Assembly (NCBI GenBank): GCA_964464405.1
Contig: CAYXFX010000002.1
Location: 44,027-108,026 of the forward strand
Direction: 5' to 3'
Length of the DNA stretch: 64,000 bases
From: an uncultured Candidatus Saccharibacteria bacterium
GTDB lineage: Bacteria > Patescibacteriota > Minisyncoccia > UBA11713 > 2-01-FULL-45-33
The translations under genes were made by a program, and so were the position numbers. The notes under the pieces are model-generated. The model searched no databases, had not been told where the DNA came from, and was given only the letters and a program-made list of their open reading frames with translations. Of this stretch, positions 1-64,000 are shown piece after piece. Numbering within the stretch: position 1 is the stretch's first letter; the number at the start of each line of letters is the position of its first letter.

Positions 1-2
1 AC

Positions 3-1061
3 TTGGAATTTGTAAAAGGCGCGTTTGAAAGAAATTACGTAAATGAGGGCGTGCTCGCCTCGGAATTTGAGAAAAAAATCGCGGAGCTTGTCGGCGCAAG
101 ATACGCAGTCGCGACGACAAGCGGGACGGTTTCAATTTTCCTTGTTTTAAAAGCGCTTGGCGTAGGCTCCGGAGACGAAGTTATAGTTCCCGACGCAACC
201 TTCATTGCCACCGCCAATGCAGCTGAGCTCTGCGGAGCGCGGCCAGTCTTTGTTGATATAAACGAACGCGATTTAAATATCAGCACAGAAGCCTTTGAGC
301 GTGCAATTACTTCGAAAACAAAAGCTGTAGTGCCCGTTCACGTAACGGGTCGTGCATGCGACATGGAAACAATTTTGGATATCGCTCGCAAAAATAAAAT
401 TTTTGTTGTAGAAGACGCAGCGGAAGCTTTGGGATCAAAATATAAAGGAAAATTTTTAGGAACATGGGGAGACGCAGGATGCTTTTCTTTTTCGGCAAAT
501 AAAACGATTTCTACTGCACAGGGAGGAATGATTGTAACAAACAACGGCGCGCTTGCTTCAAAAATACGCGCACTAAAAGACCAAGGACGGACAATTAAAG
601 GCACGGGCGGAGACGATTTACATAGCTCGGTAGGATACAATTTTAAATATACCGACATTCAAGCAGCTTTGGGGTTAGGACAGCTTACGCACTTTGAAAG
701 GCGCGCAGCACGAATGAAAAGAAATTACAAAATGTATTCTGATAATTTGAAAAACATAAAAGACGTTAGAGTGTTTCCTTCCAACCCGGAAGAACTTCCG
801 CAATGGACGGATATAATCTGTCCGCGAAGAGACGAACTTGCGGAACATTTAAAAAAACAAAATATTGATTGCCGCAAATATTGGCATCCAATTCACAAAC
901 AGTCTGCTTATCCCCAGCCAGACGATAAATTTCCTGTAAGCACGAGAGTGCTCCCCAAGTCGCTCTGGCTGCCTTCGGCGTTCACATTAACAGACGAGGA
1001 CGTAAATTTTGTCTCAAACGAAATAAAAAGTTTTTTCGCTCCTAAAATAAAAAGTATATAG
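3..1061 (+). CDS. DegT/DnrJ/EryC1/StrS-family PLP-dependent sugar aminotransferase. Truncated at the 5' end by the window edge.
   Basis: Its 352 aa align along the full length of DegT-family aminotransferases (..TSGTVSIFLVLKALGVGSGDEVIVPDATFIATANA.. and the FSFSANKTIST lysine region). The ORF runs to the window edge with no in-frame start, so the start lies upstream. Confidence 0.85.
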   Translation: MEFVKGAFERNYVNEGVLASEFEKKIAELVGARYAVATTSGTVSIFLVLKALGVGSGDEVIVPDATFIATANAAELCGARPVFVDINERDLNISTEAFERAITSKTKAVVPVHVTGRACDMETILDIARKNKIFVVEDAAEALGSKYKGKFLGTWGDAGCFSFSANKTISTAQGGMIVTNNGALASKIRALKDQGRTIKGTGGDDLHSSVGYNFKYTDIQAALGLGQLTHFERRAARMKRNYKMYSDNLKNIKDVRVFPSNPEELPQWTDIICPRRDELAEHLKKQNIDCRKYWHPIHKQSAYPQPDDKFPVSTRVLPKSLWLPSAFTLTDEDVNFVSNEIKSFFAPKIKSI

Positions 1062-1145
1062 AAAATTAAAAAAACCGCTATAGCATTTTTTACATATACA
1101 TTTACGGACGACCGTCATTATGTGTATATATCCTATATTTTGCAT

Positions 1146-2165
1146 TTAAACTGCCGTAGAATGCTTGAAATACCACTCATACGTGCGGCGCAATCCTTCG
1201 TCTAAAGAAACTTCGGGTTTCCAGCCGGTGAGTGTTTGTAATTTAGAAACGTCCGCGAGGCGCCGTTTTACGCTACCAGGCGGAGAAGATTTGATGTCTA
1301 ACTCTTTTGGGCGCCAACCGGTAATTTTAAACATGCGCTCAGCTAAATCGAGCGCTGTGATTTCGTGAAAATCACCTATATGCACAGTTTCTATTGGCTG
1401 GTGGTCAGTTTTCGGAGTATCCATAAGTAAACGCATCGCGCGCACGGCATCATCTATATAACAATACGTGCGTGTTTCGTCCGCTCCGAAAATAGAAAAA
1501 GGATCGACGCTTCGTGCGATTCTTAAAGAAAATTCCGGTATTACGTGATCATATCCGGCGCGCGGACCGTAAAAGTTGTGCGGACGCACAATTATCCCAC
1601 GAAAATTATGGCTCTTCGCATAATGAATTAAAAACGGCTCTCCTATTAGTTTTGTGGCCGCATATGACCATCGCGGATTATACGGGTCGTCCACAACTAG
1701 CTGAACATTTTCGGGCGTTGGAATCGGCAGAGAGTTAAAAGCGTTAAGGGCGCCTGCGTATGCTTCATTTGATGATGTAAATAAAAATTTTCCGCCAGAG
1801 TTTTCTTTTTTAAACCATTCGAGCATATATATCAAAGAAAGCGTATTTATTCGCATAACTTCGTGCGGCATTTGATAAAAGTTTTTAGTGCCGTTAATTG
1901 CCGCGAGATGATAGACATGATGATACCCGTTTCCCAAATCGTTATACGAATTATGGTCAGTTAAATCCAAGTTAAGAAACCGAACGCGCGGATCGCAAAG
2001 CAGCGTTTTAAATTCGTCGTCCATTTTTCCACGCTGCAAATTATCTACCAATATAAGCAAAATATTTTCACCATAAGATGCAAGCAAATGCTGCGCTAAA
2101 TGGTAGCCGATAAACCCCGCTCCTCCTGTTATTAATATTTTTTTTATTTTTTCAGCCATATCCAC
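1146..2165 (-). CDS. NAD-dependent epimerase/dehydratase (extended SDR, NDP-sugar modifying)
   Basis: Has the N-terminal GGAGFIGYHL Rossmann motif and the YAATK catalytic Y-x3-K motif. Its 339 aa are typical of UDP/GDP-sugar 4-epimerases and 4,6-dehydratases. Confidence 0.85.
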   Translation of the reverse strand: MDMAEKIKKILITGGAGFIGYHLAQHLLASYGENILLILVDNLQRGKMDDEFKTLLCDPRVRFLNLDLTDHNSYNDLGNGYHHVYHLAAINGTKNFYQMPHEVMRINTLSLIYMLEWFKKENSGGKFLFTSSNEAYAGALNAFNSLPIPTPENVQLVVDDPYNPRWSYAATKLIGEPFLIHYAKSHNFRGIIVRPHNFYGPRAGYDHVIPEFSLRIARSVDPFSIFGADETRTYCYIDDAVRAMRLLMDTPKTDHQPIETVHIGDFHEITALDLAERMFKITGWRPKELDIKSSPPGSVKRRLADVSKLQTLTGWKPEVSLDEGLRRTYEWYFKHSTAV

Positions 2166-3742
2166 AAACTTTTTGGATCTTCTATTTCGTGTTTAATAAA
2201 TTTAAAACCGACGGCCTCCGCCATTTGTTTTGCTTCGCGGGGACTTAAAGAAACGCCGTATGCCCAATGCCACTTGTATGGGCCCATTCCCGTGCGAAGG
2301 TGAAGCTTTGCAATTCCTCCTGTATTTAACGTCCGGTAAAGTTCCTTAAAATAATTAGCAAGCGCTTTTTTTTGAGGCACATGCCGCAATGCTTGATATG
2401 AAAACGCCAAATCGAAGGAATTGCTTTTAAATGGAATGCTTTGTCCATCGGAAATTTGATAGTTAATGCGCTGGTCCGCAACTCTTTTTTTTGCGCTAGT
2501 CAGCATTGCGTCTGAAATATCAATTGCAGCAACACTTACAAAATGCTTCGGGAAAAATTCCGTCATTCTACCAAGACCGCATCCGATTTCAAGCGCAGAT
2601 GTTTTTGAATTTAGTATCTGGAATAATAATTTGTCTTCTTCTATATATTTTTTATAATCAGAAAGTCCGGTCTCCCGCAATTCAAATTCACTCACGTCTT
2701 TTCCTGACAAAGTTTTCGTATTTACATAATATCTCGCGTTCTTTTCTGCAAGTTTATTCCAAATATCACGCACATCGGATAAATCTCTGTCGGGAATCAC
2801 GCGCGTGAGCGCTTCTGATAAAAATCTAAATTTTTTCCTTGCCAGCTGCACCCCCCGTAAAGAATTAAGTTTATTCCACAAAAAAATACCGGTTCCTACG
2901 TCTCCCATAGCCTGCCGCTCATCGGCCCAAGAAGAAAACCATTCAGGAAGCTCGTTTTTTTTCTCAAATTCGCGATGCGCTAAATTACTTTTGTATGCCG
3001 CTTCCATAACCATGTTTCTTCCGCCGCTTCTGAAAGCGCGGGCAAATGCCCGCAGGTCTTTTGGTAAACAATGTCCCCCAAACGATTTTCCGTATCTTAA
3101 ATAACTTTTTTTCTCAAAAATAAAATCTATTACATCAGAGTCCTGAGTTAAATCTCCAAATTCATTAACAAATGCAACGCGCAGCGCATTCCAAATATTT
3201 GAAAGATATTTAATATAAGAAGCCTGTTCAGGCGTTCCTGTAAAAACTCTGTTTGACCTTATCCGCCATGAATCAAAGAATTCCGGTTCTTTTTGTAGCA
3301 TTGTTTTTGCGCCCAAAACAAAAAATTGCGGATTTAAGCACTCTTCCACCGCATGCTTTTCATGCAGAAACTCAGGCAAATAGAAATGAAAGTTAAGCTC
3401 TCGCAAACTTTGCGGTAAAACAGTCGAACGCAAAATAATTTTCCCCTTTGTTTCTTTTAACGAATCGAGTGCTTTTTTTATTAAACTTAAGTCCTGCGCG
3501 CCCTCTTCACTCACCTTATCCCCCACGCAAACGATATAAGAAGTGTCCACACTGTCCTTTTCTAAAGGGCTCGCAAGCGGCTGAATTTTTTTGTATAAGT
3601 CTTCGAATTCCACATAACGAAAAACTGGCGGCACCACGTCGTAATAATAAACTTCTTCGCCCATTTTTGTAAGCGCAATTGCGTTTGCCTGCCCCACCCA
3701 TCCGAACCCGACAACAACCATTCTTGGCTTTCCATTTTGCAT
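2144..3742 (-). CDS. Fusion protein: UDP-glucose/GDP-mannose-dehydrogenase-like N-terminal domain plus C-terminal class I SAM-dependent methyltransferase
   Basis: The N-terminus has VVVGFGWVGQ NAD-binding, PEFLHEKHAVEE (compare PEFLREG in UDPGDH) and GGHCLPKD (compare the catalytic GGSCFPKD). The C-terminus has EIGCGLGRM.. and ..FDLAFS.. methyltransferase motifs I and II. It is a single 532-aa ORF. Confidence 0.7.
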   Translation of the reverse strand: MQNGKPRMVVVGFGWVGQANAIALTKMGEEVYYYDVVPPVFRYVEFEDLYKKIQPLASPLEKDSVDTSYIVCVGDKVSEEGAQDLSLIKKALDSLKETKGKIILRSTVLPQSLRELNFHFYLPEFLHEKHAVEECLNPQFFVLGAKTMLQKEPEFFDSWRIRSNRVFTGTPEQASYIKYLSNIWNALRVAFVNEFGDLTQDSDVIDFIFEKKSYLRYGKSFGGHCLPKDLRAFARAFRSGGRNMVMEAAYKSNLAHREFEKKNELPEWFSSWADERQAMGDVGTGIFLWNKLNSLRGVQLARKKFRFLSEALTRVIPDRDLSDVRDIWNKLAEKNARYYVNTKTLSGKDVSEFELRETGLSDYKKYIEEDKLLFQILNSKTSALEIGCGLGRMTEFFPKHFVSVAAIDISDAMLTSAKKRVADQRINYQISDGQSIPFKSNSFDLAFSYQALRHVPQKKALANYFKELYRTLNTGGIAKLHLRTGMGPYKWHWAYGVSLSPREAKQMAEAVGFKFIKHEIEDPKSLWIWLKK

Positions 3743-3782
3743 ATAAATTAAACCTGTTGCGAGCTAGTGAAGTAACCATTTT

Positions 3783-5510
3783 TTAATACTTAATTTTATA
3801 TAAATAAAGGCTTTCCGATCTTAAAACTTCTTCGAGCCCAGTTATAAATTTTAAGTCCCATTCGGGATTTTTCTCTTTATCCCAAACGATATAATTAACT
3901 CCGTATTTTCTTAATATTTCAACGATATTGTTTTTATTTTTTGAAATATCCGAGTATTTCGCCTCCAGTTCCTTTTTTACTTCTAGCTCACTTTTCCCGG
4001 TTTTATGTGCATTAAATCCGGCAACGGTTCCCAAAAGCATATAGTAATAGTTGCGGTCCGTAAAATTCTTTTCTGCGGTCTTTACATTTGAATAATAATC
4101 AAAAAAGTTATTTCTGGCGTCTTTATTTAAATATGTATAAACGTAAAATACATCATAAATTTTTTCTTCCGGTGTATTTAAAGTTTGTGCGCCATCTGCC
4201 CAAAAAAGGTCATGCGGAGTATGCACAATAAACAGAAGCTGATCTAAATATTGGGACGCAAGTATTACGCCCGGCGTGCTGTCTTTATTTAAATAATCAA
4301 TTGCCGCACCATAGCGTTGCAGATATTTTTTTATTTCGAATGTTGCAAATGTTCCGCGGTATTGATGGATTCCCATGTATCCATAAATTAATAAAATAAT
4401 AGAACAAAACAATATATTTTTATATTTAAAACTTTTTAATAAATCAGCCGCAATTATTAATACAACAAAAATCGAAACGGGAATGACAAAATACCAAAAA
4501 TAATGCCATGGCTGTATTTCTCTGCCAGTGATAATATGCTGATTTAGGACAAACCAATTTCCTAAAAATAAGCTGAAAAGCAAAATAGAATTTTTTTGCA
4601 TGCGGTTTTTATAAAAATACGGAATTAGCAAAAAAACAGGAACCAAAGCGATTTTGCTGAAAACAAATGAGCCGCTCAGTGTCTCCCCGGAAAAAAACAA
4701 AAGCCGCCGTCCTAATTCGGAGTTAATCACAGAAAAAAGCTTAATTAACGGATACGCACCAACTGCTAATGCCGTAACTCCGACAAGCACTATTTTTTTA
4801 ATTTGCCCAAAATCGCGCAACACCGCGTTTAGCAGCAAAGAAACAAAAATGACCGCTCCAGCATAAGTCCATGCGTAAAAATAAACATAAAATAACGCGC
4901 CTAGCGTCGCTCCAGACAAATAAATATATTTTTTATTTGTTTCTTTTAAACACTTATTAAAAAAATATAAAAAGAGAAAAAGAAAAATCGCGCTAAAAAG
5001 CGGACGTATAGGACGAGCATAAACATTAAAATCCGTGCCGTATCCGCTAAAAAGTATCGGATATCTAACAATCAAATTATATCCTCCGATAATAAAAACC
5101 GGCGCAAGAACCGAAACAATTTTGTCAGCCGTTAATTCAAGGGCTAAAAAATAAATAATAACTGAAAGCAAAAATACGCCAATAAATCCCCATATATTAA
5201 AAACGGCTTCAACATTGACATCAGTGGCCCCAAACAATTTATATGGAAACATCAGCAACTGTTCCACGTAAATTTGTTGGACATTGGGCCCATCTTTTCC
5301 TTCTTTTAAAATAAAATTCCCGAGAGAATGTCCGTCTAAAATTTCTCTGCCGTGAGCAAGATACTGCCACTCATCCGATTCAAAATTTCCTGAATTAATT
5401 CCTCTATAATCGCCTCCGGCTAAAAATGGGAGTATTATATTCGGAAAAAACACCAAAAAAGCAATGGCAAGCGCATTTACCAACATAAACTTGTGTTCCT
5501 TAAATTTCAT
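3783..5510 (-). CDS. Large polytopic membrane protein, paralog A of three; candidate GT-C-like glycosyltransferase of unknown family
   Basis: About 12 predicted TM segments. It shares motifs with 5500..7224 and 12960..14783: G-D-Y-R/Q-G-I-N..D-E..Y..G...L-x-G-N-x-L-G-N, FYVY-x-YAWT, (H/Y)T-x-HDLFW, and a C-terminal NIVE-x-L-x-KY-x-V-x-YI-x-WD. The start is taken at the internal Met (MKFKEHKF...) by alignment with the paralogs; the ORF track extends to 5543. Confidence 0.75.
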   Translation of the reverse strand: MKFKEHKFMLVNALAIAFLVFFPNIILPFLAGGDYRGINSGNFESDEWQYLAHGREILDGHSLGNFILKEGKDGPNVQQIYVEQLLMFPYKLFGATDVNVEAVFNIWGFIGVFLLSVIIYFLALELTADKIVSVLAPVFIIGGYNLIVRYPILFSGYGTDFNVYARPIRPLFSAIFLFLFLYFFNKCLKETNKKYIYLSGATLGALFYVYFYAWTYAGAVIFVSLLLNAVLRDFGQIKKIVLVGVTALAVGAYPLIKLFSVINSELGRRLLFFSGETLSGSFVFSKIALVPVFLLIPYFYKNRMQKNSILLFSLFLGNWFVLNQHIITGREIQPWHYFWYFVIPVSIFVVLIIAADLLKSFKYKNILFCSIILLIYGYMGIHQYRGTFATFEIKKYLQRYGAAIDYLNKDSTPGVILASQYLDQLLFIVHTPHDLFWADGAQTLNTPEEKIYDVFYVYTYLNKDARNNFFDYYSNVKTAEKNFTDRNYYYMLLGTVAGFNAHKTGKSELEVKKELEAKYSDISKNKNNIVEILRKYGVNYIVWDKEKNPEWDLKFITGLEEVLRSESLYLYKIKY

Positions 5511-7224
5511 ACAGATGAATGTTATTCTCACTTTTAATTTCATGAAGTGTATTTATAAAAGACAAATCCCAGCTAGAATAAATATTTTCATCCCACAAAA
5601 TATACCGAACTTCATATTTTTTAAGCATTTCGACGATGTTTTTAGGACTCCGCGCCAGTTTGTTGTATTCCTCTGAAAAATCATTTAATAACTTTTCTCT
5701 TTTTTCTAAAAGTTCCGGATCTTTTCTTCCTAGTCTGCGATAATATTCATAGTGGTCAAATCCGGATAAATATCCTTCTATGCCTTCATAAACCGCGTGA
5801 GTCGGCGCATTATTAATAAAATCATTTCTTGTATTTTTATTTAAATATACATAAAGATACAAAGCGTCTTTAAAGCGCTGCATAGGATTGTAATTCATTG
5901 CGGCAAAATTGTGCCAAAAAAGATCATGCGGAGTATATATATTTACGAGCTGCGCATAAGGGTCGTCTCCCGCTAAAACAACTTCTGACTCTTTTTCTTT
6001 ATTTAAAATTTCCAGCACACTTTTATATTTTTGGTCGTAAAGTTTAGATTCGTAAGTTGTGCCAAAAGAACGGTATTGTCCTATGGCCGTATTTAGCAAC
6101 GCAAGCAAAATCAGTAAACCAAAACTTATTTTTCTTAAAAAATTATAATTTTCGGACAGCTTCCATAACATATAGAAGGTCGTAATAATAAAAAGCGGCA
6201 CAATAAAAAACCAGTAATAATGATTTTGTTGTAGCATTCGTCCCGTAATTATCTGCTGGTTTAAGGCGACAAATCCGGCAAGAGCCACAGAAAGCACAAA
6301 AGGGGCATTCGAATCCTCGCGGTCTTTGTAAATAAAAAAACAGAAAAGAACCAGTGAAAGCAACCCGAGATTATTCATTATAGGAGCGCTTCCCAGTGAC
6401 GACCATGAAAAATAATAAAATTGTTCACCTGCCGGCGAATTCAAAAAGTTAAAAATACGCAAAAGATACAAGCTTCCGATAAAAAATCCCAAAATATTTA
6501 TCCAGAAAACCCTTTTTGCGTTGCGGAAATCCTTCCAAAAAAGAAGGGCTAAAAATAAAATTCCGTTTAAAACTAAAGCAAAAGTCCAGGCATAAAAATA
6601 AACATAAAAAAGTAGCCCGTAAAGCGCGCCGGCAAAAAATATCGTTTTAATTTTTTCTGATTTAAGTGCCTTTACTAAAGCAAGCAAGTAAGAAAAAAAT
6701 GCAAGTGAGCCAATATAAGGATATAAAGATCTGCCGTACACATTAAAATCCTCGTAAAAAAAAGTTTTGTTGTATACTATTGAATAACCGCCGACAACAA
6801 AAAGTGCGGCGGATATTGCGAGAAATTTATTCGCGCTAATTTTCAAAGTTAAAAAATAAATTAGCAGAATTAAAAGAAATACTCCTATAAAATTATAAAT
6901 ATTATAAAGCGTTACAATATTTATTTGGTCCTTCAGTCCAAGAAAATATAAAGGTCCAACAAGCACATACTCGTTTATCGTAAAGTAATAGTCTTGTTTC
7001 GTACTTTTCCCTTCTTTTAATGCGGGGTTGCCCAAATAATTGCCGTGAAGCACATCGTTTCCGCGTGTTAAATAAAGATGTTCGTCTGTACCAAAATGAG
7101 CAATGTTTATTCCTTGGTACGAATCTCCAGCTTTAAAATAAAATGCAACTAGAGGAAATTCTATAAGCAGAGCCAAAATAAAGGACGAAATTAGTGCGGC
7201 TCGATGTTGTTTTAAAAATTCCAT
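5500..7224 (-). CDS. Large polytopic membrane protein, paralog B
   Basis: 574 aa with the same conserved motifs as paralogs A and C (AGDSYQGINIAHFGTDEHLYLTRGNDVLHGNYLGN; FYVYFYAWTF; YTPHDLFW; KNIVEMLKKYEVRYILWDE). Confidence 0.8.
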   Translation of the reverse strand: MEFLKQHRAALISSFILALLIEFPLVAFYFKAGDSYQGINIAHFGTDEHLYLTRGNDVLHGNYLGNPALKEGKSTKQDYYFTINEYVLVGPLYFLGLKDQINIVTLYNIYNFIGVFLLILLIYFLTLKISANKFLAISAALFVVGGYSIVYNKTFFYEDFNVYGRSLYPYIGSLAFFSYLLALVKALKSEKIKTIFFAGALYGLLFYVYFYAWTFALVLNGILFLALLFWKDFRNAKRVFWINILGFFIGSLYLLRIFNFLNSPAGEQFYYFSWSSLGSAPIMNNLGLLSLVLFCFFIYKDREDSNAPFVLSVALAGFVALNQQIITGRMLQQNHYYWFFIVPLFIITTFYMLWKLSENYNFLRKISFGLLILLALLNTAIGQYRSFGTTYESKLYDQKYKSVLEILNKEKESEVVLAGDDPYAQLVNIYTPHDLFWHNFAAMNYNPMQRFKDALYLYVYLNKNTRNDFINNAPTHAVYEGIEGYLSGFDHYEYYRRLGRKDPELLEKREKLLNDFSEEYNKLARSPKNIVEMLKKYEVRYILWDENIYSSWDLSFINTLHEIKSENNIHLYEI

Positions 7225-7898
7225 TGTTTTTCCGGTTTGATTATTAAAAAATGGAAAGTGTTAAAATAACACGGCCGCAAAATCAGGGAATAAAAAGGAT
7301 AAATTAAAAAAAATATTATTTTGAATCTTTTTTTTAATTTATCTTCACGAATATCATAAACTGCAAAACCTGTTTTGTTCAACATTTTTTTCGCTCTTTT
7401 ATAAGTAAAGTAATGCATGCTTACTAATTTCTGTCTTCCTCCGTAACCATCCGGTTTTTGCCGCCGAGCAAATTTCAAAACGGCTTCGGTCCATTCCCTT
7501 GGAATCCAGTTGATAAAATAGATATGATAATGATAGTCATAAACTCCGAAACGGTTGTGAAAGCTAATATAAGATTTGCCTCCCGGCTTTAAAACTCTGA
7601 AAATTTCTGCGCACATTTTTTTTGGGTCATCAACATGCTCCGTAACTTCCGAGGAATTTATAAAATCAAACATATTGCTTGAAAAAGGCAGCTCCTCCGC
7701 CTTGCCTGCAATAATATTTCCGCGCATACTTTCCGGTTTTACGTCAACGCCATAAGTTTTATAACCTAGACGTTCCATCTCTTCCAAAAATCTTCCGTCA
7801 CCCGCTCCTATATCTAAAACTAAACCGCCTTTTTTTAAAAACTGTGCGCAATATTCTGAATGCCTCATATAAATGTTTAGTAATATAGACCTCTCCAA
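7212..7898 (-). CDS. Class I SAM-dependent methyltransferase
   Basis: VLDIGAGDGRF (motif I), KTYGVDV, and FDFINSSEVTEHVDDP..VLKPGG (motifs II and III). Confidence 0.8.
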   Translation of the reverse strand: MERSILLNIYMRHSEYCAQFLKKGGLVLDIGAGDGRFLEEMERLGYKTYGVDVKPESMRGNIIAGKAEELPFSSNMFDFINSSEVTEHVDDPKKMCAEIFRVLKPGGKSYISFHNRFGVYDYHYHIYFINWIPREWTEAVLKFARRQKPDGYGGRQKLVSMHYFTYKRAKKMLNKTGFAVYDIREDKLKKRFKIIFFLIYPFYSLILRPCYFNTFHFLIIKPEKQWNF

Positions 7899-8617
7899 TG
7901 GTTAATTTTTATTTGTAATAACTCCTTCGCAGAACTTACTATGTCCGAAAGTACTCTCACTCGAGAATCATCATCATGCGCCCAGCTTACGGGCATCTGC
8001 CGAATTGGAATTTGTTTAAGACGTGCAATATATAAAAGCTCCGTATCAAAAGCCCATCTGTTAATCCGCGCCCTGGGAAATATTTTTACCGTTGCTTCTT
8101 TTGAAAAGCACTTAAATCCGCATGTAAAATCGGGGATCCCTGGAACAAAAAGGTTAGAGAGCTTGCTAAACCCTTGTCCTAAAAAAATTCTTAAAAAAGA
8201 TTCGCTTCTTTGTACTTTAGATCCACTAAGTCTCCGGCTTCCGATAATAATTTGGTCAGAAGGCTCCATAAGTAATTTTAATTGTTCAAATTCCGAAAGC
8301 GGAGTTGCTAAATCAATATCAAAAAAAATGACCCAGTCACTCGATGCGGCCAAAGCTCCCTGCCTTACAGCGTACCCCTTTCCGGTGTTTTTTTTGTATT
8401 CTACTATCTTAAACCCATACTTTGACTTGTAGTTTTCTAAAATCTTTTGCGTATCGTCACGAGATCCGTCATTTACAAAAATAATTTCCGTTCGCTCCGG
8501 AACTTTAGAAAAAAACTCGCAGATGCTGTCTATATTTTTCGGGATCCTTTTTTCTTCATTATAAACGGGAATTACAATAGAAAAAGAATGGGGCATTTTA
8601 AAAAAAATATTTCGCAA
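7877..8617 (-). CDS. Family 2 glycosyltransferase (polyprenyl-phosphate sugar synthase-like, DPM1/GtrB/ArnC type)
   Basis: FSIVIPVYNEE...EIIFVNDGSRDDT...DIDLATP. The likely true start is the internal Met (MPHSF..). Confidence 0.85.
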   Translation of the reverse strand: MRNIFFKMPHSFSIVIPVYNEEKRIPKNIDSICEFFSKVPERTEIIFVNDGSRDDTQKILENYKSKYGFKIVEYKKNTGKGYAVRQGALAASSDWVIFFDIDLATPLSEFEQLKLLMEPSDQIIIGSRRLSGSKVQRSESFLRIFLGQGFSKLSNLFVPGIPDFTCGFKCFSKEATVKIFPRARINRWAFDTELLYIARLKQIPIRQMPVSWAHDDDSRVRVLSDIVSSAKELLQIKINHWRGLYY

Positions 8618-9644
8618 ATTTTAATATTCCCTGTTTCCAAGGTACTCGGTGAGATACACCACTTATATCGCCGAACTTATTTTTATTTTCAAGATACCAT
8701 TCAAAATTTCTCACAAGCGCATCTTTATTTGAATATTTAGGGGTATACCCCAAAATACTCTCCGCTTTCTCTATAGAAACAAAGGAGTCTTTCCCGGCAG
8801 TTTCGTATACCCACTTGTAAAGCGGCGAAAGATGAAGTATTTCTAAAAATCGCAAAGTCCAAATCATAGGAGCTGCAGGCAACCCTATGATTTTTTTTCC
8901 GAAACCGGCATGATCCAAAACCGCTTGATAATCTTCGCGCATAGTTAAGAAGTTCCTTGCGCCAATATTAAAAGTATCGTTCACTTTTTCTTCTGGCAAT
9001 GTAAGCGTGAGCCAAATAGCTTCGCACAAATCTTCGACGTCCAGCAACTGATATTTATTTTTTCCGTTGCCTATCATAGGGAAACCACAACCTGTACTTG
9101 CCCAATCATAAAATAAAGCAAATACCCCCAAACGTTCTGGGCCTATAAAAGATTTTGGACGCAAAATAGGAACAATAGCTCCTTTTTTTCTTGCTTCTTT
9201 ACAAAGCTCTTCTGCCAAAATTTTTGCTTCGCCGTATGGTCCCACCCCTTGCAATTTATCGGTTTCATATATCGGGTGATGGTCGGGAATCCCATAAACA
9301 GCCGTGCTTGATATATGTACGATGCGCGGAATTTTATTTTTTATAACGGCGTCTAAAATATTTTTTGTGCCGTTAACTTCCGTTGAAAAAATATCTTCTT
9401 TGCTATAAAGTGGAAGCGCTGCTGCGGTATGCACTACCGCATAAACATTGTGAGTTGCTTCTTCGACATCTTTTACATTTCGTACATCTCCCGTAATGCA
9501 CTTAACTTGATTTTTTTCTAAGTAATCAAAAGGCGCGATATCCAAAGACACAACCTCGCATCCTTTTTTTAATAAAAAGCGCGCGAGGTTAATTCCTAAA
9601 AATCCAGCTCCACCGGTAATTAATATTTTTTTATCGCCATCCAT
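8598..9644 (-). CDS. NAD-dependent epimerase/dehydratase (SDR)
   Basis: KILITGGAGFLGINLARFL plus a YGEAK catalytic motif; 348 aa. Confidence 0.85.
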   Translation of the reverse strand: MDGDKKILITGGAGFLGINLARFLLKKGCEVVSLDIAPFDYLEKNQVKCITGDVRNVKDVEEATHNVYAVVHTAAALPLYSKEDIFSTEVNGTKNILDAVIKNKIPRIVHISSTAVYGIPDHHPIYETDKLQGVGPYGEAKILAEELCKEARKKGAIVPILRPKSFIGPERLGVFALFYDWASTGCGFPMIGNGKNKYQLLDVEDLCEAIWLTLTLPEEKVNDTFNIGARNFLTMREDYQAVLDHAGFGKKIIGLPAAPMIWTLRFLEILHLSPLYKWVYETAGKDSFVSIEKAESILGYTPKYSNKDALVRNFEWYLENKNKFGDISGVSHRVPWKQGILKFAKYFF

Positions 9645-10045
9645 AATTTATAAGCTATATTATCAATCAAATAAGTTATTTTTACAAACAAAGGTTCTCT
9701 TCCAGAGATTTTTCTTCGCACCATCATAAAATCAGAGCCTATATTTTTAGCAAACAGCCCGTCCGTCAAAAATTTATCTCCTATTACAATCGTATTTTTA
9801 CTTTTTATTTCTAAATTTCCCAAAGCCGATCTCCACGGTTTTCTTTTGTTGCTTCCTTTGTTACTTAATATGTGGACCTCATTATTCCTTTTTAATTCCT
9901 CTATCTTATGTAAAACTACTTTGCTTATGTCTTTGTCTCCATCCGGGCGCAGGGTGCCATCAACGTCTAAAATGATACACGCTCCAGAAATCGCGCCGAT
10001 TTCCTCAAAAAATTGCGGGTTTTCTCTTTTTTCACTACCCAGCAT
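9620..10045 (-). CDS. HAD-superfamily subfamily IIIA (YqeG-type) phosphatase
   Basis: ILDVDGTL motif I, ILSNKGS motif II, and KRKP...VIGDKFLTDG motifs III and IV; 141 aa. Confidence 0.65.
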   Translation of the reverse strand: MLGSEKRENPQFFEEIGAISGACIILDVDGTLRPDGDKDISKVVLHKIEELKRNNEVHILSNKGSNKRKPWRSALGNLEIKSKNTIVIGDKFLTDGLFAKNIGSDFMMVRRKISGREPLFVKITYLIDNIAYKLWMAIKKY

Positions 10046-10901
10046 AAAGTATAATTCCAGCAGAAACTATTAGCCAAATAAAAACAGTCACGAGCAGATG
10101 CTTATCAAAAAGCAAATCGTCAGTTGGACCGTCGTCTATTGTTTCTTTTACACTGATTAAAAATAAATATCTAAATAGTCCGTAAAGAACAATTGGAATA
10201 GTGACCATGAGAAGTTTGCTATGTTCTGAACTAAATGTATAAAACGCGTAAGTTATTATAGTTGAAGGAAGAACAATCATATTCATCTGGTCAAGCAACT
10301 GTGGGGAATATTGATTTAACCCAGTGCGAGTTAAGCTGTTTTGAGGATACGCAAGCTCGTTTTTCCTTTTAGAAATTCCCAAAAAAAGCGTGAGAAAAAA
10401 AGTAGACAAAATCAGCCATTGAGAAAAAGTGACTCCGATCGCAACCGCTCCAGCAATTACGCGTATTAAAAATCCAGCAGCAACAACAATTACATCGATA
10501 ATAACCACGCGCTTTAAATAAAAAGAATAAAGAATATTCAGTAATATATAATTTGCAATAAGCATTGCAAAATATGGATTAATAAAAAGTGAATTACCCA
10601 AAGAGAGTACGATTAGAAGCGCTGCGACAAGCCAAGCGGTATTTTGACTAAGTTTGCCAGAAGCGATCGGGCGGCTCCTTTTTTTAGGATGATTTCTATC
10701 CTGTTCAAAATCAAGCAAGTCATTAACTAAATAAACGGCGCTTGCAGCCAAACAAAAAAGAATGAAAGCAAAAACAACCGTCAAAAGTTTCGAAAAATCT
10801 GTAAATTCTTTTACAAAAATTATCGCAGCAAAAAGAAAAAGATTTTTAATCCATTGCTTGGGACGCATTGAGATAAACAAATTTTTTACGATTTCCTTCA
10901 T
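10035..10901 (-). CDS. UbiA-family prenyltransferase resembling decaprenyl-phosphate phosphoribosyltransferase (DPPR synthase)
   Basis: Multi-TM, 288 aa, with the motif LVNDLLDFEQDRNHPKKRSRPIASGKLS (N/DxxD...D plus the basic patch characteristic of 5-phosphoribosyl-1-pyrophosphate:polyprenyl-P transferases). Confidence 0.75.
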   Translation of the reverse strand: MKEIVKNLFISMRPKQWIKNLFLFAAIIFVKEFTDFSKLLTVVFAFILFCLAASAVYLVNDLLDFEQDRNHPKKRSRPIASGKLSQNTAWLVAALLIVLSLGNSLFINPYFAMLIANYILLNILYSFYLKRVVIIDVIVVAAGFLIRVIAGAVAIGVTFSQWLILSTFFLTLFLGISKRKNELAYPQNSLTRTGLNQYSPQLLDQMNMIVLPSTIITYAFYTFSSEHSKLLMVTIPIVLYGLFRYLFLISVKETIDDGPTDDLLFDKHLLVTVFIWLIVSAGIILYAG

Positions 10902-10962
10902 TGTCGCAATTTATCATAAAACAAAACCCAAAATTGCGCACTATTGACAGAGTAAAGGAAAA

Positions 10963-11697
10963 CTAGCTTAACCACTTCTCAAAATCGGAAAGAAATTGGT
11001 TTACGACTTCTTCGGTTTTAAAGTGATTTATCATATCGGGAAAATATTTTGGAGGGACTGTTACAATGTGCGCCCCTGCGAGCCTTGCATCCCGCACGTC
11101 AATCACTCCTCGCATGCTTCCTGCAATAATTTCTGCCGGAATCTTGTCTTGGTCAAAAATTCTGCGAGTCGCTTGTACAACTTTATAAGGGTTGAAGTCA
11201 TTTTTATCTAGCGCGCGTCTATTTTTTGCCTCGTCCCGTTCTTTGGACATTTTTTCATCTAGGCCCCCGTCCCGAATTCTTCCCCAAAAAAGACTGACAT
11301 ATTTTGCTCCGGCACGCGCCGCCATAACTGCTTGCGTAACATTCATGCAGGCCGTGCAATTTACAGAAATTCCTGCCTTGCTTAATTTTTTTATGGTTTC
11401 TAATTCATCCCATCCGACCTGAACTTTAATGCTCATCTGAGGATAGTTAAAATGGTTCATCATGTGGTGTGCTTGTTCAATTATCGTTTTTGGATCCCTC
11501 GAAAACACTTCAACACTAAGATGAATGCCGGGCTGATACTTATTTATAAGTTCTATAATTTTGCCGATATGCTTCGCAAGTGAAGATTTCGGCTCTTTTG
11601 CTAAAAGAGAAGGATTCGTTGTAATCCCGTGCGCAAAACCGCGCCTTAACGCTTCCTCAATGTCAACTAAGTTTGCCGTATCAATAAATATTTTCAT
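10963..11697 (-). CDS. Transaldolase / fructose-6-phosphate aldolase family (TalC/Fsa-like)
   Basis: MKIFIDTANLVDIEEA...GITTNPSLL, with a Schiff-base lysine region and TIM-barrel pattern; 244 aa. Confidence 0.8.
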   Translation of the reverse strand: MKIFIDTANLVDIEEALRRGFAHGITTNPSLLAKEPKSSLAKHIGKIIELINKYQPGIHLSVEVFSRDPKTIIEQAHHMMNHFNYPQMSIKVQVGWDELETIKKLSKAGISVNCTACMNVTQAVMAARAGAKYVSLFWGRIRDGGLDEKMSKERDEAKNRRALDKNDFNPYKVVQATRRIFDQDKIPAEIIAGSMRGVIDVRDARLAGAHIVTVPPKYFPDMINHFKTEEVVNQFLSDFEKWLS

Positions 11698-11733
11698 GCA
11701 ATTTTATATTATCAAATAAATTTTAAAAGACTA

Positions 11734-12300
11734 CTAAGAAGTTTGTATAATTTTTTTTATTAATTCTGTAGCTTCCGGCAAATCAGAAACATGGTAATCT
11801 GCTTCGACGCCCAAATTTTGTTCACCATTAATCAAAATTGTGCTGACTCCCGCAGACTTTCCTGCTTCAATGTCGCTTCCGCTATCGCCCACGATAAAAG
11901 AACCTTTAAGATCGATCCCCCATTTATTTGCCGCGGAAAGCAACATTCCTGGTTTAGGTTTTTTGCAATCGCATCCGTCATTTCTTCCGTGAATACAGAC
12001 ATAAACGTCGTCGAAAGGAAGTTTTCCAATATCTTTCATTATTAAATTGTGATCTTCTTGGGAAAGAAGTCCGTATGTCAGATCCGGCTGGTTAGTTACC
12101 AAAATTTTTAGAAATCCCAGACCGCCCAATTTGCTTAATTCGTCGTTCACACCAGATTTTATTCTAAATTCCTGATAGCTCCAGGGGGCCGTCCACCTTA
12201 CTTTCTTGCCAAGAACTTCGCAATTTTCTCCGCGATCAACAACTTCATTAATTACTCCATCTCTGTCCAAAAAAACCGCTCTTTTTTTTAAAGGTAACAT
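11734..12300 (-). CDS. gmhB: D-glycero-D-manno-heptose 1,7-bisphosphate phosphatase (HAD, GmhB)
   Basis: VFLDRDGVIN motif I, the zinc-binding C-x-H-x(6)-C-x-C motif (CIHGRNDGCDCKKPKPGM), and GDSGSD motif IV. Confidence 0.8.
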   Translation of the reverse strand: MLPLKKRAVFLDRDGVINEVVDRGENCEVLGKKVRWTAPWSYQEFRIKSGVNDELSKLGGLGFLKILVTNQPDLTYGLLSQEDHNLIMKDIGKLPFDDVYVCIHGRNDGCDCKKPKPGMLLSAANKWGIDLKGSFIVGDSGSDIEAGKSAGVSTILINGEQNLGVEADYHVSDLPEATELIKKIIQTS

Positions 12301-12305
12301 GTTAC

Positions 12306-12926
12306 TTAAATTATCTGCGGCGTCTTATGAATTCCCTCCCACTTGCCTTCGATCATTTTTAATTTGGGATGAAAAACCATACTATGCCACAAAACCGCCT
12401 GCCACGACTCCGCATGCGCCGTTACATTTTCGTGGTTTACTACAGGTACCAAAATGCAGGCATCCGCGACTCGCGCTGTGTGCCCGCCGTCTCTTGAAAC
12501 AATTCCTACCACCCTTGCTCCCATTTCCTTTGCGTGGTCTAGGGCATGCACAATATTTGTGCTCACTTTTTTTTCGGCATTTCCACCGCCTACTGAAAAA
12601 ACCATGACTACATCTTTTGGACCGATATTATTTCTTTCAAGCCATCTTACAAAAACAGAATCCCACCCGTCGTCATTCACACGAGCTGTTAATTCCGCGA
12701 CGTTATCTGTCGGCGTATAAGATTCTATATGCGCGATTTTTCTAAAATCGTTTACCGCATGAGAGGCGTTCGCAGCTGACCCCCCTACGCCAACTATAAA
12801 AAGTCTGCCTTTGTTATCTCTTGCGTTCCTTAGGATATCTACCGTCTTGTGAATCGCGCTTTTATCTACCTTTTTCGTAATTTCCGCGACTTCGTTTAAG
12901 TAGTTATCTATATAGTCGTTTTCCAT
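12306..12926 (-). CDS. gmhA: Sedoheptulose-7-phosphate isomerase (SIS domain, GmhA)
   Basis: RLFIVGVGGSAANASHAVNDF SIS motif; 206 aa; immediately adjacent to gmhB. Confidence 0.85.
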   Translation of the reverse strand: MENDYIDNYLNEVAEITKKVDKSAIHKTVDILRNARDNKGRLFIVGVGGSAANASHAVNDFRKIAHIESYTPTDNVAELTARVNDDGWDSVFVRWLERNNIGPKDVVMVFSVGGGNAEKKVSTNIVHALDHAKEMGARVVGIVSRDGGHTARVADACILVPVVNHENVTAHAESWQAVLWHSMVFHPKLKMIEGKWEGIHKTPQII

Positions 12927-12959
12927 GGTTTACTTTTATATAACAGAGCGCGCTTTCAT

Positions 12960-14783
12960 CTAGTTACTCTTTACTTTATATAGATATATGTTGCCTTCGC
13001 TAGTTAAAAGAGCCAGATTTCCCAAAATTGGGCTTAAATCCCATTCGGGACTTTTATTTTTATCCCAAACAATAAAATTTACTTCATTTCGTTTTAAAAT
13101 TTCAGCCATACCATTCGGATTTGCGGCTTTTTTATAATTATCGAACAGATAGTTTATCGTTTCCTCGCGGCTTTTTACAATCTTGGGGTCTTTTAATCTT
13201 ACACGTATATTATATTGATCGAAATCGACTCCGGATCTAAAGCCAGCAATATAACTATAAATCAAAGGATAATAGCTGTTTTCACCAGTAGTTCCGACAA
13301 GGCCGAACCCCTCATCAATTTTGCGCATTTGTTCCACAAAATTATTTCTTGAGTTTCTGTCCATGTAAGCATAAAAAAAGAGTGCATCTTCTAAACGCTT
13401 GTAAGGGGTATTAAATACAAATGCATTATTGCCCCAAAATAAATCGTGGCCAGTATAAACCGAAAAGAATCTCCCGTAATAATGTTCGGAGGTTAAAACT
13501 ACGCCGGGTTTTTTTTCTTTTTTTAAATAATCAATAATTGGACGGTAATTCTGTCCGTATTCCTTTATTTCCCATGTGGCCATCATTCCCTGATACTGCT
13601 GGCGCGTAGCGGCAATAAAAGCGGCAACAATAATTATTCCTAAAATCCATTTGCCATATTTTTGCAGTAAAGCAGAAACCTGTTTTTGATAATTTGCAAA
13701 TTTCCACAAAAGATACGATCCTACAACGATTGAAGTTGGAATAGTAAAGTACCAGTAGTAGTGCATAATCTGGGGTACTTTTCCGGTAAGCACTTGTTGG
13801 TTGAGGGTTAACCAGCTTGCTAAAACTATTGATAGAAAAACCGGCCCGTATTTATTCCTCTTATTTAAAAGCAAAAAAAGTATTGATAAAAAAAGGACAG
13901 CAAAAGAAATTTTACTAAATGGCGCCGGGTTTCTATTTAACGTGATTCCGTAATACAAAATCTGCCTGCCTACTTCCGTTTTAGAAAATGTAAGAGTTTT
14001 ATAAATTGTAAATGATCCTATCATGAGCCCCGCAAAAAAAACTATAAACATCTTTTTAAAAAGTTCGTACTGTCGTAAAATTAAATACAAAAGAACTAAA
14101 CTTCCCGTAAACGCCAAAGCGAAAGTCCACGCGTATGGATAAACATAAAAAAGAACACCGAATAATACGCTGGGCAATATCCAATATTTTAATTCCGTCC
14201 TGTCTAAGCTTCTAACTAGTGCGTTAATATATAAAAACAAAATAAGAAGGCCGTAAACAGGCATAATTGGCCTGCTAAAAATATTTAGGCCTGGAACTAC
14301 GGCCGTAACAGGCGCGTGCGAAAGTTTTACCAATGTATATCCGCCCACTGTAAATAGCGCAACGGATACGGAAAGTAATTTATTTTCCGAAAAAGAATAA
14401 ATTAAAAAATAAATGGATAAAACCAAAAGAAAAACGCCCAAAAAAGAATAAAAAGTGTAAATCGAAGTAATATTTTCTTTTGCAAATTCCACAAAACCCG
14501 AAAATTTAAACGGGGACAAAAGCACATACTCCAAATAAACCTGGTGGGGATCTGAAGACGAGTCTTTGCCGATTTTTAAAAAAATATTTCCCAAAGAATT
14601 GCCTTCCAAAATCTCTCTTCCTTTAACAATATAATAAGCATCGTCCACCCATTCGCCGATATTTACGCCTCTATAAACATTTCCCGCCAAAATAGGAAAA
14701 ATCAGTGCTGGAGAAATAACAACTAACGACATAAGTATCGCCGTAACAATTGCAAAGTTATGAATTTTTAGGAAACCAAACAA
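12960..14783 (-). CDS. Large polytopic membrane protein, paralog C
   Basis: 607 aa with the same motif set as paralogs A and B (AGNVYRGVNIGEWVDDAYYIVKGREILEGNSLGN; FYVYPYAWTF; YTGHDLFW; MAEILKRNEVNFIVWDK). Confidence 0.8.
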   Translation of the reverse strand: MFGFLKIHNFAIVTAILMSLVVISPALIFPILAGNVYRGVNIGEWVDDAYYIVKGREILEGNSLGNIFLKIGKDSSSDPHQVYLEYVLLSPFKFSGFVEFAKENITSIYTFYSFLGVFLLVLSIYFLIYSFSENKLLSVSVALFTVGGYTLVKLSHAPVTAVVPGLNIFSRPIMPVYGLLILFLYINALVRSLDRTELKYWILPSVLFGVLFYVYPYAWTFALAFTGSLVLLYLILRQYELFKKMFIVFFAGLMIGSFTIYKTLTFSKTEVGRQILYYGITLNRNPAPFSKISFAVLFLSILFLLLNKRNKYGPVFLSIVLASWLTLNQQVLTGKVPQIMHYYWYFTIPTSIVVGSYLLWKFANYQKQVSALLQKYGKWILGIIIVAAFIAATRQQYQGMMATWEIKEYGQNYRPIIDYLKKEKKPGVVLTSEHYYGRFFSVYTGHDLFWGNNAFVFNTPYKRLEDALFFYAYMDRNSRNNFVEQMRKIDEGFGLVGTTGENSYYPLIYSYIAGFRSGVDFDQYNIRVRLKDPKIVKSREETINYLFDNYKKAANPNGMAEILKRNEVNFIVWDKNKSPEWDLSPILGNLALLTSEGNIYLYKVKSN

Positions 14784-14787
14784 TTAA

Positions 14788-15774
14788 TTAAAAATCGAGT
14801 TTTTTAACACGCGCTCCCTGCTCATCAATCCAAAAATTAACCTCGCGAAGCATAAATGGCCGAAGTGTAGCTCTCACAGACTCTTTTATTTGTTCGGTGG
14901 GACAGTAAAATAAGAAATATCCTCCGCCTCCAGCACCGATAATTTTTCCTCCCAATGCTCCAGCTTTTTTTGCCGCATCATAAATATCGTCAAATCTCTT
15001 ATTGGACATCTGTTGAGACATCGCCTTTTTTATCTTCCAGTGATTATCCATCAAAGATCCGAAGCGATCTAGATCCTCTTTCAAAAATGAGTCATAAACC
15101 GCAAGCCCAATTTTTTTTGTTTCATGTTTTAACTCCAAAACTTTTTCTTTGTCCTGCGCCGCAAGAATTGGACTGCTTTCGCGGCTTACTCCAGTGTAAA
15201 AAAGGAGCGAGTTTTTTAGAAATTTATCCGTCGTTTCTTTTTTTATTTCGGGTTTTGTAATTTTCACTTTTCCATCCTGCGTAATATCAAACACAGCAAA
15301 CCCCCCGACGGCGCATGCGTACGGATCCTGCTTTCCATCGGGAAGTCCTAAATTTTGAGTAATCTCAAAAGATTTTTCCGCAGCTTCTATATTGCTCATT
15401 TCGTTTCCTTTGTACGCGGAAAGCCCCTTAAGAAGCGCCACTATGCAGGCGCCAGAAGATCCCAAACCGGTGCCAGCGGGAGTATCAGCTTTAAAGGAAA
15501 TCGCCACTCCTCTCTTAATTCCAGTCATTTTTAAAGATTCGCGCGCAAGTTCATGATGAATATCGTCAATCGAAGGGACTGCTTCAAAATTTTTATAATG
15601 CACATGTATCAAGTCGTCAGAACGCGTTTGTTTAATAAGCACATCCATATACATATTAATGGCCGCGCTAAAAATAAATCCTCCGTATTTTTGATAGTAC
15701 GAAGGCATATCAGTCGAGCCGCCTCCCAACGGAATCCTAAACGGCACCCGGCTTAAAATTAGTGATGAATTCAT
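14788..15774 (-). CDS. hddA: GHMP-family sugar kinase; D-glycero-α-D-manno-heptose-7-phosphate kinase (HddA-like)
   Basis: GHMP motif DTPAGTGLGSSGACIVAL; 328 aa; lies between gmhA and the other heptose-pathway genes. Confidence 0.75.
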   Translation of the reverse strand: MNSSLILSRVPFRIPLGGGSTDMPSYYQKYGGFIFSAAINMYMDVLIKQTRSDDLIHVHYKNFEAVPSIDDIHHELARESLKMTGIKRGVAISFKADTPAGTGLGSSGACIVALLKGLSAYKGNEMSNIEAAEKSFEITQNLGLPDGKQDPYACAVGGFAVFDITQDGKVKITKPEIKKETTDKFLKNSLLFYTGVSRESSPILAAQDKEKVLELKHETKKIGLAVYDSFLKEDLDRFGSLMDNHWKIKKAMSQQMSNKRFDDIYDAAKKAGALGGKIIGAGGGGYFLFYCPTEQIKESVRATLRPFMLREVNFWIDEQGARVKKLDF

Positions 15775-15828
15775 ATTTTATATAACTATTTATTTATAAT
15801 AAATGTTTTTTGGTCAAAAACGCAAATA

Positions 15829-15856
15829 TTGACAAAACTTGGGGTGGCGCTATATT
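15829..15856 (+). promoter_or_regulatory. Sigma70-like promoter for the plus-strand Nudix gene
   Basis: TTGACA (15829-15834), a 16-nt spacer, TATATT (15851-15856), then the RBS AAGGAG at 15876-15881 and ATG at 15888. Confidence 0.5.
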
Positions 15857-15887
15857 TATGCAAGAAAAATACTTAAAGGAGTACTAA

Positions 15888-16454
15888 ATGGGCATCGCAA
15901 CCGAGCGTGAAATTGTGGTTCGTGAAGTTTTGCACGAAGACAAGTGGGTTTATGCTAAACAAGTTGATGTAAACTTGAACAATGGGAAAGAAATAAAAAA
16001 CTTTCTCATGATTGAAACGAAATCCGGTGGTTTTATATCGGTATGCGCCAGAATGGAGGATGGAAAATTCCTTTTTGTTAGGCAATGCAAGCCGGCAGCC
16101 GGGCTCAGCATAGAATCTGTTGCTGGCGGAAAAAATCCTGAAGAAACATGGCCGGAAGCGGCACTGCGCGAGATGGTTGAAGAAAGCAAACATGAACCGG
16201 GAAAAATTGTAGAAATAGGCAACCATGATATTGGAATTTTTACGCAAACTGATCGTATTATCAATCCGGTACGTCTATTTCTCGCGTTCGACTGTAAAAT
16301 GAGTGAGGAAAAATTAAAAGGAGACGAAATACAGGGAATCGAACACCTTTTTTTAACTCCCGAAGAAACGCTGGAATGTATAGCAACCGGAGAAATCAGA
16401 GATCTTCCTACAGTTACCGGAATTTTTGCTCATCTTTATTACGAAAAAAAATAG
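15888..16454 (+). CDS. NUDIX hydrolase (candidate nucleotide-sugar pyrophosphatase)
   Basis: Nudix box GGKNPEETWPEAALREMVEESK (Gx5Ex7REUxEExG). It is the only plus-strand gene in the heptose cluster and has its own promoter and terminator. Confidence 0.8.
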   Translation: MGIATEREIVVREVLHEDKWVYAKQVDVNLNNGKEIKNFLMIETKSGGFISVCARMEDGKFLFVRQCKPAAGLSIESVAGGKNPEETWPEAALREMVEESKHEPGKIVEIGNHDIGIFTQTDRIINPVRLFLAFDCKMSEEKLKGDEIQGIEHLFLTPEETLECIATGEIRDLPTVTGIFAHLYYEKK

Positions 16455-16475
16455 CCGCGTTTTGCGGCTTTTTTG
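16455..16475. terminator. Bidirectional rho-independent terminator
   Basis: Hairpin GCCGC-GTTTT-GCGGC followed by TTTTTT on the plus strand and by a T-run on the minus strand, between convergent genes. Confidence 0.6.
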
Positions 16476-17132
16476 TTAGCTAGAAAGATAATCAACTACC
16501 TCAAGATACTGTTTTTGAGTGATGGGGCTTGAAGTCTCAACTTTGATATGCGAGTATTTTTCAATTTCTGGAGGAACGGGCGGTTGCTCTTCTAAATGCT
16601 TTTTCCATTCCTCATCAGAAGAAAGTTTTACTTTATCGTGCTCCGCAGCCCTTTCAATGACTCTTTTCCTTATAATCTCGGGGTCGGCATGTGCCAAAAT
16701 TATTTTTAATTTAAAGGAACCTTCGCGCCACCACGCAAAGTCGGTAAGCTGGGGTGCTAGAACTTTTTCGATATATCCGAATCTTACTTCTTTGATATAG
16801 TTGCCTTCCAAAATCGGATGCTTTCCCATCGGCAAAAGCTGTTTTGCCATCATCAGCATCAAATGATAGCTTTGATACCGAACGTGATCTCCATAATAAG
16901 TGTTGCTTGGATCATCTCTCGGAACCAAATCCCCGATTAAATATTGTGAGTGGCCAACTCCTTGAACCTTTTTGGGTGTCCATAGTAGTGCATAATTGAT
17001 CAAATCCTTTTCAATAAAAACAGAATTTGTCAAAGCTTTTGCCAACGGGTTAAGCAACGTACTTTTCCCGCTCCCGGAAATTCCCGCTCCCAAAATCAGG
17101 GTGGGATTAGGCAAAGAAAATTTAAAGTTCAT
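16476..17132 (-). CDS. P-loop NTPase / predicted kinase (AAA_33 or zeta-toxin-like fold)
   Basis: Walker A ILGAGISGSGKSTLL; 218 aa; no other family signature recognised. Confidence 0.55.
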   Translation of the reverse strand: MNFKFSLPNPTLILGAGISGSGKSTLLNPLAKALTNSVFIEKDLINYALLWTPKKVQGVGHSQYLIGDLVPRDDPSNTYYGDHVRYQSYHLMLMMAKQLLPMGKHPILEGNYIKEVRFGYIEKVLAPQLTDFAWWREGSFKLKIILAHADPEIIRKRVIERAAEHDKVKLSSDEEWKKHLEEQPPVPPEIEKYSHIKVETSSPITQKQYLEVVDYLSS

Positions 17133-18036
17133 GCTTTCCTCCTTTGATTAATTGCATCACTTCCTGATGCAATTGTTTATTTGCAAAAACCAAATCCTTG
17201 CAATTACTTAGAGACCATTTTTCTCCGTCCAAACTTGTTACTCTCCCGCCGGCTTCCTCAACCAATAAACAGCCTGGTAAGTTGTCCCACGGCTTGTTGC
17301 CGAGCGAGATTAAAACATCAGCAGACACATTTGAATTCCCTCCAGATGCGATTTTAACAACAGCACAAGAAGAAGATAACGACTGTCTATTCCTTACGGT
17401 TTTTCCTACAACTTCCAACACAAAGTTATTCTTTCCACGTCTGCTTGCACCTTCCAACAAAACAACGGCTTCCGATATCGAAGACACAGAAGAAACATGT
17501 AATCGTTCTAACCTCTGATTGGTATATCTCCAAGTTCCTTTTTTGCTTTCTGCAAAATAAAGCCCCGAAGAAAAAATTGGGTCATACTGCAAAAGAGATG
17601 CTTCTAGCACCGCCTCACACGGAAGAAAAATTACAGAAAAAACAACATGGCCGTCTATAACTTGGGCAATCATCGTGCCAAATAAAGGCAACCCCATCAA
17701 AAAGTTGTGTGTTCCATCCAAAGGATCTATTATCCAAAATGAATCAGTGATGGGAGGCCATGAATTTTGAATTTCTTCGCTCACAATACACTCGGCATTA
17801 AATTTACTGCGAAGATAGCCAATAATTCTTTCCTGCAATTCTTTGTCCAACTCACCAACAAGTTCGTTAGCTGCTTTTTTGGTAAATTGATTAACGGAAA
17901 ACAGTCGCTTAATGTAAAGCGGGAGCAAGTCGGTAAAAAATAAATTAAAATCCAAAGTTCTGGTCAATAACGAATACTCTAAATTGTCGTGGAACATATT
18001 CATTCTGCCACTCCTTTCTGGGAAGTAGGTTAGCAC
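17122..18036 (-). CDS. Inositol-monophosphatase-family phosphatase (IMPase/CysQ/SuhB-like)
   Basis: WIIDPLDGTHNF (the DPIDGT metal-binding motif); 304 aa. Confidence 0.8.
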   Translation of the reverse strand: MLTYFPERSGRMNMFHDNLEYSLLTRTLDFNLFFTDLLPLYIKRLFSVNQFTKKAANELVGELDKELQERIIGYLRSKFNAECIVSEEIQNSWPPITDSFWIIDPLDGTHNFLMGLPLFGTMIAQVIDGHVVFSVIFLPCEAVLEASLLQYDPIFSSGLYFAESKKGTWRYTNQRLERLHVSSVSSISEAVVLLEGASRRGKNNFVLEVVGKTVRNRQSLSSSCAVVKIASGGNSNVSADVLISLGNKPWDNLPGCLLVEEAGGRVTSLDGEKWSLSNCKDLVFANKQLHQEVMQLIKGGKHEL

Positions 18037-18046
18037 AAAAGAGTTT

Positions 18047-20047
18047 TTATTGCAACTCGCGCGTGGAAATTTGAGTTAAAACTTTCTTCGCCGCAGAAAC
18101 TGCGGTTAAAATCTTGCCGCTAAAAATTGAGTAGCAGCCGAATCCGTGCGAAACGACATCTGTTGGACGAGCATCCGTTTTTGCGGCAAATGTTTCCGTA
18201 GGAAGTATTACAAACATTGATTCAACATATTCGCAATCTTTCAAAACCGGAAACCACTTTAAACACCTCTCTTTCATTTTCAAAAAACGAGACTTTGGTA
18301 ATTTTTTAATTTCGTCCAAAGATAAACTTGTTTTGCCCTCAAAACTTTTATGCACGGATAAAGGAACGTCTCCTAACGTGTATAAATTTTTAGATTTCCC
18401 TACAGGAACAAGGGTCGCGAAAGGTCCGTCCATAATTGTAACAGCGCATTTATTTTTGGTACGCAACTTAACAACAGCGAGTTCTTTTAATCTGAAATTG
18501 AGTCTCTTTAAAGGAAAGCCGAGCCACAGGCAAAATTTATTATATCTCGCATATGTCGCGTTAATAATGTAGTCGAACTCTTTTTCCTTTTTTTTGCCGT
18601 TAGTAACCATTGAAAGAATTTTTTTTCCGTTCGCGTTAAGTTTTACAGACAATATTTCGGAATTCAAACTCATTTTTGTATTCCGGTTTTTTTTGAGTCG
18701 ATTTAGTATATATTTTTTTAAAATATTATAATCATAAACCGCTTCAGGGGTTAAAATGGAAAAATTTACAGTTTCTTTATTTAGAAATTCTTTTGGAGGA
18801 TATGCGTTTTTTTTCGGCAAATTGTTGTCCTTACAAACTTTCAAAAATTGGCCTTTTGTAACATTTGAGCCGTTTTTTGACACGCAATAAAAACTTGGGA
18901 AATCAGAGACTATTGAAGGGCCGTAAAAATTTTCAAAATCCTGCCTTTCCTCCTGAATTTCTTTTATTGTCTCTGGGCTTCTCGGATAATGGTATCCAAA
19001 ATGATGCCTATATTGATTAGCGCGCGTTGCTTCTTCAAAAATATTTTTATTTTTTTCAAACAACTCAACTTCGAATTTTTTTCCCAAAATTAAAGCTGTC
19101 GTTGTTCCAAAAATTCCTCCTCCGATAACGGCGATTTTCTGCTTTTTGGATAGAGCGCGGTTTGCGCTCTCTATAATTTCAATAATTCTTTTTCCAACTT
19201 TTCCGTCAGGATATTCCTTAACTACTCCGGAAACGGCGCCCAAAAACGCCTCAAGTTCCAGACGCAACGGTTCTTTTCTTTCAATAACTTTTTCTTTTTC
19301 TCTTCCGTTTTTCACTAAAATTATGGAGCTTTTTGCGTAGTCACAAACAACTTTTGACCCGTCCGATGAATTAAAGATGAGCTTTCTAATTTTATCTTTT
19401 CCCTTCCAGCCGATTTCTAAATTTGCGTCTACCCCGTTCAGATACCTCATTGAAACGTTTTTTAGGAAACTTGTGCCATTTGCCCAGATTTTTTCAGGAA
19501 ATCTTCCGAATAAAAAATCTAAAACATCAAAAAAATGGAGTTCTTCCAAGAAAGCTTCTTCGCCCTTGTGATAAGTTGCAATCGGGCTTGTAAACACGCC
19601 TTCCACGCTTAAAATTTTTGGAATTTTTCTAAGCATCATGTTAACTTTTTCAGTAGCGGGGTGGTATCTAAAAATATGCCCGACCATTAATATTTTTTTG
19701 TATTTTTGCGCTAAATCAATGAGTTCCTTTGCTTTTTTTGAGTTGTCTGCAATTGGTTTTTCAACAAAAACATGCGCGTACGAAAGGCTTTTTTTTACCA
19801 AATCAAAGTGGGTTTTGTAGGGCGTCACAATATCTACGCAGTCAACAGATTTTAATAAGTCAGGCTGCAACTTCAAAAATACTGGAACATTATATTTCTC
19901 CTTAATTTCTTTTTGAGATTCTTTTGTTTTCACAACAACTCCCTTAAGTTCAATTTTTTTGTCTTCAGCAAGAGCAAGAAGCACTCTTAGATGATTTTTC
20001 CCGAATCTTCCTGCACCAACTAATAAAATTTTCGGGAGCCGCTTCAT
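18047..20047 (-). CDS. Two-domain oxidoreductase: Gfo/Idh/MocA-like NAD(P)-binding domain fused to an FAD-dependent oxidoreductase (DAO-like) domain
   Basis: The N-terminus has KILLVGAGRFGKNHL...DIVTPYKTHFDLVKKSLSYAHVFVEKP (GFO_IDH_MocA). The middle has KIAVIGGGIFGTTTAL...ELFEKN (a FAD dinucleotide-binding GxGxxG motif). Single 666-aa ORF. Confidence 0.7.
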   Translation of the reverse strand: MKRLPKILLVGAGRFGKNHLRVLLALAEDKKIELKGVVVKTKESQKEIKEKYNVPVFLKLQPDLLKSVDCVDIVTPYKTHFDLVKKSLSYAHVFVEKPIADNSKKAKELIDLAQKYKKILMVGHIFRYHPATEKVNMMLRKIPKILSVEGVFTSPIATYHKGEEAFLEELHFFDVLDFLFGRFPEKIWANGTSFLKNVSMRYLNGVDANLEIGWKGKDKIRKLIFNSSDGSKVVCDYAKSSIILVKNGREKEKVIERKEPLRLELEAFLGAVSGVVKEYPDGKVGKRIIEIIESANRALSKKQKIAVIGGGIFGTTTALILGKKFEVELFEKNKNIFEEATRANQYRHHFGYHYPRSPETIKEIQEERQDFENFYGPSIVSDFPSFYCVSKNGSNVTKGQFLKVCKDNNLPKKNAYPPKEFLNKETVNFSILTPEAVYDYNILKKYILNRLKKNRNTKMSLNSEILSVKLNANGKKILSMVTNGKKKEKEFDYIINATYARYNKFCLWLGFPLKRLNFRLKELAVVKLRTKNKCAVTIMDGPFATLVPVGKSKNLYTLGDVPLSVHKSFEGKTSLSLDEIKKLPKSRFLKMKERCLKWFPVLKDCEYVESMFVILPTETFAAKTDARPTDVVSHGFGCYSIFSGKILTAVSAAKKVLTQISTRELQ

Positions 20048-20772
20048 ATATTTTCCGTGATATGCCCGATCAAATTTGGAGCATCTTTTTCAGGATAACG
20101 ATACGGTTTTTTGAATCTAGCAATAAATGCTATTTTTAGTAAACCGAATCCGCCCTTAATCATATTTGAAATCTTAATTTTGGATTCTCCCGCTTTCCTT
20201 TCGTTATGAGAAACCCAAACCTCGCAAACTTTAGCTCCACGAGCTCTTGCTATTGCGGGCAAAAAAACTTGAACTTGCCCCCAAAGTTCAAAATCTTTAA
20301 TAAATTTCGATTTATATGCTTTAAGTCCGCAACCAAAATCGTGAACGGTAACTCCTAATAAAATTCTGGAAATTAAATTTGCAATTTTTGAAAACAATAT
20401 TCTGGATGCCGGATCTTGGCGATTTTCTCTCCTTCCCACTACCGCGTCGCACCCCGAATCAATTTTCGTTAAGAGTTTAGGAATTTCCTCTGGTAAATTT
20501 TGCAAATCGGCATCAAGAAAAACAATGGCATCTCCTTTTGCTTCTTTTATTCCAACGTTTAGTGCTGGAGTCTGGCCAGAATTTTTCGCAAGAGTTATCA
20601 ACTTGAGAGGATTAAGTTCGCGTGCAACCATCTCGGTGTTATCATGCGATCCGTCGTTTACAAATATTATTTCGTAAGGACGGCCGTATTTTTCCATTAC
20701 GACTGTTATCCGCTGATGAAGTTCTTTTACTGTGCGCTCTTCATTATAAACAGGTACGACAATTGAAATCAT
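20044..20772 (-). CDS. Family 2 glycosyltransferase (polyprenyl-phosphate sugar synthase-like)
   Basis: ISIVVPVYNEE...EIIFVNDGSHDNT...FLDADLQN, with a C-terminal amphipathic/TM region. Confidence 0.85.
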   Translation of the reverse strand: MISIVVPVYNEERTVKELHQRITVVMEKYGRPYEIIFVNDGSHDNTEMVARELNPLKLITLAKNSGQTPALNVGIKEAKGDAIVFLDADLQNLPEEIPKLLTKIDSGCDAVVGRRENRQDPASRILFSKIANLISRILLGVTVHDFGCGLKAYKSKFIKDFELWGQVQVFLPAIARARGAKVCEVWVSHNERKAGESKIKISNMIKGGFGLLKIAFIARFKKPYRYPEKDAPNLIGHITENI

Positions 20773-20781
20773 ATTACTTAC

Positions 20782-21447
20782 TTATACTACCCTATTAATG
20801 TCTTCCGGCGAAGTAAAAGAAGGCCTGTTTTTTGCGATTACTGCCTTTACATTGTGTTCTTTTACAAATTTATTCATGAGCGACGTTAAATAATATTCAC
20901 CTGTCTCATGCTTTTCCGGAATGTAATTAAAAAGATCTGAATTTACAAGCATGAGCCCTCCTCCCCCCAAACTTGATTTCGGTTCCTGCGGCTTTTCTAC
21001 AATTTCAGTAATGAACCCTTCCGAAGACACCGTTACAATTCCGGAAGCCTTGGGATTTTCTACTTCCCAGCAAAGCCACGCAAATTCATTTTCAAGGCAT
21101 TTTTCAACATCGTTTTTTGAAATCAATTCGTCTGCATAAAAAATTAGAAATCTCTCCGCTTCGGTAAATAAATGCTTCGTAAGCAAAACGGCATTTCCGG
21201 TTCCCGAAAGCTCTTCTTGAACTATGTAGTGAATTTTTCTCCCTTTATAATTTTCTCCCAAGTATTCTTTGATTTTGTCGCCCATATAGCCGATGACGAG
21301 TATCGCTTCATTTATTTCTTCTGTAAGCGAATCAAAGATGTAGTCTAAAAAAGTTTTTTCGTTAAATTTTAAAAGCGGTTTAGGAACTTCATCCGTCAGA
21401 TGCCGCATTCTCTTTCCTCTACCTGCCGCCAGTATTATTGCCTTCAT
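20782..21447 (-). CDS. hddC: Sugar-1-phosphate nucleotidyltransferase; D-glycero-α-D-manno-heptose-1-phosphate guanylyltransferase (HddC-like)
   Basis: MKAIILAAGRGKRMRHLTDEVPKPLL NTP_transferase motif; 221 aa; clusters with gmhA, hddA and gmhB. Confidence 0.75.
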   Translation of the reverse strand: MKAIILAAGRGKRMRHLTDEVPKPLLKFNEKTFLDYIFDSLTEEINEAILVIGYMGDKIKEYLGENYKGRKIHYIVQEELSGTGNAVLLTKHLFTEAERFLIFYADELISKNDVEKCLENEFAWLCWEVENPKASGIVTVSSEGFITEIVEKPQEPKSSLGGGGLMLVNSDLFNYIPEKHETGEYYLTSLMNKFVKEHNVKAVIAKNRPSFTSPEDINRVV

Positions 21448-21548
21448 TCACATATTTTTAACTTTATTTTCTACTCCGTCAACTTGACGACTATAACTAA
21501 TAATGTAAATGTCACATAAGACCGTATCAGAAAGGATGTTCATGAATA

Positions 21549-22160
21549 TTGAAATCGCTGATTATTTCCGCTTTGATGTTCGGCTTGTGGCCGCTTGTGA
21601 TGCAAAAAAGCGAGCTCCCGGACACAACCAAGGCCTTTCTTTTGACTTCTGTCACAATCGTTGTGGTTGGTTTTGCATTTTTCGCGTTTATGTCCACAAA
21701 TAGTTTCCAAACCGCTGGCCAAGGGATTATAATCGCAGTACTAATTGCTAGTGTTGGCGGCGCAATGAATGGTTTTGGCACATTAAAATTTTTAGATGCT
21801 ACAAGCGCAGTTGCAAAAATAGATTTGGCAAAAGCCATTCTTACGATGATTTTAATGCAAGTTACAGCAAACGAACTCGGGGGGGATACTTCTTTACGGA
21901 TCTCCCATAACTTTGAAAAAGGTTGCGGGATTTATTTCCGCAGTCATAACTTTTTGTTTACTTGTTTTATAAAAAAACCGTCCGCGATTAGATCGGGGCG
22001 GTATTTTTTATTTGTTAAAAACACAGCGCTCAAAAAACCCGCTGATTTGCCTCCAGTCTGTAAAAACCTTGTAAGCGCCAGAGCAGTACAAATTCCTTAT
22101 TACTGTTTCGTCATCATACACTGGAATTCCGATGACCATAGAACCAGCCGCAACCCCTGA
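21549..22160 (+). CDS. Hypothetical small membrane protein. Doubtful: the 3' half is probably not coding.
   Basis: The first ~115 aa are hydrophobic (3-4 TM). The last 153 nt overlap the convergent HAD gene and translate to low-plausibility sequence. Confidence 0.3.
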   Translation: MKSLIISALMFGLWPLVMQKSELPDTTKAFLLTSVTIVVVGFAFFAFMSTNSFQTAGQGIIIAVLIASVGGAMNGFGTLKFLDATSAVAKIDLAKAILTMILMQVTANELGGDTSLRISHNFEKGCGIYFRSHNFLFTCFIKKPSAIRSGRYFLFVKNTALKKPADLPPVCKNLVSARAVQIPYYCFVIIHWNSDDHRTSRNP

Positions 22161-22709
22161 TTTGACTCCTCGCGGCGAATCCTCAAATACAACCTGTTCT
22201 GTCGGATCAATCCCCATGCGAGCAGATGTTTCCAAAAAACAGTCGGGGGCAGGCTTAGAATTTTTCACGTCAGTTAGTAAAACAATTTCATGAAGCATAA
22301 AAAGTTTTGCAAGTCCGGAATATTTAAGTAGCGCCAGACCACGTTCGAGTTCAACCGCCGTCCCTATGGATGTGCGATACCCCGCACATCTGATCTGTCC
22401 GAGGAACTCCAAGAATCTCGGCCGAGGCGATAAGTCCAAAGTTCTTAAAAGCTTGTCATAATGCAACCCTTTTCTTGCAAGAAATTCTTCCTGAGTTAAA
22501 TCCGGTTTTTTAGAAGCAAGAGAATAAATTTCTTGAATAATTTCTTTATCAGGCCCACCAATGAAGTGAGGCAATGTTTTAATGGCCTCTTTAAGCGTAA
22601 GACGCACCCCAATTTCTTCGGCGGCCATAAGCCACCCATTATGATGCGCAGGCTCCACATTTATCACAGTACCTTCTAAATCAAACGCCGCTCCCTTTAT
22701 CTGTGTCAT
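22008..22709 (-). CDS. HAD-superfamily hydrolase (β-phosphoglucomutase/phosphatase-like, subfamily IA)
   Basis: FDLEGTV motif I and VVFEDSPRGVKSGVAAG motifs III and IV; 233 aa. Confidence 0.7.
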   Translation of the reverse strand: MTQIKGAAFDLEGTVINVEPAHHNGWLMAAEEIGVRLTLKEAIKTLPHFIGGPDKEIIQEIYSLASKKPDLTQEEFLARKGLHYDKLLRTLDLSPRPRFLEFLGQIRCAGYRTSIGTAVELERGLALLKYSGLAKLFMLHEIVLLTDVKNSKPAPDCFLETSARMGIDPTEQVVFEDSPRGVKSGVAAGSMVIGIPVYDDETVIRNLYCSGAYKVFTDWRQISGFFERCVFNK

Positions 22710-22791
22710 CTTGCAAACCCCCTTCTTAAACTAACCAAAAACTATCAAAAAAAAGAAACAATGTCAAGCGTTAACAGGTTTTATTTCTAAT

Positions 22792-23547
22792 ATGGAGCAG
22801 CCGCAATATTTAGCGATGTACAACATGGAGCGCGATCATTGGTGGTTTCGCGGAAGGCGGAAGATACTGCATTCATGCCTAAAAACACACTCTCCCGTTA
22901 AAAGAAATAATGCCTTAGACATCGGCTGCGGTACAGGATTTAACGCGGCCTTGCTTTCAAACTTTGCAAAAAAAGTCGCTGGGCTTGATTTTTCGGACAC
23001 CGCTTTGGAGCTTGCGCGCAAAAGCAATCCGAACCTCACTTTAATTAAAGGCGCTTTTCCGGATTATAAAACTGGCGAAAAATATGAAATGATCACGTTG
23101 CTTGACGTTTTGGAGCATATTGACGATGACGCTAGAGCAATTAAACGGGTTGAAGAACTTTTGGCTCCCGGAGGGATTGCATTAATTACAATTCCTGCTT
23201 ACAAATTTTTATGGACAGAGCACGACGCGCTACTTCATCACAAGCGAAGATACACTAAGGCAGATGTCCTTAATCTAATTTCAAAAAATACATGCCTTAG
23301 CGTAAAAAAGGTAAGTTATTTTAACGCATTCATGTTTTTTCCAATTTTATTTTTTAGATTTATCAGAAAAGTTTTCCGCTTAAAAGAAGGAAATTCAGAT
23401 TTTTTTATGTTGCCCAAGCCATTAAATAATATTCTTGAAAAAATTTTTTCCTGGGAAGCACAAGCACTGCAATTCATCAATTTTCCCTTCGGAGTTTCAA
23501 TTATGGTTTTGCTGAAAAAAGAGTCGGCGTCTACTAAAGAAAGCTGA
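22792..23547 (+). CDS. Class I SAM-dependent methyltransferase
   Basis: ALDIGCGTGFNAALL motif I and LAPGGIALIT motif III. Confidence 0.8.
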   Translation: MEQPQYLAMYNMERDHWWFRGRRKILHSCLKTHSPVKRNNALDIGCGTGFNAALLSNFAKKVAGLDFSDTALELARKSNPNLTLIKGAFPDYKTGEKYEMITLLDVLEHIDDDARAIKRVEELLAPGGIALITIPAYKFLWTEHDALLHHKRRYTKADVLNLISKNTCLSVKKVSYFNAFMFFPILFFRFIRKVFRLKEGNSDFFMLPKPLNNILEKIFSWEAQALQFINFPFGVSIMVLLKKESASTKES

Positions 23548-23671
23548 TGTCTCTTCACTTTCCTCGCTCGCTCCGGCGCGGCTCGCTCAGGGTTTCGCGC
23601 TTCGCTCTTTTTGCTTCGCAAAAAACCAAGCCCGCTTCGCGCTCAAAACCCGCTCAGAAACATCAGCTTTC
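23539..23671. repeat. GC-rich ~133-bp palindromic repeat element, intergenic copy A, with perfect 12-bp terminal inverted repeats
   Basis: GAAAGCTGATGT (23539-23550) and ACATCAGCTTTC (23660-23671) flank a GC-rich core in an AT-rich genome. The core is about 70% identical to 27001-27138 (shared blocks CTTTCCTCG..TCCGGC, CTCAGGGT, GCTTCGCAAAAAACC, AAACCCGC). Confidence 0.7.
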
Positions 23672-23677
23672 TTTAAA

Positions 23678-25111
23678 TTACCAATATGTATAAAACAAAA
23701 CCTGCATAAATATGATTTGAAAAAATAACATGGAAAGAACAGAAGAAAAGTCGTCATCGCTTAAAGTTCTCCCTGAATAAATAACCGGCAAAATAAAAAG
23801 CGGAGTTATAAATAGCCAAATCCGCTCAATTTCTCCTTGGAATATGCCGACTAATAGAAAAATTGCGAGCATAAAAAATCCGACTAAATAGGGCCATAAT
23901 TTTTCTCTAAATATATTCCTGACATTTTTTAAAATAAGATAAATATTGGCAAATCCCAAATAAATGCAAAAAGCCGCCAAGTTTATAAAAAAATAAATAA
24001 AATATATTCTAATTGATTCGAAGTTGCTGCTAACCGTTTCCGCGTTGGATTTATAAGAATCAAAAAAATCATTAATCACCGAATATCCTGCCCAAAGCTT
24101 AAGCGCTAAAAAAAATAAAATAAATCCCAAAGCCGCAAAAACAGCCCTTGCGAAAGTTTTAAAATTATTTTGCGAAAAATTAAAAAGTGCGTAAATAATA
24201 AGCAATAAATATAAAGGTGTGAGCAGCAAAAAAAGGAAATTTGAAAAAAGCGAAAACCCCGCTAGTACCCCTCCCGCGAAAGCCAAAATGAGATTTTTTT
24301 TAACGCCAAAGTAAATTAGCACAAACGCAATAAATGAGAAAAACAAAAACGTCGTTTCCATCGAAGTCGCGCTAAACATAAGGAAACTCGGAACAAGCGC
24401 GAAAATCTGAATTCCGCGCCTTGCTTCTGCTTCACTGGCAAATTCGCACAATAAATAGTAAAGTAGGAAAATAGTAAGACCCCCAAGCATTACAACTAAT
24501 AGGGATATGCCGGCTAAATTTGGCCAAGAAACTTTTTGAAAAGCGTAAAGTATTAAAGAATACCCGGGTGGGTGCCAACGGCTATGAAGCGCAAGCTGGA
24601 GTTTGAGATTCGAATAGTCTTTTATAAAATCCTGCGCGCTTGTAATAAGCGGCAAATTACCAGAATATTCCCAGCGAGTGCGGGTAAACGGTTCATAAAC
24701 GCCGTAAAATCCCTCGCGTATTGCCGCAATACTAACCGCAAGAAAAACAAATATTATATAAAGTGTAAGTAAAAATTTAAAAGTTGAAAAATTTTCTATC
24801 CGCTTCCTAAAATAAATAAATATTAAAAAAATAAAAAATGCGGCCGAAAACCAAAAATATCCCGATGTTTTAGGTGAGAAAATCGCATAAAAAATTAAAC
24901 GGTCGGGAATATAACCTTTGTAAAAAAAAGAAATAAAAGCTTTAAGTAAAGAAAAAAAAGAAACGAGTCCCAAAACCAAAAAAAATAAGCGCCGCGAAAA
25001 AACATTTTTCTTAAAATAAAAAAAATACCAAAAAGTAAATATGACGGAAAATATAAATAACGTAACAATTCCCCAAAAAGCAATTACGAGCTTCGGCCCT
25101 GAAATATCCAT
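23678..25111 (-). CDS. Polytopic membrane protein, probable GT-C-type (PMT_2/ArnT-like) glycosyltransferase
   Basis: 477 aa and very hydrophobic. The loop motif ..HSRWHPPGYSLILY.. resembles the KPPL motif of PMT_2/ArnT. It is paired with a divergent GT2 gene. Confidence 0.55.
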   Translation of the reverse strand: MDISGPKLVIAFWGIVTLFIFSVIFTFWYFFYFKKNVFSRRLFFLVLGLVSFFSLLKAFISFFYKGYIPDRLIFYAIFSPKTSGYFWFSAAFFIFLIFIYFRKRIENFSTFKFLLTLYIIFVFLAVSIAAIREGFYGVYEPFTRTRWEYSGNLPLITSAQDFIKDYSNLKLQLALHSRWHPPGYSLILYAFQKVSWPNLAGISLLVVMLGGLTIFLLYYLLCEFASEAEARRGIQIFALVPSFLMFSATSMETTFLFFSFIAFVLIYFGVKKNLILAFAGGVLAGFSLFSNFLFLLLTPLYLLLIIYALFNFSQNNFKTFARAVFAALGFILFFLALKLWAGYSVINDFFDSYKSNAETVSSNFESIRIYFIYFFINLAAFCIYLGFANIYLILKNVRNIFREKLWPYLVGFFMLAIFLLVGIFQGEIERIWLFITPLFILPVIYSGRTLSDDDFSSVLSMLFFQIIFMQVLFYTYW

Positions 25112-25817
25112 AGTTATACCAGTTTATAACGATGAAGCAGCAATCGGCAAGAGCTTGCGTTTGCTTACCGATTTCATAAATTTAGGCGGTCTAAATGCCG
25201 AAGTTTTAATAATTAATGACGGGGGCAAAGACAAAACTCTGGAAACCGTAAAAAATGAAATGCAAAAATTCCCTTTTATTAAATTAATCGATAGAAAAAA
25301 AAATAAAGGAAAAGGTTTTACAGTAAGAGAAGGTTTTGGCGCAGCCCAAGGAGATATTATTTTGTTTACTGACGCCGATCTTCCGTACGGAACAAAATAT
25401 TTCGAAAAATTCATTGAAGCAATTAATTCTGGCGCAGATTTAGCTATCGCAAATAGAAATCTTTTAAAATTCATGAAAGAAAAGAAAAGCCCCGGACTCT
25501 TGCGCACTCTAAACCATTGGGGTACAATATTTTTTGTAAAAATGCTGCTAGGCCTTCCCTTTTCAGACACTCAAGCGGGACTTAAGGGAATAAAAAAAGA
25601 AGCGGCGATGCGCCTCCTTCCTAAATTAACTATTGATAGGTATGCTTTCGATCTTGAACTTTTGGTAGCCGCCAAAAAATCAAATTTCAAAATTGCTGAA
25701 ATTCCCGTAGCGCTTGAAAATGTCGGATCCTCACACATCAATATTTTGCGCGACACTCTCGAAGCCCTGCGCGACGCTCTTAAAATCTGGTGGAGAATGA
25801 GAAAAAATTTATATTGA
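25041..25817 (+). CDS. Family 2 glycosyltransferase (dolichyl/polyprenyl-phosphate glucosyltransferase-like)
   Basis: ISIVIPVYNDE...VLIINDGGKDKT...TDADLPYG. Confidence 0.85.
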   Translation: MTENINNVTIPQKAITSFGPEISIVIPVYNDEAAIGKSLRLLTDFINLGGLNAEVLIINDGGKDKTLETVKNEMQKFPFIKLIDRKKNKGKGFTVREGFGAAQGDIILFTDADLPYGTKYFEKFIEAINSGADLAIANRNLLKFMKEKKSPGLLRTLNHWGTIFFVKMLLGLPFSDTQAGLKGIKKEAAMRLLPKLTIDRYAFDLELLVAAKKSNFKIAEIPVALENVGSSHINILRDTLEALRDALKIWWRMRKNLY

Positions 25818-25853
25818 AAATATTATCTAAAAAAAGACTAGCGGAGTCTCAAA

Positions 25854-25895
25854 AAGCATTCCAACTTTACGCGATCGCGTAAAGTTGGAATGCTT
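25854..25895. repeat. 42-bp perfect palindrome with GCGATCGC (HIP1-like) core; bidirectional terminator-like
   Basis: AAGCATTCCAACTTTACGCGATCGCGTAAAGTTGGAATGCTT, followed by a T-run. It is intergenic between convergent or adjacent genes. The core CAACTTTACGCGATCGCGTAAAGTTG recurs at 63179-63202 and 63782-63807. Confidence 0.7.
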
Positions 25896-25981
25896 ATTTT
25901 TATTTTTTCTTTTTTCTGAAATTTACCACTTGGTGCGCTATAGCATGTTATGTTGCATTTTAAATATTTAGATCATTTCAT

Positions 25982-27613
25982 TTAATTGCTTTTGTACAGC
26001 ACGTAATGCCCTTCGTTTTTGAGAAGAGTATATTTTGTTTTTAGATCATTTTCAAGATCCGGGAAAAGGGTCGGATAGTCCTCTTGCGTTACAACATAAG
26101 AATACATTTTTCCGTTTTCTGTTAAAGAGTTCCTGCCAAAATATAATACCGGATTAATTTGGAGAAATTGATAAATCTGAAAATCATTAAGCAAATATGC
26201 GACGCTGGGAGCATTAATGATTAGTATTTTAGAATCTTTAGGCAAGGCGTTTGAAATATAATCTGAAATTTTTTGTGCGTCATTTGAATAATATAGCAGT
26301 GAATATCTTTGATTAAATGTGAAAACCAGCTGGAACAGAAATATAAATATAATTGCTGCTTGCGCGGCTTTAATGTAATTAAAACTAGTTATTACTTTAG
26401 GAACTTTAAAAATTAATTTCTTTTTTGAATTTAAATCTACCAGCTTTTTTTCAATATTTTTTAGTATGTAAGTAATAGACGCAGGAAACGTAAGAAAAAG
26501 CAGAAGATGTGCTGGGAAAAAATAACGGTACCAACCTGGTGTTTTTAAATAAAAAATAAGTGTAAAAATCGTAAAAATAAATAAAATTGACTCTGTTTCC
26601 TGAACTTTTTCTTTTTTTATTTTTTTGATAATTAAAAACAAAATAAATGCAGAAAAAAGAACTGTGAAATGGATAGGAGTTGATTCCTTAAAAAACCTCA
26701 CTATATTTTGCAAAATAAGTTCAATTAAATTTTGCGAGGCATATGAGTTTGAGTAATAACCGAAAGCGCTAATAAGCCCCCCTGCTGAATACTCGGAAAG
26801 AATCGTATATAGCCAAAAAATCATAGGGGACAACGCGCCTGCGGCGATTAAAAACAGGCGCTTACATAAATTATTTAAATCTCGCCATCCGTAAATTATT
26901 TCTGCAATAAAAACTGAGGCAGGAACAATCAAAAAAAACGGTTTTGTCGCTGCCGAAAGACCAATGAACAAACCCGCAAAAAACAGGTGCCGATTGAAAA
27001 CAACCCGAGCAGTGTTTTTGCTTTCCTCGTTCCGGCCAGCGCCGGAACTCAGGGTGGAAGCTTCGCAATTTTTCGCTTTGCGAAAAAACCGTGCTTGCTC
27101 GCTTCCAAACCCGCAAAAATGCTCTCGGTTTGTTTTCTTGGGACAGAGCTCAAGCAAAATAAGCGCCGCCAGAAAATAAAATAAACCCGGAATTTCTCCT
27201 AATAAATTTTTTCCGTTGCCATAAAATGGAGTAAAACTTATGATTAGCGCGACACTCATTATCGCCAGCGTTATTCCATACATTTTTTTTACAAGAAAAT
27301 ATGCAGAAATTGTAAATAGAAATAAAAACACAACCATCGGATATCTTGCTGCCAAAATTGTATTTCCGAAAATTTTAACTGAAAGCGCAGAAGGCAAAAG
27401 CGCAGGATAATTTGAAGTTATTAAAAATTGCCTTGTTTCTACGTATTCTCCGGGGGCGGTGCCCAAGCTAAATACTCCGTCGCTCACTAAACTTTTTATT
27501 ATTCCTAAATTAATCCCCTCATCAAACCATGTAGCCGGGCTTGCGGAAAGATGCCACGTGCTAAATACGGCTAAAATTATAAAAAGTAAAATTATAATTA
27601 TTTTATTTTGCAT
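25982..27613 (-). CDS. GT-C superfamily membrane glycosyltransferase (PMT_2/ArnT-like) carrying an in-frame repeat-element insertion
   Basis: N-terminal multi-TM region with the loop ..WFDEGINLGIIKSL... A hydrophilic, GC-rich-encoded segment (KKTNREHFCGFGSEQARFFRKAKNCEASTLSSGAGRNEESKNTARVVF) interrupts the TM core; its DNA (27001-27138) is a copy of the 23539-23671 element. Confidence 0.75.
   Translation of the reverse strand: MQNKIIIILLFIILAVFSTWHLSASPATWFDEGINLGIIKSLVSDGVFSLGTAPGEYVETRQFLITSNYPALLPSALSVKIFGNTILAARYPMVVFLFLFTISAYFLVKKMYGITLAIMSVALIISFTPFYGNGKNLLGEIPGLFYFLAALILLELCPKKTNREHFCGFGSEQARFFRKAKNCEASTLSSGAGRNEESKNTARVVFNRHLFFAGLFIGLSAATKPFFLIVPASVFIAEIIYGWRDLNNLCKRLFLIAAGALSPMIFWLYTILSEYSAGGLISAFGYYSNSYASQNLIELILQNIVRFFKESTPIHFTVLFSAFILFLIIKKIKKEKVQETESILFIFTIFTLIFYLKTPGWYRYFFPAHLLLFLTFPASITYILKNIEKKLVDLNSKKKLIFKVPKVITSFNYIKAAQAAIIFIFLFQLVFTFNQRYSLLYYSNDAQKISDYISNALPKDSKILIINAPSVAYLLNDFQIYQFLQINPVLYFGRNSLTENGKMYSYVVTQEDYPTLFPDLENDLKTKYTLLKNEGHYVLYKSN
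27001..27138. repeat. GC-rich palindromic repeat element copy B, inserted in-frame within a CDS
   Basis: Imperfect terminal inverted repeats (CAACCCGAGCAGTGT and its near reverse complement AATGCTCTCGGTTTG), an internal palindrome TTCGCAA..TTGCGAA, and about 70% identity to copy A. Confidence 0.65.
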
Positions 27614-28925
27614 AAAAATTTTTTAATGCAAACATAAATAAAAATGGCGAAAGAGGCAGCATATACCTGCTCATATCCGCTCCGATCCCAAGTGCACCCA
27701 GAGATACAGCATTTACCGCGAGTATTGATATAAAAAGCGAAGACCAAAAAATAATTTTTCTATCAAAAAATCCAATTAAAGACAAAAAATATGTTACGTA
27801 CCAAAAAAAACCTCCGATTAAAGCAAGCAATGTAATTATATTGCCCAAGTAACTCTCAAAAATCTGCGGAAATTTCGGGCGAATAACGTATTCTGAAAGA
27901 TATTTATAAGGATTTTTAAATAGAGATTTAATGACGAGCGACGAATGAAATTTTATATATTCCAGCGGATTTTCTTTAAATATTTTCCAAAAATGTTCTT
28001 TATAATAAGGAACTAGCGCAAAATCATAATTTGAAATATCTTTTCTGGGATATCCCGAAGGCGCTTCGGGGCGCGGCAAAATAAATCCTTTTTTATCCGC
28101 ATATTGGCTCGTTACATTTCCATAAAGATTATACCAAGACGCGCTTGTTAACTCCCAAGTGTTAAAAACAATTTTATTTCGCAGCATCCAAGGGAATAAG
28201 ATCGCAAAAAAAATAATAATACTAACCGCCCCGACCTTAAGGTCGTGGCTCCAAGGAAAAATTATTTTTTCATAGGTTAACTCAGACGAGGAATTGTTGT
28301 TTATCATTTCTTCTTTCCGCTTACTATAAAACCTCCAAACCATTGCAAGCAGGAATAACGGGAAAAGATAAAATCCTACCGATCTTGTAAGAGTCGCGAG
28401 CCCAAAAATAAATGAAAACAAAAAATATCTTTTTAAAACAAATAAATAAAAACTTAGAATAAACAAGAACGCGTAGAGATAATCAGACATCAAAAGATTG
28501 TTCCAGTAAATCGACATCGGCTCAACGGAAACAACGAGAGCTGAAAAAAGCCCTACTTTTTTTGAATCAAAAATTAAAAAACCCATTTTATAAATTAAAA
28601 TAACAGTAAATCCGGCAATAATGTTTTGAAAAAAAATAACTAAAAAAAGAGGAAGGCGCGCCCACAAAACTCCTGCGATAAGCAAAATATATAACGGCGG
28701 CCTATAAGCGTCGGGCATGTAGGGAGCATCGGTGTTTAAACTAAAAACGCCGTGGTTTATTAAATTTTCAGCACTTCTTAAATAAAAAGAAAATGCATCG
28801 GAATACGCCAAAAATCCCTCGCCCCCGAATTTTATCTGCACAAAAAGCGCGTAAAGAAATCTGATTCCGAATGCCGTCAAAAAAAGAAAAGTTTCAATTT
28901 TGTGTTCTTTTAAAAATCTAGTCAT
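27603..28925 (-). CDS. GT-C superfamily membrane glycosyltransferase (PMT_2/ArnT-like)
   Basis: 440 aa with the motif [17 protein letters not shown] in the first extracytoplasmic loop and about 11 TM segments. Confidence 0.75.
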
Positions 28926-29617
28926 CCCAAAATATTAAAACGTAAAATTGCCCAAACTGCGGCGAGTCCATCTTTCCAGTCGATTTTTTTTCCTTCCGCA
29001 TAAGTGCGGCCGCTATACGAAATTCCAACTTCATAAACTCGTAGTTTTGCGCGGGCAATTCTTGCCGTTATTTCTGGTTCAATCCCAAAACGGTTGCTTT
29101 TTAAATTATCACGTATAGCAAGAAGCGCTTTTCTATTAAAAGCCTTATATCCTGTTTCCATATCAGTTAAGTTTAAATCTGTGAATATATTTGAAAATGT
29201 CGTAAGTAATTTATTCCCGACATAATGCCAAAAAAAGAGAACTCTGTGGGCGGAAGCTCCCATAAAACGCGATCCATATACAACATCTGCTTTGCCATCG
29301 AGCAATGGTTTTAAAAGTAAATTATATTCACTAGGATCATATTCTAAATCCGCGTCTTGAATTATTGCAAAATCGCCCGAGCATTCTTTAAATCCTCTTC
29401 TGATTGCGGCCCCTTTGCCCATATTTTTTTCTTGATAAAAAATTTTATATTTTTGTTCCAAATTTTTTAACACGTCGCGCGTGCCGTCCCGAGATCCGTC
29501 ATCAATAATTATTATTTCTTTTTCCAAATCGCAAGCGTCTGCTCGCAAAATAGCATCCACTATCTTATGAATAGTGGTTTTTTCATTATATGCTGGAATA
29601 ATTACCGAAAGCTTCAT
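28922..29617 (-). CDS. Family 2 glycosyltransferase (polyprenyl-phosphate sugar synthase-like)
   Basis: [11 protein letters not shown]...[12 protein letters not shown]...QDADLEYD; translationally coupled to the upstream GT-C gene (4-nt overlap). Confidence 0.85.
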
Positions 29618-29659
29618 CTCTGGATTATAAAATAAATTTCAGATATAGTACAGATTATA

Positions 29660-31270
29660 ATGGACAAAAAGATCTTGATAGTCCTTGTGCTCGCTTTTGT
29701 TTTGAGGCTCGCGGGAATCGCTTACGGGCTGCCACTCTGGCTGATAGATGACGAGCCGCCTTTTATTTTAGGCGCTCTTAAAATGATGGAATTAAAAACA
29801 TTACTCCCTAACTCCCATTTTGAAGAATTTAAAACCGTACTTTATTACCCGCCATATTTGTCTTATCTCTATTTGCTTCCATTTTCTCTGCTTGTGGGCA
29901 TTAAATATTTATTTTTTTCGGGCTCCACAGAACTTTTTACTTCATATTTACTAGCGGATCTTTCCGGTTTTTTTATTATCGCAAGATTTTTTTCTATATT
30001 CGCTGGAGTGTTTTCTATTTATTTTACATACGCTACCGCGAGAAATTTATTTAGAAACAAAAAGCCAGCAGTTTTTTCCGCAATACTAGCCAGCACAAGT
30101 TTAATTCATATTTCTTTATCCATAGTAAGCAGACATTGGATCTGGGTTTTTTTATTTACTTCTTTAGTATTATTTTTTCTCTCGCAACAAAATTGGAGTT
30201 TTAAAAAGAAATATTTTCTTGCATTTTTATCTGCAGGCATCGGAATAGGATTCGCAGTTATTAACGTCATCCTAACTGGACTCATACTTTCGTGGTATTT
30301 ACTTTATGAAAAAAATTCAACTTTTAAACTTATCAAAGAAAAATATTTTTATTTATTATCGGCTATTTTTATTTTTTTAGCTTCTCTTCCCTACCTTCTT
30401 TATAAAGGAAGCCTGGGATTTACTGCGGATGTCACAACTAAGGTATCAAAAAATATTTCGGGGGCTATTTTTTCTCCTTTTAACTTCGCGTATACAATTT
30501 TTCAATCCGAATTTATACTTATAATATTCGCGGCATTCGGCTTTTATTTTGTTTTTAGAAACAAAAGGAATATTTTTTGGGCTTTTGGCATATATATTTA
30601 TACCGTTAGTACAGTTTTTTACATAATATTCCGTTTTGAACCGCGCTTTTTTATGGCGCTGCTTCCATATTATTTGATTTTAGCAGGATACGGTTTATGT
30701 GAACTGCAAAATAAAATTAAAAATAAATATTTATCTGAAGCTCTGCTGATTTTTTTGATAGTTCCAATGATATTTTCTTTTAGACTATCAGCTCTTGCTT
30801 TTAAAAATGACACCAGGGTTTTGTTAAGAAACTGGGCTCAAAAGAATTTACCTCAAAAGACTAAAATATTAGTTAATGCGCGCCTTACAAGATTTCCGAC
30901 CACCAAAGAAGCCGTCTCTGAACAGCAAAAAATTGATCCCACTTCGGTGAGAAAAATCGACAAAGCAGAGGCAGAGTTAAACTACTCGAATCTGCATTCT
31001 TTGAATATTTTTGACGCAAATAATAAATTATTTTTTGAAAATATAGATAAATATATCAAAGAAAACAAATATGAATATGCCGCGATCAGCCCCGGGTATA
31101 GGCATAGCGAATTTTTTGAGAACGTGCTAAAAAAAGGAATACTGCTAAAAAGTTTTAGCGGAGGAAAATCGGAAATGTCTATTGCGGAAAGCCAATTTTT
31201 TAAAAACCCGTTTGAATTATTTAAGATTAAAGAACTCGGTCCTGAAATTAAATTATATAAAATAAACTAA
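29660..31270 (+). CDS. GT-C superfamily membrane glycosyltransferase (PMT_2/ArnT-like)
   Basis: 536 aa with the loop motif WLIDDEPPFILGAL...YYPPYLSYLYLL and a multi-TM core plus a C-terminal soluble domain. Confidence 0.7.
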   Translation: MDKKILIVLVLAFVLRLAGIAYGLPLWLIDDEPPFILGALKMMELKTLLPNSHFEEFKTVLYYPPYLSYLYLLPFSLLVGIKYLFFSGSTELFTSYLLADLSGFFIIARFFSIFAGVFSIYFTYATARNLFRNKKPAVFSAILASTSLIHISLSIVSRHWIWVFLFTSLVLFFLSQQNWSFKKKYFLAFLSAGIGIGFAVINVILTGLILSWYLLYEKNSTFKLIKEKYFYLLSAIFIFLASLPYLLYKGSLGFTADVTTKVSKNISGAIFSPFNFAYTIFQSEFILIIFAAFGFYFVFRNKRNIFWAFGIYIYTVSTVFYIIFRFEPRFFMALLPYYLILAGYGLCELQNKIKNKYLSEALLIFLIVPMIFSFRLSALAFKNDTRVLLRNWAQKNLPQKTKILVNARLTRFPTTKEAVSEQQKIDPTSVRKIDKAEAELNYSNLHSLNIFDANNKLFFENIDKYIKENKYEYAAISPGYRHSEFFENVLKKGILLKSFSGGKSEMSIAESQFFKNPFELFKIKELGPEIKLYKIN

Positions 31271-32070
31271 TGAAAATAATTGTAGTGATCCCGACGTACA
31301 AAGAAGCGGGAGAGATCGGAAAAGTTATAGATGCTTTATGCGGACCAGTTTTTAAAGCAATTCCCAACCACGAAATGGGCATTTTAGTTGTAGACGGAAA
31401 TTCACCCGATGGAACTGCAGAAATTTTAAGAGAGAAAAGTATTTTCTATCCTAATCTCTACTTTTTGATTGAACCAAAAAAACGCGGAATCGGAGTCGCA
31501 TACATTGAAGGAATAAAATACGCGATAAAAGAGTTGGGGGCTGATGCAATTATAGAATTTGACGGAGATGGACAGCACAACCCAAAAGATGTCGTCAGAT
31601 TGGTAACAGAATTTGACAACGGACATGATTATGTTATCGGTTCTCGATACGTTCCGGGCGGAGCGATTCCCGCAGAGTGGTCGCTTCATAGAAAACTGCT
31701 AAGCCGTTTTGGCAGCTTGACTGCGCGCGCGGTTCTTAATCTACCTACGCGCGACAATACTTCGGGATTTAAACTTTCGCGCGTCGCGGGTTTCGCGGAA
31801 AATTTGCCGCTGGACGAAAATAAAATACTTTCAAAATATTACGCTTATAAAATCCACTTCCTTTATAATATGATTTCGATGGGCGCTAAAACAAAGGAAA
31901 TTCCTATTGTTTTTTTAGAGCGCAAATCCGGCTCATCCAAAAGCACTTTCCGCGATATTTACGATTCATTGCGAGTGGTGTTTGCGCTTAAATTTAGAAG
32001 GAAAAAATATCAAGTTTTTCCAAATAAAAAAACCGGAGAGAATTTATCTCAACCGGCGATAAAATTATAA
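31270..32070 (+). CDS. Family 2 glycosyltransferase, dolichol-phosphate-mannose-synthase (Dpm1)-like
   Basis: KIIVVIPTYKEAGEIGKVI...VVDGNSPDGT...GDGQHNP; its start overlaps the stop of the preceding GT-C gene. Confidence 0.85.
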   Translation: MKIIVVIPTYKEAGEIGKVIDALCGPVFKAIPNHEMGILVVDGNSPDGTAEILREKSIFYPNLYFLIEPKKRGIGVAYIEGIKYAIKELGADAIIEFDGDGQHNPKDVVRLVTEFDNGHDYVIGSRYVPGGAIPAEWSLHRKLLSRFGSLTARAVLNLPTRDNTSGFKLSRVAGFAENLPLDENKILSKYYAYKIHFLYNMISMGAKTKEIPIVFLERKSGSSKSTFRDIYDSLRVVFALKFRRKKYQVFPNKKTGENLSQPAIKL

Positions 32071-32522
32071 ATCGGCCATGGCAGTAAACGCAAAGGAATC
32101 TCGCGAAGAAAATAGAGAAAACGAGATCGCGTAAACCACTGAAACGATTTTCTGTTGAAAAGAGAAACTCCGCAAAAAAAGAAATGTTTATCGTAAGTTG
32201 TTGAAAAGCCAAACCTTTCCAAATCTCTGCAACAGCGTTTGGAATGGCATGGAGCGGCGACCACCAATACATTTTTCCATCCATTTTTATTGGCAAGATT
32301 CACAAAAAACTTAACGAACCTTAACGTAGTGTAGTTCTCCTCGGGCGTCAAATAAAAAATATTGTCTTGGTAAGTTTCCGATTCTGGCAGTGCGCCTTCG
32401 GCAATAACTAAAATGTTATAAATACTTCCCAGATAAGCTGCCCTTTTGATCAGCAACTTGTTTGATTCAAGTTCGGGAGGAAGGCCAAATGCAAAAACTG
32501 CAACAACGTCATATTTTTTCAA
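32049..32522 (-). CDS. Hypothetical protein, tentatively DUF218/YdcF-like
   Basis: 157 aa; weak resemblance to the YdcF VVTS.YHMPRA motif (VLVVAAPCHSKRC). Confidence 0.35.
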   Translation of the reverse strand: MKKYDVVAVFAFGLPPELESNKLLIKRAAYLGSIYNILVIAEGALPESETYQDNIFYLTPEENYTTLRFVKFFVNLANKNGWKNVLVVAAPCHSKRCCRDLERFGFSTTYDKHFFFCGVSLFNRKSFQWFTRSRFLYFLREIPLRLLPWPIYNFIAG

Positions 32523-32630
32523 TCAAATCACCTCCTTTCGGCAAATAAAAACGACGCGAGCAATGCCAAAAACAGAGAATTTTTAAATATTTCCACACTA
32601 TTCTCCTTTACTTTCTCTTAGATTTCTGTG

Positions 32631-33737
32631 TTATTTATACTCTGTGTCGGAAATAAAGTCAAGTGCGCGTTTGGCGCGTTTGTCCCATGTATAATTTTCT
32701 ACTTTTAAAAACGAGGCTTCGGAAATTTCCTCTGCCAATTTTTGATTCCATAAAATGTTTTTTATCGCGTAAGCCAAGTCATGCGCATCATCTGGATTGA
32801 AAAATATTGCTTCATTTTCAGTAAGAATTTCGCGAATCGACGGCAAATCCGAAGCGACGATTGGACGACGGGATGCCATGTATTCAAAAAGTTTTAGCGG
32901 AGAAGTATGTTCTTCCGAAATTTTTGTGCCTTTTTTATTCGGCAATATCAAAACATCAGCAGCTTTTAACCACAAAGGAATTTCGGAATAGGGCTTTTGA
33001 CCAACAAAACAAACATTGTTTTTCTTTTGCTGAGAAAAATTCCCGCCAACAACATAAATTTCAAGATTTTGAGATTCTAATATTGCGCCGACCTCAATTA
33101 TTATCTCAACCCCCTTCCAGTTAAAAAGTTGCCCTGTATAAACCGCGATTTTTTTATCAAATGGTAAATTTAATTTATGCCGCGCATCTTTTTGGGAAAT
33201 ATTAAGATCAAATTTTTCCAAATCAACCGCATCCGGCAAAATGCATATTTTATTTTCCGGAATTCCATATCCAACAAGTTCTTGTTTTAAAAAACTCGTA
33301 AGAACAAAAATGGCGCGAGCTTGTTGCCAAGTTAATTTATTTAAAAATCTGGGGTGAGATGGCAAAGAGTGCACTTCCAGAGAAAAATTTTTAAAAAATA
33401 AACCCGCCCATTCTTCGCGAGTGTAAAAAAAACTGTAATGTTTGTTCAGCAAATAAATTTTGGCAAAGACCAAAAAAATAATAGTTTCTATAAAAAAACC
33501 GATTTTCCCGAATCTAAAACTGATTAAATCAAGCGTCGGCAATTTGGTAATTTTAAAATTTTTATTAACGCCGTAATATTCAAATGGATCCTGTTTGATA
33601 GAATTTAATCTTCTTGGAACAATTAGTTCAATTTCGAGTTGGAAATTTGCAAACGTATTAAGCATTTGCATTATCTGAATCCCATGCGCCTTTTCCGTGG
33701 GAATGCGCACATTTGCGATATAAATCAACTTCTTCAT
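32631..33737 (-). CDS. Family 4 (GT-B fold) glycosyltransferase
   Basis: The E-x7-E motif EEHTSPLKLFEYM plus PIVASDLPSIREIL; 368 aa. Confidence 0.8.
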   Translation of the reverse strand: MKKLIYIANVRIPTEKAHGIQIMQMLNTFANFQLEIELIVPRRLNSIKQDPFEYYGVNKNFKITKLPTLDLISFRFGKIGFFIETIIFLVFAKIYLLNKHYSFFYTREEWAGLFFKNFSLEVHSLPSHPRFLNKLTWQQARAIFVLTSFLKQELVGYGIPENKICILPDAVDLEKFDLNISQKDARHKLNLPFDKKIAVYTGQLFNWKGVEIIIEVGAILESQNLEIYVVGGNFSQQKKNNVCFVGQKPYSEIPLWLKAADVLILPNKKGTKISEEHTSPLKLFEYMASRRPIVASDLPSIREILTENEAIFFNPDDAHDLAYAIKNILWNQKLAEEISEASFLKVENYTWDKRAKRALDFISDTEYK

Positions 33738-35569
33738 TATTTCATTTTAATTTTATAAATCTTCGCCCAAACCTGAAAAATGATAAGCGCCCAGAGCGTT
33801 GTTAAATTATATTTTTTGCCGGAATTGTGTTCCACAAGCATTTTTCTCACTTCCGACCAATTAAATAATTCTTTTGTTTCCGAGAAATATTCGGGCGAGA
33901 GAATCATCTGAGACAGCGTGTAAACCGCAGGATCTCGTAGCCATTTTGCCGCAGGGGAAAACCATCCACGTTTAGGTTCATGCATTAAATAATCCGGAAT
34001 GCGCCCCTTAAAACTCTCTTTTAAAATAATTTTTGTATTGCGTAAATTGACTTTGTATTTTAAAGGAATTGACGATGCAAATTCCACCAAATCTTTACTA
34101 AGCAACGGCACTCGCGCTTCCACCCCTTGAGACATTGCTGTTTTATCCGTCTTCATAAGTGAGTCGTCTACCAGCCAACTCTGCCTATCTACTGACATAA
34201 AACTTTCTTCAAAAGACTTCGAATTTGAAAATGAAAAATATTTATTTTCAAAAAATTTTTCTGATATCTTTTCATTAAAACACGCTGGACTCATTATGTT
34301 CCGCAAAATTTCATCTTTCTGAAACATAAATAATGCGAACCTTTTGATTCCTGGCGGTGTGTTTAATTTGCGCAAATTGCCGAAGTTCAAAAATTTTCTA
34401 AAAATTTCTGGAAATTTTTCATAGTAGCTTGCAAACAGGCTTAAACGATACCTTTCGTAACCCCCGAAAAGTTCATCTCCACCATCTCCTCCCAACACAA
34501 CATCAACTCCGCTTTTTTTTGTAAACCTTGCAAGTTTCATCATTGGAATCGCAGTCGGATTCGCGATAGGCTCGTCTAAATGTAAAACGGTGCCTTCTAA
34601 ATGCGTTATCACATCTTCCGGAGAAAGAAGCACTTCATGATGGTTTGTTTTATAATAGTTAGCCGTTTGCCGTGCGAGCTGAAAATCCGCGTTAAACTTT
34701 CTTTCATCTTCCGGGTTCGGAAGCGAAAAACCAACCGAAAAAGTATCCACACTTTCTCTAAAAGTTTTCATTGCATCTAAAATGACACTCGAGTCAATGC
34801 CGCCCGAAAGATAAAGCCCCACAGGACGGTCAGATATCAGCTGCGAGCCTACTGATTCAATAACTTTTTTCCGAACTAAGCCTTTAAGCTCAGAGTAGTC
34901 TGCGGCCGAAATGCGAGCGTTAAGATTCCAATAACACGAAACTTCCAGTTTATTTTCTTTTAAAATTCCGCAGTGCCCGGGTGGAAATTTAAAAATATTT
35001 TCAAACATTGTCAGAGGATTCGGAACGTAAAGCATCCTAAAATAGTGGTTTAGCGCCTCCTTATTTAAAACCCTTGGGATATCGTGCTCTAAAATAGCTT
35101 TTATTTCTGACGAAAAAATAAAATTCTTTCCGTCAAAATAATAATAAAGCGGCTTAACTCCCACGTGGTCTCTGGCTAAAAAAAGTTCTTTACGCTCTTT
35201 GTCCCAAATTGCAAAAGCAAAAATGCCGTCTAATTTTTTAGGAACATCACTCCCCCATTTTTCATAAGCGGCTAAAATAACCTCCGTATCGCTATTTGTA
35301 TTAAATTTGTAGAATTCTAAAAGTTCTTTTTTTAAATTATTAAAATTATAAATCTCTCCGTTAAAAACAATAATAAATCTACCATTCTCGCTTTTCATAG
35401 GCTGACCGGCAGAAGCGCTCAAATCAATAATACTTAAACGGTTATGCCCCAAAGAAATATTCTCATCCAAAAAAACTCCGGTACCATCCGGACCCCTGTG
35501 GCTTGTCACCCGATTCATTTTTAAAATAAGCGCCTCGTTTTTAAAATTAAATCCATTAATCGCGCACAT
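33737..35569 (-). CDS. asnB: Asparagine synthetase (glutamine-hydrolysing), AsnB family amidotransferase
   Basis: N-terminal MCAINGF (Cys2 Ntn), HRGPDGTG, and the PP-loop SGGIDSS; 610 aa. Confidence 0.9.
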   Translation of the reverse strand: MCAINGFNFKNEALILKMNRVTSHRGPDGTGVFLDENISLGHNRLSIIDLSASAGQPMKSENGRFIIVFNGEIYNFNNLKKELLEFYKFNTNSDTEVILAAYEKWGSDVPKKLDGIFAFAIWDKERKELFLARDHVGVKPLYYYFDGKNFIFSSEIKAILEHDIPRVLNKEALNHYFRMLYVPNPLTMFENIFKFPPGHCGILKENKLEVSCYWNLNARISAADYSELKGLVRKKVIESVGSQLISDRPVGLYLSGGIDSSVILDAMKTFRESVDTFSVGFSLPNPEDERKFNADFQLARQTANYYKTNHHEVLLSPEDVITHLEGTVLHLDEPIANPTAIPMMKLARFTKKSGVDVVLGGDGGDELFGGYERYRLSLFASYYEKFPEIFRKFLNFGNLRKLNTPPGIKRFALFMFQKDEILRNIMSPACFNEKISEKFFENKYFSFSNSKSFEESFMSVDRQSWLVDDSLMKTDKTAMSQGVEARVPLLSKDLVEFASSIPLKYKVNLRNTKIILKESFKGRIPDYLMHEPKRGWFSPAAKWLRDPAVYTLSQMILSPEYFSETKELFNWSEVRKMLVEHNSGKKYNLTTLWALIIFQVWAKIYKIKMK

Positions 35570-36386
35570 AACGCAAACGTTTTTCTATAAATAAATAAAG
35601 AATATAAACGTGATACCACATAATTTGAATTTCGAATTTGAGTGGCATTGAATCGCGAAATCCATACCGCAAATACATTAGTGGAATTCTATACAAATAC
35701 CCCGCAATTATTCGCAAGCGTTTATAAACGCACCAATATAAAAAGGAGCTTAGTGTGCTTCCTGTAAAATCTATCACATCAGCTTCCCAATCGGCATACA
35801 TTTTTTGATATTTCCAAAGATTTTTGACTCGCTCTTCCGGCCAATGGAAATCGTAATAGCTTTTAAGCTCTCCGACTTTATTTTTTTTGCGATCAAATTC
35901 GAGTCTGTCATGCACTCTTCCTTTAAAATACGGTTTTATTTTTCTGTTAATTAGCCTCGTTTGATAGGACGGATAAGTTGCTTCGTGTTTAATTTCACGG
36001 CCCATAATAAATATTCTCGTAGGCATCCGATAAACCGTAAACTCCGGATTTTGATTTGTAACAATTTCTTTTATCTCACCGACAACGTCGTGCGACAAAG
36101 TGTCGTCTGAATCCATAAAAAAATACCAATCATAGGAAGCAGCTTCCATGTTTCTCATACGAACATTTGCCTTATCTTTTACGCACCGCAAATTCGGCTC
36201 GTTGGAATCGTATTGTTTAACAATTTTTGCACCGTACTCGCGCGCGATATCTAAAGTGTTGTCAGTGCTATTCCCGTCGCAAATCACAATTTCGGCAAAA
36301 TTTTTAACTGACTCTAAACACCGCCGAAGCGTGTTTCCGGAGTTTAAGGTCAAAATACCAATTGAACATAGAATTTTTTTATCCAT
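35556..36386 (-). CDS. Family 2 glycosyltransferase
   Basis: CSIGILTLNSGNTLRRCLESV...IVICDGNSTDNT; 276 aa. Confidence 0.75.
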   Translation of the reverse strand: MDKKILCSIGILTLNSGNTLRRCLESVKNFAEIVICDGNSTDNTLDIAREYGAKIVKQYDSNEPNLRCVKDKANVRMRNMEAASYDWYFFMDSDDTLSHDVVGEIKEIVTNQNPEFTVYRMPTRIFIMGREIKHEATYPSYQTRLINRKIKPYFKGRVHDRLEFDRKKNKVGELKSYYDFHWPEERVKNLWKYQKMYADWEADVIDFTGSTLSSFLYWCVYKRLRIIAGYLYRIPLMYLRYGFRDSMPLKFEIQIMWYHVYILYLFIEKRLRYVRD

Positions 36387-37440
36387 TTCCTATCTTATTT
36401 AAAATTTTATCAATTAAATTATTAAGATTATGATCTTTTACAACAACTTCGCGCAGTACAAGATTTTTTCCGTTTTTTTCCAATTTAACAATTTTTTCCA
36501 AAAATTTATCAACATTTTTATCAGTATAGTACTCCCGCGGCACAATATCTTTGAAAGCTTGGCCAGTTACGAGAATCGGAAGCCCGCAAGACATGGCTTC
36601 CAAAACGGTTTTATCGACACTCCCCGTCTCACTTACGTGAAGTAATATATCATGGCTGTTATAAACGGCGGGCATTTCGTCATTTCTTTTTGCTCCCAAA
36701 AACCGAATATCGCCGTTTAAATTATTTTTATTTATCTTTTCTTCCAAGCGCTTCTTATATATAACGTCTTTGGGAGTAATTATGTCCCCCACAATATCAA
36801 GTGCGGCGTCTATATTTCTGTGCGCAATTTCAACCATCAAATCAATTAAAAAATCCAAATTTTTTGATTCCGAAATTCGCCCAATAGCTAACAATTTAGT
36901 AGACTTATTTAAAATATTGTTCCTTAGTACTCCGACGCTTTCGTTGGAGTGGTTCGGAACAAAGCGCTCCGTATCAATTCCGTGACCTGTAATAATAATT
37001 TTTTTGGAATTTATCCGGCAGCTCTCTTTAGAAGCCGTAAAAATATTTTTTACAATCTTTTCCGCGATTCTTAGCGACAAAGTTACAGATTTATGTGTAT
37101 ACCACAAAAATATTTTTTTTCTGAAAATTAACGCAACCGGGCAAATTAAAATCGCCCATGCGGGAATCATGTGCACAAAAATGACATCTGCTTTTCTTAC
37201 ATTTTGAAATAAGTATTTATAGAAATTTATATACCTAGCTGGCCGGCCGATACTGCGTTCTTTGCCCATCGAAAAAACGTGCACGTTTTGTGGTAAATTA
37301 TATTTTCCTTTTTGTCCACAAATAACAAAAACACAATCTGCCTTTTTCCCGAATTCCTCTATCCACCCATGAAAAAATCCAAGATTGCTGTCTTTCCTAT
37401 CAACTTTTTGAGTAAAAATTAGAAGATTCATTTTAAGCAT
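36379..37440 (-). CDS. Family 4 (GT-B) glycosyltransferase
   Basis: HVSETGSVDKTVLEAMSCGLPILVT (E-x7-E region). Confidence 0.8.
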   Translation of the reverse strand: MLKMNLLIFTQKVDRKDSNLGFFHGWIEEFGKKADCVFVICGQKGKYNLPQNVHVFSMGKERSIGRPARYINFYKYLFQNVRKADVIFVHMIPAWAILICPVALIFRKKIFLWYTHKSVTLSLRIAEKIVKNIFTASKESCRINSKKIIITGHGIDTERFVPNHSNESVGVLRNNILNKSTKLLAIGRISESKNLDFLIDLMVEIAHRNIDAALDIVGDIITPKDVIYKKRLEEKINKNNLNGDIRFLGAKRNDEMPAVYNSHDILLHVSETGSVDKTVLEAMSCGLPILVTGQAFKDIVPREYYTDKNVDKFLEKIVKLEKNGKNLVLREVVVKDHNLNNLIDKILNKIGNG

Positions 37441-38534
37441 TTCTCAAAACTTTGTTTATATAATTTTAAATATTCTTCTTTTGAAACTGATTTAATCGGT
37501 TTCGGCGGTTTAATTTTGCCTTCAAGAGCAAGTTTAATTTTTTCTGCTAACATATTTTTATCACCGACAGGAAAAATGTTTTCTGGTTCTAATATTTCTT
37601 TCGCAACTCCAACATCCGACGATATTATTTTGCACCCAGCAGCAGCCGCTTCAACCAAGGTCCGACCGTAGCTTTCATGGTTAGACGTCAGTAAAAACAA
37701 ATCGCATGTTTTATAATATGACAAAAGATCGTTAGTATGCGGCTCAAATTTAATAAAGTTGCTAAGCTCCGATTCACTTACCATATTCTTTAAACTTTCT
37801 TTTTCTGGCCCGTCGCCGACGATAAGCAACAACGGCGTTTCAGTAACAAATTTTACATGACTCGCATATTCGCCTGCTGGCGAATTGCTCTGCTCGTGCC
37901 GACCGCACTGCGCAAGGTCCTGCAAAACTTGTTCCCTCACCGCCTTAAAACTTTCAATCGATAATTCAATATTTTTTTCTCTGGTTATTCTAGACGCCAT
38001 CAAAATAATAAACTTTCGCCTTCCATATTTGCCATGCAAATCGATTTTAACAGGAGCTTGCCGAATTTGCTCGACATCAACAAAAATCGGCAAGACAGAA
38101 AGTTTGGAAATTGTAAATTTAAAATTGTATATTAACGAATCAGCGATTCGTTCAGACACTACCCTTATGCAACTTGCTCGCGGAATCAAAAATTTAGCCA
38201 GCAAAACCCTAATTTTATTCAGCCGCGAATGTTCGGCGAAATGAGGATTAAAAATGTCTGAATGAATTTGCATCTGCCATGGTATGCCGTAAATTTTTGA
38301 AAAAATCCACGCAAGAAAAGAATGTTCCATATCCTGCGAGGAAATTATGTCAAACTTTTTTCGACTCAAAATTTTATAACAACTAAAAAATCCCGAAATA
38401 AAACTCCAAATGCTGCCCCTGCAAAGCAGAATTTCAATTTCTCCAAGGACGCTTCTATATTCCTCTATCCTTTTTCCGGTATCCGAACCCCCCTCCAAGA
38501 CACTCGGATCCCCGCTTATCATTAATATGCGCAT
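37428..38534 (-). CDS. Family 4 (GT-B) glycosyltransferase
   Basis: TSNHESYGRTLVEAAAAGCKIISSDVG. Confidence 0.8.
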   Translation of the reverse strand: MRILMISGDPSVLEGGSDTGKRIEEYRSVLGEIEILLCRGSIWSFISGFFSCYKILSRKKFDIISSQDMEHSFLAWIFSKIYGIPWQMQIHSDIFNPHFAEHSRLNKIRVLLAKFLIPRASCIRVVSERIADSLIYNFKFTISKLSVLPIFVDVEQIRQAPVKIDLHGKYGRRKFIILMASRITREKNIELSIESFKAVREQVLQDLAQCGRHEQSNSPAGEYASHVKFVTETPLLLIVGDGPEKESLKNMVSESELSNFIKFEPHTNDLLSYYKTCDLFLLTSNHESYGRTLVEAAAAGCKIISSDVGVAKEILEPENIFPVGDKNMLAEKIKLALEGKIKPPKPIKSVSKEEYLKLYKQSFEKCLK

Positions 38535-38554
38535 TAAATTATTTAATTAAAACA

Positions 38555-40855
38555 TTAATCCAGTAGCGTGTCAATTGTGTTTTTTATCATTCTTTCTTTT
38601 GAAAATTCCTGCGCTTTTTGCTTTGCATTTTCGGAGAATTTTTTTGCCCGTTCCGGATTTTTTAAAATCTCTAGAATTCTACTTTTAAGTGCTTCTTTAT
38701 CATTGTAATCAACTAAAAATCCACTTTCCCCGTCTTTAATAAGTTCCGGGTTGCCTCCGATATCGGTAGTTACAACCGGAACTCCTAAAGCCATTGCTTC
38801 TAGAATTTGGTGTGACAAGCCCTCATATGCCGTATTTAATACAAAAACATCCGCGGCTCGCAAATACATAAATAATTTTTCTTTGGGTTCATCATGAAAT
38901 ATAAATAACTTTATTTCCGGAATCTCCTGCTTTAATTCGTTAATTGCTTCTTTTAAAGCTTCAAATCCCTTCCATGGAACATTTCTGCCAGCAGAAACAA
39001 CAACTTTGCCGGAAACTCCGAGTTGTCTTCTTGCTTCGTCTTTCAAAATATTTACGTTCGGAATCTCAAACGAATTGTATACAACGTGAATTTTATTTTC
39101 CGGCACTCCCCACATTAAAACGATTTTTTTTAAATATTCGCTCGGGACTATTACGAAATCTGCTTTCTTTGCCACAAACCGCTCGACGAAACGCCTCGCT
39201 TCAGTGAAAAAATCGTATCTGCTTTTTTGAAACTCTTCCAAGTTTGAAAATTGAAAATTGCCTGCCCGCCAATTGGCAGGCGGGGAAATTGAAAATTTTT
39301 GCATATACTGCTCCCACGCATAGTCGCCAACAATTTTCAGTAAAAACTTTTTCCGTAAAATTTTTGCCGCAAGCATTGCTGGCAAACCTACGCTTACGGG
39401 ATCCTGCGCGAAAACAGCATCCGCGTTCCGCGCGAACCGCAGGGCTCTAAAGAAATAAAGTGTATGTCTTAAAACACGAGGATATTTTCTTATTAATCCG
39501 AAACTTAAAATTTTTACTCCAATATTTTTTTTTGGGAGCTCGTCCAACAAAATTTTGCTATACGTTGCCGGCCCCCCCACATCCGGCGGATATAGCCCAG
39601 TGGCTATAAGAACTCTTTTTTTGATGAATAGTTGACTATTAAAAATTTTTTCATAGTCATCCGCAATTTTATCCCACGAAAACTTTTCTCTTACCATTTT
39701 TTGCCCATTATCAACAATACGCGCCAACAACTCTTTATTGTTTAATAAAGTTTTAATCTTCTCCGCCAAATCTTTTGGGTCATCAATTTTTGCAAACAAC
39801 CCCGTTTCTTTATCCTTAATGATGTCTAAAATTCCGCCAACAGGAGTTCCTATTATAGGGAGGCCGGCTGATAAAGCCTCAACGAAAGCATTGCCCATAC
39901 CTTCCGATCGTGAAGGTCGAACAAAAATATCGGCTTGGGATAGATGCTTTGGAATTTCATCGTACGGCACTTCACCCAAAAATTTAATCTGCAATCCTCC
40001 CTCCGAAAAGAATGTTCCTCCCCCTTTTTCCCCCTCCCTTAAAGTAAGGGAGGGGGTCGGTGGGTGGGTTATCTCATTTGCCAAACTTTCTAAAACACTA
40101 CGCTCCGACCCATCACCAATAACTAGAAGTTGGAAGTTTGAAGTTGGTGGTTGGATTTTTTTCAGCTCCGCCATCGCCCTTATCAAAACATCAATCCCAT
40201 TTTTGGGAACCAATCTTGATACAGTAATTATGACATTTGATTTTTTTTGAAAATTGAAAATTGCCTGCCCGCCAATTGGCAGGCGGGGAAATTGAAAATT
40301 GTTTGTATCCACTCCATTATGAATGACTTTTTCTTCTCCGATATATCCATAATCGTGCGCGACATTTAGTAAGTAGTTAGAAATTGCGGTTACGCAATCT
40401 GCTTGATTTAAAATGAATTTAAACATCCTACCTATAATTCCTCCTCTTCCTTTTTTAATCCTTTCGTCACCGTACCCGTATTGGATATTAAAAATGAACG
40501 GAATTTTTGGATAAAATATTTTGCATATTGCCGCCGCCGCTGCGCCGAATGATAAATCTAGCCCAAAAAATAAATTTTCTTTTTTCTTCATAAGTTTTCT
40601 GATCACAAATAAAGAAAAAATTGGCAACAAATATTTATCTATTACGGTTCCGAAACCCAATCTAATTATCTTTCCTTCTGAATACACCTCCTCACTCGGC
40701 AAGTCCTTCCTCATTCGGGAAGTTACAATAATAAAATCAAATTTATTTTTTAACCGCTTAGAAATTTCTTCAACAGCAATTTCCGCACCTCCAATAAAAG
40801 GCCTGTACGCCGTTGTAAAAACGATAATTTTGGGCTTTGATGCGCTTAAATCCAT
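38555..40855 (-). CDS. Tandem double GT4 (two GT-B domains) glycosyltransferase fusion, carrying several in-frame repeat insertions
   Basis: Domain 1 has ..SRSEGMGNAFVEALSAGLPIIGTPVGGI... Domain 2 has ..TAYEGLSHQILEAMALGVPVVTTDIGG... Total 766 aa. It contains a 54-bp exact repeat twice (39244-39297 and 40247-40300), a C/G-rich palindrome (40004-40070), and a 7-mer tandem (40126-40155). Confidence 0.8.
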   Translation of the reverse strand: MDLSASKPKIIVFTTAYRPFIGGAEIAVEEISKRLKNKFDFIIVTSRMRKDLPSEEVYSEGKIIRLGFGTVIDKYLLPIFSLFVIRKLMKKKENLFFGLDLSFGAAAAAICKIFYPKIPFIFNIQYGYGDERIKKGRGGIIGRMFKFILNQADCVTAISNYLLNVAHDYGYIGEEKVIHNGVDTNNFQFPRLPIGGQAIFNFQKKSNVIITVSRLVPKNGIDVLIRAMAELKKIQPPTSNFQLLVIGDGSERSVLESLANEITHPPTPSLTLREGEKGGGTFFSEGGLQIKFLGEVPYDEIPKHLSQADIFVRPSRSEGMGNAFVEALSAGLPIIGTPVGGILDIIKDKETGLFAKIDDPKDLAEKIKTLLNNKELLARIVDNGQKMVREKFSWDKIADDYEKIFNSQLFIKKRVLIATGLYPPDVGGPATYSKILLDELPKKNIGVKILSFGLIRKYPRVLRHTLYFFRALRFARNADAVFAQDPVSVGLPAMLAAKILRKKFLLKIVGDYAWEQYMQKFSISPPANWRAGNFQFSNLEEFQKSRYDFFTEARRFVERFVAKKADFVIVPSEYLKKIVLMWGVPENKIHVVYNSFEIPNVNILKDEARRQLGVSGKVVVSAGRNVPWKGFEALKEAINELKQEIPEIKLFIFHDEPKEKLFMYLRAADVFVLNTAYEGLSHQILEAMALGVPVVTTDIGGNPELIKDGESGFLVDYNDKEALKSRILEILKNPERAKKFSENAKQKAQEFSKERMIKNTIDTLLD
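39244..39297. repeat. 54-bp exact repeat, copy 1, inside the GT4-fusion CDS
   Basis: TTGAAAATTGAAAATTGCCTGCCCGCCAATTGGCAGGCGGGGAAATTGAAAATT, identical to 40247-40300. It contains the quasi-palindrome CCTGCCCGCCAATTGGCAGGCGGGG flanked by GAAAATT direct repeats. Here it is translated as ..PPANWRAGNFQFSNLEEF.. Confidence 0.9.
40004..40070. repeat. C/G-rich palindromic insert inside the GT4-fusion CDS
   Basis: CCTCCCTCCGAAAAG...CCCCTCCCTTAAAGTAAGGGAGGGGG (perfect palindrome 40031-40055), encoding the low-complexity segment LREGEKGGGTFFSEGG. Confidence 0.6.
40247..40300. repeat. 54-bp exact repeat, copy 2, inside the GT4-fusion CDS
   Basis: Identical to 39244-39297 but read in a different frame (..NFQFPRLPIGGQAIFNFQ..). 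Confidence 0.9.
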
Positions 40856-40870
40856 TTAGCTAATTATAAC

Positions 40871-42415
40871 TCACTTCGGGAAATATCGTTTAACAAAAAC
40901 ATATGCTAAGCCGCCAAGAAGCCCGGCGCCTGCTCCGTAAAATAGCCAAATATATTCATTCCAAGAGAAATTCTTTGGATTTTCCGAGTTTAAAACAGAA
41001 GCTGTTAAGTTTTCATTTTTAACCTCCGAAACTTCATTTTTGGGTTTAGTTTCGGTTTTAATTTCTTTAACTATTGCTTTTTTTGCAGTAGATAACTTTT
41101 GATTCACCTCTCCAGGAGTAGAGCGCGTAAGCATCCACTCGTTATTTATTAAACTTAAACTTTCGTCCTGCTTTAAATTTGCGTCTTCGTATTTAACGGA
41201 AAGCGCTCGCTTGCCGTTAGGATATAAAACGGCGAGCTCCCCTGTTTCATTTAAAGCAAAACCTAGCGTTGAAGAAGCAACGGCAAGAAAAGCATATGGA
41301 GATAAAAAAGTATTTAACGGAAAATAGTAAGTGCGAATCCCGGAGTTTAAACCGAAATTTGAAATTTCAATTTTTTTATTCGAATCGTTTTTAAATTCCA
41401 CCCATCCATCCGCACCGGTTTTAATTTCCGAGATTCTAAGTGGGCTTTCCATTGCTGCAATTTTAACCGTATGCAGTGCGGATATATCGCCGGAAGCAAC
41501 TGTAAGCGCCGTAATATAATTTCCTGGGTATGAAAAAACATGAGTTACGCGCTTGCCCTCCTTGATAGCCGATCCATCGCCGAAATTCCATAAAAACCGC
41601 GCATTTAAAATCGCTTCTCCCTCCACACCCTCAACCGCACCTTCAAAAAAAACATCTGACCCCGCAATTACCGTGCGGTCGAAACCGGCATACGCTTTTA
41701 TTTTATTTTCTTCGAGAGCACGCCCTTGATTTTGTGCGTAAGATGAATCGTTTTGATTGTTTTGAAACAAACTTTCATTGGGCTGATTAGAAGTATTTTC
41801 ACTAGAGCCGCTTGGCAACGGTGCACTTGTGCCGTTTTTTATAGACCAGCCAGAAGCACTGTTTTTATTTGCAAAATCTTCCAAATTTAAATACTGGTCT
41901 TCTGAAAAATTTGAAATATCAATATAAGATCCCGCAGTCCAAATTCCTATCTCCGCGGCGGAACTTTCCCATGTTTTCTTTTCTCCGCTTTCGGGCTTCT
42001 GATATCTCGCGAAAGAAATAATTGTATCCTTGCTGTGGTTCGTTGAATTAAAAAGCGCAACAGACCCGGAAGAATTACCCATATTCCCCGTCGCAGCTAC
42101 GTGGTACAAATTATTTGCATCATCCGCGCCCGACTTCCGCAAATGAATTTTAACAGCACTTCCCGATTCGAGCGCAAAGTTGGGAAAAGTAAAATATCCC
42201 ATTCCATCAGGATATAAATCCCATCCGTTTAAATTTACTGATTCTGTGCCGAAATTTTTTATCACAATATATTCAAGACCTGTATCGCTGCCGGCTGGAT
42301 CAAACATTATTTCAGAAATCGCCGCGTCTTTAGACGCGGCATAGACTCGAGATGAGAACGAAAAAACCAAAAAAGATAAAATTAAAATAAAAAATCGCCC
42401 ATAATTCATCATCAT
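40871..42415 (-). CDS. Secreted or surface protein with two lamin-tail-domain (LTD)-like repeats and a C-terminal TM anchor
   Basis: N-terminal signal peptide. The LTD-like segments are ISEIMFDPAGSD..EYIVIKNFG..VNLNGW and LRISEIKTGADGWVEFKNDS..ISNFGLNSG. The C-terminus has a G/A-rich TM helix followed by KRYFPK. Confidence 0.6.
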   Translation of the reverse strand: MMMNYGRFFILILSFLVFSFSSRVYAASKDAAISEIMFDPAGSDTGLEYIVIKNFGTESVNLNGWDLYPDGMGYFTFPNFALESGSAVKIHLRKSGADDANNLYHVAATGNMGNSSGSVALFNSTNHSKDTIISFARYQKPESGEKKTWESSAAEIGIWTAGSYIDISNFSEDQYLNLEDFANKNSASGWSIKNGTSAPLPSGSSENTSNQPNESLFQNNQNDSSYAQNQGRALEENKIKAYAGFDRTVIAGSDVFFEGAVEGVEGEAILNARFLWNFGDGSAIKEGKRVTHVFSYPGNYITALTVASGDISALHTVKIAAMESPLRISEIKTGADGWVEFKNDSNKKIEISNFGLNSGIRTYYFPLNTFLSPYAFLAVASSTLGFALNETGELAVLYPNGKRALSVKYEDANLKQDESLSLINNEWMLTRSTPGEVNQKLSTAKKAIVKEIKTETKPKNEVSEVKNENLTASVLNSENPKNFSWNEYIWLFYGAGAGLLGGLAYVFVKRYFPK

Positions 42416-42430
42416 GAAGCGTAGCGCTCT

Positions 42431-43726
42431 TTATTTTGAAAGTCCAGCAGAAAATAGAAAACGCATAATACGCCCGTTTCCGCGATGAGGAAGTGAGCGA
42501 AGAAAAAATCTAGAAGCCGTGATTGCGGTAAACATGCTTACCAAAATACCCAATCCTAAAGTAAGTGCGAAACCCCTTACTAAACTTGTGCCAAACCAGT
42601 AGAGAATCACGGCAGTAATTAAACTCGATACATTTGAATCTCTGATTGATGTCCACGCACGATTAAAACCTTCCGCCATTGCCGCGTCTAAAGATTTTCC
42701 AGCAAGCAATTCTTCTTTCATTCTTTCAAAAATAAGAATATTCGCGTCCACCGCCATTCCGATCGAGAGAATAAATCCAGCGATGCCAGCTGAAGATAAT
42801 GTTACTGGTATAAATTTAAACAAAAGCAGTGTAAGCGCCCCGTAAACTAAAAGCGCAAAAACAGAAACAAGCCCCGGCAGGCGATACCATAAAATCATAA
42901 AAATCATAACAAGCAAAGATCCGTAAAGTCCGGCCAATAAACTTTTTTTAAGCGATACAGCCCCTAAAGAGGATTCGACGCTTTGTTGGGATAAAAGGGT
43001 TATTGGCAAAGGCAAAGCTCCTGCATTTAATCTTCTCACCAATTGAGTTGCCTCGTCCGTAGTAAAACGTCCAGTAATCTGCGCACGCCCGCCGGAAACT
43101 TTTTCCTGCACAACCGGCGAACTTATAGGAAAGCCGTCTAAAAAAATGGCTATGGGTTTACCTATATTTCTTTCTGTTAAAGTTTCGAAAATTTTTCCGC
43201 CTTCTTCATTAAATTCAAGAGAAATCTCCGGAGTCCCAACTGTTTGATTAAAGTTAACATTTGCCCGCTTTAAAAATCTTCCAGTCAAATTTGTTGAAAC
43301 AAAATCATTAACCCCAAGCGCGCCTGTCGTTGTTGCATTGGGGCTTACTTCCTTGAATTCCAAATATGGCGTCTCTCCGATTGTTTTGATCGCGTCTCCG
43401 ATATTAAAAACCCCAGCAAGTTCGATAATTAATCTGTTTTCTCCGGCTACTTTTTCGGTCTGAATAACTGGTTCCGCGACCCCAAAAAGATTTACACGTC
43501 TTTCGATTACATCGCGAAGTCCTTCCATTGCTTCTGAAATTTCCTCAGGCGTAATGAGCGAGGTGTCTGCTTTGTAAACTAAATGCGTGCCCCCCTGAAG
43601 ATCAAGACCCAACCGAAAAGGCCTAGCCCACCATGAATTTTGAAATCCCAAAAAACTTGCGGCATTTAAAAATCCGGCCAAAGTACCGATTAAAAGTATT
43701 AATAATGCTAGTATTCTTATACGCAC
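42431..43726 (-). CDS. secD: Protein translocase subunit SecD
   Basis: The LGLDLQGGTHLVY signature; 431 aa with the periplasmic domain and 6 TM. No secF lies adjacent. Confidence 0.85.
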   Translation of the reverse strand: MRIRILALLILLIGTLAGFLNAASFLGFQNSWWARPFRLGLDLQGGTHLVYKADTSLITPEEISEAMEGLRDVIERRVNLFGVAEPVIQTEKVAGENRLIIELAGVFNIGDAIKTIGETPYLEFKEVSPNATTTGALGVNDFVSTNLTGRFLKRANVNFNQTVGTPEISLEFNEEGGKIFETLTERNIGKPIAIFLDGFPISSPVVQEKVSGGRAQITGRFTTDEATQLVRRLNAGALPLPITLLSQQSVESSLGAVSLKKSLLAGLYGSLLVMIFMILWYRLPGLVSVFALLVYGALTLLLFKFIPVTLSSAGIAGFILSIGMAVDANILIFERMKEELLAGKSLDAAMAEGFNRAWTSIRDSNVSSLITAVILYWFGTSLVRGFALTLGLGILVSMFTAITASRFFLRSLPHRGNGRIMRFLFSAGLSK

Positions 43727-43893
43727 CCCATTAAAAAATTATTTTTAATCCGAATGACCATAGCATTTAATTTAATATAATATGCCCAGCAATGCAATAT
43801 TAAACGCGAGTAATTTTCTAACGGGGCAAGTGTAATTGATAATTAAAATTGAGTGTGTTATCTTGCCAATAGAATCAATTGGGGGGAAAATAA

Positions 43894-44520
43894 ATGCCGC
43901 GAAATTTGGTGATAGCCGTTGATTTGGATAATACTTTAATTCAATCATCGGCACGATTTAGAAAAGAACAAAAAATTGCGGAAAAATACAAGCTCGATCC
44001 GGAATTGTACGCCCAGTGCATCCGAAATGAATTTATATTAAAAAACGGCAATGGGCGCTATTCCTTCCAGCACTTGTGGCCATTTTTAAGAAAACTTAAA
44101 CCTGATTTGCCAAGAAAAATGCTACACGAGTTAAATGCACTGCTTGACCATCAATATTTTTTCCACGACACAATTAATTTTTTAGAAAATTTTCAAAAAA
44201 AATCTTTAATTTTAGTCTCGTCCGGTGATTATGTTGTTCAATTAAGGAAAGTGCATGCGCATCGCATTGAAAAGTACTTTAAAAATATTTACGTAACCGA
44301 AAACAAACCGGAGGTAATTTCGAAAATTAAAAAAACCAAAACTTTTTTTCTCGATGACGCGCCGCGCCAAATTGATGCCGTAAAGAAGCGAAATCCAGAT
44401 GTTACCTGCATTCTCATGCGCAAACCGCCTCCGTGGGAAGTCAAAACAAAATCAGAACTTGCGGACGTGCATTGCACAAACTTATTAGACGCCGCCGCAT
44501 ACATAAAAAGCAGAATGTAA
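43894..44520 (+). CDS. HAD-superfamily hydrolase
   Basis: IAVDLDNTLIQ motif I, ..LVSSGDYVVQ.., and ..FFLDDAPRQ.. motif IV. Confidence 0.55.
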   Translation: MPRNLVIAVDLDNTLIQSSARFRKEQKIAEKYKLDPELYAQCIRNEFILKNGNGRYSFQHLWPFLRKLKPDLPRKMLHELNALLDHQYFFHDTINFLENFQKKSLILVSSGDYVVQLRKVHAHRIEKYFKNIYVTENKPEVISKIKKTKTFFLDDAPRQIDAVKKRNPDVTCILMRKPPPWEVKTKSELADVHCTNLLDAAAYIKSRM

Positions 44521-44544
44521 TCACATTTCTGCTTTTTTATTTTA
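44507..44544. terminator. Bidirectional rho-independent terminator
   Basis: Hairpin GCAGAA-tgtaatcacat-TTCTGC followed by TTTTTTATTTT. The stop codon of the plus-strand gene lies in the loop. Confidence 0.55.
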
Positions 44545-45000
44545 AACCAAAACCGAGAAAAGGTCTTCTGGGGTTTTGATTACGCCATGAATTAATTTTT
44601 TTGCTGATATTTCTTCGTATAAATTGTGTGGGTAATCACCCATCAAAGTCCGTTCATCTAAGGAATAAACCATTTTCCCCAATGCGGCCGCGGCAAACAG
44701 CTCCCCCACGACGTTTACCCCCATATATCCGTTCTTATTAAAAATAAAACAGACGTCGGCAACTCTGACTTTTCGAAATAAATGGTCATATACTTTGCCG
44801 GCCACTTCCGCGCGATAAACTGGGTCAATCAGTCTTTCTTTTTCAGGCAAGTGATGTAGATTGTGCTGGTCCATTGCAAACTCGGGATGTAAAATCGTAA
44901 GCCTTACTCCGCGTTCTTTCGCCAATTCATGCAAGTGGTCCATAAAAAAGCTCAAATCTTTGGAAAACCTCTGTGATGAACTAAATACGATTGATTTCAC
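44542..45000 (-). CDS. Hypothetical protein
   Basis: 152-aa ORF with good coding appearance; no recognisable family motif. Confidence 0.4.
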   Translation of the reverse strand: MKSIVFSSSQRFSKDLSFFMDHLHELAKERGVRLTILHPEFAMDQHNLHHLPEKERLIDPVYRAEVAGKVYDHLFRKVRVADVCFIFNKNGYMGVNVVGELFAAAALGKMVYSLDERTLMGDYPHNLYEEISAKKLIHGVIKTPEDLFSVLV

Positions 45001-45096
45001 CTTTTAATTTTAGCGCCACGTGGAAAATAGGCAATCTGTGGATTAAGTGCCACATTTTCACCAAATCTCCATATTTAAGTAGCTTAATTATATGAT

Positions 45097-45417
45097 ATGA
45101 AAAATAAGTATAAACTAATTATTATCCAATGGTTATCTCTCTTTCTTTTCTTTCTTTTACATCCGGCATTTGCAGGAGCCAACTACACAAACCCAACAAT
45201 TGAAACGAGTTACACTATTGGCTTCTCACAATATTTGCCAATGTATTGGAATTATTACTATCCTAGTTATTCCTCTTATCCTTCTTACCCGTCGTATTAT
45301 TATACTTACCCCTCCTACGGCTATTATCCCAGTTATCAAATGAGGTACAACTATTATCAATCTCCGTATGAGTATAATAATTACAGTAATTACGGATACG
45401 GAAATTTTGGTTATTAA
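45097..45417 (+). CDS. Small secreted Tyr/Ser/Pro-rich low-complexity repeat protein
   Basis: The signal peptide (MKNKYKLIIIQWLSLFLFFLLHPAFA) is followed by SYPSYPSYYYTYPSYGYYPSY.. repeats and a Y/N-rich tail. 106 aa; about 30% of the mature sequence is Tyr. Confidence 0.5.
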   Translation: MKNKYKLIIIQWLSLFLFFLLHPAFAGANYTNPTIETSYTIGFSQYLPMYWNYYYPSYSSYPSYPSYYYTYPSYGYYPSYQMRYNYYQSPYEYNNYSNYGYGNFGY

Positions 45418-45460
45418 AAAATAATTCTCCCCATATTAAAGGGGAGGGTATAGAGAGATA

Positions 45461-45988
45461 TTAAATCTTTCCTAAATCTTTGAGAATCTTATACCACACG
45501 GGCTCCAATCCCATTTCTTCTTTCCACTCGGGGTCTGTATTTTTATTTGCGGTATCTCCGAAAATTGCTCGTGTTAAACTGCCGACTTCAGTGTAAGGAA
45601 CTTTGTATTTTTGCATAAAATATTCCGTACGCTCCGCATATTTTAGTAATTCGTCTTTTGTCGCCAAAAATGCTTCTTTCGCGTCGTCTCCGGCTTTAAC
45701 TTCTCCGTCCCAACTCATAGCTAGAAAAACCGACCAATCGTGATGCGTTCCACCTTCTCTTTTGCATGGATTATCGACACGTCCAGACCAGATCATTTCA
45801 ATTTTTTGGGGTGTAAGCCCGACTTCTTCTGAAGATTCTCTCACAGAATTTTCTCCGGATGTATCTCCGTCAAAATGCCCTGCCGGCAATGCAATAGATT
45901 CAGGATAGTTTTTCCGTTCAATAAGTAGAATGTTTCCGTTTCCTTCAAAAATTGTACCCGAACTTGTGTTATCGCAAATTTTTGCCAT
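45461..45988 (-). CDS. NUDIX hydrolase
   Basis: Nudix box GHFDGDTSGENSVRESSEEVGL. The start is placed at the internal Met (MAKICD..) because a terminator hairpin for the upstream gene lies at 46049-46080; the ORF track extends to 46072. Confidence 0.7.
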   Translation of the reverse strand: MAKICDNTSSGTIFEGNGNILLIERKNYPESIALPAGHFDGDTSGENSVRESSEEVGLTPQKIEMIWSGRVDNPCKREGGTHHDWSVFLAMSWDGEVKAGDDAKEAFLATKDELLKYAERTEYFMQKYKVPYTEVGSLTRAIFGDTANKNTDPEWKEEMGLEPVWYKILKDLGKI

Positions 45989-46048
45989 ATATTTTCTCCT
46001 TAATTGGCAACCCCACACTAAATCTACTCTTATTATTACAGTCTGACA

Positions 46049-46080
46049 CAAAAAAGAAAACCTCGAAAGCATCGAGGTTT
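46049..46080 (-). terminator. Rho-independent terminator for 46079..46684
   Basis: Hairpin AACCTCG-aaagca-TCGAGGTT overlapping the stop codon, followed on the minus strand by TTCTTTTTT. Confidence 0.5.
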
Positions 46081-46684
46081 AGTGGATAGTTTTTGTTGGC
46101 TTGGTTTCTTTTCCATTGTATAAAAAATGTTCGGAGATAATTTCAAATTCTCCATCCGTAATAAAACCTGCTTCACGCGCCCCTGCTATGGTTTCGTCCT
46201 GCGTATGAATGATATCGTGCAATGTTTTTATTTCCTCATCTTTTTCTTTTTGAATGACGTCGCAGGTTGTTCCCAGCTCTTTATATCTTTTTTCCTCATC
46301 GGAAAGAGCTGCGAACAAAATCTCATTTCGCTTGCGAATTTTTTCAAGAAGTTGTGCGCAATCTATAGCTTCCCTTTTGAGTTGTTCAAAATATTCATCT
46401 GCAGTCGGCGCGATGTGTCCTGTAGAAAAATCGAGAAGTTTAATTTCGTGCGCAGATGCCCATTCTTGAACCCTTTTATTTAAAAGAAAAACATTGCCGC
46501 TTTCTTCAAAAAGCGTTTCCACAATGACGGGCGCGAGAGCTTGTTCATCTTTTGCGTCATCGAACTTAAAATGTTTCAAACGTAAAAGAACATTATACCG
46601 ATCTTTATATTCTTGATCTCTAATCCTGATAATATGCGCATAAATCATTTTACACCTCCTTTGATCTAGAGTTTGTTGTATCAT
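46079..46684 (-). CDS. Hypothetical protein (coiled-coil rich)
   Basis: 201-aa ORF with charged, helical character; no family recognised. Confidence 0.45.
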   Translation of the reverse strand: MIQQTLDQRRCKMIYAHIIRIRDQEYKDRYNVLLRLKHFKFDDAKDEQALAPVIVETLFEESGNVFLLNKRVQEWASAHEIKLLDFSTGHIAPTADEYFEQLKREAIDCAQLLEKIRKRNEILFAALSDEEKRYKELGTTCDVIQKEKDEEIKTLHDIIHTQDETIAGAREAGFITDGEFEIISEHFLYNGKETKPTKTIH

Positions 46685-46700
46685 ATTTTTGAAAAAAAAT

Positions 46701-46728
46701 AAACTCTCTGTAAAATTACAGAGAGTTT
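46701..46728 (-). terminator. Rho-independent terminator for deoC
   Basis: Hairpin AAACTCTCTG-taaaatta-CAGAGAGTTT with the stop codon in the loop and a T-run downstream on the minus strand. Confidence 0.5.
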
Positions 46729-47381
46729 TCCTTTATTTCCTCTTCCACAATTTGTACGCTTGCGGAGCATCCCAGACGGTTTGCTCCCGCTTCGAGCATT
46801 GCCCGAGCTTGGGCTAAAGTTTTAATTCCTCCTGCAGCTTTAACCCCCATTTTTTTACCCACAACACTACGCATAAGTTTTACATCTTCAACTGTAGCGC
46901 CGTGTACAGAAAACCCAGTCGAGGTTTTTACAAAATCAGCGCCAAAAGCGCGTGCGATATTACAAGCACGCACTTTTTCATCATGCGTCAGCAAACATGC
47001 TTCGATAATAACCTTTAACACAGCATTTGTCGTCCGCCGCACAGTTTGTATATCTCGCGCAAGCAGCCTTAAATTACCAGATTTTAGGGCACCAATATTA
47101 ATAACCATATCAACCTCATCCGCTCCGTCTGCAATTGCACATCTTGCTTCTTCCGCCTTGATTTCTGAACAATTTGATCCTAAAGGGAATCCAACAACAG
47201 AACAAATCTTTAAATTTGAGAATCCTATAAAATAACTACGGCAAAATTCAACCCAGACAGGATTTACACACACTGAAAAAAATCCGTAATTAATTGCTTC
47301 TTTACAAAGCGTCTCAATTTGACTTTGAGTCGCATTAGGTTTTAACAAAGTATGATCAATGTACCGAGCAATGCCCATCAT
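46716..47381 (-). CDS. deoC: Deoxyribose-phosphate aldolase
   Basis: IDHTLLKP..., CVNP, and the lysine region FVKTSTGF; 221 aa. Confidence 0.85.
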   Translation of the reverse strand: MMGIARYIDHTLLKPNATQSQIETLCKEAINYGFFSVCVNPVWVEFCRSYFIGFSNLKICSVVGFPLGSNCSEIKAEEARCAIADGADEVDMVINIGALKSGNLRLLARDIQTVRRTTNAVLKVIIEACLLTHDEKVRACNIARAFGADFVKTSTGFSVHGATVEDVKLMRSVVGKKMGVKAAGGIKTLAQARAMLEAGANRLGCSASVQIVEEEIKENSL

Positions 47382-47474
47382 TTTTCTCCTTTCAATCTGG
47401 CATTATTCCTAGCATTAGGAAAAAAAATATGCAAATATAATTTTAGAATATTTTTTGAAAAAAAGGAGCCATGA

Positions 47475-49154
47475 ATGAGCAAGGTCACAAATCCCTATGT
47501 TACGCGAAATGAAGCAGGCGACCTCATAACTACAAACGCCGGATATCGGCACCTTTCCAAAATAGTTACGGACGTACGCGGACCGGTTTACGCATTTACA
47601 AACAACGCCGACCCGCTTAAGGTTGCGGCCGCCATGGCGCGTCTTTCTCGCAGAGGAGATGATTTAAGAAAAATTTATTTGGATGAATTTGCAAATTACA
47701 ACAAATTCACGGATACGTTTTTAGATAGATGGGCAGAAAAAGCGTATAATTTCGTTAAATCAGCAAATTCGGACCGCATGAAGGATTTAGCTTTATTTAA
47801 AAGAGTCGTTACAGGATTCGGAGATGATTCCGTCGCACAGCTAAATTTTATCTATCTTGCGTACGAAGGAGCATCGAATCTCCTTACAAAGCTTATCGAA
47901 TGGGGCAGACTCCGCGCTTATCTTGAGCAATCAACGCGATATATTTATTTTGACCAAATGGATATCAACGGGCGGTACAATTTCTTTACTCCAAAAAATC
48001 TTTCTCCTTCACTGTTAAATGAATACGAAAGAACTATGGCGCACATTTTCGATCTTTATTCAGACATCGTCCACGAACTTACGGGGTATGAACGAAAGAA
48101 AAATCCTGAGCCCGAAGGCAAGTTGGAAAGAGTTGCTTGGATCGGAGCAACAAGAGCACAGGCGTGCGACGCTGCGCGCCCTCTTTTGCCGGTTGCCGTA
48201 AAATCAACAGTCGGAATTGTAGGATCGGCGCAATCAATTCAAAACATGATTTTATTTCTCTCCGCACACAATTTGTTAGAAGCGCAAGAAGCGGGAATAA
48301 GTTTTTTGAGAGAATCAAGAAAAGTGAGCGCAGCATTTTTGGAAAGAACGGATATGCCAGAATACGGCGGAGCAGCCGTCGCTTATCAAAAAGATATTAA
48401 AGAATCTATGAAAAAAATTTCCGAAGAACTTTTGCTCCGGAGATCTTCTGAAAGCCCCAGAGTTGTTTTACTCGACTATTGGCCAAAAAACGAGCTGGAC
48501 ATCGTACCGGAAATGCTGTTTGAGTCTTCGAGAGTTCCGATAATTGAAATAGAAAATACAACTGCACGTCTATCTTATGAAGAAAAATTAAAAATTTTCA
48601 ACACCTATGTCGGAAATCGTTTAAACAGAAGGCAAAAACCAGGCAGAGCATTCGAAAAAATACACTATGAATGGATAATTTTTGCAGATTACGGAACATT
48701 TCGCGATCTCCAGCGCCACCGCATGGTAGATATGATGGAATGGCAAGAGCTTACCACAAAATATGGATTTGATGTTCCGAAATCTGTCGTAGATTCGGGA
48801 CTTGAGCAAAAATTCCGATTGTGTTTTTTGCTTTCAGACGAACTTTATAATAAAATGGCAAGCGAAAAACATGAAGAAGAAGCTCAATACGCAACGCTTC
48901 TGGGACACAAAATGAGATACCGTTTTATGCTAAACGCCCGCGCAGCATTTCATTTTCACGAGCTGCGTACGGGGCCCCAAGGGCACCCAGGTTATCGATC
49001 GATTGTAAATGAAATGCATGACATCTTAAAAAAAGTGCATCCAAATATCGCCGCGGCAATGAAATTCGTAAACCAAGGAGAAGATCCTGCGCTTACGAGA
49101 ATGGCCGCCGAAATGGCGACACAAAGAAAACTTATGTTGTTAAGTAAAGAGTAA
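47475..49154 (+). CDS. Long flavin-dependent thymidylate synthase (ThyX)-like protein (tentative)
   Basis: 559 aa, with an RHR-type motif (FRDLQRHRMVDMMEW) in the C-terminal half. The RBS AAGGAG sits 7 nt upstream. The ThyX assignment rests on the motif and on neighbouring pyrimidine genes. Confidence 0.5.
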   Translation: MSKVTNPYVTRNEAGDLITTNAGYRHLSKIVTDVRGPVYAFTNNADPLKVAAAMARLSRRGDDLRKIYLDEFANYNKFTDTFLDRWAEKAYNFVKSANSDRMKDLALFKRVVTGFGDDSVAQLNFIYLAYEGASNLLTKLIEWGRLRAYLEQSTRYIYFDQMDINGRYNFFTPKNLSPSLLNEYERTMAHIFDLYSDIVHELTGYERKKNPEPEGKLERVAWIGATRAQACDAARPLLPVAVKSTVGIVGSAQSIQNMILFLSAHNLLEAQEAGISFLRESRKVSAAFLERTDMPEYGGAAVAYQKDIKESMKKISEELLLRRSSESPRVVLLDYWPKNELDIVPEMLFESSRVPIIEIENTTARLSYEEKLKIFNTYVGNRLNRRQKPGRAFEKIHYEWIIFADYGTFRDLQRHRMVDMMEWQELTTKYGFDVPKSVVDSGLEQKFRLCFLLSDELYNKMASEKHEEEAQYATLLGHKMRYRFMLNARAAFHFHELRTGPQGHPGYRSIVNEMHDILKKVHPNIAAAMKFVNQGEDPALTRMAAEMATQRKLMLLSKE

Positions 49155-49190
49155 AAAAAACAAGAAGCCCCGCGGCTTCTTTTTTATAAT
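49153..49190. terminator. Bidirectional rho-independent terminator
   Basis: Hairpin AAGAAGCC-ccgc-GGCTTCTT with A-run and T-run flanks, between convergent genes and overlapping the stop of the minus-strand gene. Confidence 0.6.
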
Positions 49191-50371
49191 CCAAGTCTTT
49201 CGTTTACAGTTTTAATTATTTGTACCGTCAACCAATTTCTGTCTTCATCAGCGGGAAGAACCACGTAACGCCGCGGATCTTTCGCCGCTTCCGTAAGAAA
49301 CCCTTGCCTTACGCGCTCGTGAAATTCGACGCCTTCTTTTTCAAATCGCGTTACCTCAGTTTCTCTGTCTTTTTTAATCCGATCCAAAATTACGCTCGGC
49401 TTCAGATCTAAAACGAATGTTAAATCAGAAATTACTCCAGAGGTGGATTTTTTGTTAGCAGCCCGAATCTTCTCCAAATCCATTCCGCGGCCATACCCTT
49501 GATACGCAAGGGTGGAATCTCCATTTCGGTCGCAAAGAATAATTTTACCTGCTTGTTTTAATGGAATGATTTTCTTGGAAAAATGAACTTTTCTGTCTTC
49601 TTCAAAAATCTCAAATTCTGCTTCCGGTAAATCAGGACGATTCGGGTCAAGATTCTTTACTCTGCTCCTTAAATCCGGAATTCCACCTCCCGGTTCTTTT
49701 GTCGTGAAAACGGAGTATCCTTTACCAGTCAGGTAACCTGCCAGCCGCTCGATCTGAGTCGATTTTCCAGCTTTTTCCGGCCCCTCAAAAATAATAAGCA
49801 GTCCCTGCGACAACGTCTTCATAATATTCATTTTGAAGTCGAGCATTAGTTCCAAGTTCGGATAGTCGCGAAAAAGTCCTCCGTCGCCTTTTAATCTCTC
49901 AAAAACTTTTTTAAAGATAAGCGCAACATCGGCTGGATCCTTGGACCATTGCTCAAGTGGCACGCCTTTTTGTTTGCAAATTTCAGGAACAAATTCAATT
50001 CCGGCAATATTGCTATATTGTCCGACATAAACAATCCGCGAAACGCCGTACTGAAGAAGTTTTTTTACGCAAGCAAGACAAGGTGTCGCAATAATATAGG
50101 CAGTTGCGCCAGATAAGCTGGAAACAGCATTCGCAATTGCGTTATCTTCTCCATGTAAAGTGCGCAAACAGTGACCGTTAACCATGTAATGATCCACTTC
50201 ATCGCAATTCGGCAATCCGGCAACCGCTCCGTTATATCCTGAACCAATGATTCTATTATTTTTGGTTAAAACACAAGCTGTCCGCAAACGATCACAGGTT
50301 CCTCTGGAAGAAACCAGCAATGCTATTCCTATAAATAATTCGTCCCATTCCGGCTTAGACCATCTTTCCAT
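49184..50371 (-). CDS. Bifunctional fusion: dCMP/cytidine-deaminase-family zinc deaminase (N-terminal) plus thymidylate kinase (C-terminal)
   Basis: The N-terminus has HGEDNAIANA...PCLACVKKL (the H-A-E / PC-x2-C zinc motifs). The C-terminus has LIIFEGPEKAGKSTQ (Tmk P-loop), ..KEPGG.., and DRNGDSTLAYQGYG (LID/DRY region). Confidence 0.8.
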   Translation of the reverse strand: MERWSKPEWDELFIGIALLVSSRGTCDRLRTACVLTKNNRIIGSGYNGAVAGLPNCDEVDHYMVNGHCLRTLHGEDNAIANAVSSLSGATAYIIATPCLACVKKLLQYGVSRIVYVGQYSNIAGIEFVPEICKQKGVPLEQWSKDPADVALIFKKVFERLKGDGGLFRDYPNLELMLDFKMNIMKTLSQGLLIIFEGPEKAGKSTQIERLAGYLTGKGYSVFTTKEPGGGIPDLRSRVKNLDPNRPDLPEAEFEIFEEDRKVHFSKKIIPLKQAGKIILCDRNGDSTLAYQGYGRGMDLEKIRAANKKSTSGVISDLTFVLDLKPSVILDRIKKDRETEVTRFEKEGVEFHERVRQGFLTEAAKDPRRYVVLPADEDRNWLTVQIIKTVNERLGL

Positions 50372-50461
50372 TCCGCTTCTCCTATTTAAAGTGTTCTTCT
50401 AAAAACAAGGTTAGCACCGAATGCGCCTTCTAAGAAAAAATTCTGTGGATAAATGAACAGA

Positions 50462-50489
50462 TTGCAAATCAAAGTTTAAATTGTATGAT
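50462..50489 (+). promoter_or_regulatory. Candidate sigma70 promoter giving a leaderless or near-leaderless transcript for 50496..50780
   Basis: TTGCAA (50462-50467), a 16-nt spacer, TATGAT (50484-50489), then ATG at 50496 only 6 nt downstream, with no SD. Confidence 0.35.
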
Positions 50490-50495
50490 TAAAAC

Positions 50496-50780
50496 ATGAC
50501 AGATGCAATTACGAAAAAGGACTTAGAAACAATTTTGGACAAAAAATTCACTGAATATCAAGGAGCGATCCTTGAAGCTATGAATTTTAAATTTCAACAA
50601 ATTGAAAACCGAATGGACAAATTTGACAAAAAGATGGACAAATTAGCCACAACGCTGGATAATTTTGTTAAACAACTAAGCGATTACAAAGAAGAATTTA
50701 TAATTTTGAAAGGAGAAGTAGATCAAATGAAAGCAATATTTAAAGAAAAATTCGGTATTGAAATAGCAGTGCAAAAGTAA
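50496..50780 (+). CDS. Hypothetical small coiled-coil protein
   Basis: 94 aa, helical and K/E-rich, bracketed by a promoter-like element and a terminator hairpin. Confidence 0.45.
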   Translation: MTDAITKKDLETILDKKFTEYQGAILEAMNFKFQQIENRMDKFDKKMDKLATTLDNFVKQLSDYKEEFIILKGEVDQMKAIFKEKFGIEIAVQK

Positions 50781-50801
50781 ATTCATCTCATTTATAAAAA
50801 T

Positions 50802-50832
50802 AAAAAAGCGGAGCTAAACCGCTTTTATTATC
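50802..50832. terminator. Bidirectional terminator hairpin
   Basis: AAAAGCGG-agctaaa-CCGCTTTT between convergent genes. Confidence 0.5.
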
Positions 50833-51241
50833 CTGGAACCATAAGCCAACCAACAACAACTGAAAGGGAAACTCCGATTATTTGACGAATACTCAAGTTT
50901 TGACCCTGCAATAAGCAAACCATTAAAACAGTAATCGCGGGGTAGAGTGCTGAAAGAGCGGAAGTTTTAATTGGGCCGCTTGATGCCATAGCTAAAACAA
51001 AAGTTAAGCCTCCTAAAGCATAGGTAAGACCAAAAGTAAGTCCTTCCCAATCCCACCGCCAGCCGGCAAACGTGCGAAAATTCGTAGAAAATAAAATGAC
51101 AATCCCCCAAAAAATCATACCTAGCGCGATCCAGAAGTGACCGTCGAATATATCGCCGTTCTTTTTTGCAAGAACGCCGCCAAAATAAACAGACACGCCC
51201 CACATAATTGGCACAAGATAAACCCATATCGAATTTTTCAT
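50828..51241 (-). CDS. Small 4-TM membrane protein (EamA/SMR-like)
   Basis: 137 aa with four hydrophobic helices. Confidence 0.5.
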   Translation of the reverse strand: MKNSIWVYLVPIMWGVSVYFGGVLAKKNGDIFDGHFWIALGMIFWGIVILFSTNFRTFAGWRWDWEGLTFGLTYALGGLTFVLAMASSGPIKTSALSALYPAITVLMVCLLQGQNLSIRQIIGVSLSVVVGWLMVPG

Positions 51242-51534
51242 TCATCACTCTCCTTCAAAGATTCCGGTACCCGAAGTGAGTCGGTGTAAGTTTTCCACTG
51301 AATCGGCCAGTTATGAAAAAGCACGTTTCCCCTCAAAAGACACACCAAATTCCGTCGTGCTTCAGCCAACGTTTTGCCCTTCGCACAAGCTTCAACTAAA
51401 GCAATGTGTGCGCCTCGAACAGCACAAACATCTTTAGTGTTATCCAGAAGTGAAATTTTTATTGAATACCGTCCCACTTCTTCCTCTTCTTTCAACTCAC
51501 CGTCAATTTGGTAAACGACTTCCTCGAGAGTCAT
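51238..51534 (-). CDS. HicB-like / UPF0150-family small protein (tentative)
   Basis: GRYSIKISLLDNTKDVCAVRGAHIALVEACAKGKTLAEARRNLVCLL fits the UPF0150 pattern (x-G-Y..v.P...G...G.T.EEA..N..EAI). It occupies the position where rplA would normally follow rplK. Confidence 0.4.
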   Translation of the reverse strand: MTLEEVVYQIDGELKEEEEVGRYSIKISLLDNTKDVCAVRGAHIALVEACAKGKTLAEARRNLVCLLRGNVLFHNWPIQWKTYTDSLRVPESLKESDE

Positions 51535-51579
51535 GAGCGGCTCCTTCTTAAAAAAGTAATCTGAAATTAATTTAGCATT

Positions 51580-52005
51580 CTAATCAACAATTTCAATACC
51601 CATGCTTCTGGCACTGCCAGCGATGATTTTTTCGGCAGCTTCAACGTCGTTTGCGTTTAGATCTTCCATTTTGCGTTCCGCAATTTCTCGAAGTTTTGCT
51701 TTTGATATTTTTCCTACTTTTCCTTTTAAAGGATTTGCGGCTCCCTTATCAATCCCCGCCGCCTTACGCAAAAGATCAGACGCAGGAGGAGTTTTTAATT
51801 TAAAATCGAAAGTCCGATCCTGATAGATCGTAATTTCGGCAGGTATTATGTCATCCCCCATCTGAGCAGTAGCCGCGTTAAACTTGCTTACGAATTCTCC
51901 AATGTTAATTCCGTGCTGACCCAAAGCAGGCCCAATTGGAGGAGCCGGGGTCGCCTTGCCCGCAGGCGCTTGTATTTTAATTATTGTTTTTATTGGTTTG
52001 GCCAT
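51580..52005 (-). CDS. rplK: 50S ribosomal protein L11
   Basis: [35 protein letters not shown]; 141 aa. Confidence 0.9.
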
Positions 52006-52023
52006 TTACCTGCCTAAATTTTA
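52006..52023. repeat. Arm of a recurrent inverted-repeat motif (TTACCTGCCTAAATTTTA) abutting the rplK start
   Basis: It is the reverse complement of AAAATTTAGGCAGGTAA placed directly 5' of the rplK ATG. Its partner arm AAAATTTTGGCGGGTGAAT lies at 52094-52112. The same motif occurs at 52657-52674, 52746-52768 and 62122-62163. Confidence 0.6.
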
Positions 52024-52093
52024 AGCATTTATAAACTTAAATTGAAATTTAACAATAAATTAATATTTTTGCAAACTGCCGAAATTTTATATA

Positions 52094-52112
52094 AAATTTT
52101 GGCGGGTGAATT
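52094..52112. repeat. Inverted-repeat motif arm (AAAATTTTGGCGGGTGAAT), overlapping the nusG stop
   Basis: See 52006-52023. The arms are separated by about 70 nt of AT-rich spacer containing TTTTGCAAA. Confidence 0.6.
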
Positions 52113-52656
52113 ACAATTTTTTAACCTGAAGGAAATCTAGCTCCACGGGTGTCTCTCTTCCAAACATGGAAACTAGAACCTTTACCTTGCCTCTTGATTC
52201 GTCAACCTCGCTGATTTTTCCTTCGAAATCGCGGAAGGGTCCATCGTTAATTCTTACAGGATCCCCTATGGATACGTCAATCTTATGAGTCGGCTCTTCT
52301 TTTCCTAACTTGGAAAATAACACATTTATCTCGCCTTCCGAAAGCGGGGCGGGAGTTGTCCCAGACCCAACAAACCCAGTAACTCGCGGAGTATTTCTAA
52401 CAACATACCATGAAGCGTCGGTTACAACCATTTCAACCAAAACGTAGCCTGGGTAAATTTTTTCCTCGATAACTTTCCTTTTTCCGCCTTTAATTTTTAT
52501 CTTTTTTTCCTTAGGAACCACGACTTGAAAAATTTGGTCTTCCATTCCCAAAGATTCTATACGCTGCCTCAAATTGCGGGCAACAGCTTCTTCATATCCA
52601 GCGTACGTGTGGACTGCGTACCAATTTTTTCCAAATTCTGAAGTTTGTTTTGCCAT
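52111..52656 (-). CDS. nusG: Transcription termination/antitermination factor NusG
   Basis: NWYAVHTYAGYEE (NGN domain) and a C-terminal KOW (..GDPVRINDGPFRDFEGKI..); 181 aa. Confidence 0.9.
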   Translation of the reverse strand: MAKQTSEFGKNWYAVHTYAGYEEAVARNLRQRIESLGMEDQIFQVVVPKEKKIKIKGGKRKVIEEKIYPGYVLVEMVVTDASWYVVRNTPRVTGFVGSGTTPAPLSEGEINVLFSKLGKEEPTHKIDVSIGDPVRINDGPFRDFEGKISEVDESRGKVKVLVSMFGRETPVELDFLQVKKL

Positions 52657-52674
52657 TTACCCGCCTAAATTTTA
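52657..52674. repeat. Inverted-repeat motif arm (TTACCCGCCTAAATTTTA) abutting the nusG start
   Basis: Reverse complement of AAAATTTAGGCGGGTAA placed immediately 5' of the nusG ATG. Its partner arm lies at 52746-52768, overlapping the secE stop. Confidence 0.6.
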
Positions 52675-52745
52675 AAACCTGTAATTAAAATAACTCGGCC
52701 TTTTGCAAAATCTATTTTATTATAAACTTTTGAAATTGTATTCAT

Positions 52746-52768
52746 AAATTTTAGCGGGCAAATTAAAT
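52746..52768. repeat. Inverted-repeat motif arm (AAATTTTAGCGGGCAAATTAAAT), overlapping the secE stop
   Basis: Matches the consensus AAAATTTWRGCGGGYRAAT. Confidence 0.55.
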
Positions 52769-52948
52769 AATAAAAATTTGTAATAGTCTTTGAAATATAA
52801 AATCAAACCCGCCTAAAATTAAGGCGATGCCTAAAGATACTCCGATTACAATAAGGGTAAACCGCGTGGTTTGGGCGCGCGATGGCCAATTCACCTTGCG
52901 CATCTCAATCCGCGTCTCCTTTATATAATTCATTAATTTATTAAACAT
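52763..52948 (-). CDS. secE: Preprotein translocase subunit SecE
   Basis: 61 aa with a single C-terminal TM helix (..VNWPSRAQTTRFTLIVIGVSLGIALILG..), located immediately upstream of nusG. Confidence 0.8.
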   Translation of the reverse strand: MFNKLMNYIKETRIEMRKVNWPSRAQTTRFTLIVIGVSLGIALILGGFDFIFQRLLQIFII

Positions 52949-53036
52949 AAAAATTTAAAGTTTTTTAAAAGCCCCCGAGGGCTTTATATTTATAAGTATA
53001 TAGTAAATATAATAAAAGTCAACGCATCGCGTTGGC

Positions 53037-53231
53037 TTAGTGCATAGTTAAGTTCATTTGCTTCGATAGCGCCCAATTTAGCGCCTTACCGATAGTAACT
53101 CTTATAAAAAATTCCTCGCCAGAAAAAAACCCGTTTTTTTCAGCCAATATTTTCAGCTCGATTTCACTTATACTAAGCTCCAGTGATTCTAGGTCTTCAA
53201 CATCACCCCGAAACACATCTTGTGTATACAT
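53037..53231 (-). CDS. Hypothetical small protein (uncertain)
   Basis: 64-aa ORF in a 340-bp intergenic gap; no family recognised. Confidence 0.25.
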   Translation of the reverse strand: MYTQDVFRGDVEDLESLELSISEIELKILAEKNGFFSGEEFFIRVTIGKALNWALSKQMNLTMH

Positions 53232-53289
53232 ATCGTTCTCCTTTAGGGAAATTATCTATTTTAGAGTATACAATATTTTAGCAAAAAAA

Positions 53290-56118
53290 TCAACTGCAAC
53301 TTCCGATGTTTTCTCCGCAAGAAGGACAAGTATAACATGAACCAGTGCGCACCATTATCGCTCCGCATCTGCAAGCAGGTGCATCCTGATAAGCAAACGC
53401 TTGCGCATTTGCAACTATTGGCTTGATTTCCGCGCGAATTTCTATCGGAGCAGATAATTTCGGCTGTTCTTCTAATTTGAGAGAATTTTTTACGTTAGTT
53501 GTTTGGGGAGATTCTGGTTTTGAATGTGTATAAATTCCTAAAGCTTCCTGGTCGCCTTGCGAAAGAAAATTAATTGCAAGGAACTTTCCGATATAATCGA
53601 GAATTGATTTCGCTACCGGTACATCTTGGTTTTCTGTAAAGCCAGCGGGCTCGAATCTTGAATGGACAAATTTTCTGATTATAGTTTCAACAGGTATTCC
53701 TGACTGTAAGGAAACAGACATAAGTACTCCTATTGCGTCCAACAGACCTGAAATGGTTGATCCTTCTTTTGCAACACGTATGAATACTTCACCAAGTCTT
53801 CCGTCTTCGTACATACCGCAGTGAATGTATCCCTCATGCCCAGCTATAGAAAATTTGTGCCGGATTGCTTTTACATCCGCGGGAAGTTTTTTCCTCATGC
53901 TAGGCGGGGGGGCAGAGCTTGAAACTTCTTCAGCGTCTCTTGCGTCTTGATTTGAACTTTTGGTGCGCGAGGTGTTTAATGGCTGAACCCCCTTTGAGTT
54001 GTCGCGGTAAATTGCTATCGCTTTTAACCCAAGCTTCCAAGCATCCATATAAGTGTTCGTAACATCATCAATTGTTGCAGATTCGGGAAGATTTACGGTT
54101 TTAGAAATTGCGCCAGAGATAAACGGCTGAGCAGCCGCCATCATGCGGATGTGCCCCGAGTAATGGATTGATCGCTTGCCTCCCGGAGAATTTGTAGCAC
54201 AATCAAAGACAGGAAAATCGCTTTCTTTTAGGTGCGGTGCTCCCTCAATGGAATCGTTCGCTAAAATATAATCTAAAATTTCTTCTCTTTCTTTTTCGTT
54301 ATACCCTAAATTTTTAAGAGAGCGCGGTACGGAAGTATTTACAATCTTTAAGAATCCGCCTCCCACCATTTTTTTGTAGGCTACCAAAGAGAAGCTTGGT
54401 TCGATTCCTGTAGTTGTGGCATCCATCATAAAAGAAATAGTGCCGGTTGGCGCAAGAACCGAAGTTTGCGAATTTCTAATTCCGAAGCTTATTCCATTTT
54501 GATAAGCCTTTTCCCAAACACGCTCTGCTTCTTTCCATAAATTTTCCTCACGAAGCGCACTTTTAGCGATTTTTTTGGATTCATATCCGTGCATTTTTAT
54601 AACAGCCAGCATTGCATCTTTATCCTTTTCGTATCCGGCAAATGAGCCAACTGCGCGAGAAATTTCCGCAGAAACATTATATGCCTCTCCGGTCATAATC
54701 GAGGTTAGCGCACTGCAATACGCCCGCGCTTCGTCAGAATCATATGGAAGCCCCAATTGCATAAGAAGTGCGCCTAAATTCGTGTACCCCAGCCCAAGCT
54801 CCCTGTATGCGCGCGCATTTTCTCCAATTTTTTCAGTCGGATAAGATGAAAATCCCACAATAATGTCTTGCGCGATTATAAAAATGCGGACAGCATTTTT
54901 ATACGATTCTGTATCAAAACTTCCGTCTTCATTTAAAAAACGCAAAAGATTTAATGATGCCAAATTGCATGCTGAATTATCCAAATGCATGTATTCACTG
55001 CATGGATTTGATCCGTTAATCCGCCCGGCATTAGGAACAGTATGCCACTGGTTTATTGTGGTATCAAACTGCATTCCTGGATCAGCGCAATTCCATGCCG
55101 CTTCTGCAATTAAATTCATAAGCTCCCTCGCACGCACAGTTTCTAAAACCTCTCCTTTTTTTACTGATTTTAAATCCCAAGTTTTGTCTTCCAAAACTGC
55201 GTTCATAAATTCATCCGTTGCGCGGACTGAATTGTTCGCGTTCTGAAAAAAAATATTTGAATAAACTTCTCCATCTAAAGCATCGTCAAATCCCATCGAA
55301 ATTAAAGCTTTTGCCTTTTCTTCTTCTTTCCATTTTGAAACAATAAAAGACCTGATGTCGGGATGTTCAATATTTAATATAACCATTTTCGCGGCGCGAC
55401 GTGTCTTGCCTCCAGATTTAATTGTGCCCGCGATTGCGTCGGCGCCTTTCATAAAAGAGACCGGCCCAGAAGATTTTCCGCGGTTTGTAATGCTTTCTTT
55501 CGAAGATCGGAGTGGTGAAATATTTACTCCGGAACCAGAACCTCCCGCAAAAATAAACATTTCCGTCCTATACCATTCAGCGATAGATTCTTTAGAGTCT
55601 TCCAAAGCCAAAATAAAACAAGCGGAGCACTGCGGCCATTTCTCTACTCCCACATTAAACCAGACGGGCGAATTAAAAGACCCCAATTGGTTAACCAATA
55701 TATATTTTAATTCTTCGTTGAAAATTTGTGCGTCTTTAACTGTCGCAAAATAGTCGGCTTCTACTCCCCACTTTGCAATTGTATCTGCAACCCGATTTAT
55801 TACCTGACGAACGGAAGCTTCTCGTTCGGGTTTACCCAAATGCCCGGAAAAATATTTTTCGGCGACAATATCAGTCGCAGTTTGCGACCAAAATTTAGGA
55901 GCTTCCACATCTTTTTGTTCAAAAATAATTTCACCGCTTGATTTTGCTATCCGCGCAACTCTTCTCTCCCATTCGATTTCATCATATGGATGGATATTTT
56001 CTTTTGAAAAAAATCTTGCGATCCGTAATTTTTGCAAATCATCATTTGGTTCAGTTGAGGCAAAAAAAGTCCCGCTTTGGGACCCGCTTTTCAGTAAAAT
56101 ATTGTTTCCCTCATTCAT
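53290..56118 (-). CDS. nrdJ: Ribonucleoside-diphosphate/triphosphate reductase large subunit, class II (adenosylcobalamin-dependent, NrdJ-like)
   Basis: 942 aa with the RNR barrel motifs (..SFNSPVWFNVG.., NPCSEYMHLDNSACNLASLNL) and the C-terminal Cys-rich zinc ribbon (CRCGAIMVRTGSCYTCPSCGENIGSC) typical of class II enzymes. No nrdB-like small subunit lies nearby. Confidence 0.8.
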   Translation of the reverse strand: MNEGNNILLKSGSQSGTFFASTEPNDDLQKLRIARFFSKENIHPYDEIEWERRVARIAKSSGEIIFEQKDVEAPKFWSQTATDIVAEKYFSGHLGKPEREASVRQVINRVADTIAKWGVEADYFATVKDAQIFNEELKYILVNQLGSFNSPVWFNVGVEKWPQCSACFILALEDSKESIAEWYRTEMFIFAGGSGSGVNISPLRSSKESITNRGKSSGPVSFMKGADAIAGTIKSGGKTRRAAKMVILNIEHPDIRSFIVSKWKEEEKAKALISMGFDDALDGEVYSNIFFQNANNSVRATDEFMNAVLEDKTWDLKSVKKGEVLETVRARELMNLIAEAAWNCADPGMQFDTTINQWHTVPNAGRINGSNPCSEYMHLDNSACNLASLNLLRFLNEDGSFDTESYKNAVRIFIIAQDIIVGFSSYPTEKIGENARAYRELGLGYTNLGALLMQLGLPYDSDEARAYCSALTSIMTGEAYNVSAEISRAVGSFAGYEKDKDAMLAVIKMHGYESKKIAKSALREENLWKEAERVWEKAYQNGISFGIRNSQTSVLAPTGTISFMMDATTTGIEPSFSLVAYKKMVGGGFLKIVNTSVPRSLKNLGYNEKEREEILDYILANDSIEGAPHLKESDFPVFDCATNSPGGKRSIHYSGHIRMMAAAQPFISGAISKTVNLPESATIDDVTNTYMDAWKLGLKAIAIYRDNSKGVQPLNTSRTKSSNQDARDAEEVSSSAPPPSMRKKLPADVKAIRHKFSIAGHEGYIHCGMYEDGRLGEVFIRVAKEGSTISGLLDAIGVLMSVSLQSGIPVETIIRKFVHSRFEPAGFTENQDVPVAKSILDYIGKFLAINFLSQGDQEALGIYTHSKPESPQTTNVKNSLKLEEQPKLSAPIEIRAEIKPIVANAQAFAYQDAPACRCGAIMVRTGSCYTCPSCGENIGSCS

Positions 56119-56197
56119 AAATTCATCGTATCATGAAGGACAAAAAAAATCCGCCTGTGGATATCGCGAAAAATTTTAAAAATTTTTAGAATCTTGT

Positions 56198-57328
56198 CTA
56201 CTCTCTTTTTGTTCGACGAATGAATGCCGGAATTGAATCCCATTCGGATTCTTCAGCTAAAATTTCCGGCTTTTCTCCAGGATTTAATTTAGGTGGCGAA
56301 TTTTTAGGTGAAAGGATGGAATTACTTTGGAAACCCGAGCCAAAAAGATTGGCAGTTTTGCCCGTGCCCCCGTTTGGCGGAAAGCCCGAAGCAATGACTG
56401 TGATTTTAATTTCACCTTTCTTTAGCCGATCATCGTTTATCGCTCCGAATATGACACGCGCTTCAGCATCAATTGAGCCTGTAATGATTTTGGCAGCTTC
56501 GTTTATTTCCCACATTGTAAGATCCGGCCCCCCGGAAACCGTAAACAACACTCCTTTTGCGCCATTTACAGAAACATCTAAAAGCGGAGAACTTATTGCC
56601 ATCTTAGCCGCTTCTTCCGCTCTGCTTTCGCCTTGCGCATGTCCTATGCCCATAAGGGCTGAACCTGCATTTTGCATAATTGAACGGACATCCGCAAAAT
56701 CCACATTTATAATTCCGGGCATTGTGATTAAATCGGAAATTCCTTGCACAGCGTGCCTCAAAACTTCGTCGCACATCGCAAACGCCGTAAGAAATGGTGT
56801 TTCTTTGTCCACCAAAGTCAAAAGTCTATCATTTGGTATTACGATAAGCGCATCCACCGCTTCACGCAATTTTATCAATCCGCTTTCTGCAAGCCTTGCA
56901 CGCTCAGCGCCTTCAAAAGCAAAAGGCTTTGTGACTACTCCTATTACCAAAGCACCTAAATTTTTTGCCGTCTGCGCAATAACCGGCGCACCTCCCGTTC
57001 CCGTTCCTCCGCCCATTCCGCAAGTAACAAAAACCATATCGGCGCCTTTCAATACCTCTTGGATTTCATCTTTTGTTTCTTCGGCGGCCTGCTTTCCAAG
57101 CTCAGGATTCATTCCTGTGCCCAATCCCTGGGTTAGGCCTCTTCCGATTCGAATTTTTTTATGTGCCAAGCTTTTATGTAAATCCTGTGTGTCTGTGTTG
57201 AACGCGATAAATTCAACTCCCTTAACTTTAGAATTTATCATGTGATTTACAGCATTTTTACCGGATCCTCCAACTCCAGCTACTTTGATCCGCGCAAATG
57301 TTTCAACTTCTGGTTTAATATATGGCAT
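56198..57328 (-). CDS. ftsZ: Cell division protein FtsZ
   Basis: IKVAGVGGSGKNAVNHM, the tubulin signature GGGTGTGGAPVIAQ, and a C-terminal tail. The start is taken at MPYIKPE; the ORF track extends 23 codons further. Confidence 0.9.
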   Translation of the reverse strand: MPYIKPEVETFARIKVAGVGGSGKNAVNHMINSKVKGVEFIAFNTDTQDLHKSLAHKKIRIGRGLTQGLGTGMNPELGKQAAEETKDEIQEVLKGADMVFVTCGMGGGTGTGGAPVIAQTAKNLGALVIGVVTKPFAFEGAERARLAESGLIKLREAVDALIVIPNDRLLTLVDKETPFLTAFAMCDEVLRHAVQGISDLITMPGIINVDFADVRSIMQNAGSALMGIGHAQGESRAEEAAKMAISSPLLDVSVNGAKGVLFTVSGGPDLTMWEINEAAKIITGSIDAEARVIFGAINDDRLKKGEIKITVIASGFPPNGGTGKTANLFGSGFQSNSILSPKNSPPKLNPGEKPEILAEESEWDSIPAFIRRTKRE

Positions 57329-57452
57329 ATTGCATTTAAATAAATTTTTAAATCTAAATTTATAACTAATCCGTAGCATATCGGACAAACATTGCAATAC
57401 TTGACAAAATTTTTTACAATGCTGAATTTTCGATTGGAAAAATAAAGAAAGG

Positions 57453-57488
57453 CACGGCTTTAAAACCGTGTTTTTTTATTTTTTAAAT
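57453..57488. terminator. Terminator-like hairpin between ftsA and ftsZ
   Basis: CACGGCTTTAAAACCGTG flanked by T-rich or A-rich runs on both sides. Confidence 0.45.
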
Positions 57489-57506
57489 AACGTTTTGAAA
57501 AGTATT

Positions 57507-58736
57507 CTATGGCAAAAAGGCTTTGAGCCAATATAAGAATGTCCCTGGGCGCGGATGTGAGAGAGAATTTAAAGAAGAAGATTTTTCTAAACCCAAAAGC
57601 CCTACCCCCAAAGAAGCAGACCAGGAAGGATTCCTTACTTTATCTCTGAAACCGCCGAGACTATCCGGATAAGAAATCCGCGCAGGAAGTTTTAAATATT
57701 CGCGCGTAAAATCTGCAATACCTTCAAGATTCGCTCCTCCACCAACGATAACAACGCCTGCGGCAAGAAGTCCTACCCGTTCAACTTTTTTTAGATGCTT
57801 TTCAATAAGCTCAAAAATGTCGTCTAGTCGCAACTCAATAATGTCCGATAGTTTTTTTCTCGAATATTTTCCGTAAATTAAGTCATCCGCGTCGTTTTTT
57901 ACCCTCGCCGTCTTTTTTGCCTGAACTTGCTCCCTTCCGACAATTCCGTGAGTTACTTTTAGTTTTTCCGCTTCTTCCATTGAAATCTGAAATCCGACAG
58001 CAATGTCTTGTGTTATGTGGCGAGAACCTACAGGCAATACTTCAAGAGAATAAGGATATCCTTCTTCAAAAATTATGAGAGAAGTAGTCAAAGAGCCAAT
58101 ATCCAAAAGCATTACACCCACCTCCTTCTCTCTTTTGGAAATCGCGCCCGCTCCTAACGCAAAAGGACTTGCAAATACGTCTTCTAATTCAATCCCAACC
58201 TCGTCAAACGTTTTTATAATATTTTTTAACTGTTGCGAAAGAGTCGTTATAAAAATGGTTTCCGCTTCTAGCTTTCCTCCAGATAGACCTTCTGGATCCG
58301 GAGTTGCAAGATCGTTATCGATTTTAAAAGAAAAAGGGATAGAATGTAGTACTTCCCTATTCTGCACTTTAGCTAAATTGGTCTCGCTCGCATCAATAGC
58401 GCGCTTTATATCGTCCTTCGAAATTTGGTTATCTGCACGGGAAACCGCTACGAGTCCTTTTGATTTTTGGAAACCCAGGCTTGTGCCCCCAATACCCGCA
58501 AAAGCGCGTGTAATTTTCATTCCGATCGCTTTTTCAAGTCCACTAGCAGCATTTTTTAGGGCTTTTGCTACATCGGCAACTTCGATTATGGCGCCCTTTT
58601 TTATCCCTTCCGAAGGAACAGAGCTCGCTCCAAGCACCCGCGTAAGATTGCCTTCACTACGGTCGGAAGACAAAGCTACAGCTTTAATAAATTCGGTTCC
58701 TAAATCTATTGCGATTACAGAATTTTGGCGGGCCAT
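57507..58736 (-). CDS. ftsA: Cell division protein FtsA (actin/ASKHA fold)
   Basis: VIAIDLGTEFIKAV (phosphate 1), ..LLDIGSLTTSL.., and ..IVGGGANLEGI.. (adenosine motif); 409 aa. Confidence 0.85.
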   Translation of the reverse strand: MARQNSVIAIDLGTEFIKAVALSSDRSEGNLTRVLGASSVPSEGIKKGAIIEVADVAKALKNAASGLEKAIGMKITRAFAGIGGTSLGFQKSKGLVAVSRADNQISKDDIKRAIDASETNLAKVQNREVLHSIPFSFKIDNDLATPDPEGLSGGKLEAETIFITTLSQQLKNIIKTFDEVGIELEDVFASPFALGAGAISKREKEVGVMLLDIGSLTTSLIIFEEGYPYSLEVLPVGSRHITQDIAVGFQISMEEAEKLKVTHGIVGREQVQAKKTARVKNDADDLIYGKYSRKKLSDIIELRLDDIFELIEKHLKKVERVGLLAAGVVIVGGGANLEGIADFTREYLKLPARISYPDSLGGFRDKVRNPSWSASLGVGLLGLEKSSSLNSLSHPRPGTFLYWLKAFLP

Positions 58737-58769
58737 TGGATTTGTTAATTAGTTAAATAGTTGAATGGT

Positions 58770-59117
58770 TTAATTAATTTGTTCTAAAATTTTCTTTTCC
58801 ATTTTATCCATACGCTTCGCGTCTTTGTCCTTTATGTGGTCGTAGTGCAAAAGATGCAAAGATCCATGGATAAAAAGATATTTCAAATCTTTCTCGGATA
58901 TATTTATAAATATTTCACCGCTTGACTTACCAAAGGAAAAAGATAACACATTTGCCGCCTTATCCTTTCCGCGATACTTCTTATTTAGTTTTCGCAATAA
59001 TAAAGGTGTGGCAAGTACAAGAGAAAGTTCGAAGTCTTTTTTAAAAATTTTATGGTAAATGTCAAAAAATATTTTCTTTTCTATTTTCTTCCTGCTTAGA
59101 TTGAGGATTTCCAGCAT
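58770..59117 (-). CDS. ybeY: Endoribonuclease YbeY (rRNA maturation factor)
   Basis: The metalloprotease-like motif HGSLHLLHYDH; 115 aa. Confidence 0.8.
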   Translation of the reverse strand: MLEILNLSRKKIEKKIFFDIYHKIFKKDFELSLVLATPLLLRKLNKKYRGKDKAANVLSFSFGKSSGEIFINISEKDLKYLFIHGSLHLLHYDHIKDKDAKRMDKMEKKILEQIN

Positions 59118-59118
59118 C

Positions 59119-59586
59119 TCACTTCCTTATTGTAGCAAGTTCTTGTCTTAATGCTTGTGAAATTCGATCCCCAGACGCCTTTCCTTTCAAAGTAGGCATA
59201 ATTATCTTCATAACATTCCCGAAGTCCTGTTCACTTCCGGCTCCAGCTTCCCTAATTCCTTCTTTAACAATACGCAAAAGGTCCTCATCCGATATCTCTG
59301 GAGGCAAATAAGGGCGCAAAATTTCAAGCTCCGATTCTTCTTTAGCCGCCAAATCTTCTCTTCCCCCTTTTCTAAACTCTTGCGCTGCGTCTTTTCTTTT
59401 TTTTACTTCGGATGATATGACGTCAAGCACTTCTTGGTCTGAAAGTCCTACATCGCGTTTCCTTAAATCTATTTCTTTATTGCCTATGGACGACAAAAGC
59501 AGGCGTAAAACGGAAAGGCGCAACGCCTCTCCAGATTTTAATGCTTGCTTTTGGTCTTCAGTAATTTTGTCTTTTAGGGTTGCCAT
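59119..59586 (-). CDS. GatB/YqeY-domain protein
   Basis: 155 aa with YqeY-family conservation (..ALKSGEALRLSVLRLLLS.. ..NVMKIIMPTLKGKASG..). Confidence 0.75.
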   Translation of the reverse strand: MATLKDKITEDQKQALKSGEALRLSVLRLLLSSIGNKEIDLRKRDVGLSDQEVLDVISSEVKKRKDAAQEFRKGGREDLAAKEESELEILRPYLPPEISDEDLLRIVKEGIREAGAGSEQDFGNVMKIIMPTLKGKASGDRISQALRQELATIRK

Positions 59587-59807
59587 TAGCGGGTTTTGTT
59601 TTTGCCAAGTTTTCTTAAGAGTTCCTGCTCTTTTTGATATTCGATGCGGCGCAAGGCCTCTTTTTTCTTTTGATATTCTGATTGGGAAGAGATGTGATAT
59701 CTATTTCCTCTTGCGCGAGTAAGAAAACTCGACGCTTGCATAACTTTGCTAAAACGCCGAAGCAAACTCCCCGTCGATTCATTTTCTCTTCTTCTTACTT
59801 CAACCAT
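59586..59807 (-). CDS. rpsU: 30S ribosomal protein S21
   Basis: ..RRENESTGSLLRRFSK..; a 73-aa basic protein. Confidence 0.75.
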   Translation of the reverse strand: MVEVRRRENESTGSLLRRFSKVMQASSFLTRARGNRYHISSQSEYQKKKEALRRIEYQKEQELLRKLGKNKTR

Positions 59808-59834
59808 GATTTAAATACTAATTTACTAATTATA

Positions 59835-60179
59835 TTAAGCATTTGTTCTTTTCTCGCCTTTAGACCAGCCGCCCAAAAGATGCAAATGTATGTGATCAAC
59901 AATCTGTCCGCCCTCTCTTCCTATATTGAAAGTTAATTTATAACCTTGAAGGCCTAGCTTTTCAGCCGCTTCTTTTCCTAAAAATATCAAGTGTCCAATT
60001 AAAGCTTCGTCATTGTTTGATATTTCTTTAACAGACGCAATGTGTCTTTTAGAAACGATCAGATAATGCACTGGAGCCGAAGGGCGAATGTCTTTGAATA
60101 TAACAGCTTCGTCGGTTTCTTGCAATACCTCCGCCGGCATTTCCTTATTTATTATTTTACAAAAAATACAATTTTCCAT
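59835..60179 (-). CDS. HIT-family nucleotide hydrolase (Hint-like)
   Basis: CIFCKII... and the histidine triad HIHLHLLGG; 114 aa. Confidence 0.85.
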   Translation of the reverse strand: MENCIFCKIINKEMPAEVLQETDEAVIFKDIRPSAPVHYLIVSKRHIASVKEISNNDEALIGHLIFLGKEAAEKLGLQGYKLTFNIGREGGQIVDHIHLHLLGGWSKGEKRTNA

Positions 60180-60188
60180 TATAGCAAA

Positions 60189-61544
60189 CTATTTTTTTAA
60201 TTTTGCTTTGATTTTTTCAATCAAGCGCGCTTGCATGACGGTTTCCTGAACACCTTCTTCCATATCACGGACAATAACCGAACCTTCCATTGCTTCTTTT
60301 TGTCCGATAAGAAGCGCGAGTTTCGCCCCGATTTTTGCAGCAATATTTAACTGTGCCTTTAAGTTGTCCCTTGAAATAGACTCCGCAACCGGAATTCCTG
60401 CGTTCCTCAAAACTTCAACTAAATTAAAACTTTTTTTCTTCCCAGCCGGCCCAATTTGTATCAAAAACACTTTGGGACTTAACTGTTTTTTTGCCGGAAG
60501 ACCAATTCTTTTCATTTCGTAAATGATTCTTTCAATTCCCATAGCCCAGCCGACGGCAGGAAGCGGTTTCCCTCCTAAAAGGCTCATTAGGTCGTCGTAT
60601 CTCCCTCCTCCACCTAGAGCAATTCTAGCGGGTAATTCTTTCTCCTCTTCTTCCTTTTGTGAGTTCTTATCATTTTGATCCGCAACTTTTTCTTCTTTTT
60701 TTGACTCTTCTTCCAAAAAAATCTCAAAAACAGTCCGTCCATAATAATCAAACCCACGAACCAGATAGTTGTCCATAAAATAAGGTATTTTCCCCTCATC
60801 TAAAAACTCCAAAACATTTTTAAAATGCGTTGAGCACGCTGAACATAAGTGCTCAATCATCTGGGGAGCTTGTCCTTTTAATTCTATGCATCCAGGCACC
60901 TTGCAATCTAGGAGACGCAAAGGGTTTTCTTTTAGCCGTCTTTTACAATCTTTGCAAAGATAATTAAATTTCTTTTTATAATAATTTGTGAGTTCCCTTT
61001 TATAAATTGGCCTGCATTCTTTATCCCCTATACTATTTACGTGTGTGATAACATTCTCAAACCCAAGTTCGCTTAAAATAAGGGTAAAAATTTTAATAGC
61101 GACTGCATCCATTACCGGATCAGCCTCTCCCAAAATTTCTATGCCAAATTGGCGGAATTCGCGGAAACGCCCTTTTTGTGGGGACTCGTATCTAAAAAAA
61201 GAACCCCCATAAGACAGCTTGACGGGTTGCGGCCATGAACCCATGCCGTTTTCGTTGTAAGCACGCATGATTGAAGCAGTTCCTTCCGGACGCAAAGCAA
61301 GCAAGTCCCCGCCCTTCGTACGGAGCGTATACATCTGTTTTTCAATGACATCGCTTGTTTCTCCCAAAGGGCGCAAAAATAGATCCGCGTTCTCTAAATG
61401 AGGAGTTTCTATCGGCATAAAACCGTAAAATTCTGAAATTTCACGCGCGCACTCCAATATTTTCTCCAGATATTTGGCGTCGGCCGGCAAAAGATCGTGC
61501 ATACCTTTTGGCGCCTGCGGTATTTCTTTTTTTGTTTTTTCCAC
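60189..61544 (-). CDS. hisS: Histidyl-tRNA synthetase (class II)
   Basis: PKGMHDLLP (motif 1 region), ..FFRYESPQKGRFREFRQ.. (motif 2), and ..GGGRYDDL.. (motif 3). 451 aa with a K/E-rich insertion. Confidence 0.9.
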   Translation of the reverse strand: MEKTKKEIPQAPKGMHDLLPADAKYLEKILECAREISEFYGFMPIETPHLENADLFLRPLGETSDVIEKQMYTLRTKGGDLLALRPEGTASIMRAYNENGMGSWPQPVKLSYGGSFFRYESPQKGRFREFRQFGIEILGEADPVMDAVAIKIFTLILSELGFENVITHVNSIGDKECRPIYKRELTNYYKKKFNYLCKDCKRRLKENPLRLLDCKVPGCIELKGQAPQMIEHLCSACSTHFKNVLEFLDEGKIPYFMDNYLVRGFDYYGRTVFEIFLEEESKKEEKVADQNDKNSQKEEEEKELPARIALGGGGRYDDLMSLLGGKPLPAVGWAMGIERIIYEMKRIGLPAKKQLSPKVFLIQIGPAGKKKSFNLVEVLRNAGIPVAESISRDNLKAQLNIAAKIGAKLALLIGQKEAMEGSVIVRDMEEGVQETVMQARLIEKIKAKLKK

Positions 61545-61554
61545 AATATTAAAA

Positions 61555-62115
61555 TTAATTAATAATTTTTGCCTCTCCTATCGGCCAAAGACGAATAAAG
61601 GCACGGCCGATAATATTTTTTTTAGGTAAAATCCCCCAAAAACGCGAATCTGAGCTTGCGCCTCTATTATCCCCCAAAACAAAATACTGGCCGTCTCCCA
61701 AACTCCATGTGCCTCCGGAAGTGGTTTCTGTCGGCGGCAAATATGATTCTTCCAAAATAATCTCTTTGCCTTCCTTTGTTGTAATAAAAACTTCGCCAGA
61801 TTTAATATTTACTGTTTCTCCAGGAAGCCCAACAATTCTTTTAATAAAGTACTCCGAGGGCATGATGGGGTATCTAAAAACAATGACTTCCCCCCTTTTG
61901 GGGTCTCTTAAAAAGTAAGAAAGTTCGTCAATTATCAAATATTGTCCGTTTTTAAAATTTGGCTCCATAGAAGAACCTTCTACAATGAATGGCTGGGCAA
62001 CAAAAGTACGAATCGGAAGTACGATCGCTAAAGAAATGATAATGACTTTTATAAATTCCCAAAGACTGTTCTCATTTTTTGTCCTACTCTCCACAATTTC
62101 TTGATTTTCATCCAT
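61555..62115 (-). CDS. lepB: Signal peptidase I
   Basis: N-terminal TM, GSSMEPNF (catalytic Ser box), ..RIVGLPGE.. (Lys box), and GDNRGASSDSRFWG. Confidence 0.85.
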   Translation of the reverse strand: MDENQEIVESRTKNENSLWEFIKVIIISLAIVLPIRTFVAQPFIVEGSSMEPNFKNGQYLIIDELSYFLRDPKRGEVIVFRYPIMPSEYFIKRIVGLPGETVNIKSGEVFITTKEGKEIILEESYLPPTETTSGGTWSLGDGQYFVLGDNRGASSDSRFWGILPKKNIIGRAFIRLWPIGEAKIIN

Positions 62116-62121
62116 AATATT

Positions 62122-62163
62122 TTACCCACCAAAATTTTTAAACAAAAATTTAGGCGGGTGAAT
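62122..62163. repeat. Hairpin copy of the AAAATTTWGGCGGGTRAAT inverted-repeat motif in the lepB/pth divergent region
   Basis: TTACCCACCAAAATTTTT-aaac-AAAAATTTAGGCGGGTGAAT has its two arms adjacent with a 4-nt loop, placed 5 nt upstream of the lepB ATG on the minus strand. Confidence 0.6.
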
Positions 62164-62214
62164 ATATGATACACCATTTTTGAAAAAATATCAAAATGAT
62201 ACTACCATCAAGAG

Positions 62215-62778
62215 ATGATAATAATTGGACTAGGCAACCCAGGAAAAGAATATGAGCAAACGAGGCACAATGCGGGAAGAGAAACCGCGCAATTTTTTGC
62301 CGAAAAAAAAGATTTTCCAGCATTTGAATTTGATAAAAAATCCAATTCATTAATCAGTTCTGCAAAAATCGGCAAAAATAGCGTGCTTATTGCATTGCCT
62401 GAAACATTTATGAATAAATCCGGACTGGGCGCAATTAAGTTAATCAAGCCAAAAAAAGAATTAAAAGATGTGGTTGTAATCCACGACGATCTGGACATTC
62501 CTTTAGGGCGCTTTAAAATTTCTTACGGGAAAAATTCCGGAGGGCATAAAGGCGTGGAATCCATAATGCGAGCGCTTAAAACAAAAAATTTTATCCGCAT
62601 TCGTATCGGCGTCTGCCCGAAAAAGAAACCCCAACAAAAAGAATTACTTAAATTTATTATCGGCAAGTGGAAACCGGCAGAATTGGAAATTTTCAAAAAA
62701 ACAAAAAAACGCGTTTGTGACGCGCTTGAAGTCATGTGCAAAGAAAGTTTAGAACGTGCAATGAGCGAGTTTAATTAG
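62215..62778 (+). CDS. pth: Peptidyl-tRNA hydrolase
   Basis: IIIGLGNPGKEYEQTRHNAGRE; 187 aa. Confidence 0.9.
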   Translation: MIIIGLGNPGKEYEQTRHNAGRETAQFFAEKKDFPAFEFDKKSNSLISSAKIGKNSVLIALPETFMNKSGLGAIKLIKPKKELKDVVVIHDDLDIPLGRFKISYGKNSGGHKGVESIMRALKTKNFIRIRIGVCPKKKPQQKELLKFIIGKWKPAELEIFKKTKKRVCDALEVMCKESLERAMSEFN

Positions 62779-63104
62779 TTTTCTGGCAAAGCTATCGATT
62801 GAAAAAACTCGAATATTTCCGAAGTATACGAGATATTATCTATTGTTTTTATTACACTTCCTTCATTAAAAGCTACAAGCTCGTGTTTTCCATATCCTGA
62901 AGAATATTTTAGTTCATTGACGGCAATACATATTTTGCACACAAAAAATAAAACCCTTCCTGAAAAAACAATAGACATGGCCTCATTTCTAATTTTTTTC
63001 GATAGACACTCCTCACAATCTGACTGACAAAATTCAACAATAACAGGTTTTTTGGCCAATAAAACCTTCTTTTGGAAACTCTTTGCCGTTACAACTTTTG
63101 GCAT
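62775..63104 (-). CDS. Thioredoxin-fold protein with a CEEC (CxxC) motif (tentative)
   Basis: ..KKPVIVEFCQSDCEECLS.. sits at the position of the Trx WCGPC motif; 109 aa. Confidence 0.45.
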   Translation of the reverse strand: MPKVVTAKSFQKKVLLAKKPVIVEFCQSDCEECLSKKIRNEAMSIVFSGRVLFFVCKICIAVNELKYSSGYGKHELVAFNEGSVIKTIDNISYTSEIFEFFQSIALPEN

Positions 63105-63178
63105 TGAACTCTCCTCCTTTTCTAGACATAAAATAGAATTTTATTGCATTTTTGTCAAACGACGACGACAAAAAATCC

Positions 63179-63202
63179 AACTTTACGCGATCGCGTAAAG
63201 TT
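63179..63202. repeat. Palindrome AACTTTACGCGATCGCGTAAAGTT (copy 2 of the HIP1-core element)
   Basis: 24-bp perfect palindrome, intergenic, identical in its core to 25858-25891 and 63782-63807. Confidence 0.8.
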
Positions 63203-63212
63203 AACACATTTA

Positions 63213-63770
63213 TTAGTTGAGACAGAAATGAAGCTTTAGATCTGCGTCTGGTGCTATATTATTTATTTCCGCGTAGCGAATAAAATTTCGAGTTTCGAAT
63301 ACTTCTGAAATAAAATCTACTGCATCCTTACAATCGTAGGGATATACCCAAACACTTTTTTGCACTTCCAAAAATCCGATTTTTTTAAGCTCCCAGCGAA
63401 CAGCGTCTCTTGCGCGTTTCTTTTTCTCCGGGATGTCGTATGTAACCATTCTCCACTTTTTGTCCCACCGCGATGGAATACGAACTTTTATATTTTGGGG
63501 ATCATATTTAAGCGCGTGCTTTTCACCAAGCGATGTCAGAACGATATCCACCGTCCCATCTTTATTTTCAACATAATCAACTAATCTTTTATATTTAAAT
63601 TCGTTAATAATTCTCTTTAAAGTTGCGCGCTCGATTTCATTCCAGGCATGTGGTAAGTTCTTTAGAATTTTTCCAGACTTTTTAGGTGATCCTGAAAAAC
63701 ATAGTGTAACTCCGGCTGCGAGTAATAATACAATTTTTTGTTTTAGTGGACTATAAAAATATTTCGCCAT
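63213..63770 (-). CDS. PaaX-like / Cas2-fold domain protein (tentative)
   Basis: The C-terminal half (..MVTYDIPEKKKRARDAVRWELKKIGFLEVQKSVWVY..) follows the Cas2/PaaX-C pattern (V-x-YDI...R..V...L...G.R.Q.SV-aromatic). N-terminal signal-peptide/TM-like segment. Flanked on both sides by the HIP1-core palindrome. Confidence 0.45.
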   Translation of the reverse strand: MAKYFYSPLKQKIVLLLAAGVTLCFSGSPKKSGKILKNLPHAWNEIERATLKRIINEFKYKRLVDYVENKDGTVDIVLTSLGEKHALKYDPQNIKVRIPSRWDKKWRMVTYDIPEKKKRARDAVRWELKKIGFLEVQKSVWVYPYDCKDAVDFISEVFETRNFIRYAEINNIAPDADLKLHFCLN

Positions 63771-63781
63771 ATACTATATTT

Positions 63782-63807
63782 CAACTTTACGCGATCGCGT
63801 AAAGTTG
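63782..63807. repeat. Palindrome CAACTTTACGCGATCGCGTAAAGTTG (copy 3)
   Basis: 26-bp perfect palindrome located 11 nt upstream of the 63213..63770 start. Confidence 0.8.
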
Positions 63808-64000
63808 GTCAAATTTGAACATGCATATTGCCATTTCCTTATTATGAGGAAAACCGCCATATGTGCTTGCACATTACCCGTGCGTATTGCATTTCTATCT
63901 TTTTGTCGTAAAATTTATGTACTGAAAGAAAAGATAGAAAAAACTCGCCTGCCGATAAGGCAGGTTTTAATAGCAGCTGTTACTCCCCCTCTTTTGGAAA

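Follow-up and report, generated by a model that had tools for sequence, protein, structure and literature searches.

The closest described counterparts of the locus reported here are pathways in which a sugar 6-dehydrogenase is combined with further tailoring enzymes. The aminodideoxypentose of calicheamicin and AT2433 is made by a dehydrogenase (CalS8/AtmS8), a decarboxylase (S9), an aminotransferase (S13) and an N-methyltransferase (S10), in a route that ends with the N-alkylation of a 4-aminopentose. In the Arn pathway of E. coli (Ugd, ArnA, ArnB, ArnC, ArnT), ArnA is itself a fusion of an early oxidative step with a late N-tailoring step. The TviB-TviC and WbpO-WbpP-WbpS systems are uronate or uronamide modules, and their SDRs are Glu-less 4-epimerases. 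Patescibacteria are tiny bacteria that represent a large, almost uncultured share of the bacterial domain, and next to nothing is known of the glycans of their envelopes. An archaeal precedent for uronate methyl esters is given by Haloferax volcanii, through the UDP-glucose dehydrogenase AglM and the SAM methyltransferase AglP (PMC3871713, PMC2952790). Literature searches on the fusion described below, on UGDHs devoid of a UDP-binding domain and on glycan enzymes of Patescibacteria gave nothing relevant.

Here, we analysed a stretch of 64,000 nucleotides (hereafter the window) encoding a protein in which a short 6-dehydrogenase is joined to a methyltransferase. This fused enzyme is conserved and belongs to a family specific to Patescibacteria; it is uncharacterised and built of known parts.

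The fused reading frame and its two halves

The ORF at 2144..3742 (minus strand) runs unbroken from ATG to stop and encodes a bifunctional short dehydrogenase-methyltransferase of 532 amino acids. A preliminary description had read it as a UDP-sugar 6-dehydrogenase-like domain fused to a SAM methyltransferase, a reading borne out by domain matches and in-frame homologues, and the motifs that it quoted are all present, namely GFGWVG (residues 12–17), PEFLHE (123–128), GGHCLPKD (222–229) and EIGCGLGR (385–392). It had also raised the concern that a frameshift or sequencing error might have joined two separate genes. A related contig (L079) does carry the two halves in overlapping frames, and a 977-bp contig fragment bears the methyltransferase half alone; this seemingly free half (P0128) is uninformative on such a fragment, and a 942-aa match (P0237) was set aside as an irrelevant tandem of two canonical UGDHs. 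Against an artefact, the frame is continuous in the window, the same protein is deposited with 100% identity as MBI2020930.1 (NCBI, Candidatus Giovannonibacteria), and at least 119 full-length homologues with 44–64% identity span 97–100% of the query and read through both halves in one frame, the junction residues S270, W272 and W328 being invariant in the 119 that were aligned. Since these homologues come from independent assemblies in four data sources (NCBI, JGI, ENA and Logan), an assembly or frameshift artefact is ruled out, with a probability that we regard as negligible.

The first 170 residues (3233..3742, minus strand) form an NAD-binding Rossmann domain with GxGxxG at positions 12–17 (nt 3692–3709) and conserved D35, T107, E124 and E128. 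They are followed by a UGDH central (catalytic/dimerisation) domain (residues 171–262; 2957..3232, minus strand) that carries K178, N182, the nucleophile C225 (codon 3068–3070) and D229. Pfam recognises the central domain (UDPG_MGDP_dh, PF00984; residues 173–253, 42.6 bits, E 6.7e-11, cut-off 25.4) and, as a partial match, the N-terminal one (UDPG_MGDP_dh_N, PF03721; residues 69–147, 34.8 bits against a cut-off of 27). The NCBIfam model TIGR03026 ‘nucleotide sugar dehydrogenase’ aligns from residue 7 over model positions 2–297 of 413 (E 2.6e-28), its 98.9 bits lying under the curated cut-off of 189.8. Across the 119 sequences, G17, D35, E124, E128, K178, N182, C225, K228 and D229 are invariant, G12 and G14 are near-invariant and T107 is nearly invariant. 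In alignments with UGDHs of solved structure, these conserved residues fall on the catalytic ones, and the AF2 model (pLDDT 91.8) fits both Cj1441 and Klebsiella UGDH over residues ~1–295 at 3.3–3.4 Å; the structural matches include CalS8 (4XR9). The loop that precedes the catalytic Cys, which in UGDHs contacts the diphosphate, has Y214, Y217 and G218 conserved. Pfam, TIGR03026 and the catalytic residues all agree with the identity first proposed for this domain, and the residues of the N-domain required for dehydrogenase activity, whose lack would have spoken against the proposal, are conserved throughout the 119 homologues. Because of this conservation, the dehydrogenase half is very likely active.

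The third domain of canonical UGDHs is missing. The preliminary description had called for a check of the C-terminal UDP-binding subdomain; PF03720, which models this UDP/GDP-binding domain, gave no match at E ≤ 0.1 in the fused protein, and no separate gene for this domain turned up in the window or among 87 related loci, save for one canonical UGDH (in L006). Its place is taken by a helical linker (residues 263–320; 2783..2956, minus strand) that includes the invariant S270 and W272 and is modelled with low confidence over residues 271–290. The loss of one domain out of three, the TIGR03026 score below cut-off and the database names of the protein, which mention a methyltransferase only, might be taken to mean that the dehydrogenase-like half is an inactive scaffold, or an NAD-sensing domain, for a stand-alone-type methyltransferase. 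We consider this very unlikely, given that the catalytic residues are retained among sequences that are just 44–64% identical and that a free core of ~310 aa exists, beside the SDR described below, in at least 46 species.

The remaining residues, 321–532 (2147..2782, minus strand), make up an intact class I SAM methyltransferase, capped by helices at its N-terminus, in agreement with the original assignment. Pfam Methyltransf_11 (PF08241) matches residues 384–477 with 78.8 bits (E 4.8e-22, cut-off 21.2), and the model of this half matches class I methyltransferase structures. Motif I, ExGxGxGR (385–392, nt 2567–2590), is conserved, with G387 and G389 invariant, G391 found in 118 of the 119 members, as is the motif II acidic residue D408, and Glu or Asp at position 385 in 114. 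R392, K479 and W328 are likewise invariant and R483 and R420 are present in 118/119, while 26/119 have Tyr or Phe in place of the candidate base H454. The family profile scores 88.6 bits with phosphoethanolamine N-methyltransferases, ~46 bits with the sugar O-methyltransferases RebM/AtmM and, weakly, 32.5 and 32.4 bits with the sugar N-methyltransferases CalS10 (6UK5) and DesVI (3BXO). The best NCBIfam matches are BioC carboxyl methyltransferase models, at 50 bits, a value far under their cut-off and of the same order as for many unrelated methyltransferase models. The closest relatives are GT4-fused methyltransferases. It is highly probable that the ORF encodes a real and active bifunctional enzyme serving envelope-sugar synthesis.

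The short dehydrogenase devoid of a nucleotide-binding domain is a Patescibacterial family of its own. About two thirds of 74 species loci (at least 46) have it as a stand-alone protein of ~310 aa, the unfused relatives ending in a ~50-residue tail after the dehydrogenase core, and one third have the fused form, which is present in 23 GTDB species. Because fused and unfused forms interleave in a neighbour-joining tree of the cores, which is crude and unsupported, the comparison suggests that the fusion state may have changed more than once. Other combinations occur, with a single GT4-short-dehydrogenase fusion (L053) and several GT4-methyltransferase fusions. Among related loci, a formyltransferase is encoded in two (L005 and L006), a polysaccharide deacetylase in L004 and GtrA in L001.

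The coupled SDR and the neighbouring genes

The fused ORF is translationally coupled to an extended SDR (SDR339; 1146..2165, minus strand, probable start ATG 2159), which overlaps its 3' end by 16–22 nt. This SDR and an adjoining DegT aminotransferase had been pointed out as a sugar-tailoring setting, and both genes are confirmed. We defined complete loci as those with at least 5 kb on both sides of the dehydrogenase (n = 48); 46 of them encode an SDR339 orthologue (≥50% identity) no more than 6 kb from the dehydrogenase, and usually this SDR follows immediately downstream or the two genes overlap. Its invariant S132-N133-E134, PRWSY168xxxK172, N197, GPR202 and R302 align with T118-S119-E120, Y147, K151, N176 and R277 of human UXS1 (hUXS1) and with TSE, PRWIY and GPR of ArnA, a signature from which E. 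coli RfbB departs (TDE, PSSPY, GPY) and which is partly common to GDP-mannose 4,6-dehydratase. Among the references compared by BLAST, hUXS1 ranks first (110 bits), ahead of RfbB (89), ArnA (57) and Gmd (51), and the best PDB match is 8VR2; at the level of the whole sequence, dehydratases, epimerases and UXS score near-equally, and profile scores give no single activity. The signature residues suggest that the SDR would remove the carboxylate, as a UXS/ArnA-like UDP-glucuronate decarboxylase, and we slightly favour a uronate being fed to a decarboxylating SDR. The active-site residues are the same in loci with and without the methyltransferase, only T233/S differing, which speaks against methylation taking place before the SDR acts.

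These observations bear on the product first suggested for the fusion, a uronic acid methyl ester or an O-methylated uronate. Such a product is possible, having a precedent in AglM/AglP; it is not favoured here, as the UXS/ArnA-like SDR would strip off the carboxylate. In full, this model holds that the fused methyltransferase esterifies the carboxylate of an NDP- or glycan-bound uronic acid, with an SDR that leaves C6 in place and acts as a C4 epimerase or oxidase, and the ester cap could protect a 4-keto-uronate from decarboxylation before transamination, as could an amide in loci with an AsnB-like (asparagine-synthase-like) amidotransferase. The physical fusion of the two halves fits this proposal, as does the BioC match, were it not so far under its cut-off, and the invariant basic residues of the methyltransferase half could hold an anionic group. 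AsnB-like enzymes, whose known relatives amidate uronic acids, occur in 22 of the 74 loci, a hint that the carboxylate survives in some of them, and they tend towards the unfused form (14/30 stand-alone against 4/18 fused loci), a difference that is not significant (p = 0.13–0.17). We rejected the idea of the amidotransferase and the fused methyltransferase as mutually exclusive cappers of the carboxylate, four fused loci carrying both. The SDR has the Glu-containing UXS/ArnA signature instead of the Glu-less epimerase motif, and an active site that stays unchanged with or without the methyltransferase is hard to square with ester and free-acid substrates. Moreover, roughly two thirds of the orthologous dehydrogenase loci do without the methyltransferase, which can also adjoin the SDR in the absence of the dehydrogenase: in one locus, where no dehydrogenase is encoded within 7 kb, a free methyltransferase orthologue (42% identity) stands immediately before an SDR339 orthologue (55%), a GT4 and a DegT. 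Altogether, we judge the methyl ester unlikely.

The DegT-family sugar 4-aminotransferase (3..1061, plus strand; PF01041, 345 bits) converges on the SDR and is truncated by the start of the window. The families that it matches best are LegC, PseC, DesI and ArnB, all C4 aminotransferases, from which a C4 regiospecificity is predicted, and it shares 34% identity with E. coli ArnB (182 bits). DegT genes accompany 16 of the 18 fused and 13 of the 30 stand-alone complete loci (Fisher p = 0.002, kinship not corrected). Their absence within 6 kb in the other 17 stand-alone loci indicates that amination is not obligatory for the dehydrogenase-SDR pair.

Directly upstream of the fused gene lie two paralogous membrane proteins of 586 and 574 aa (3783..7224, minus strand), each with 8–10 predicted TM segments, a DExxY motif after TM1 and a soluble C-terminus of ~200 aa. 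This predicted topology resembles that of GT-C glycosyltransferases; neither protein has a Pfam or NCBIfam match, and the AF2 model, obtained from three window paralogues, is poor (pLDDT 49.8). When set against E. coli ArnT with hhalign, only the DExxY loop aligned, without significance (probability 0.6%). Further upstream, the same overlapping string of genes continues (7212..9644, minus strand) and encodes a 228-aa methyltransferase (7212–7898, minus strand), a 246-aa GT2 of the polyprenyl-phosphate-sugar-synthase type (7877–8617, minus strand) and a second SDR (8598–9644, minus strand). The GT2 matches synthases of the ArnC, PpgS and AglJ type weakly (ArnC model, 49.7 bits against a cut-off of 529; 30% identity over 100 aa). 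None of the window genes scanned encodes a formyltransferase.

The loss of the nucleotide-binding domain raises the alternative that the short dehydrogenase no longer acts on a nucleotide sugar and would instead act on a sugar attached to polyprenyl phosphate or to a glycan, or that the coupled SDR holds the nucleotide, with the methyltransferase modifying the same carrier-linked residue at the membrane. The absence of PF03720, with no supply in trans in 87 loci, would be accounted for, the gene string with its polyprenyl-phosphate-type GT2 and GT-C-like membrane proteins, the single GT4-short-dehydrogenase and the several GT4-methyltransferase fusions would fit, and AglP works on a membrane-bound substrate (PMC2952790). 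The fused protein has no predicted membrane segment, its diphosphate-contacting loop before the catalytic Cys is conserved and its partner SDR is a typical nucleotide-sugar enzyme, and we hold this alternative to be improbable. Scarcely less so is the related idea that the nucleotide-binding domain was lost because a free nucleotide sugar is no longer recognised, the substrate being carrier- or glycan-bound or handled in an obligate complex with the SDR.

A proposed pathway to a modified pentose

As the best explanation of the whole, we propose, tentatively, an Arn- or calicheamicin-like route with a uronate as intermediate. The dehydrogenase half, a short-form 6-dehydrogenase that lacks the nucleotide-binding third domain of canonical enzymes, would convert the C6-OH of a hexose into a carboxylate with NAD+ and Cys225, passing through a thiohemiacetal and a thioester as UGDH does. 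The C6-oxidised product would pass to the coupled SDR for C4 oxidation and decarboxylation to an NDP-4-keto-pentose, as gene coupling and signature residues suggest, and DegT would then aminate C4 to yield a 4-amino-4-deoxy-pentose of the Ara4N or calicheamicin-aminopentose type. The methyltransferase half may be regarded as an optional late tailoring module, because two thirds of the orthologous dehydrogenases lack it, the SDR is unchanged and DegT is enriched where it is present. We lean slightly towards methylation being late and not an esterification. Its target is the weakest step of the scheme: the new amine would be the most likely site, else a hydroxyl of the sugar through O-methylation, and the 4-amino group as acceptor is in itself doubtful. 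In this route one protein would supply the first and the last steps, much as ArnA joins the decarboxylase to a late N-formyltransferase. From the gene context, the finished sugar would probably be put on polyprenyl phosphate by the upstream GT2, and the two GT-C-like membrane proteins would then pass it to an envelope acceptor.

The product is probably an unusual cell-surface sugar, and the locus a lineage-wide sugar-tailoring module built on a UGDH-family core without the domain thought necessary for nucleotide-sugar binding. Should the enzymology be confirmed, it would tell how much of its scaffold a UGDH can do without, add a new methylated (amino)pentose or uronate to Patescibacterial surfaces and require the correction of database names that record only the methyltransferase. 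Were the substrate carrier-bound or the SDR complex real, the UGDH family would have an undescribed way to operate, widespread in Patescibacteria.

Comparison with described systems

The dehydrogenase half shares with canonical 6-dehydrogenases (E. coli Ugd, C. jejuni Cj1441 (7KWS), P. aeruginosa AlgD (1MFZ)) the NAD-binding and central domains, the catalytic Cys, Lys, Asn, Asp, Glu and Thr set and a fold that superposes over ~295 residues. It is just 22% identical to E. coli Ugd. It differs from them in having a methyltransferase, or a tail of ~50 residues, in place of the third UDP/GDP-binding Rossmann-like domain.

TviB-TviC and WbpO-WbpP-WbpS also pair a 6-dehydrogenase with an SDR, to which some of the loci studied here add an asparagine-synthase-like amidotransferase; in contrast to TviC/WbpP-type SDRs, the SDR here has a UXS-type S-N-E motif, and the TviC model scores 64.6 bits against a cut-off of 760. 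Unlike the fused enzyme, AglM and AglP are separate proteins, AglM is full length and AglP acts on a lipid-linked tetrasaccharide; with 58.4 bits against a cut-off of 670 for the AglM model NF041297, the protein does not qualify as an AglM orthologue.

The logic of the Arn pathway would be shared in its 6-dehydrogenase, putatively decarboxylating SDR (TSE, PRWxY, GPR), DegT, small GT2 and large polytopic membrane protein. The fused partners are a dehydrogenase and a methyltransferase here, whereas they are a decarboxylase and a formyltransferase in ArnA; the membrane proteins of the window have no significant similarity to ArnT and, the host being a Patescibacterium, lipid A is not assumed as the acceptor. 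The calicheamicin/AT2433 route has the same four activities in the same order as proposed here; it differs in that CalS8 has all three domains, the four activities reside in separate proteins of actinomycete natural-product clusters and CalS10 resembles the methyltransferase half at ~32 bits only. The locus is not a new kind of system, as all its parts and its overall pathway logic have precedents.

The fusion gene and its dehydrogenase half

The gene at 2144..3742 (-) is a continuous open reading frame of 532 codons, and every motif quoted for it in the preliminary description, which had read it as a UDP-sugar 6-dehydrogenase-like domain joined to a SAM methyltransferase, was found in it. Pfam recognizes the central domain of UDP-glucose/GDP-mannose dehydrogenases at residues 173–253 (E 6.7e-11), part of the NAD-binding domain of the same family at residues 69–147 and Methyltransf_11 at residues 384–477 (E 4.8e-22). 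The protein is identical to MBI2020930.1 of Candidatus Giovannonibacteria at NCBI, where it is named for the methyltransferase only ("methyltransferase domain-containing protein") and the dehydrogenase half goes unnamed. A search for the same fusion in NCBI, JGI, ENA and Logan assemblies was successful: the best 119 further cluster representatives (487–586 aa, 44–64% identity, 97–100% query cover) all have both halves, and the junction residues S270, W272 and W328 are invariant in their alignment. In a GTDB scan with one genome per species, the full-length fusion was found in 23 species, from groups including Giovannoni-, Magasanik-, Peregrini-, Taylor- and Kaiserbacteria, among others. The fusion is thus real: the two-half homologues, the invariant junction and the occurrence in 23 species exclude a frameshift that joined two genes, and leave a negligible probability to any assembly artefact. 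In one Paceibacterota contig (L079, 2-1080), the end of the dehydrogenase is read in one frame and the methyltransferase half in another that overlaps it, as a split or frameshifted fusion or else through a sequencing error.

TIGR03026, the general nucleotide-sugar-dehydrogenase model of NCBIfam, aligns with residues 7–257 (E 2.6e-28) and the alignment ends at model position 297 of 413, with a score of 98.9 bits that is below the trusted cut-off of 189.8. Examination of the protein for a C-terminal UDP-binding subdomain revealed that it lacks PF03720, the third domain of UDP-glucose/GDP-mannose dehydrogenases. The fusion protein therefore departs from the UGDH family on two defining points, this nucleotide-binding domain and the curated score. 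The catalytic and cofactor residues are intact: G17, D35, E124 and E128 (PEFLHE), K178, N182 and C225-L-P-K-D229 are invariant among the 119 sequences, G12, G14 and T107 are nearly so, and in alignments with solved UGDHs they fall on the residues that bind NAD or serve in catalysis. An AlphaFold model built on the same alignment is confident within domains (pLDDT 91.8) and not in their arrangement (pTM 0.58); its residues ~1–295 superpose on Cj1441 (7KWS; 3.4 Å, 291 columns) and on Klebsiella UGDH (3PHL; 3.3 Å, 297 columns). That these residues persist in sequences only 44–64% identical overall speaks for an active Cys-dependent 6-dehydrogenase, and a catalytically dead domain is very improbable. 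As the catalytic machinery of the family is kept, this half is predicted to work like a UGDH, as a truncated variant. Its closest solved relatives by family profile are the GDP-mannose dehydrogenase AlgD (91.9 bits) and Cj1441 (86.4 bits), and since both are top matches the nucleotide specificity cannot be read from them.

Conservation of the catalytic residues does not account for nucleotide binding. Neither the window nor any of the fetched loci encodes a PF03720-like domain separately, except for an ordinary full-length UGDH in L006, and the fusion is the only UGDH-like gene of the window. Loss of the domain might reflect a switch to a carrier-linked substrate, or a need for the neighbouring SDR in nucleotide binding, explanations that we regard as improbable.

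Short dehydrogenases and their gene neighbourhoods

An orthologue of residues ~1–272 only was found in 51 further species of the same GTDB scan (41–57% identity), and at least 46 of the 51 are complete open reading frames ending in a stop codon, mostly of about 300–330 aa (range 256–401 aa). These short dehydrogenases thus make up a separate family, which the preliminary description could not have seen. Fused and unfused forms are interleaved in a crude neighbour-joining tree, indicating that the fusion state changed more than once.

Other arrangements were encountered among the fetched loci. L053 (1156-3228) has one 690-aa frame in which an N-terminal GT4 glycosyltransferase is fused to the short dehydrogenase, a single instance that may reflect a sequencing error; in five other loci, homologues of this GT4 have genes of their own close to unfused dehydrogenases. 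Four loci (L081–L084) from Actinomycetota, including a Mycobacterium sp. MAG, and from a Clostridiales MAG (Clostridia) encode UGDH-like proteins of ~300–330 aa without PF03720 that keep GGHCLPKD (24–28% identity) and are not beside an SDR339-type gene; truncated UGDH cores may thus be more widespread than Patescibacteria. A second, divergent paralogue of 275–320 aa (GGHCFIKD/GGKCLPKD, ~26–29% identical) occurs in L013 (5839-6675), L019 (4076-4933), L027 (2535-3497) and L026 (6315-7142), which also have the methyltransferase-fused dehydrogenase. It lies directly 3' of an asparagine-synthase-like gene in L013 and L027, and an AsnB-like gene is about 870 nt upstream of it in L019; this paralogue may represent a separate uronamide branch.

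In the window, the neighbours are as named before, a DegT aminotransferase (3..1061, +) and an SDR, here identified as an extended one (SDR339; 1146..2165, -), whose probable ATG at 2159 falls within the final codons of the fusion gene. The fusion gene is number six in a string of seven minus-strand genes that overlap or lie close together, in the order SDR348 (a second SDR, 8598-9644), a GT2, a 228-aa methyltransferase, two paralogous membrane proteins of 574 and 586 aa, the fusion and SDR339. All genes within 6 kb of the dehydrogenase were clustered for 74 non-redundant species loci: SDR339 orthologues were present in 66, DegT in 38, a TylC3-type C-methyltransferase (PF08421/PF08484) in 30 and an asparagine-synthase-like amidotransferase in 22, and several GT4 families recurred. 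Among the 48 loci whose flanks reach at least 5 kb on each side (18 fused, 30 stand-alone), 46 contain the SDR339 orthologue (17/18 fused, 29/30 stand-alone), usually overlapping the dehydrogenase gene or directly 3' of it. DegT was found in 16/18 fused and 13/30 stand-alone loci (Fisher p = 0.002, kinship ignored), and the AsnB-like gene in 4/18 and 14/30, a difference that is not significant. In L086 (7001-11161), an SDR339 orthologue (55% identity) comes 5 nt after a free methyltransferase that is orthologous to the fused half (42%); a GT4 and a DegT are next, and no short dehydrogenase lies within 7 kb. Together with the coupling of the fusion to SDR339, this makes the SDR the hub to which each half is independently tied. 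The surroundings in L086 include two sulfotransferases, a flippase and NeuB/CMP-sugar genes. Many TPA_asm MAG records with this typically Patescibacterial locus (L011–L014, L019, L022, L024, L025 and others) bear the title "uncultured Gammaproteobacteria" or "uncultured Candidatus Saccharibacteria", and these labels look unreliable.

The SDR and the timing of methylation

Whole-sequence scores do not separate the possible activities of SDR339, its family profile matching 8VR2 (function unknown; 147 bits), a Pyrococcus "dTDP-glucose dehydratase" (138), human UXS1 (137), a GDP-sugar 4-epimerase (133), and RmlB and UDP-GlcA 4-epimerase (~125). Signature positions are more informative. In an alignment of SDR339 with ArnA, RfbB and Gmd of E. 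coli MG1655 and the hUXS1 core, S132-N133-E134, which is invariant, corresponds to T118-S119-E120 of UXS and T-S-E of ArnA, NPRWSY168AATK172 to KPRWIYSVSK of ArnA and GPRACYDEGK of UXS, HN197FYGPR202 to FN176TFGPR of UXS and FNWMGPR of ArnA, and R302 to R277 of UXS; RfbB has TDE, PSSPY and NNYGPY at the same positions. To our knowledge, simple 4-epimerases lack the Glu of this motif. By BLAST, hUXS1 (110 bits) precedes RfbB (89), Fcl (71), ArnA (57) and Gmd (51). Based on these signature positions and on the best BLAST match, we lean towards SDR339 being a UDP-glucuronate-decarboxylase-like enzyme. A 4,6-dehydratase would fit the near-obligate coupling poorly, since it and the dehydrogenase would then be rivals for one C6 hydroxyl.

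The methyltransferase half (residues ~321–532) is an ordinary Methyltransf_11 member, modelled as a class I fold with an N-terminal helical cap. Motif I (ExGxGxGR) is intact, with G387, G389 and R392 invariant and G391 kept in 118 of 119 sequences, as is the strand-2 acidic residue D408. Conserved Trp and basic residues (W328, R392 and K479 in 119/119; R420, R483 and W527 in 118/119; W491 in 116/119) are compatible with a sugar bearing an anionic group, and the candidate base H454 varies, with His in 91 of the 119 sequences, Tyr in 23 and Phe in 3. The solved relatives are of generic kinds, with 88 bits for phosphoethanolamine N-methyltransferases, ~46 for the sugar O-methyltransferases RebM and AtmM and ~32 for the sugar N-methyltransferases CalS10 and DesVI. 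In a 50%-identity library, the closest relatives are free methyltransferases of ~210–250 aa and GT4-methyltransferase fusions.

The preliminary description had proposed a uronate methyl ester, or an O-methyl uronate, as the product. The ester is plausible, if rather unlikely: Haloferax AglM and AglP together make exactly this residue (PMC3871713; PMC2952790), the AsnB-like amidotransferases in 30% of the loci suggest that carboxylates persist in some relatives, and carboxylate capping could shield a 4-keto-uronate from decarboxylation. However, it requires that SDR339 does not decarboxylate, and it is hard to reconcile with catalytic and substrate-site residues of the SDR that are identical in loci with and without the methyltransferase, the sole difference between the groups being a conservative T/S position. 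Late, optional methylation is favoured over esterification of the SDR substrate because of this identity, because two thirds of the orthologous dehydrogenases have no methyltransferase and because the fused form accompanies an aminotransferase.

A possible pathway within an envelope-glycan island

The first ~30 kb of the window form one large envelope-glycan island. At 10035-10901 (-), just upstream of the SDR348-GT2 gene string of this Patescibacterium, a 288-aa UbiA-family protein scores above the equivalog cut-off for decaprenyl-phosphate phosphoribosyltransferase (NCBIfam, 256 bits vs 234), the first enzyme of the mycobacterial arabinan donor pathway. The genes at 10963-15774 (-) for a transaldolase/FSA, a HAD phosphatase, a SIS-domain isomerase and a GHMP kinase resemble a heptose or other sugar-phosphate activation pathway. 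A 666-aa fusion of GFO/IDH/MocA and DAO-type FAD oxidoreductases (18047-20047, -) adjoins a GT2 and a nucleotidyltransferase; in a Peregrinibacteria locus (L005, 4033-6068) each of these domains has its own gene (313 and 365 aa), the two lying side by side and upstream of the dehydrogenase-methyltransferase fusion. Further along the window, modules that combine a small GT2 with a weakly PMT_2-like membrane protein are repeated at 20044-20772, 23678-25111, 25982-27613 and 28922-29617. Three paralogous membrane proteins (3783-5543, 5500-7224 and 12960-14783, -; 574–607 aa, 35–37% identical) are predicted to span the membrane 7–10 times, carry an invariant DExxY after TM1 and end in a soluble region of ~200 aa; their orthologues sit 5' of the fusion gene in many loci. 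They had no match in Pfam, NCBIfam or PDB sequence searches and may be an undescribed GT-C-like family.

We propose that the dehydrogenase half would oxidize an NDP-hexose to the NDP-hexuronate, which SDR339 would oxidize at C4 and decarboxylate. In this locus, DegT, whose best matches are all C4 aminotransferases (34% identity to ArnB), would then aminate C4, and the methyltransferase half would act late, on the amine or else on a hydroxyl. The GT2 upstream of the fusion weakly matches ArnC, PpgS and AglJ-type synthases, and the two upstream membrane proteins have 8–10 TM segments, a soluble C-terminal domain and the DExxY loop after TM1, together suggesting lipid-carrier delivery of the sugar by the GT2 and these predicted GT-C-like proteins; an AF2 model gave no confirmation of the membrane-protein fold.

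Our literature searches found no paper on the dehydrogenase-methyltransferase fusion or on the short-form dehydrogenase. The fusion protein is a worthwhile target for enzymology and could help in understanding Patescibacterial envelopes; it is a variant built of known kinds and introduces no new principle. As read here, the layout of the locus parallels the Arn pathway (Ugd, ArnA, ArnB, ArnC, ArnT), in which ArnA itself fuses an early oxidation to N-tailoring late in the route. The proposed order of activities parallels the aminopentose route of calicheamicin/AT2433, which proceeds through the S8 dehydrogenase, the S9 decarboxylase, the S13 aminotransferase and the S10 N-methyltransferase.

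Follow-up and report, generated by a model that had tools for sequence, protein, structure and literature searches.

What are three related polytopic membrane proteins of no recognised family doing inside a glycan gene cluster of an uncultured Candidatus Saccharibacteria bacterium? A large share of bacterial diversity belongs to the Patescibacteria (CPR), which are host-attached and almost entirely uncultured; to our knowledge, their surface chemistry is essentially unknown, and a search for literature on GT-C enzymes in this group returned nothing relevant. We analysed a 64,000-nucleotide stretch of DNA (‘the window’), in which a preliminary description had proposed three such paralogues, here termed A, B and C. 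All three open reading frames (ORFs) are present where described, on the minus strand (Table 1).

Three paralogous proteins of shared architecture

The proposed paralogy holds at full length, with pairwise identities of 34%, 35% and 35% (E = 2e-101, 8e-112 and 3e-115). B ends 11 nt inside the start of A. While ORF A is extendable to position 5543 (586 aa), reading it from the ATG at 5510 (575 aa) yields an N-terminus that aligns with those of B and C (M-x-F-(L)-K-x-H), making 5510 the better start. C begins with a TTG codon at 14783. The NCBI model of an identical protein (P0001; HYS99_00315, 590 aa) begins at M18 and would truncate the first transmembrane (TM) helix; as residues 1–17 are conserved across the paralogues, the TTG start is supported.

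Alignment and regular-expression searches retrieved the previously listed motifs from all three proteins: G(G/D/N)xY(R/Q)G(I/V)N...D(E/D)xxY...G..LGN in the first loop, FYVY(F/P)YAWT at residues 206–220 and (Y/H)TxHDLFW at residues 430–450. A fourth, NIVExLxKYxVxYIxWD, is complete in A and B but partial in C (GMAEILKRNEVNFIVWD). Hydropathy, together with the secondary structure of an AF2 model of C, reproduced the described layout of one TM helix, a loop of ~70 residues, ten more TM helices and a soluble C-terminal domain of ~190–215 residues. In the model, the first loop of C (residues 37–104) contains helices at 48–59, 84–94 and 98–103. Because the GT2 and methyltransferase domains fused N-terminally to relatives (see below) are cytoplasmic, we place the N-terminus in the cytoplasm, and infer a topology of 11 TM helices with a helical first outer loop and an outer C-terminal domain. 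The short loops after TM4, TM6 and TM8, thereby assigned to the cytoplasm, carry two or three Lys/Arg residues each when the sequence of C is read against the AF2 helices.

Table 1 Features of the window discussed in the text
Feature	Position	Strand	Basis or remark
SDR dehydratase/decarboxylase-like protein	1146-2165	minus	
NDP-sugar dehydrogenase N-terminal/central domains fused to methyltransferase	2144-3742	minus	
Paralogue A, 575 aa, GT-C-fold membrane protein	3783..5510	minus	ORF call, motifs, 34-35% identity to B/C
Paralogue B, 574 aa, GT-C-fold membrane protein	5500..7224	minus	ORF call, identity to A/C
Class I SAM methyltransferase, 228 aa	7212..7898	minus	Pfam Methyltransf_11/23; overlaps B start by 13 nt
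GT2, 246 aa, polyprenyl-phosphate-sugar synthase type (DPM1/GtrB/ArnC-like)	7877..8617	minus	PF00535
SDR, 348 aa, TGxxGxxG and YxxxK motifs	8598..9644	minus	Pfam Epimerase; HpnA-like
Small HAD-IIIA phosphatase, 141 aa, DVDGT motif	9620..10045	minus	Pfam and NCBIfam HAD
UbiA-family polyprenyl-phosphate 5-phosphoribosyltransferase, 288 aa	10035..10901	minus	NCBIfam
Transaldolase/FSA, heptose precursor gene	10963-11697	minus	NCBIfam/Pfam
GmhB-like phosphatase, heptose precursor gene	11734-12300	minus	passes only generic HAD domain models
GmhA-like SIS isomerase, heptose precursor gene	12306-12926	minus	NCBIfam/Pfam
Paralogue C, 607 aa, TTG start, GT-C-fold membrane protein amid heptose genes	12960..14783	minus	
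GHMP kinase, HddA-like (D-glycero-D-manno-heptose 7-phosphate kinase)	14788..15774	minus	NF049969, 145 bits, under cut-off
Terminator-like hairpin, bidirectional	16453..16469	both	upstream boundary of the unit holding A, B and C
Second polyprenyl-P-sugar-synthase-like GT2	20044-20772	minus	best match ArnC
Sugar-1-phosphate nucleotidyltransferase	20782-21447	minus	

A GT-C fold without detectable sequence kinship

The resemblance to GT-C glycosyltransferases had been proposed from the layout, with structural comparison as the suggested check. The AF2 model of C (pLDDT 92.1, pTM 0.92) was compared with the PDB using Foldseek: the top 26 matches were all GT-C proteins, 23 of them at E ≤ 1e-3, with best TM-scores of ~0.5, and the polytopic N-terminal module matched that of solved GT-C enzymes. 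The C-terminal domain adopts an alpha/beta fold of the STT3/AglB/AftA type in the model. MFS and other transporters appeared only at E > 0.2 with TM-scores of ~0.1, for which reason a transporter assignment was dropped.

At the level of primary sequence, the family is as unrecognised as it had first seemed. A, B and C matched no Pfam or NCBIfam model at E ≤ 1—PMT_2 (PF13231), PMT (PF02366), STT3 and DUF6044 (PF19510) included—save for one spurious NCBIfam match of B (12 bits where the cut-off is 99; E 0.18). A family profile retrieved nothing from PDB sequences. Using hhalign, this profile scored a probability below 1% against the window’s own PMT_2-like proteins and displayed no similarity to a Lactococcus plasmid GT-C candidate encoded beside a polyprenyl-P phosphoribosyltransferase (PPPRS) gene (L033) or to a DUF6044 protein (347 bits on the DUF6044 model) from locus L031; nor did it match a 650-aa B. 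multivorans ORF (L032) that was picked by size from unannotated DNA of high GC content and is perhaps no genuine gene. The family thus has no detectable sequence kinship with the characterised GT-C families compared through Pfam, NCBIfam, the PDB and these hhalign candidates. Taking fold and searches together, we consider A, B and C likely to be membrane glycosyltransferases of the GT-C (class A) fold, belonging to a family that lacks a Pfam or NCBIfam model.

A largely patescibacterial family with conserved residues on the predicted outer face

About 2,450 sequence clusters, labelled ‘hypothetical proteins’, make up the family, and its named members are nearly all from Patescibacteria. B is the most widely conserved type among the Patescibacteria loci sampled: of the 30 related loci fetched, 19 hold relatives with ~35–49% identity, and these come from Giovannoni-, Magasanik-, Kaiser-, Sacchari- and Peregrinibacteria. 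A-type relatives (39–40% identity) occurred in L004/L006 and L013. Paralogue B had no match in phage genomes. The triple arrangement, which the preliminary description had singled out, is not conserved; related genomes hold one to three copies in differing combinations, and many of those carrying the family have a single one.

An alignment of 102 sequences (median identity to C, 22%; residue numbering of C) was used to look for the invariant Asp or Glu anticipated in the first loop. Acidic positions there proved strongly conserved rather than invariant, with E/D48 leading (91/102), alongside E/D57 and E/D85 (90/102 each) and D/E60 (85/102). In the same loop, K73 is kept in 91 sequences. Elsewhere, R171 is present in 101 of 102 and H341 in all of them, and the stretch N328-Q-Q-x-x-T-G334 is conserved at 88–96%; the cytoplasmic loops hold no highly conserved residue in this alignment. 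Judged from sequence position and secondary structure, the loop-1 acids, R171, H341 and the NQQ stretch are candidates for an active site on the outer face of the membrane.

Fusions and neighbouring genes point to lipid-linked sugar donors

Several relatives are natural fusions. A GT2 domain is fused to the N-terminus of six family members (P0049, P0061, P0064, P0133, P0158 and P0044), GtrA to that of P0148 and a methyltransferase to that of P0083. Unfused partners recur as well: in about 19 of 26 loci, a GT2 gene lies no more than 10 kb from a family member, and a methyltransferase gene abuts the upstream side of a member in L013, L014, L016, L022, L027 and L034 and stands beside a distant member in L003. 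A methyltransferase directly upstream is found in both subfamilies, with GT2 just before it in several loci; the resulting order GT2–methyltransferase–member is also that of L014 and L016. In L035, GtrA, GT2 and methyltransferase genes lie upstream of the member, with FdtA directly adjacent; GtrA also occurs in L001/L002. These fusions and conserved neighbourhoods support the earlier proposal that the family depends on lipid-linked sugars.

In the window, UbiA, HAD, SDR, GT2, methyltransferase, B and A form a run of seven genes with overlapping ends. The lipid-pentose pathway suspected here was borne out by the first three. UbiA passes the NCBIfam model NF008977 ‘decaprenyl-phosphate phosphoribosyltransferase’ (DPPR synthase; 256 bits, cut-off 234) as well as NF008978 (226.3 bits, cut-off 207) and is 31–39% identical to annotated plasmid DPPR synthases. 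In the characterised pentofuranose system, HAD phosphatases act as 5’-phosphoribosyl phosphatases (PMC11127046), and by analogy the HAD protein of the window is a candidate for this activity; the SDR, in turn, is a candidate epimerase of polyprenyl-P-ribofuranose by analogy to ORF13 of that study (PMC11127046). The SDR is 28% identical (E 3e-41) to that of the L031 cassette (UbiA-HAD-SMR-SDR-DUF6044). SDR orthologues (69–75% identity) follow UbiA in L001, L012, L018, L020 and L027, and in four of these five—all but L020, which has UbiA and SDR only—HAD comes directly after UbiA, as in the window. Outside the window, the cassette thus occurs close to family members in loci of Giovannonibacteria and Kaiserbacteria; most of the remaining loci lack it.

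The GT2, two genes upstream of B, aligned over nearly its whole length with the NCBIfam models for PpgS, AglJ, Dol-P-hexose transferase and PgfS, each time under the cut-off; it probably makes a lipid-linked hexose or heptose donor. The heptose pathway reported beside the paralogues was also recovered, in the form of GmhA-, GmhB-, HddA- and HddC-like genes plus a transaldolase. For the transaldolase, GmhB-like and GmhA-like genes, the best NCBIfam matches are heptose enzymes, with the equivalog heptose models scoring under their curated cut-offs. On the minus strand, no intergenic terminator-like site was found from 15774 to 1146, and the region 15775–15887 is a divergent intergenic one; we infer the HddA-like kinase to be the first gene of the transcription unit. 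Immediately downstream of A, the order member–UGDH/methyltransferase–SDR is shared with L008, L009, L012 and L013. The upstream unit with the second GT2 and the nucleotidyltransferase recurs as well, the order NTP-transferase–GT2–GFO/DAO adjoining family members in L003 and L013. No recognisable GtrA (sought by tblastn), SMR or MATE flippase is encoded in the window.

Comparison with known systems

The closest parallel is the three-component pentofuranose system, in which a UbiA/HAD/SDR-type donor cassette feeds GT-C enzymes such as the GT136 member ORF12 of Citrobacter youngae (Kelly et al. 2024, PMC11127046). Set against its published description (PMC11127046), ORF12 shares with A, B and C the 11 TM helices, a small helical outer domain after TM1 and an additional C-terminal outer domain, as well as a Tyr and acidic positions that closely follow TM1 (D31, E34 and Y35 in ORF12; D47, E48 and Y51 in C) and genetic linkage to a UbiA-type PPPRS, to a HAD phosphatase and, optionally, to an SDR epimerase. 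The two differ in that the C-terminal domain of ORF12 is a beta-rich CBM, as opposed to the alpha/beta, STT3/AglB-like one of the present family; in that the nearest sequence relative of ORF12 is ArnT (PMC11127046), whereas A, B and C lack any PMT_2/ArnT signal; and in the flippase, which is MATE in C. youngae, GtrA being the candidate in relatives of A, B and C.

The Gtr system (GtrA, GtrB and a GtrC-type enzyme) and ArnC/ArnT follow the same scheme of a cytoplasmic GT2 that charges polyprenyl-P, a small flippase and an outer polytopic transferase, and GT2 and GtrA are fused or adjacent to members of the present family. Here, however, the transferase is of another sequence family, a methyltransferase recurs in addition and GtrA is missing from the window. 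With protein mannosyltransferases (GT39; Pmt1, Pmt2 and Pmt4), only the transmembrane core of C aligns (about 332–343 residues), and A, B and C match no Pfam PMT, PMT_2 or MIR-domain model. AftA (GT85) and other mycobacterial arabinofuranosyltransferases are only ~10% identical and come from another phylum, and A, B and C match no Pfam model, any AftA model in that library included; their system also differs from the window cluster, which lacks a DprE1/DprE2 pair and a galactan context.

Alternative readings

A first alternative is that the paralogues polymerise processively, assembling a homopolymer such as a pentofuranan or heptan at the outer face of the membrane, like the arabinan-building Emb/Aft proteins, with initiating, elongating and branching members. 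Nothing in the data separates processive from single-addition activity, no DprE1-type FAD oxidase accompanies the cassette and many genomes have a single copy, leaving this reading unlikely.

We regard it as quite improbable that the proteins act as oligosaccharyltransferases which, like STT3, AglB and PglB (GT66), hand over a glycan already assembled on polyprenyl-diphosphate, en bloc, to acceptor proteins such as pilins or those of the S-layer. Their C-terminal alpha/beta core does have the GT66 fold, yet the same fold is found in AftA, AftD and DPY19, which are not oligosaccharyltransferases. The reading was downgraded since regular-expression searches of A, B and C returned no WWDYG (WWD[YWF]G-like), DxD or TIxE/SVSE motif; in addition, the Pfam STT3 model is unmatched, and the 11 TM helices compare with 13 in oligosaccharyltransferases. 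Moreover, fusion to, or proximity of, DPM1/GtrB-like GT2, GtrA and phosphoribosyltransferase is a hallmark of single-sugar donors linked through a monophosphate.

That these are GT-C-fold proteins devoid of transferase activity—scaffold or substrate-binding subunits like PIGU/GAB1, or transporters of lipid-linked sugars—is very hard to credit, given that the conserved acidic, Arg and His residues and the NQQ stretch fall on the predicted outer side, the location of GT-C active sites, that the best structural matches are active transferases and that the significant ones include no transporter.

A proposed mechanism and its implications

The favoured reading of A, B and C as GT-C glycosyltransferases dependent on lipid-linked sugars suggests the following scheme, drawn by analogy to solved GT-C enzymes. 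Cytoplasmic enzymes of the cluster would charge polyprenyl phosphate with sugars: the UbiA-type phosphoribosyltransferase, HAD phosphatase and SDR would yield polyprenyl-P-pentofuranose, and the DPM1/GtrB/ArnC-like GT2 enzymes polyprenyl-P-hexose or -heptose, the GT2 product possibly being O-methylated by the co-conserved methyltransferase. The lipid-linked sugar would then be flipped across the membrane and passed by the GT-C protein to an extracytoplasmic acceptor, with the loop-1 acid E/D48 as putative base and R171 and H341 holding the phosphate. As no fewer than three or four pathways nearby could supply a donor (pentofuranose, heptose, a UGDH/SDR/aminotransferase branch and the GT2 products), any assignment of donors to individual paralogues would be a guess.

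A bolder version, which we hold to be doubtful, would make this family the principal outer-face glycosylation machinery of Patescibacteria and add an obligatory new step, in which a dedicated adjacent or fused methyltransferase methylates the polyprenyl-P-linked sugar prior to transfer; the three paralogues would then draw on lipid-monophosphate donors to add a methylated sugar, a pentofuranose and a heptose. We know of no description of lipid-linked heptose as a donor type. In this version, the STT3-like C-terminal domain would also allow the acceptors to be proteins of the cell surface, for example pili or the S-layer, which would make A, B and C protein glycosyltransferases of a new kind that use monosaccharide donors.

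With this analysis, about 2,450 clusters so far labelled ‘hypothetical proteins’ become an enzyme family open to testing, for which there are now a structural model of high confidence, candidates for the catalytic residues and for the donors, and a recurrent GT2–methyltransferase–GT-C module; a new Pfam/CAZy family would be justified. The recently described three-component logic of pentofuranose transfer (PMC11127046) is extended to another phylum and a new family of GT-C proteins.

Fold and sequence of the three membrane proteins

The three large membrane proteins A, B and C are paralogues, aligning end to end at 34-35% pairwise identity (E = 2e-101, 8e-112 and 3e-115). A motif search recovered the signatures listed in the preliminary description from all three proteins (the loop-1 pattern, FYVYxYAWT and (Y/H)TxHDLFW), with NIVExLxKYxVxYIxWD found in A and B. 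Hydropathy and predicted secondary structure gave one N-terminal transmembrane (TM) helix, a ~70-residue loop and ten further TM helices, followed at the C-terminus by a soluble domain 190-215 residues long. The observation as a whole was confirmed.

Features of the donor cassette and the three paralogues
Feature	Position (nt)	Strand	Characteristics
UbiA	10035-10901		scores 256 bits as decaprenyl-phosphate phosphoribosyltransferase, above the NCBI curated cut-off of 234
HAD	9620-10045		DxDxT motif
SDR	8598-9644		TGxxGxxG and YxxxK motifs
GT2	7877-8617		in overlapping seven-gene run
Methyltransferase	7212-7898		in overlapping seven-gene run, next to B
B	5500-7224	minus	574 aa ORF
A	3783-5510	minus	575 aa ORF
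C	12960-14783	minus	607 aa ORF, TTG start

For A, the ATG at 5510 agrees better with the N-termini of the family than does the one further upstream, at 5543. The TTG proposed as the start of C, 4 nt past the stop of the upstream gene, is supported by residues 1-17 being kept in the paralogues. The public model of an identical protein (P0001, HYS99_00315, 590 aa) begins at M18, within TM1; the TTG start gives back the 17 paralogue-conserved residues missing from that annotation.

An AlphaFold2 model of C, built with a 45-sequence alignment, reached a pLDDT of 92.1 and a pTM of 0.92. In a Foldseek search with this model, the best 26 matches were all GT-C enzymes (23 at E ≤ 1e-3; best TM-scores ~0.5); the architecture is therefore that shared by STT3, AftA and DPY19 among the class-A GT-C enzymes. 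We are confident in assigning A, B and C a GT-C fold. A transporter reading was rejected, as all transporter matches had E > 0.2 and TM-scores near 0.1. A regex search of A, B and C found none of the oligosaccharyltransferase signature motifs WWDYG, DxD and TIxE, and the family had no match in Pfam, NCBIfam or by PDB sequence profile. It is a new sequence family inside a well-known enzyme superfamily.

From the model, we infer 11 TM helices for C, with the N-terminus inside and the C-terminal domain outside. Reading the sequence against the model helices placed two or three Lys/Arg in each of the short loops past TM4, TM6 and TM8, as expected of the cytoplasmic side, and the cytoplasmic domains fused to the N-termini of other members are consistent with the same orientation. 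Among 102 diverse members (median identity to C, 22%), conserved positions, numbered as in C, lay in loop 1 (Y37, G39, E/D48 in 91/102, Y51, E/D57, D/E60, G61, K73, E85), between TM3 and TM4 (R171 in 101/102, P175), in the outer TM5/TM6 turn (Y215, W219), in the pre-TM10 loop and outer start of TM10 (N328-Q-Q-x-x-T-G334; H341 in 102/102) and in the outer domain (Q411, T444), with no highly conserved position in the cytoplasmic loops. Such a pattern is what one expects for a GT-C active site, in which E/D48 would be the putative base and R171 and H341 putative phosphate ligands.

A large unannotated family

A word-indexed search returned 47 relatives, every one annotated as ‘hypothetical’ and none carrying a Pfam domain except one GT2 fusion; the annotated proteins of a Candidatus Giovannonibacteria MAG include one identical to C. 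When 1.84 billion cluster representatives were searched exhaustively by profile, 2,450 clusters passed E ≤ 1e-3, of which 701 also passed E ≤ 1e-30. A distant second subfamily, typified by P0046 (179 matches), spans Harrison-, Niyogi-, Taylor-, Portnoy- and Paceibacteria. We are confident that a large unannotated family exists whose named members are nearly all Patescibacteria.

In GTDB species genomes, members occupied 26 loci, all in Patescibacteria lineages except for five TPA MAGs labelled ‘uncultured Gammaproteobacteria’, a label that is doubtful given gene content like that of CPR loci. Four loci from MAGs so labelled (L008, L011, L014, L015) encode B-type members at 41-46% identity with GT2/methyltransferase or UGDH/methyltransferase-SDR modules, and their titles are probably wrong. 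Members recur in related genomes, in one to three copies; the exact triplication is not kept.

Fusions and gene context point to polyprenyl-phosphate donors

Among the 150 top representatives, each of the seven long proteins has an N-terminal addition, as does P0044: a GT2 domain in six (P0049, P0061, P0064, P0133, P0158, P0044), GtrA in P0148 and a class I methyltransferase in P0083. GtrA is a small membrane protein of polyprenyl-phosphate-sugar systems.

In the window, UbiA, HAD, SDR, GT2, methyltransferase, B and A are seven consecutive genes with ends overlapping by 11-25 nt. B is linked to the GT2-methyltransferase pair, and both B and A are in translational coupling with the pentofuranose cassette. 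Paralogue A comes before the UGDH/methyltransferase-SDR pair, near a DegT aminotransferase, recalling the Arn pathway; C sits amid heptose genes. The transcription unit probably begins with the HddA-like kinase (15774), takes in C, GmhA, GmhB and transaldolase, and extends as far as the SDR at 1146. The sole convincing terminator is a bidirectional hairpin (16453-16469) where the NUDIX (+) and AAA_33 (-) genes converge; the divergent intergenic region 15775-15887 holds a sigma-70-like promoter match (11/12) for the NUDIX gene. The GT2 protein at 7877-8617 and a second one at 20044-20772 both resemble polyprenyl-phosphate-sugar synthases (PpgS, AglJ, Dol-P-hexose transferase, ArnC), scoring under curated cut-offs.

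Similar neighbourhoods recur elsewhere. A GT2 gene lies within 10 kb of a member in ~19 of the 26 loci, and another Giovannonibacteria genome has the order GT2-member-member-GT2-AsnB-UbiA-HAD-SDR-GtrA-methyltransferase. The window shares the order (GT2-)methyltransferase-member with L013, L014, L016, L022 and L027, with methyltransferase-member also in the P0046-like subfamily (L034); in L035, GtrA, GT2 and methyltransferase genes lie upstream and FdtA directly adjoins the member. Heptose genes adjoin members in L013, L016, L017 and L022, and the order member-UGDH/methyltransferase-SDR occurs in L008, L009, L012 and L013. The window's version of this pair, kept directly downstream of members in those four loci, comprises the SDR at 1146-2165 and an unusual fusion (2144-3742, -) in which the N-terminal and central NDP-sugar dehydrogenase domains, lacking the C-terminal one, are joined to a SAM methyltransferase.

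Based on fusions and context, the use of polyprenyl-monophosphate monosaccharide donors by the family is a well-supported inference. Together with the fold, this evidence supports the earlier proposal of GT-C transferases dependent on lipid-linked sugars.

Likeness to the pentofuranose three-component system

A UbiA-type polyprenyl-phosphate phosphoribosyltransferase (PPPRS) and a HAD phosphatase were shown experimentally to make UndP-ribofuranose, which an optional SDR epimerase turns into the xylofuranose form; a flippase, proposed bioinformatically, would export the donor, and a periplasmic GT-C enzyme, the GT136 founder, adds the pentofuranose to O antigen (Kelly et al., PNAS 2024, PMC11127046). 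The donor arm in the window has the same parts and follows the same logic. The C-terminal domains differ: that of the A/B/C family is alpha/beta and STT3-like, that of the GT136 enzyme ORF12 a beta-rich CBM.

Other cassettes have other partners. The fragment MT837543 (L031, MT837543.1 898-5419; recorded as ‘Bacteriophage sp.’, human faeces) encodes UbiA-HAD-SMR/EamA-SDR with a DUF6044 protein next in line, and the SDR encoded there is 28% identical to that of the window (E 3e-41); this context suggests DUF6044 (PF19510) as the transferase partner, presumably GT-C, of a pentofuranose three-component system. A Lactococcus plasmid carries a hypothetical protein (533 aa)-PPPRS-HAD-GtrA. The A/B/C family had no profile similarity to the three candidates compared from beside such cassettes, namely the Lactococcus plasmid protein, the DUF6044 protein of L031 and a B. 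multivorans ORF chosen by size. The UbiA cassette therefore adjoins differing large membrane proteins without detectable mutual sequence similarity, those of MT837543 and Lactococcus being presumed GT-C. By analogy, the A/B/C family would work by the known three-component logic, plus an added, unexplained methyltransferase partner.

Further features of the glycan island

Weak PMT_2 matches mark three more GT-C candidates (23678-25111, 25982-27613, 29660-31270), each beside a GT2 gene (25041-25817, 28922-29617, 31270-32070); A, B and C included, the island therefore has six or more transferases of GT-C type. A 440-aa ORF without Pfam match (27603-28925, -), flanked by a PMT_2-like gene and a GT2 gene, is possibly a further unclassified membrane protein of the island. 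At 21549-22160 (+), the first ~115 residues look like those of a small protein, with several hydrophobic stretches and only a weak LrgB-like match, and the remainder looks non-coding and overlaps a HAD gene (22008-22709); the ORF may encode a small flippase-like protein whose end is wrongly set. GtrA, SMR or MATE proteins were not otherwise recognisable in the window. A 666-aa protein (18047-20047, -) fuses a GFO/IDH/MocA oxidoreductase to a DAO-type FAD oxidoreductase; in L003 (Magasanikbacteria), these are separate adjacent genes in the order NTP-transferase-GT2-GFO-DAO, beside members. A lamin-tail (LTD) and PKD protein (40871-42415, -), beside SecD and downstream of a GT4/GT2 gene block, is a possible surface-protein substrate of glycosylation.

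Though not surprising in kind, the family offers a concrete, testable way into the surface glycobiology of CPR bacteria, a field so far unexplored.

Follow-up and report, generated by a model that had tools for sequence, protein, structure and literature searches.

Which activated sugar is made by a cluster of heptose-type genes in a member of the Patescibacteria, and where does that sugar go? The question is raised by a stretch of 64,000 nucleotides from an uncultured Candidatus Saccharibacteria bacterium (the window), for which a complete GDP-heptose route with an embedded transaldolase and a Nudix hydrolase had been predicted. All six open reading frames named in that original prediction lie exactly where they had been placed and on the same strands, appear among the gene calls of the public assembly GCA_016176325.1 as well, and belong to the superfamilies that had been given for them. 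The answer favoured here, with about an even chance of being right, is that the cluster would serve cell-surface glycosylation: an NDP-activated higher-carbon aldose, most likely D-glycero-D-manno-heptose, would be made by an HddA-type route and delivered via a polyprenyl-phosphate carrier.

Core enzymes of the cluster

Pfam families are matched above their gathering thresholds by all six products. On the minus strand, these are TAL_FSA (10963-11697), HAD (11734-12300), SIS (12306-12926), the N and C domains of the GHMP kinases (14788-15774) and NTP_transferase (20782-21447); on the plus strand, it is NUDIX (15888-16454). As had been proposed, the genes encode a four-step route of the HddA type, and not of the HldE type, leading to a higher sugar in activated form, and the scanned open reading frames of the window include neither a PfkB nor a cytidylyltransferase protein of the HldE type. 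The cluster shares with the canonical HddA-type heptose route the superfamilies of the isomerase, the GHMP 1-kinase and the HAD 7-phosphatase, and HldE is present in neither. The NCBIfam equivalog matches of the cluster enzymes all fall below their cutoffs. Judged by sequence, labels such as ‘GmhA’, and above all ‘HddC’, are a matter of family-level resemblance, not of membership.

The kinase (14788-15774, minus strand) is placed by PDB and NCBIfam matches in the HddA/WcbL clade of GHMP sugar-phosphate 1-kinases. Its PDB matches to heptokinases (WcbL, an enzyme of B. thetaiotaomicron and that of C. jejuni) reach 118-148 bits, while no other GHMP kinase exceeds 60 (fucokinase 60 bits, mevalonate kinase 45, galactokinase 30). 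The HddA assignment, for which the last two had been the competing groups, is thus borne out (148 bits against 30-45). The PxGxGLGSS motif of GHMP heptokinases appears in the translation as TPAGTGLGSSGA. HddA is also the top NCBIfam match (145 bits, with an equivalog cutoff of 600 for NF049969), and this below-cutoff score is uninformative because the model is narrow: it gives only 166 bits for the kinase of a canonical Firmicutes hddC-gmhB-gmhA-hddA cluster. In WcbL, the catalytic residues are Arg13 and Asp163, and mannose has been found bound in the sugar pocket (PMC4691232). Arg13 of the cluster kinase is invariant in its family, as are Asp146 and Asp150 across 14 relatives.

The isomerase gene (12306-12926, minus strand; Pfam SIS_2) encodes a divergent, GmhA-like SIS protein, a putative ketose-phosphate isomerase. 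It reaches 60 bits with the gmhA model TIGR00441 (cutoff 209), and all of its genuine PDB relatives are phosphoheptose isomerases, though weak ones (39 bits). Glu65 and His180 are the catalytic sites of GmhA, and His61 and Gln172 are its metal sites. Equivalents of both histidines are present here, while Asp stands in for Glu65 and Glu for Gln172; by this alignment, the chemical character of the metal and catalytic sites appears to be kept. A second SIS type, scoring 82-96 bits, occurs in related clusters.

The adjoining gene (11734-12300, minus strand) encodes a HAD-IIIA sugar-bisphosphate phosphatase of the GmhB/HisB-N type, which is above the cutoff for TIGR01656 (99 bits, cutoff 84) and for TIGR01662. 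GmhB equivalogs are its best specific matches (77-96 bits, under their cutoffs). Its translation contains DRDGVIN, VTNQ, CxHx6CxCKKP and GDSGSD, so that the HAD-IIIA motif set (DxDGT/V, T/S, K and GDxxxD) is present together with the CxHxnCxC zinc loop, which is common to HisB-N as well.

The transaldolase and the length of the sugar

The transaldolase (10963-11697, minus strand; TAL_FSA, 142 bits) is a short-type enzyme of 244 aa; its GRIRDGG segment is followed by a loop insertion of some 25 aa. In the PDB, it matches the transaldolases of B. subtilis and T. acidophilum best (106-109 bits) and FSA less well (about 40-48 bits). In alignments to 3r8r and 3s0c, it retains Asp6, Glu63, Lys91 and, within SLFWGR, the Phe. 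These correspond to the features of the short, TalC-like type: a Schiff-base lysine, the catalytic residues Glu and Asp, and a Phe in S-x-F-x-G-R, where FSA has Tyr. The low score with TIGR00875 (143 bits, cutoff 246) is partly due to the 25-aa insertion, which splits the match.

For comparison, 32 related Patescibacteria loci were taken, each with a kinase at least 49% identical, and neighbours were counted within 10 kb. The transaldolase was found near the kinase in 26 of the 32 loci, as was the nucleotidyltransferase, and in 26 the transaldolase adjoins the SIS or the HAD gene. A GT2 gene is present in 20 loci (43-63% identity) and a Gfo/FAD fusion in 14 (41-53% identity). The genes of these loci are mostly co-oriented, and across the loci the order NTase-(rSAM)-GT2-Gfo/FAD-GmhB-kinase-SIS-Tal is kept on a single strand. 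Since the transaldolase and the nucleotidyltransferase recur near the kinase, mostly on one strand and in one order, the arrangement has not come about by chance. The gene set is a conserved module, widespread in Patescibacteria; heptose genes in Paceibacteria had earlier received a passing mention in the literature.

The proposal that the transaldolase belongs to the cluster is upheld by this linkage, which fits a supply of sedoheptulose-7-phosphate. Its slot is filled in the related loci by three separate lineages, among them a protein that exceeds the equivalog cutoff of TIGR02134. A generic transaldolase activity therefore appears to be what the cluster needs. In contrast, no transaldolase was found in the canonical Firmicutes heptose clusters L063, L064 and L074. 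It may also be that this enzyme is the organism’s only transaldolase for the pentose-phosphate pathway, placed here by chance.

The same families are known from another pathway, the GDP-octose route of lincomycin, which comprises the transaldolase LmbR, the isomerase LmbN, the kinase LmbP, the phosphatase LmbK and the guanylyltransferase LmbO (PMC4351081, PMC5854111). This set had not been mentioned in the original prediction as a match for the enzyme families. All five Lmb-type families (transaldolase, SIS, GHMP kinase, HAD and nucleotidyltransferase) are present in the window and conserved together in the related loci, and the sizes in the Lmb/Ccb set are similar (CcbR 222 aa, CcbP 323 aa, CcbO 232 aa). 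A dedicated transaldolase sets the Lmb pathway, like the Patescibacteria cluster, apart from the canonical heptose clusters. Redox tailoring of the NDP-sugar then follows: Lmb has a Gfo/Idh/MocA-type oxidoreductase and NDP-sugar dehydrogenase/epimerase tailoring, and the window has analogues of these. An octose would arise if the transaldolase moved a C3 unit from fructose-6-phosphate or sedoheptulose-7-phosphate to ribose-5-phosphate, giving octulose-8-phosphate, and the same sequences seem to fit a C7 and a C8 product. Such an origin is nevertheless rather unlikely. LmbR/CcbR itself is a short transaldolase of the ordinary kind (47% identity to an enzyme of Cellulomonas), octulose formation has no known sequence signature, and the presence of three lineages in the slot agrees no less well with a general role in supply. 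Patescibacteria rely on a non-oxidative pentose-phosphate loop, so the supply of sedoheptulose-7-phosphate is a sufficient reason for the linkage. Lincomycin and celesticetin belong to an actinomycete antibiotic pathway, whereas the cluster would be a primary envelope-glycan island with lipid-carrier enzymes, in which the nucleotidyltransferase is probably not a guanylyltransferase and the aminotransferase and thiol-transfer enzymes are absent. To our knowledge, octoses have so far been found in antibiotics and not in primary surface glycans.

A heptose thus stays the preferred product, and it has also to be weighed against no higher sugar at all. The isomerase, kinase and phosphatase might bypass a phosphohexomutase, leading from fructose-6-phosphate to hexose-1-phosphate for a UDP-hexose, with the transaldolase as co-located central metabolism. 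The below-cutoff scores for every heptose-specific equivalog, the strong divergence of the SIS protein, the binding of mannose by WcbL and the action of the closest nucleotidyltransferase relatives on hexose-1-phosphates are all in keeping with such a bypass. It is very improbable nonetheless, as heptose-specific families are the consistent best matches of all three enzymes, and if no C7 or C8 ketose-phosphate were the substrate, one could hardly account for the tight, repeated linkage of a transaldolase drawn from three lineages.

Choice of nucleotide

The activating enzyme had been taken for the guanylyltransferase HddC. Encoded at 20782-21447 on the minus strand, it belongs among the sugar-1-phosphate nucleotidyltransferases to the type of ST0452 and the N-domain of archaeal GlmU, and its residue at the site of base recognition is Gln. 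Its NCBIfam scores are 157 bits for Arch_glmU, 120 for AglF, 94 for RmlA-long and 87 for HddC (equivalog cutoff 300), and in the PDB ST0452 reaches 80 bits against 53 for HddC. Grouping with the GlmU/RmlA clades, the very outcome that had been named beforehand as speaking against the prediction, is what was found, and the labels ‘GDP’ and HddC are not supported.

The HddC family carries the motif EXXPLGTGGA, in which Glu80 hydrogen-bonds N1 and N2 of guanine. The cluster segment IVQEELSGTGNA was aligned with IIENEPLGTGGA of YpHddC without gaps. It reads Q-E-E-L-S-G-T-G-N-A against E-N-E-P-L-G-T-G-G-A in HddC, and the motif is thus lacking. The Gfo-FAD fusion and a nucleotidyltransferase occur together in 13 related clusters, 12 of which also have Gln at the Glu80 position; the Firmicutes clusters have Glu there. 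The HddC identity was rejected on the higher scores of Arch_glmU, AglF and ST0452 and on this Gln. Because Gln stands where HddC has its guanine-binding Glu, UDP- or dTDP-heptose is preferred over GDP-heptose. UDP- and dTDP-sugars are also the substrates of the nearest characterised relatives, namely ST0452 for the nucleotidyltransferase, GnnA, WlbA and KijD10 for the linked dehydrogenase, and ArnC for the linked GT2. To judge from these relatives, a UDP- or dTDP-sugar is the more likely product than a GDP-sugar.

A single residue, however, says little about which nucleotide is used. The E80Q mutant of YpHddC lost its preference for GTP and gained no use of pyrimidines, and single-residue swaps did not re-programme the enzyme, so Gln is compatible with the use of GTP. 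GDP-heptose, made by a GTP-using nucleotidyltransferase as first predicted, would also fit the first three enzymes; HddC is among the matches, and some related Patescibacteria clusters have a Glu near the Glu80 position, with the HddC-like EPELLGTAGG in L032. It is judged unlikely all the same, given the ungapped site without the Glu80 motif, the closer kinship to ST0452, the GlmU N-domain, AglF and RmlA-long, and the linked dehydrogenase and GT2, which are nearest to enzymes of UDP- and dTDP-sugars.

A proposed path from the nucleotide sugar to the envelope

Three further minus-strand genes, which the original prediction had left out, are the parts that indicate where the sugar goes. The first (18047-20047; Pfam GFO_IDH_MocA and DAO) encodes a 666-aa fusion of a GnnA/WlbA-like NDP-sugar 3-dehydrogenase of the Gfo/Idh/MocA family with a DAO-type FAD oxidoreductase. 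In its AlphaFold model (pLDDT 93), the N-terminal domain resembles the UDP-GlcNAc 3-dehydrogenase GnnA (TM 0.88, rmsd 2.2 Å), WlbA and KijD10, and it retains the EKP motif and the His and Asp residues. The C-terminal domain resembles glycine oxidase and GlpD in structure, and has no close sequence relative in the PDB. Homologues of the fusion number 305 at E < 1e-20. Unlike GnnA and WlbA (WbpB), the cluster enzyme is fused to a DAO-type FAD domain, and its operon has no partner aminotransferase.

The second gene (20044-20772) encodes an ArnC/DPMS/GtrB-like GT2. Its top PDB matches are ArnC (137 bits), DPMS (89) and GtrB (71), and its top NCBIfam match is ArnC (149 bits, equivalog cutoff 529). 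Its GT-A domain is closest to polyprenyl-phosphate sugar synthases, and this is its predicted function. The third (12960-14783), between the kinase and the isomerase, encodes a 607-aa membrane protein with no Pfam family. For its AlphaFold model (pLDDT 91.7), the best 24 Foldseek matches in the PDB are all GT-C enzymes (E down to 2e-7, TM about 0.5), among them STT3, PglB, AglB, AftA, DPY19, ArnT and Emb. Asp47, in the first external loop, is almost invariant, and there is a homologue that carries a fused GT2 domain. No profile similarity was found to the ArnT/PMT_2-type proteins of the same window. On its modelled structure, in which a multi-span N-terminal module and a periplasmic domain superpose on GT-C enzymes of solved structure, the protein is predicted to be a glycosyltransferase of GT-C fold from an unannotated family.

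The pairing of a GT2 with a GT-C enzyme, with NDP-sugar tailoring upstream, follows the two-compartment logic of ArnC and ArnT, GtrB and GtrC, and DPMS and PMT. In contrast to Arn-type systems, the donor here would be a heptose or an octose and the GT-C enzyme is of an unannotated family; we know of no heptose or octose described on polyprenyl monophosphate. That the two transferases use the cluster’s own sugar is predicted from synteny only.

The Nudix gene (15888-16454, plus strand; Pfam NUDIX) encodes a hydrolase of the ADP-ribose/NDP-sugar pyrophosphatase type, which had been proposed as the counterpart of Gmm/NudD. The gmm gene lies within colanic-acid clusters, and the Nudix gene is likewise inside a sugar-nucleotide cluster. 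In six related loci, orthologues (44-53% identity) recur within the cluster or next to it; in L015 and L018 they are part of the operon, and in L006 and L010 they adjoin the nucleotidyltransferase. The likeness to colanic-acid clusters is positional only: no sequence relationship to Gmm/NudD is detectable, and that identity was rejected. The best PDB match is the ADP-ribose pyrophosphatase of T. thermophilus (41 bits) and the sole NCBIfam match is NudE (19 bits). The protein shares the Nudix fold of Ndx4 (T. thermophilus), NudE, NudF and NudK, with the REx2EE catalytic core of the Nudix box intact. A proline after the Nudix box marks ADP-ribose specificity, and that of the Thermus enzyme is not kept in the alignment.

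The gene was also said to have its own promoter, and the best sigma-70-like match of the 10.9-kb region indeed lies upstream of it (15829-15856, plus strand; TTGACA-16-TATATT, 11 of 12 positions, a consensus match only), with AAGGAG 6 nt before the ATG. A bidirectional hairpin terminator, with a GC-rich stem and T runs on both strands, follows at 16453-16469, between the convergent Nudix and AAA_33 genes. With this terminator and the opposite-strand Nudix gene between them, the minus-strand genes would form two separate transcription units. The AAA_33 P-loop kinase (16476-17132, minus strand; 32 bits) has orthologues adjoining a GmhB-like gene in L024 and L033. Next to it lies an inositol-monophosphatase-family phosphatase (17122-18036, minus strand; Inositol_P, 126 bits), for which all NCBIfam equivalogs are under cutoff and no conservation was found in the related loci.

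It is proposed, with every step drawn from homology and synteny, that the transaldolase would make sedoheptulose-7-phosphate from fructose-6-phosphate and erythrose-4-phosphate, which the GmhA-like isomerase would convert to heptose-7-phosphate. The HddA-clade kinase would phosphorylate O1 to the alpha-1,7-bisphosphate, and the GmhB-like phosphatase would take off the 7-phosphate. Heptose-1-phosphate would then be activated by the ST0452/GlmU-type enzyme, to UDP- or dTDP-heptose more likely than to GDP-heptose, and tailored by the dehydrogenase-FAD fusion, probably with oxidation at C3 first. The ArnC-like GT2 would move the sugar onto polyprenyl phosphate, and after flipping, the GT-C enzyme would join it to an acceptor in the envelope. 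The Nudix enzyme, whose gene is divergently transcribed, probably limits the donor pool by hydrolysing an NDP-sugar of this pathway.

The cluster would thus be a variant of the known heptose pathway and not the textbook route. Its nucleotidyltransferase is of another lineage, without the guanine-binding Glu, and differs from the GDP-specific type; the genes associated with the cluster are those of a GT2 for polyprenyl phosphate, a GT-C enzyme and the dehydrogenase-FAD fusion, whereas the canonical clusters have cytoplasmic heptosyltransferases. A bolder proposal, and an improbable one, is that no GDP-heptose is made and that an octose, built with the dedicated transaldolase in the manner of LmbR, or at least a pyrimidine-nucleotide-linked alpha-heptose, is oxidised by the unique NAD/FAD fusion and displayed via polyprenyl phosphate and a new GT-C family. 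If true, it would mean an octose of primary metabolism, or a lipid-linked higher-sugar pathway, specific to the envelopes of Patescibacteria.

Conservation and layout of the cluster

All six open reading frames of the original prediction are present in the window, and they are annotated as genes, with identical sequence, in the public assembly GCA_016176325.1. They fall into the Pfam families TAL_FSA (transaldolase, 10963-11697), HAD (GmhB-like protein, 11734-12300), SIS (GmhA-like protein, 12306-12926), GHMP kinase (14788-15774), NUDIX (15888-16454) and NTP_transferase (nucleotidyltransferase, 20782-21447). The absence of an HldE-type route was also borne out, as neither a PfkB kinase nor a cytidylyltransferase domain was found in any window ORF scanned. 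The window from 1 to ~40,800 is a single large glycan-biosynthesis island, while the remainder is devoted to housekeeping (SecDF, RNR, ThyX, FtsZ/FtsA, HisRS, L11, NusG). No tRNA genes or Rfam matches were found in the window.

A scan that took a single genome from each species yielded 80 loci, each spanning 21 kb against the 64 kb of the window, and every window protein was compared with them by tblastn. The kinase is at least 49% identical in 32 Patescibacteria loci. The transaldolase accompanies it in 26 of these, a contig end cutting five of the six exceptions, and the nucleotidyltransferase is likewise found in 26 of 32. Further, a GT2 (20044-20772, minus strand) is present in 20/32 (43-63% identity), a Gfo-FAD fusion of 666 aa (18047-20047, minus strand) in 14/32 (41-53%) and the Nudix protein in 6/32 (44-53%). 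The usual one-strand order in these loci is nucleotidyltransferase, B12-binding radical SAM protein, GT2, Gfo-FAD fusion, GmhB, kinase, SIS and transaldolase. Thus, the cluster is real and conserved across many Paceibacteria lineages, with its functions predicted from sequence.

The B12-binding radical SAM protein was not found in the window. It has ~508 aa and a CPFRCSFC motif, and lies between the nucleotidyltransferase and the GT2 in locus L012 (4865-6391) as well as occurring in L006, L011, L014-L017 and L020. In the organisms carrying this gene, its product may add a C-methyl group to the sugar or change it in another way. Outside the Patescibacteria, three Firmicutes loci (L063, L064, L074) show the canonical order of nucleotidyltransferase, GmhB, SIS and kinase, and no transaldolase was found within 10 kb in them. 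The chromosomes of Candidatus Poribacteria (L039-L080) carry many HddA-like kinase paralogues (at least 5-6 loci per genome, 33-39% identity), often beside a GT2 with ~40% identity to the ArnC-like enzyme of the window.

Several other genes of the window were recorded. At the edge of the island, adjoining SecDF, there is a protein that looks secreted and contains lamin-tail and PKD domains (40871-42415, minus strand), possibly a glycosylation acceptor or surface protein. The region 47475-50371 encodes a 559-aa ThyX, whose best Thy1 match covers residues 363-524 only, and also a dCMP deaminase-thymidylate kinase fusion. Close to the window end, a small protein (63213-63770, minus strand) has a PaaX central Cas2-like domain. 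Within the island, a class I SAM methyltransferase domain is fused to part of a nucleotide-sugar dehydrogenase, represented by its UDPG_MGDP_dh N and central domains (2144-3742, minus strand).

Core enzymes and the nucleotide carrier

Among the solved structures, the kinase scores best with heptokinases, namely WcbL (146-149 bits), the Bacteroides enzyme (145 bits) and the Campylobacter enzyme (118 bits), as against 60 bits for fucokinase, 45 for mevalonate kinase and 30 for galactokinase. It groups with the HddA/WcbL heptokinases, and the grouping with galactokinase or mevalonate kinase that the original prediction had named as counting against it was not seen. In WcbL, Arg13 is catalytic (PMC4691232), and this residue of the kinase is invariant across the family. 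The kinase is annotated as a galactokinase by NCBI and as a heptose-7-phosphate kinase by JGI, which shows that automated labels on the cluster genes are unreliable.

The kinase scores 145 bits on the NCBIfam HddA model, whose cutoff is 600, a result that is uninformative since the kinase of a canonical Firmicutes hddC-gmhB-gmhA-hddA cluster itself scores only 166. All the cluster proteins of the window fail their equivalog cutoffs; because the HddA model also fails the canonical kinase, these failures were not taken as evidence, and the cutoffs were dropped as membership tests.

The phosphatase carries the motifs DRDGVIN, TNQ, CxHx6CxCKKP and GDSGSD of the GmhB/HisB-N group; it lies above the cutoff on the HAD-IIIA and histidinol-phosphatase-domain models, and its best specific match is GmhB. 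The SIS protein is divergent (60 bits on the gmhA model, cutoff 209), and phosphoheptose isomerases, at ~39 bits, are the only true relatives that it has in the PDB. The equivalents of His61 and His180 are conserved in it, while Glu65 is replaced by Asp and Gln172 by Glu.

The nucleotidyltransferase tells a different story from its proposed HddC label. Among the NCBIfam models, it scores highest with the archaeal GlmU N-domain (157 bits), followed by AglF (120) and RmlA-long (94), with HddC at 87, and in the PDB it matches Sulfolobus ST0452 at 80 bits and Yersinia HddC (YpHddC) at 53. HddC proteins share the defining family motif EXXPLGTGGA, in which Glu80 makes two hydrogen bonds to guanine, and uridylyltransferases have Gln at this position (PMC6981941). 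The nucleotidyltransferase stretch IVQEELSGTGNA aligns ungapped to IIENEPLGTGGA of YpHddC and, therefore, has Gln in place of Glu80, as does ST0452. Across the comparison set, the canonical Firmicutes clusters have Glu and most Patescibacteria orthologues Gln, while a subset of the latter has a shorter loop with a Glu nearby. The HddC label is thus not upheld, and the GDP label is left unsupported. Nevertheless, Gln at this position is a lean and no proof, as the E80Q mutant of YpHddC did not gain pyrimidine use (PMC6981941). Judged from sequence, UDP or dTDP is more likely than GDP as the carrier of the product. Since the feature defining HddC is absent, the window cluster is no member of the canonical GDP-heptose system.

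Two cluster architectures are seen in Patescibacteria. In one (the window, L005-L024), the Gln-type nucleotidyltransferase is accompanied by both the Gfo-FAD fusion and the ArnC-like GT2; in the other (L022, L025, L026, L029, L030, L034, L038), a nucleotidyltransferase with the shorter loop and nearby Glu is placed tight against the kinase, without the fusion. The two architectures may use different nucleotide carriers.

The Nudix protein has an intact REx2EE core, and its nearest solved relative is the Thermus ADP-ribose pyrophosphatase (41 bits). By gene position, it had been compared with Gmm/NudD, and no relationship to Gmm/NudD emerged from the NCBIfam and PDB comparisons. As its orthologues lie within the operon (L015, L018) or beside the nucleotidyltransferase (L006, L010), it is plausible that it acts on a sugar nucleotide of the pathway. 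Its gene and that of the kinase are divergent in the window. By consensus match, the best promoter-like site of the region lies upstream of the Nudix gene, and a bidirectional hairpin downstream of this gene also ends the unit comprising the nucleotidyltransferase, GT2, fusion, IMPase and AAA_33 genes. The last two, an inositol-monophosphatase-family protein and an AAA_33 P-loop kinase (16476-18036, minus strand), are inserted between the fusion and the terminator; orthologues of the latter adjoin the GmhB-like gene in L024 and L033. Another Nudix protein (45461-46072, minus strand), lying outside the island, is unrelated to the one discussed here.

Transaldolase and the chain length of the sugar

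The transaldolase retains the catalytic Asp, Glu and Lys as well as the Phe by which transaldolases differ from fructose-6-phosphate aldolase, and it is nearest to the short transaldolases of B. subtilis and T. acidophilum. An insertion of 25 aa was considered as a specificity marker and rejected, as it is missing from the close orthologues of L015 and L018, and the insertion in L031 and L033 is longer. In other genomes, the same slot is filled by a plain TalC-type enzyme of 221-227 aa or by a Staphylococcus-type transaldolase (321 bits, above the equivalog cutoff). That different lineages were recruited repeatedly indicates a requirement of the cluster for ordinary transaldolase chemistry. 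Neither a second transaldolase nor a transketolase was found within the 64-kb window. Patescibacteria route carbon via a non-oxidative pentose-phosphate loop (PMC9166423), and the proposed supply of sedoheptulose-7-P (S7P) fits with transaldolase chemistry.

The same chemistry also fits with an octose route of the lincomycin type. LmbR moves C3 from F6P or S7P onto ribose-5-P to give octulose-8-P, and LmbN, LmbP, LmbK and LmbO, homologues of GmhA, HddA, GmhB and HddC, carry the synthesis on to GDP-octose (PMC5854111, PMC4351081). The window cluster shares the full five-enzyme composition of this Lmb module. As CcbR is itself an ordinary 222-aa transaldolase (PMC4351081), no sequence signature separates C7 from C8. 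On balance, the product is probably a C7 sugar, and a C8 product is rather unlikely.

Proposed lipid carrier and envelope glycosylation

The GT2 adjoining the nucleotidyltransferase is nearest to ArnC (137 bits), DPMS and GtrB, all of which are polyprenyl-phosphate glycosyltransferases. Between the kinase and isomerase genes lies a 607-aa membrane protein (12960-14783, minus strand) without a Pfam family. In its predicted model (pLDDT 91.7), the top 24 PDB matches are all GT-C enzymes (STT3, PglB, AglB, AftA, DPY19, ArnT, Emb), and one homologue carries a fused GT2 domain. Its family and the PMT_2-type proteins of the window show no similarity in a profile-profile comparison (probability 3%), and the GT-C assignment is therefore based on the predicted fold. 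In the predicted model of the Gfo-FAD fusion (pLDDT 93), the N-domain superposes on the UDP-GlcNAc 3-dehydrogenase GnnA (TM 0.88), WlbA and the TDP-sugar 3-ketoreductase KijD10, and the C-domain resembles glycine oxidase and GlpD; by sequence, the FAD domain alone gave nothing in the PDB below E = 0.17. The fusion family is widespread in Patescibacteria.

Together, the GT2, the putative GT-C enzyme and the fusion point to an Arn-like scheme. The NDP-sugar would be synthesised and then oxidatively tailored in the cytoplasm, loaded onto polyprenyl phosphate and flipped, after which the GT-C enzyme would transfer it to an envelope acceptor. From synteny alone, the pathway sugar would be the donor for both the GT2 and the GT-C enzyme. 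The cluster can be likened to a heptose pathway of the HddA type combined with an Arn-type lipid-carrier system.

The 607-aa protein is one of three paralogous membrane proteins (~580-607 aa, 37% identity; the others at 3783-5543 and 5500-7224, minus strand) without a Pfam family, and none of the three has profile similarity to the PMT_2/ArnT-like proteins of the window. The island also contains PMT_2-type GT-C membrane proteins (23678-25111, 25982-27613, 29660-31270) paired with GT2 enzymes (25041-25817, 28922-29617, 31270-32070) over 23678-32070, and these pairs suggest multiple lipid-carrier glycosylation systems within one island. The gene immediately downstream of the transaldolase (10035-10901, minus strand) encodes a UbiA-family protein that exceeds two NCBIfam equivalog cutoffs, both for decaprenyl-phosphate phosphoribosyltransferase (256 vs 234 and 226 vs 207 bits). 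After it come genes for a small HAD-IIIA phosphatase, an SDR epimerase/reductase and a GT2, and this minus-strand group (7877-10901) looks like a mycobacteria-like route to a polyprenyl-phosphate ribose/arabinose donor; by tblastn, the related loci do not keep these genes next to the kinase.

In the literature on heptose in Patescibacteria, only one passing statement was found, in which heptose genes of Paceibacteria are noted by KEGG module under the ADP-heptose label (PMC9166423). If true, the present reading would add a heptose linked to UDP or dTDP as the alpha anomer, the first heptose (or octose) donor carried on polyprenyl phosphate and used by a GT-C transferase, and a new family of bifunctional NAD/FAD sugar oxidoreductases. 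The Patescibacteria (Candidate Phyla Radiation) make up a large portion of bacterial diversity and live attached to host cells; to our knowledge, their surface chemistry has hardly been described. The cluster offers a concrete route to a distinctive envelope sugar in these organisms.
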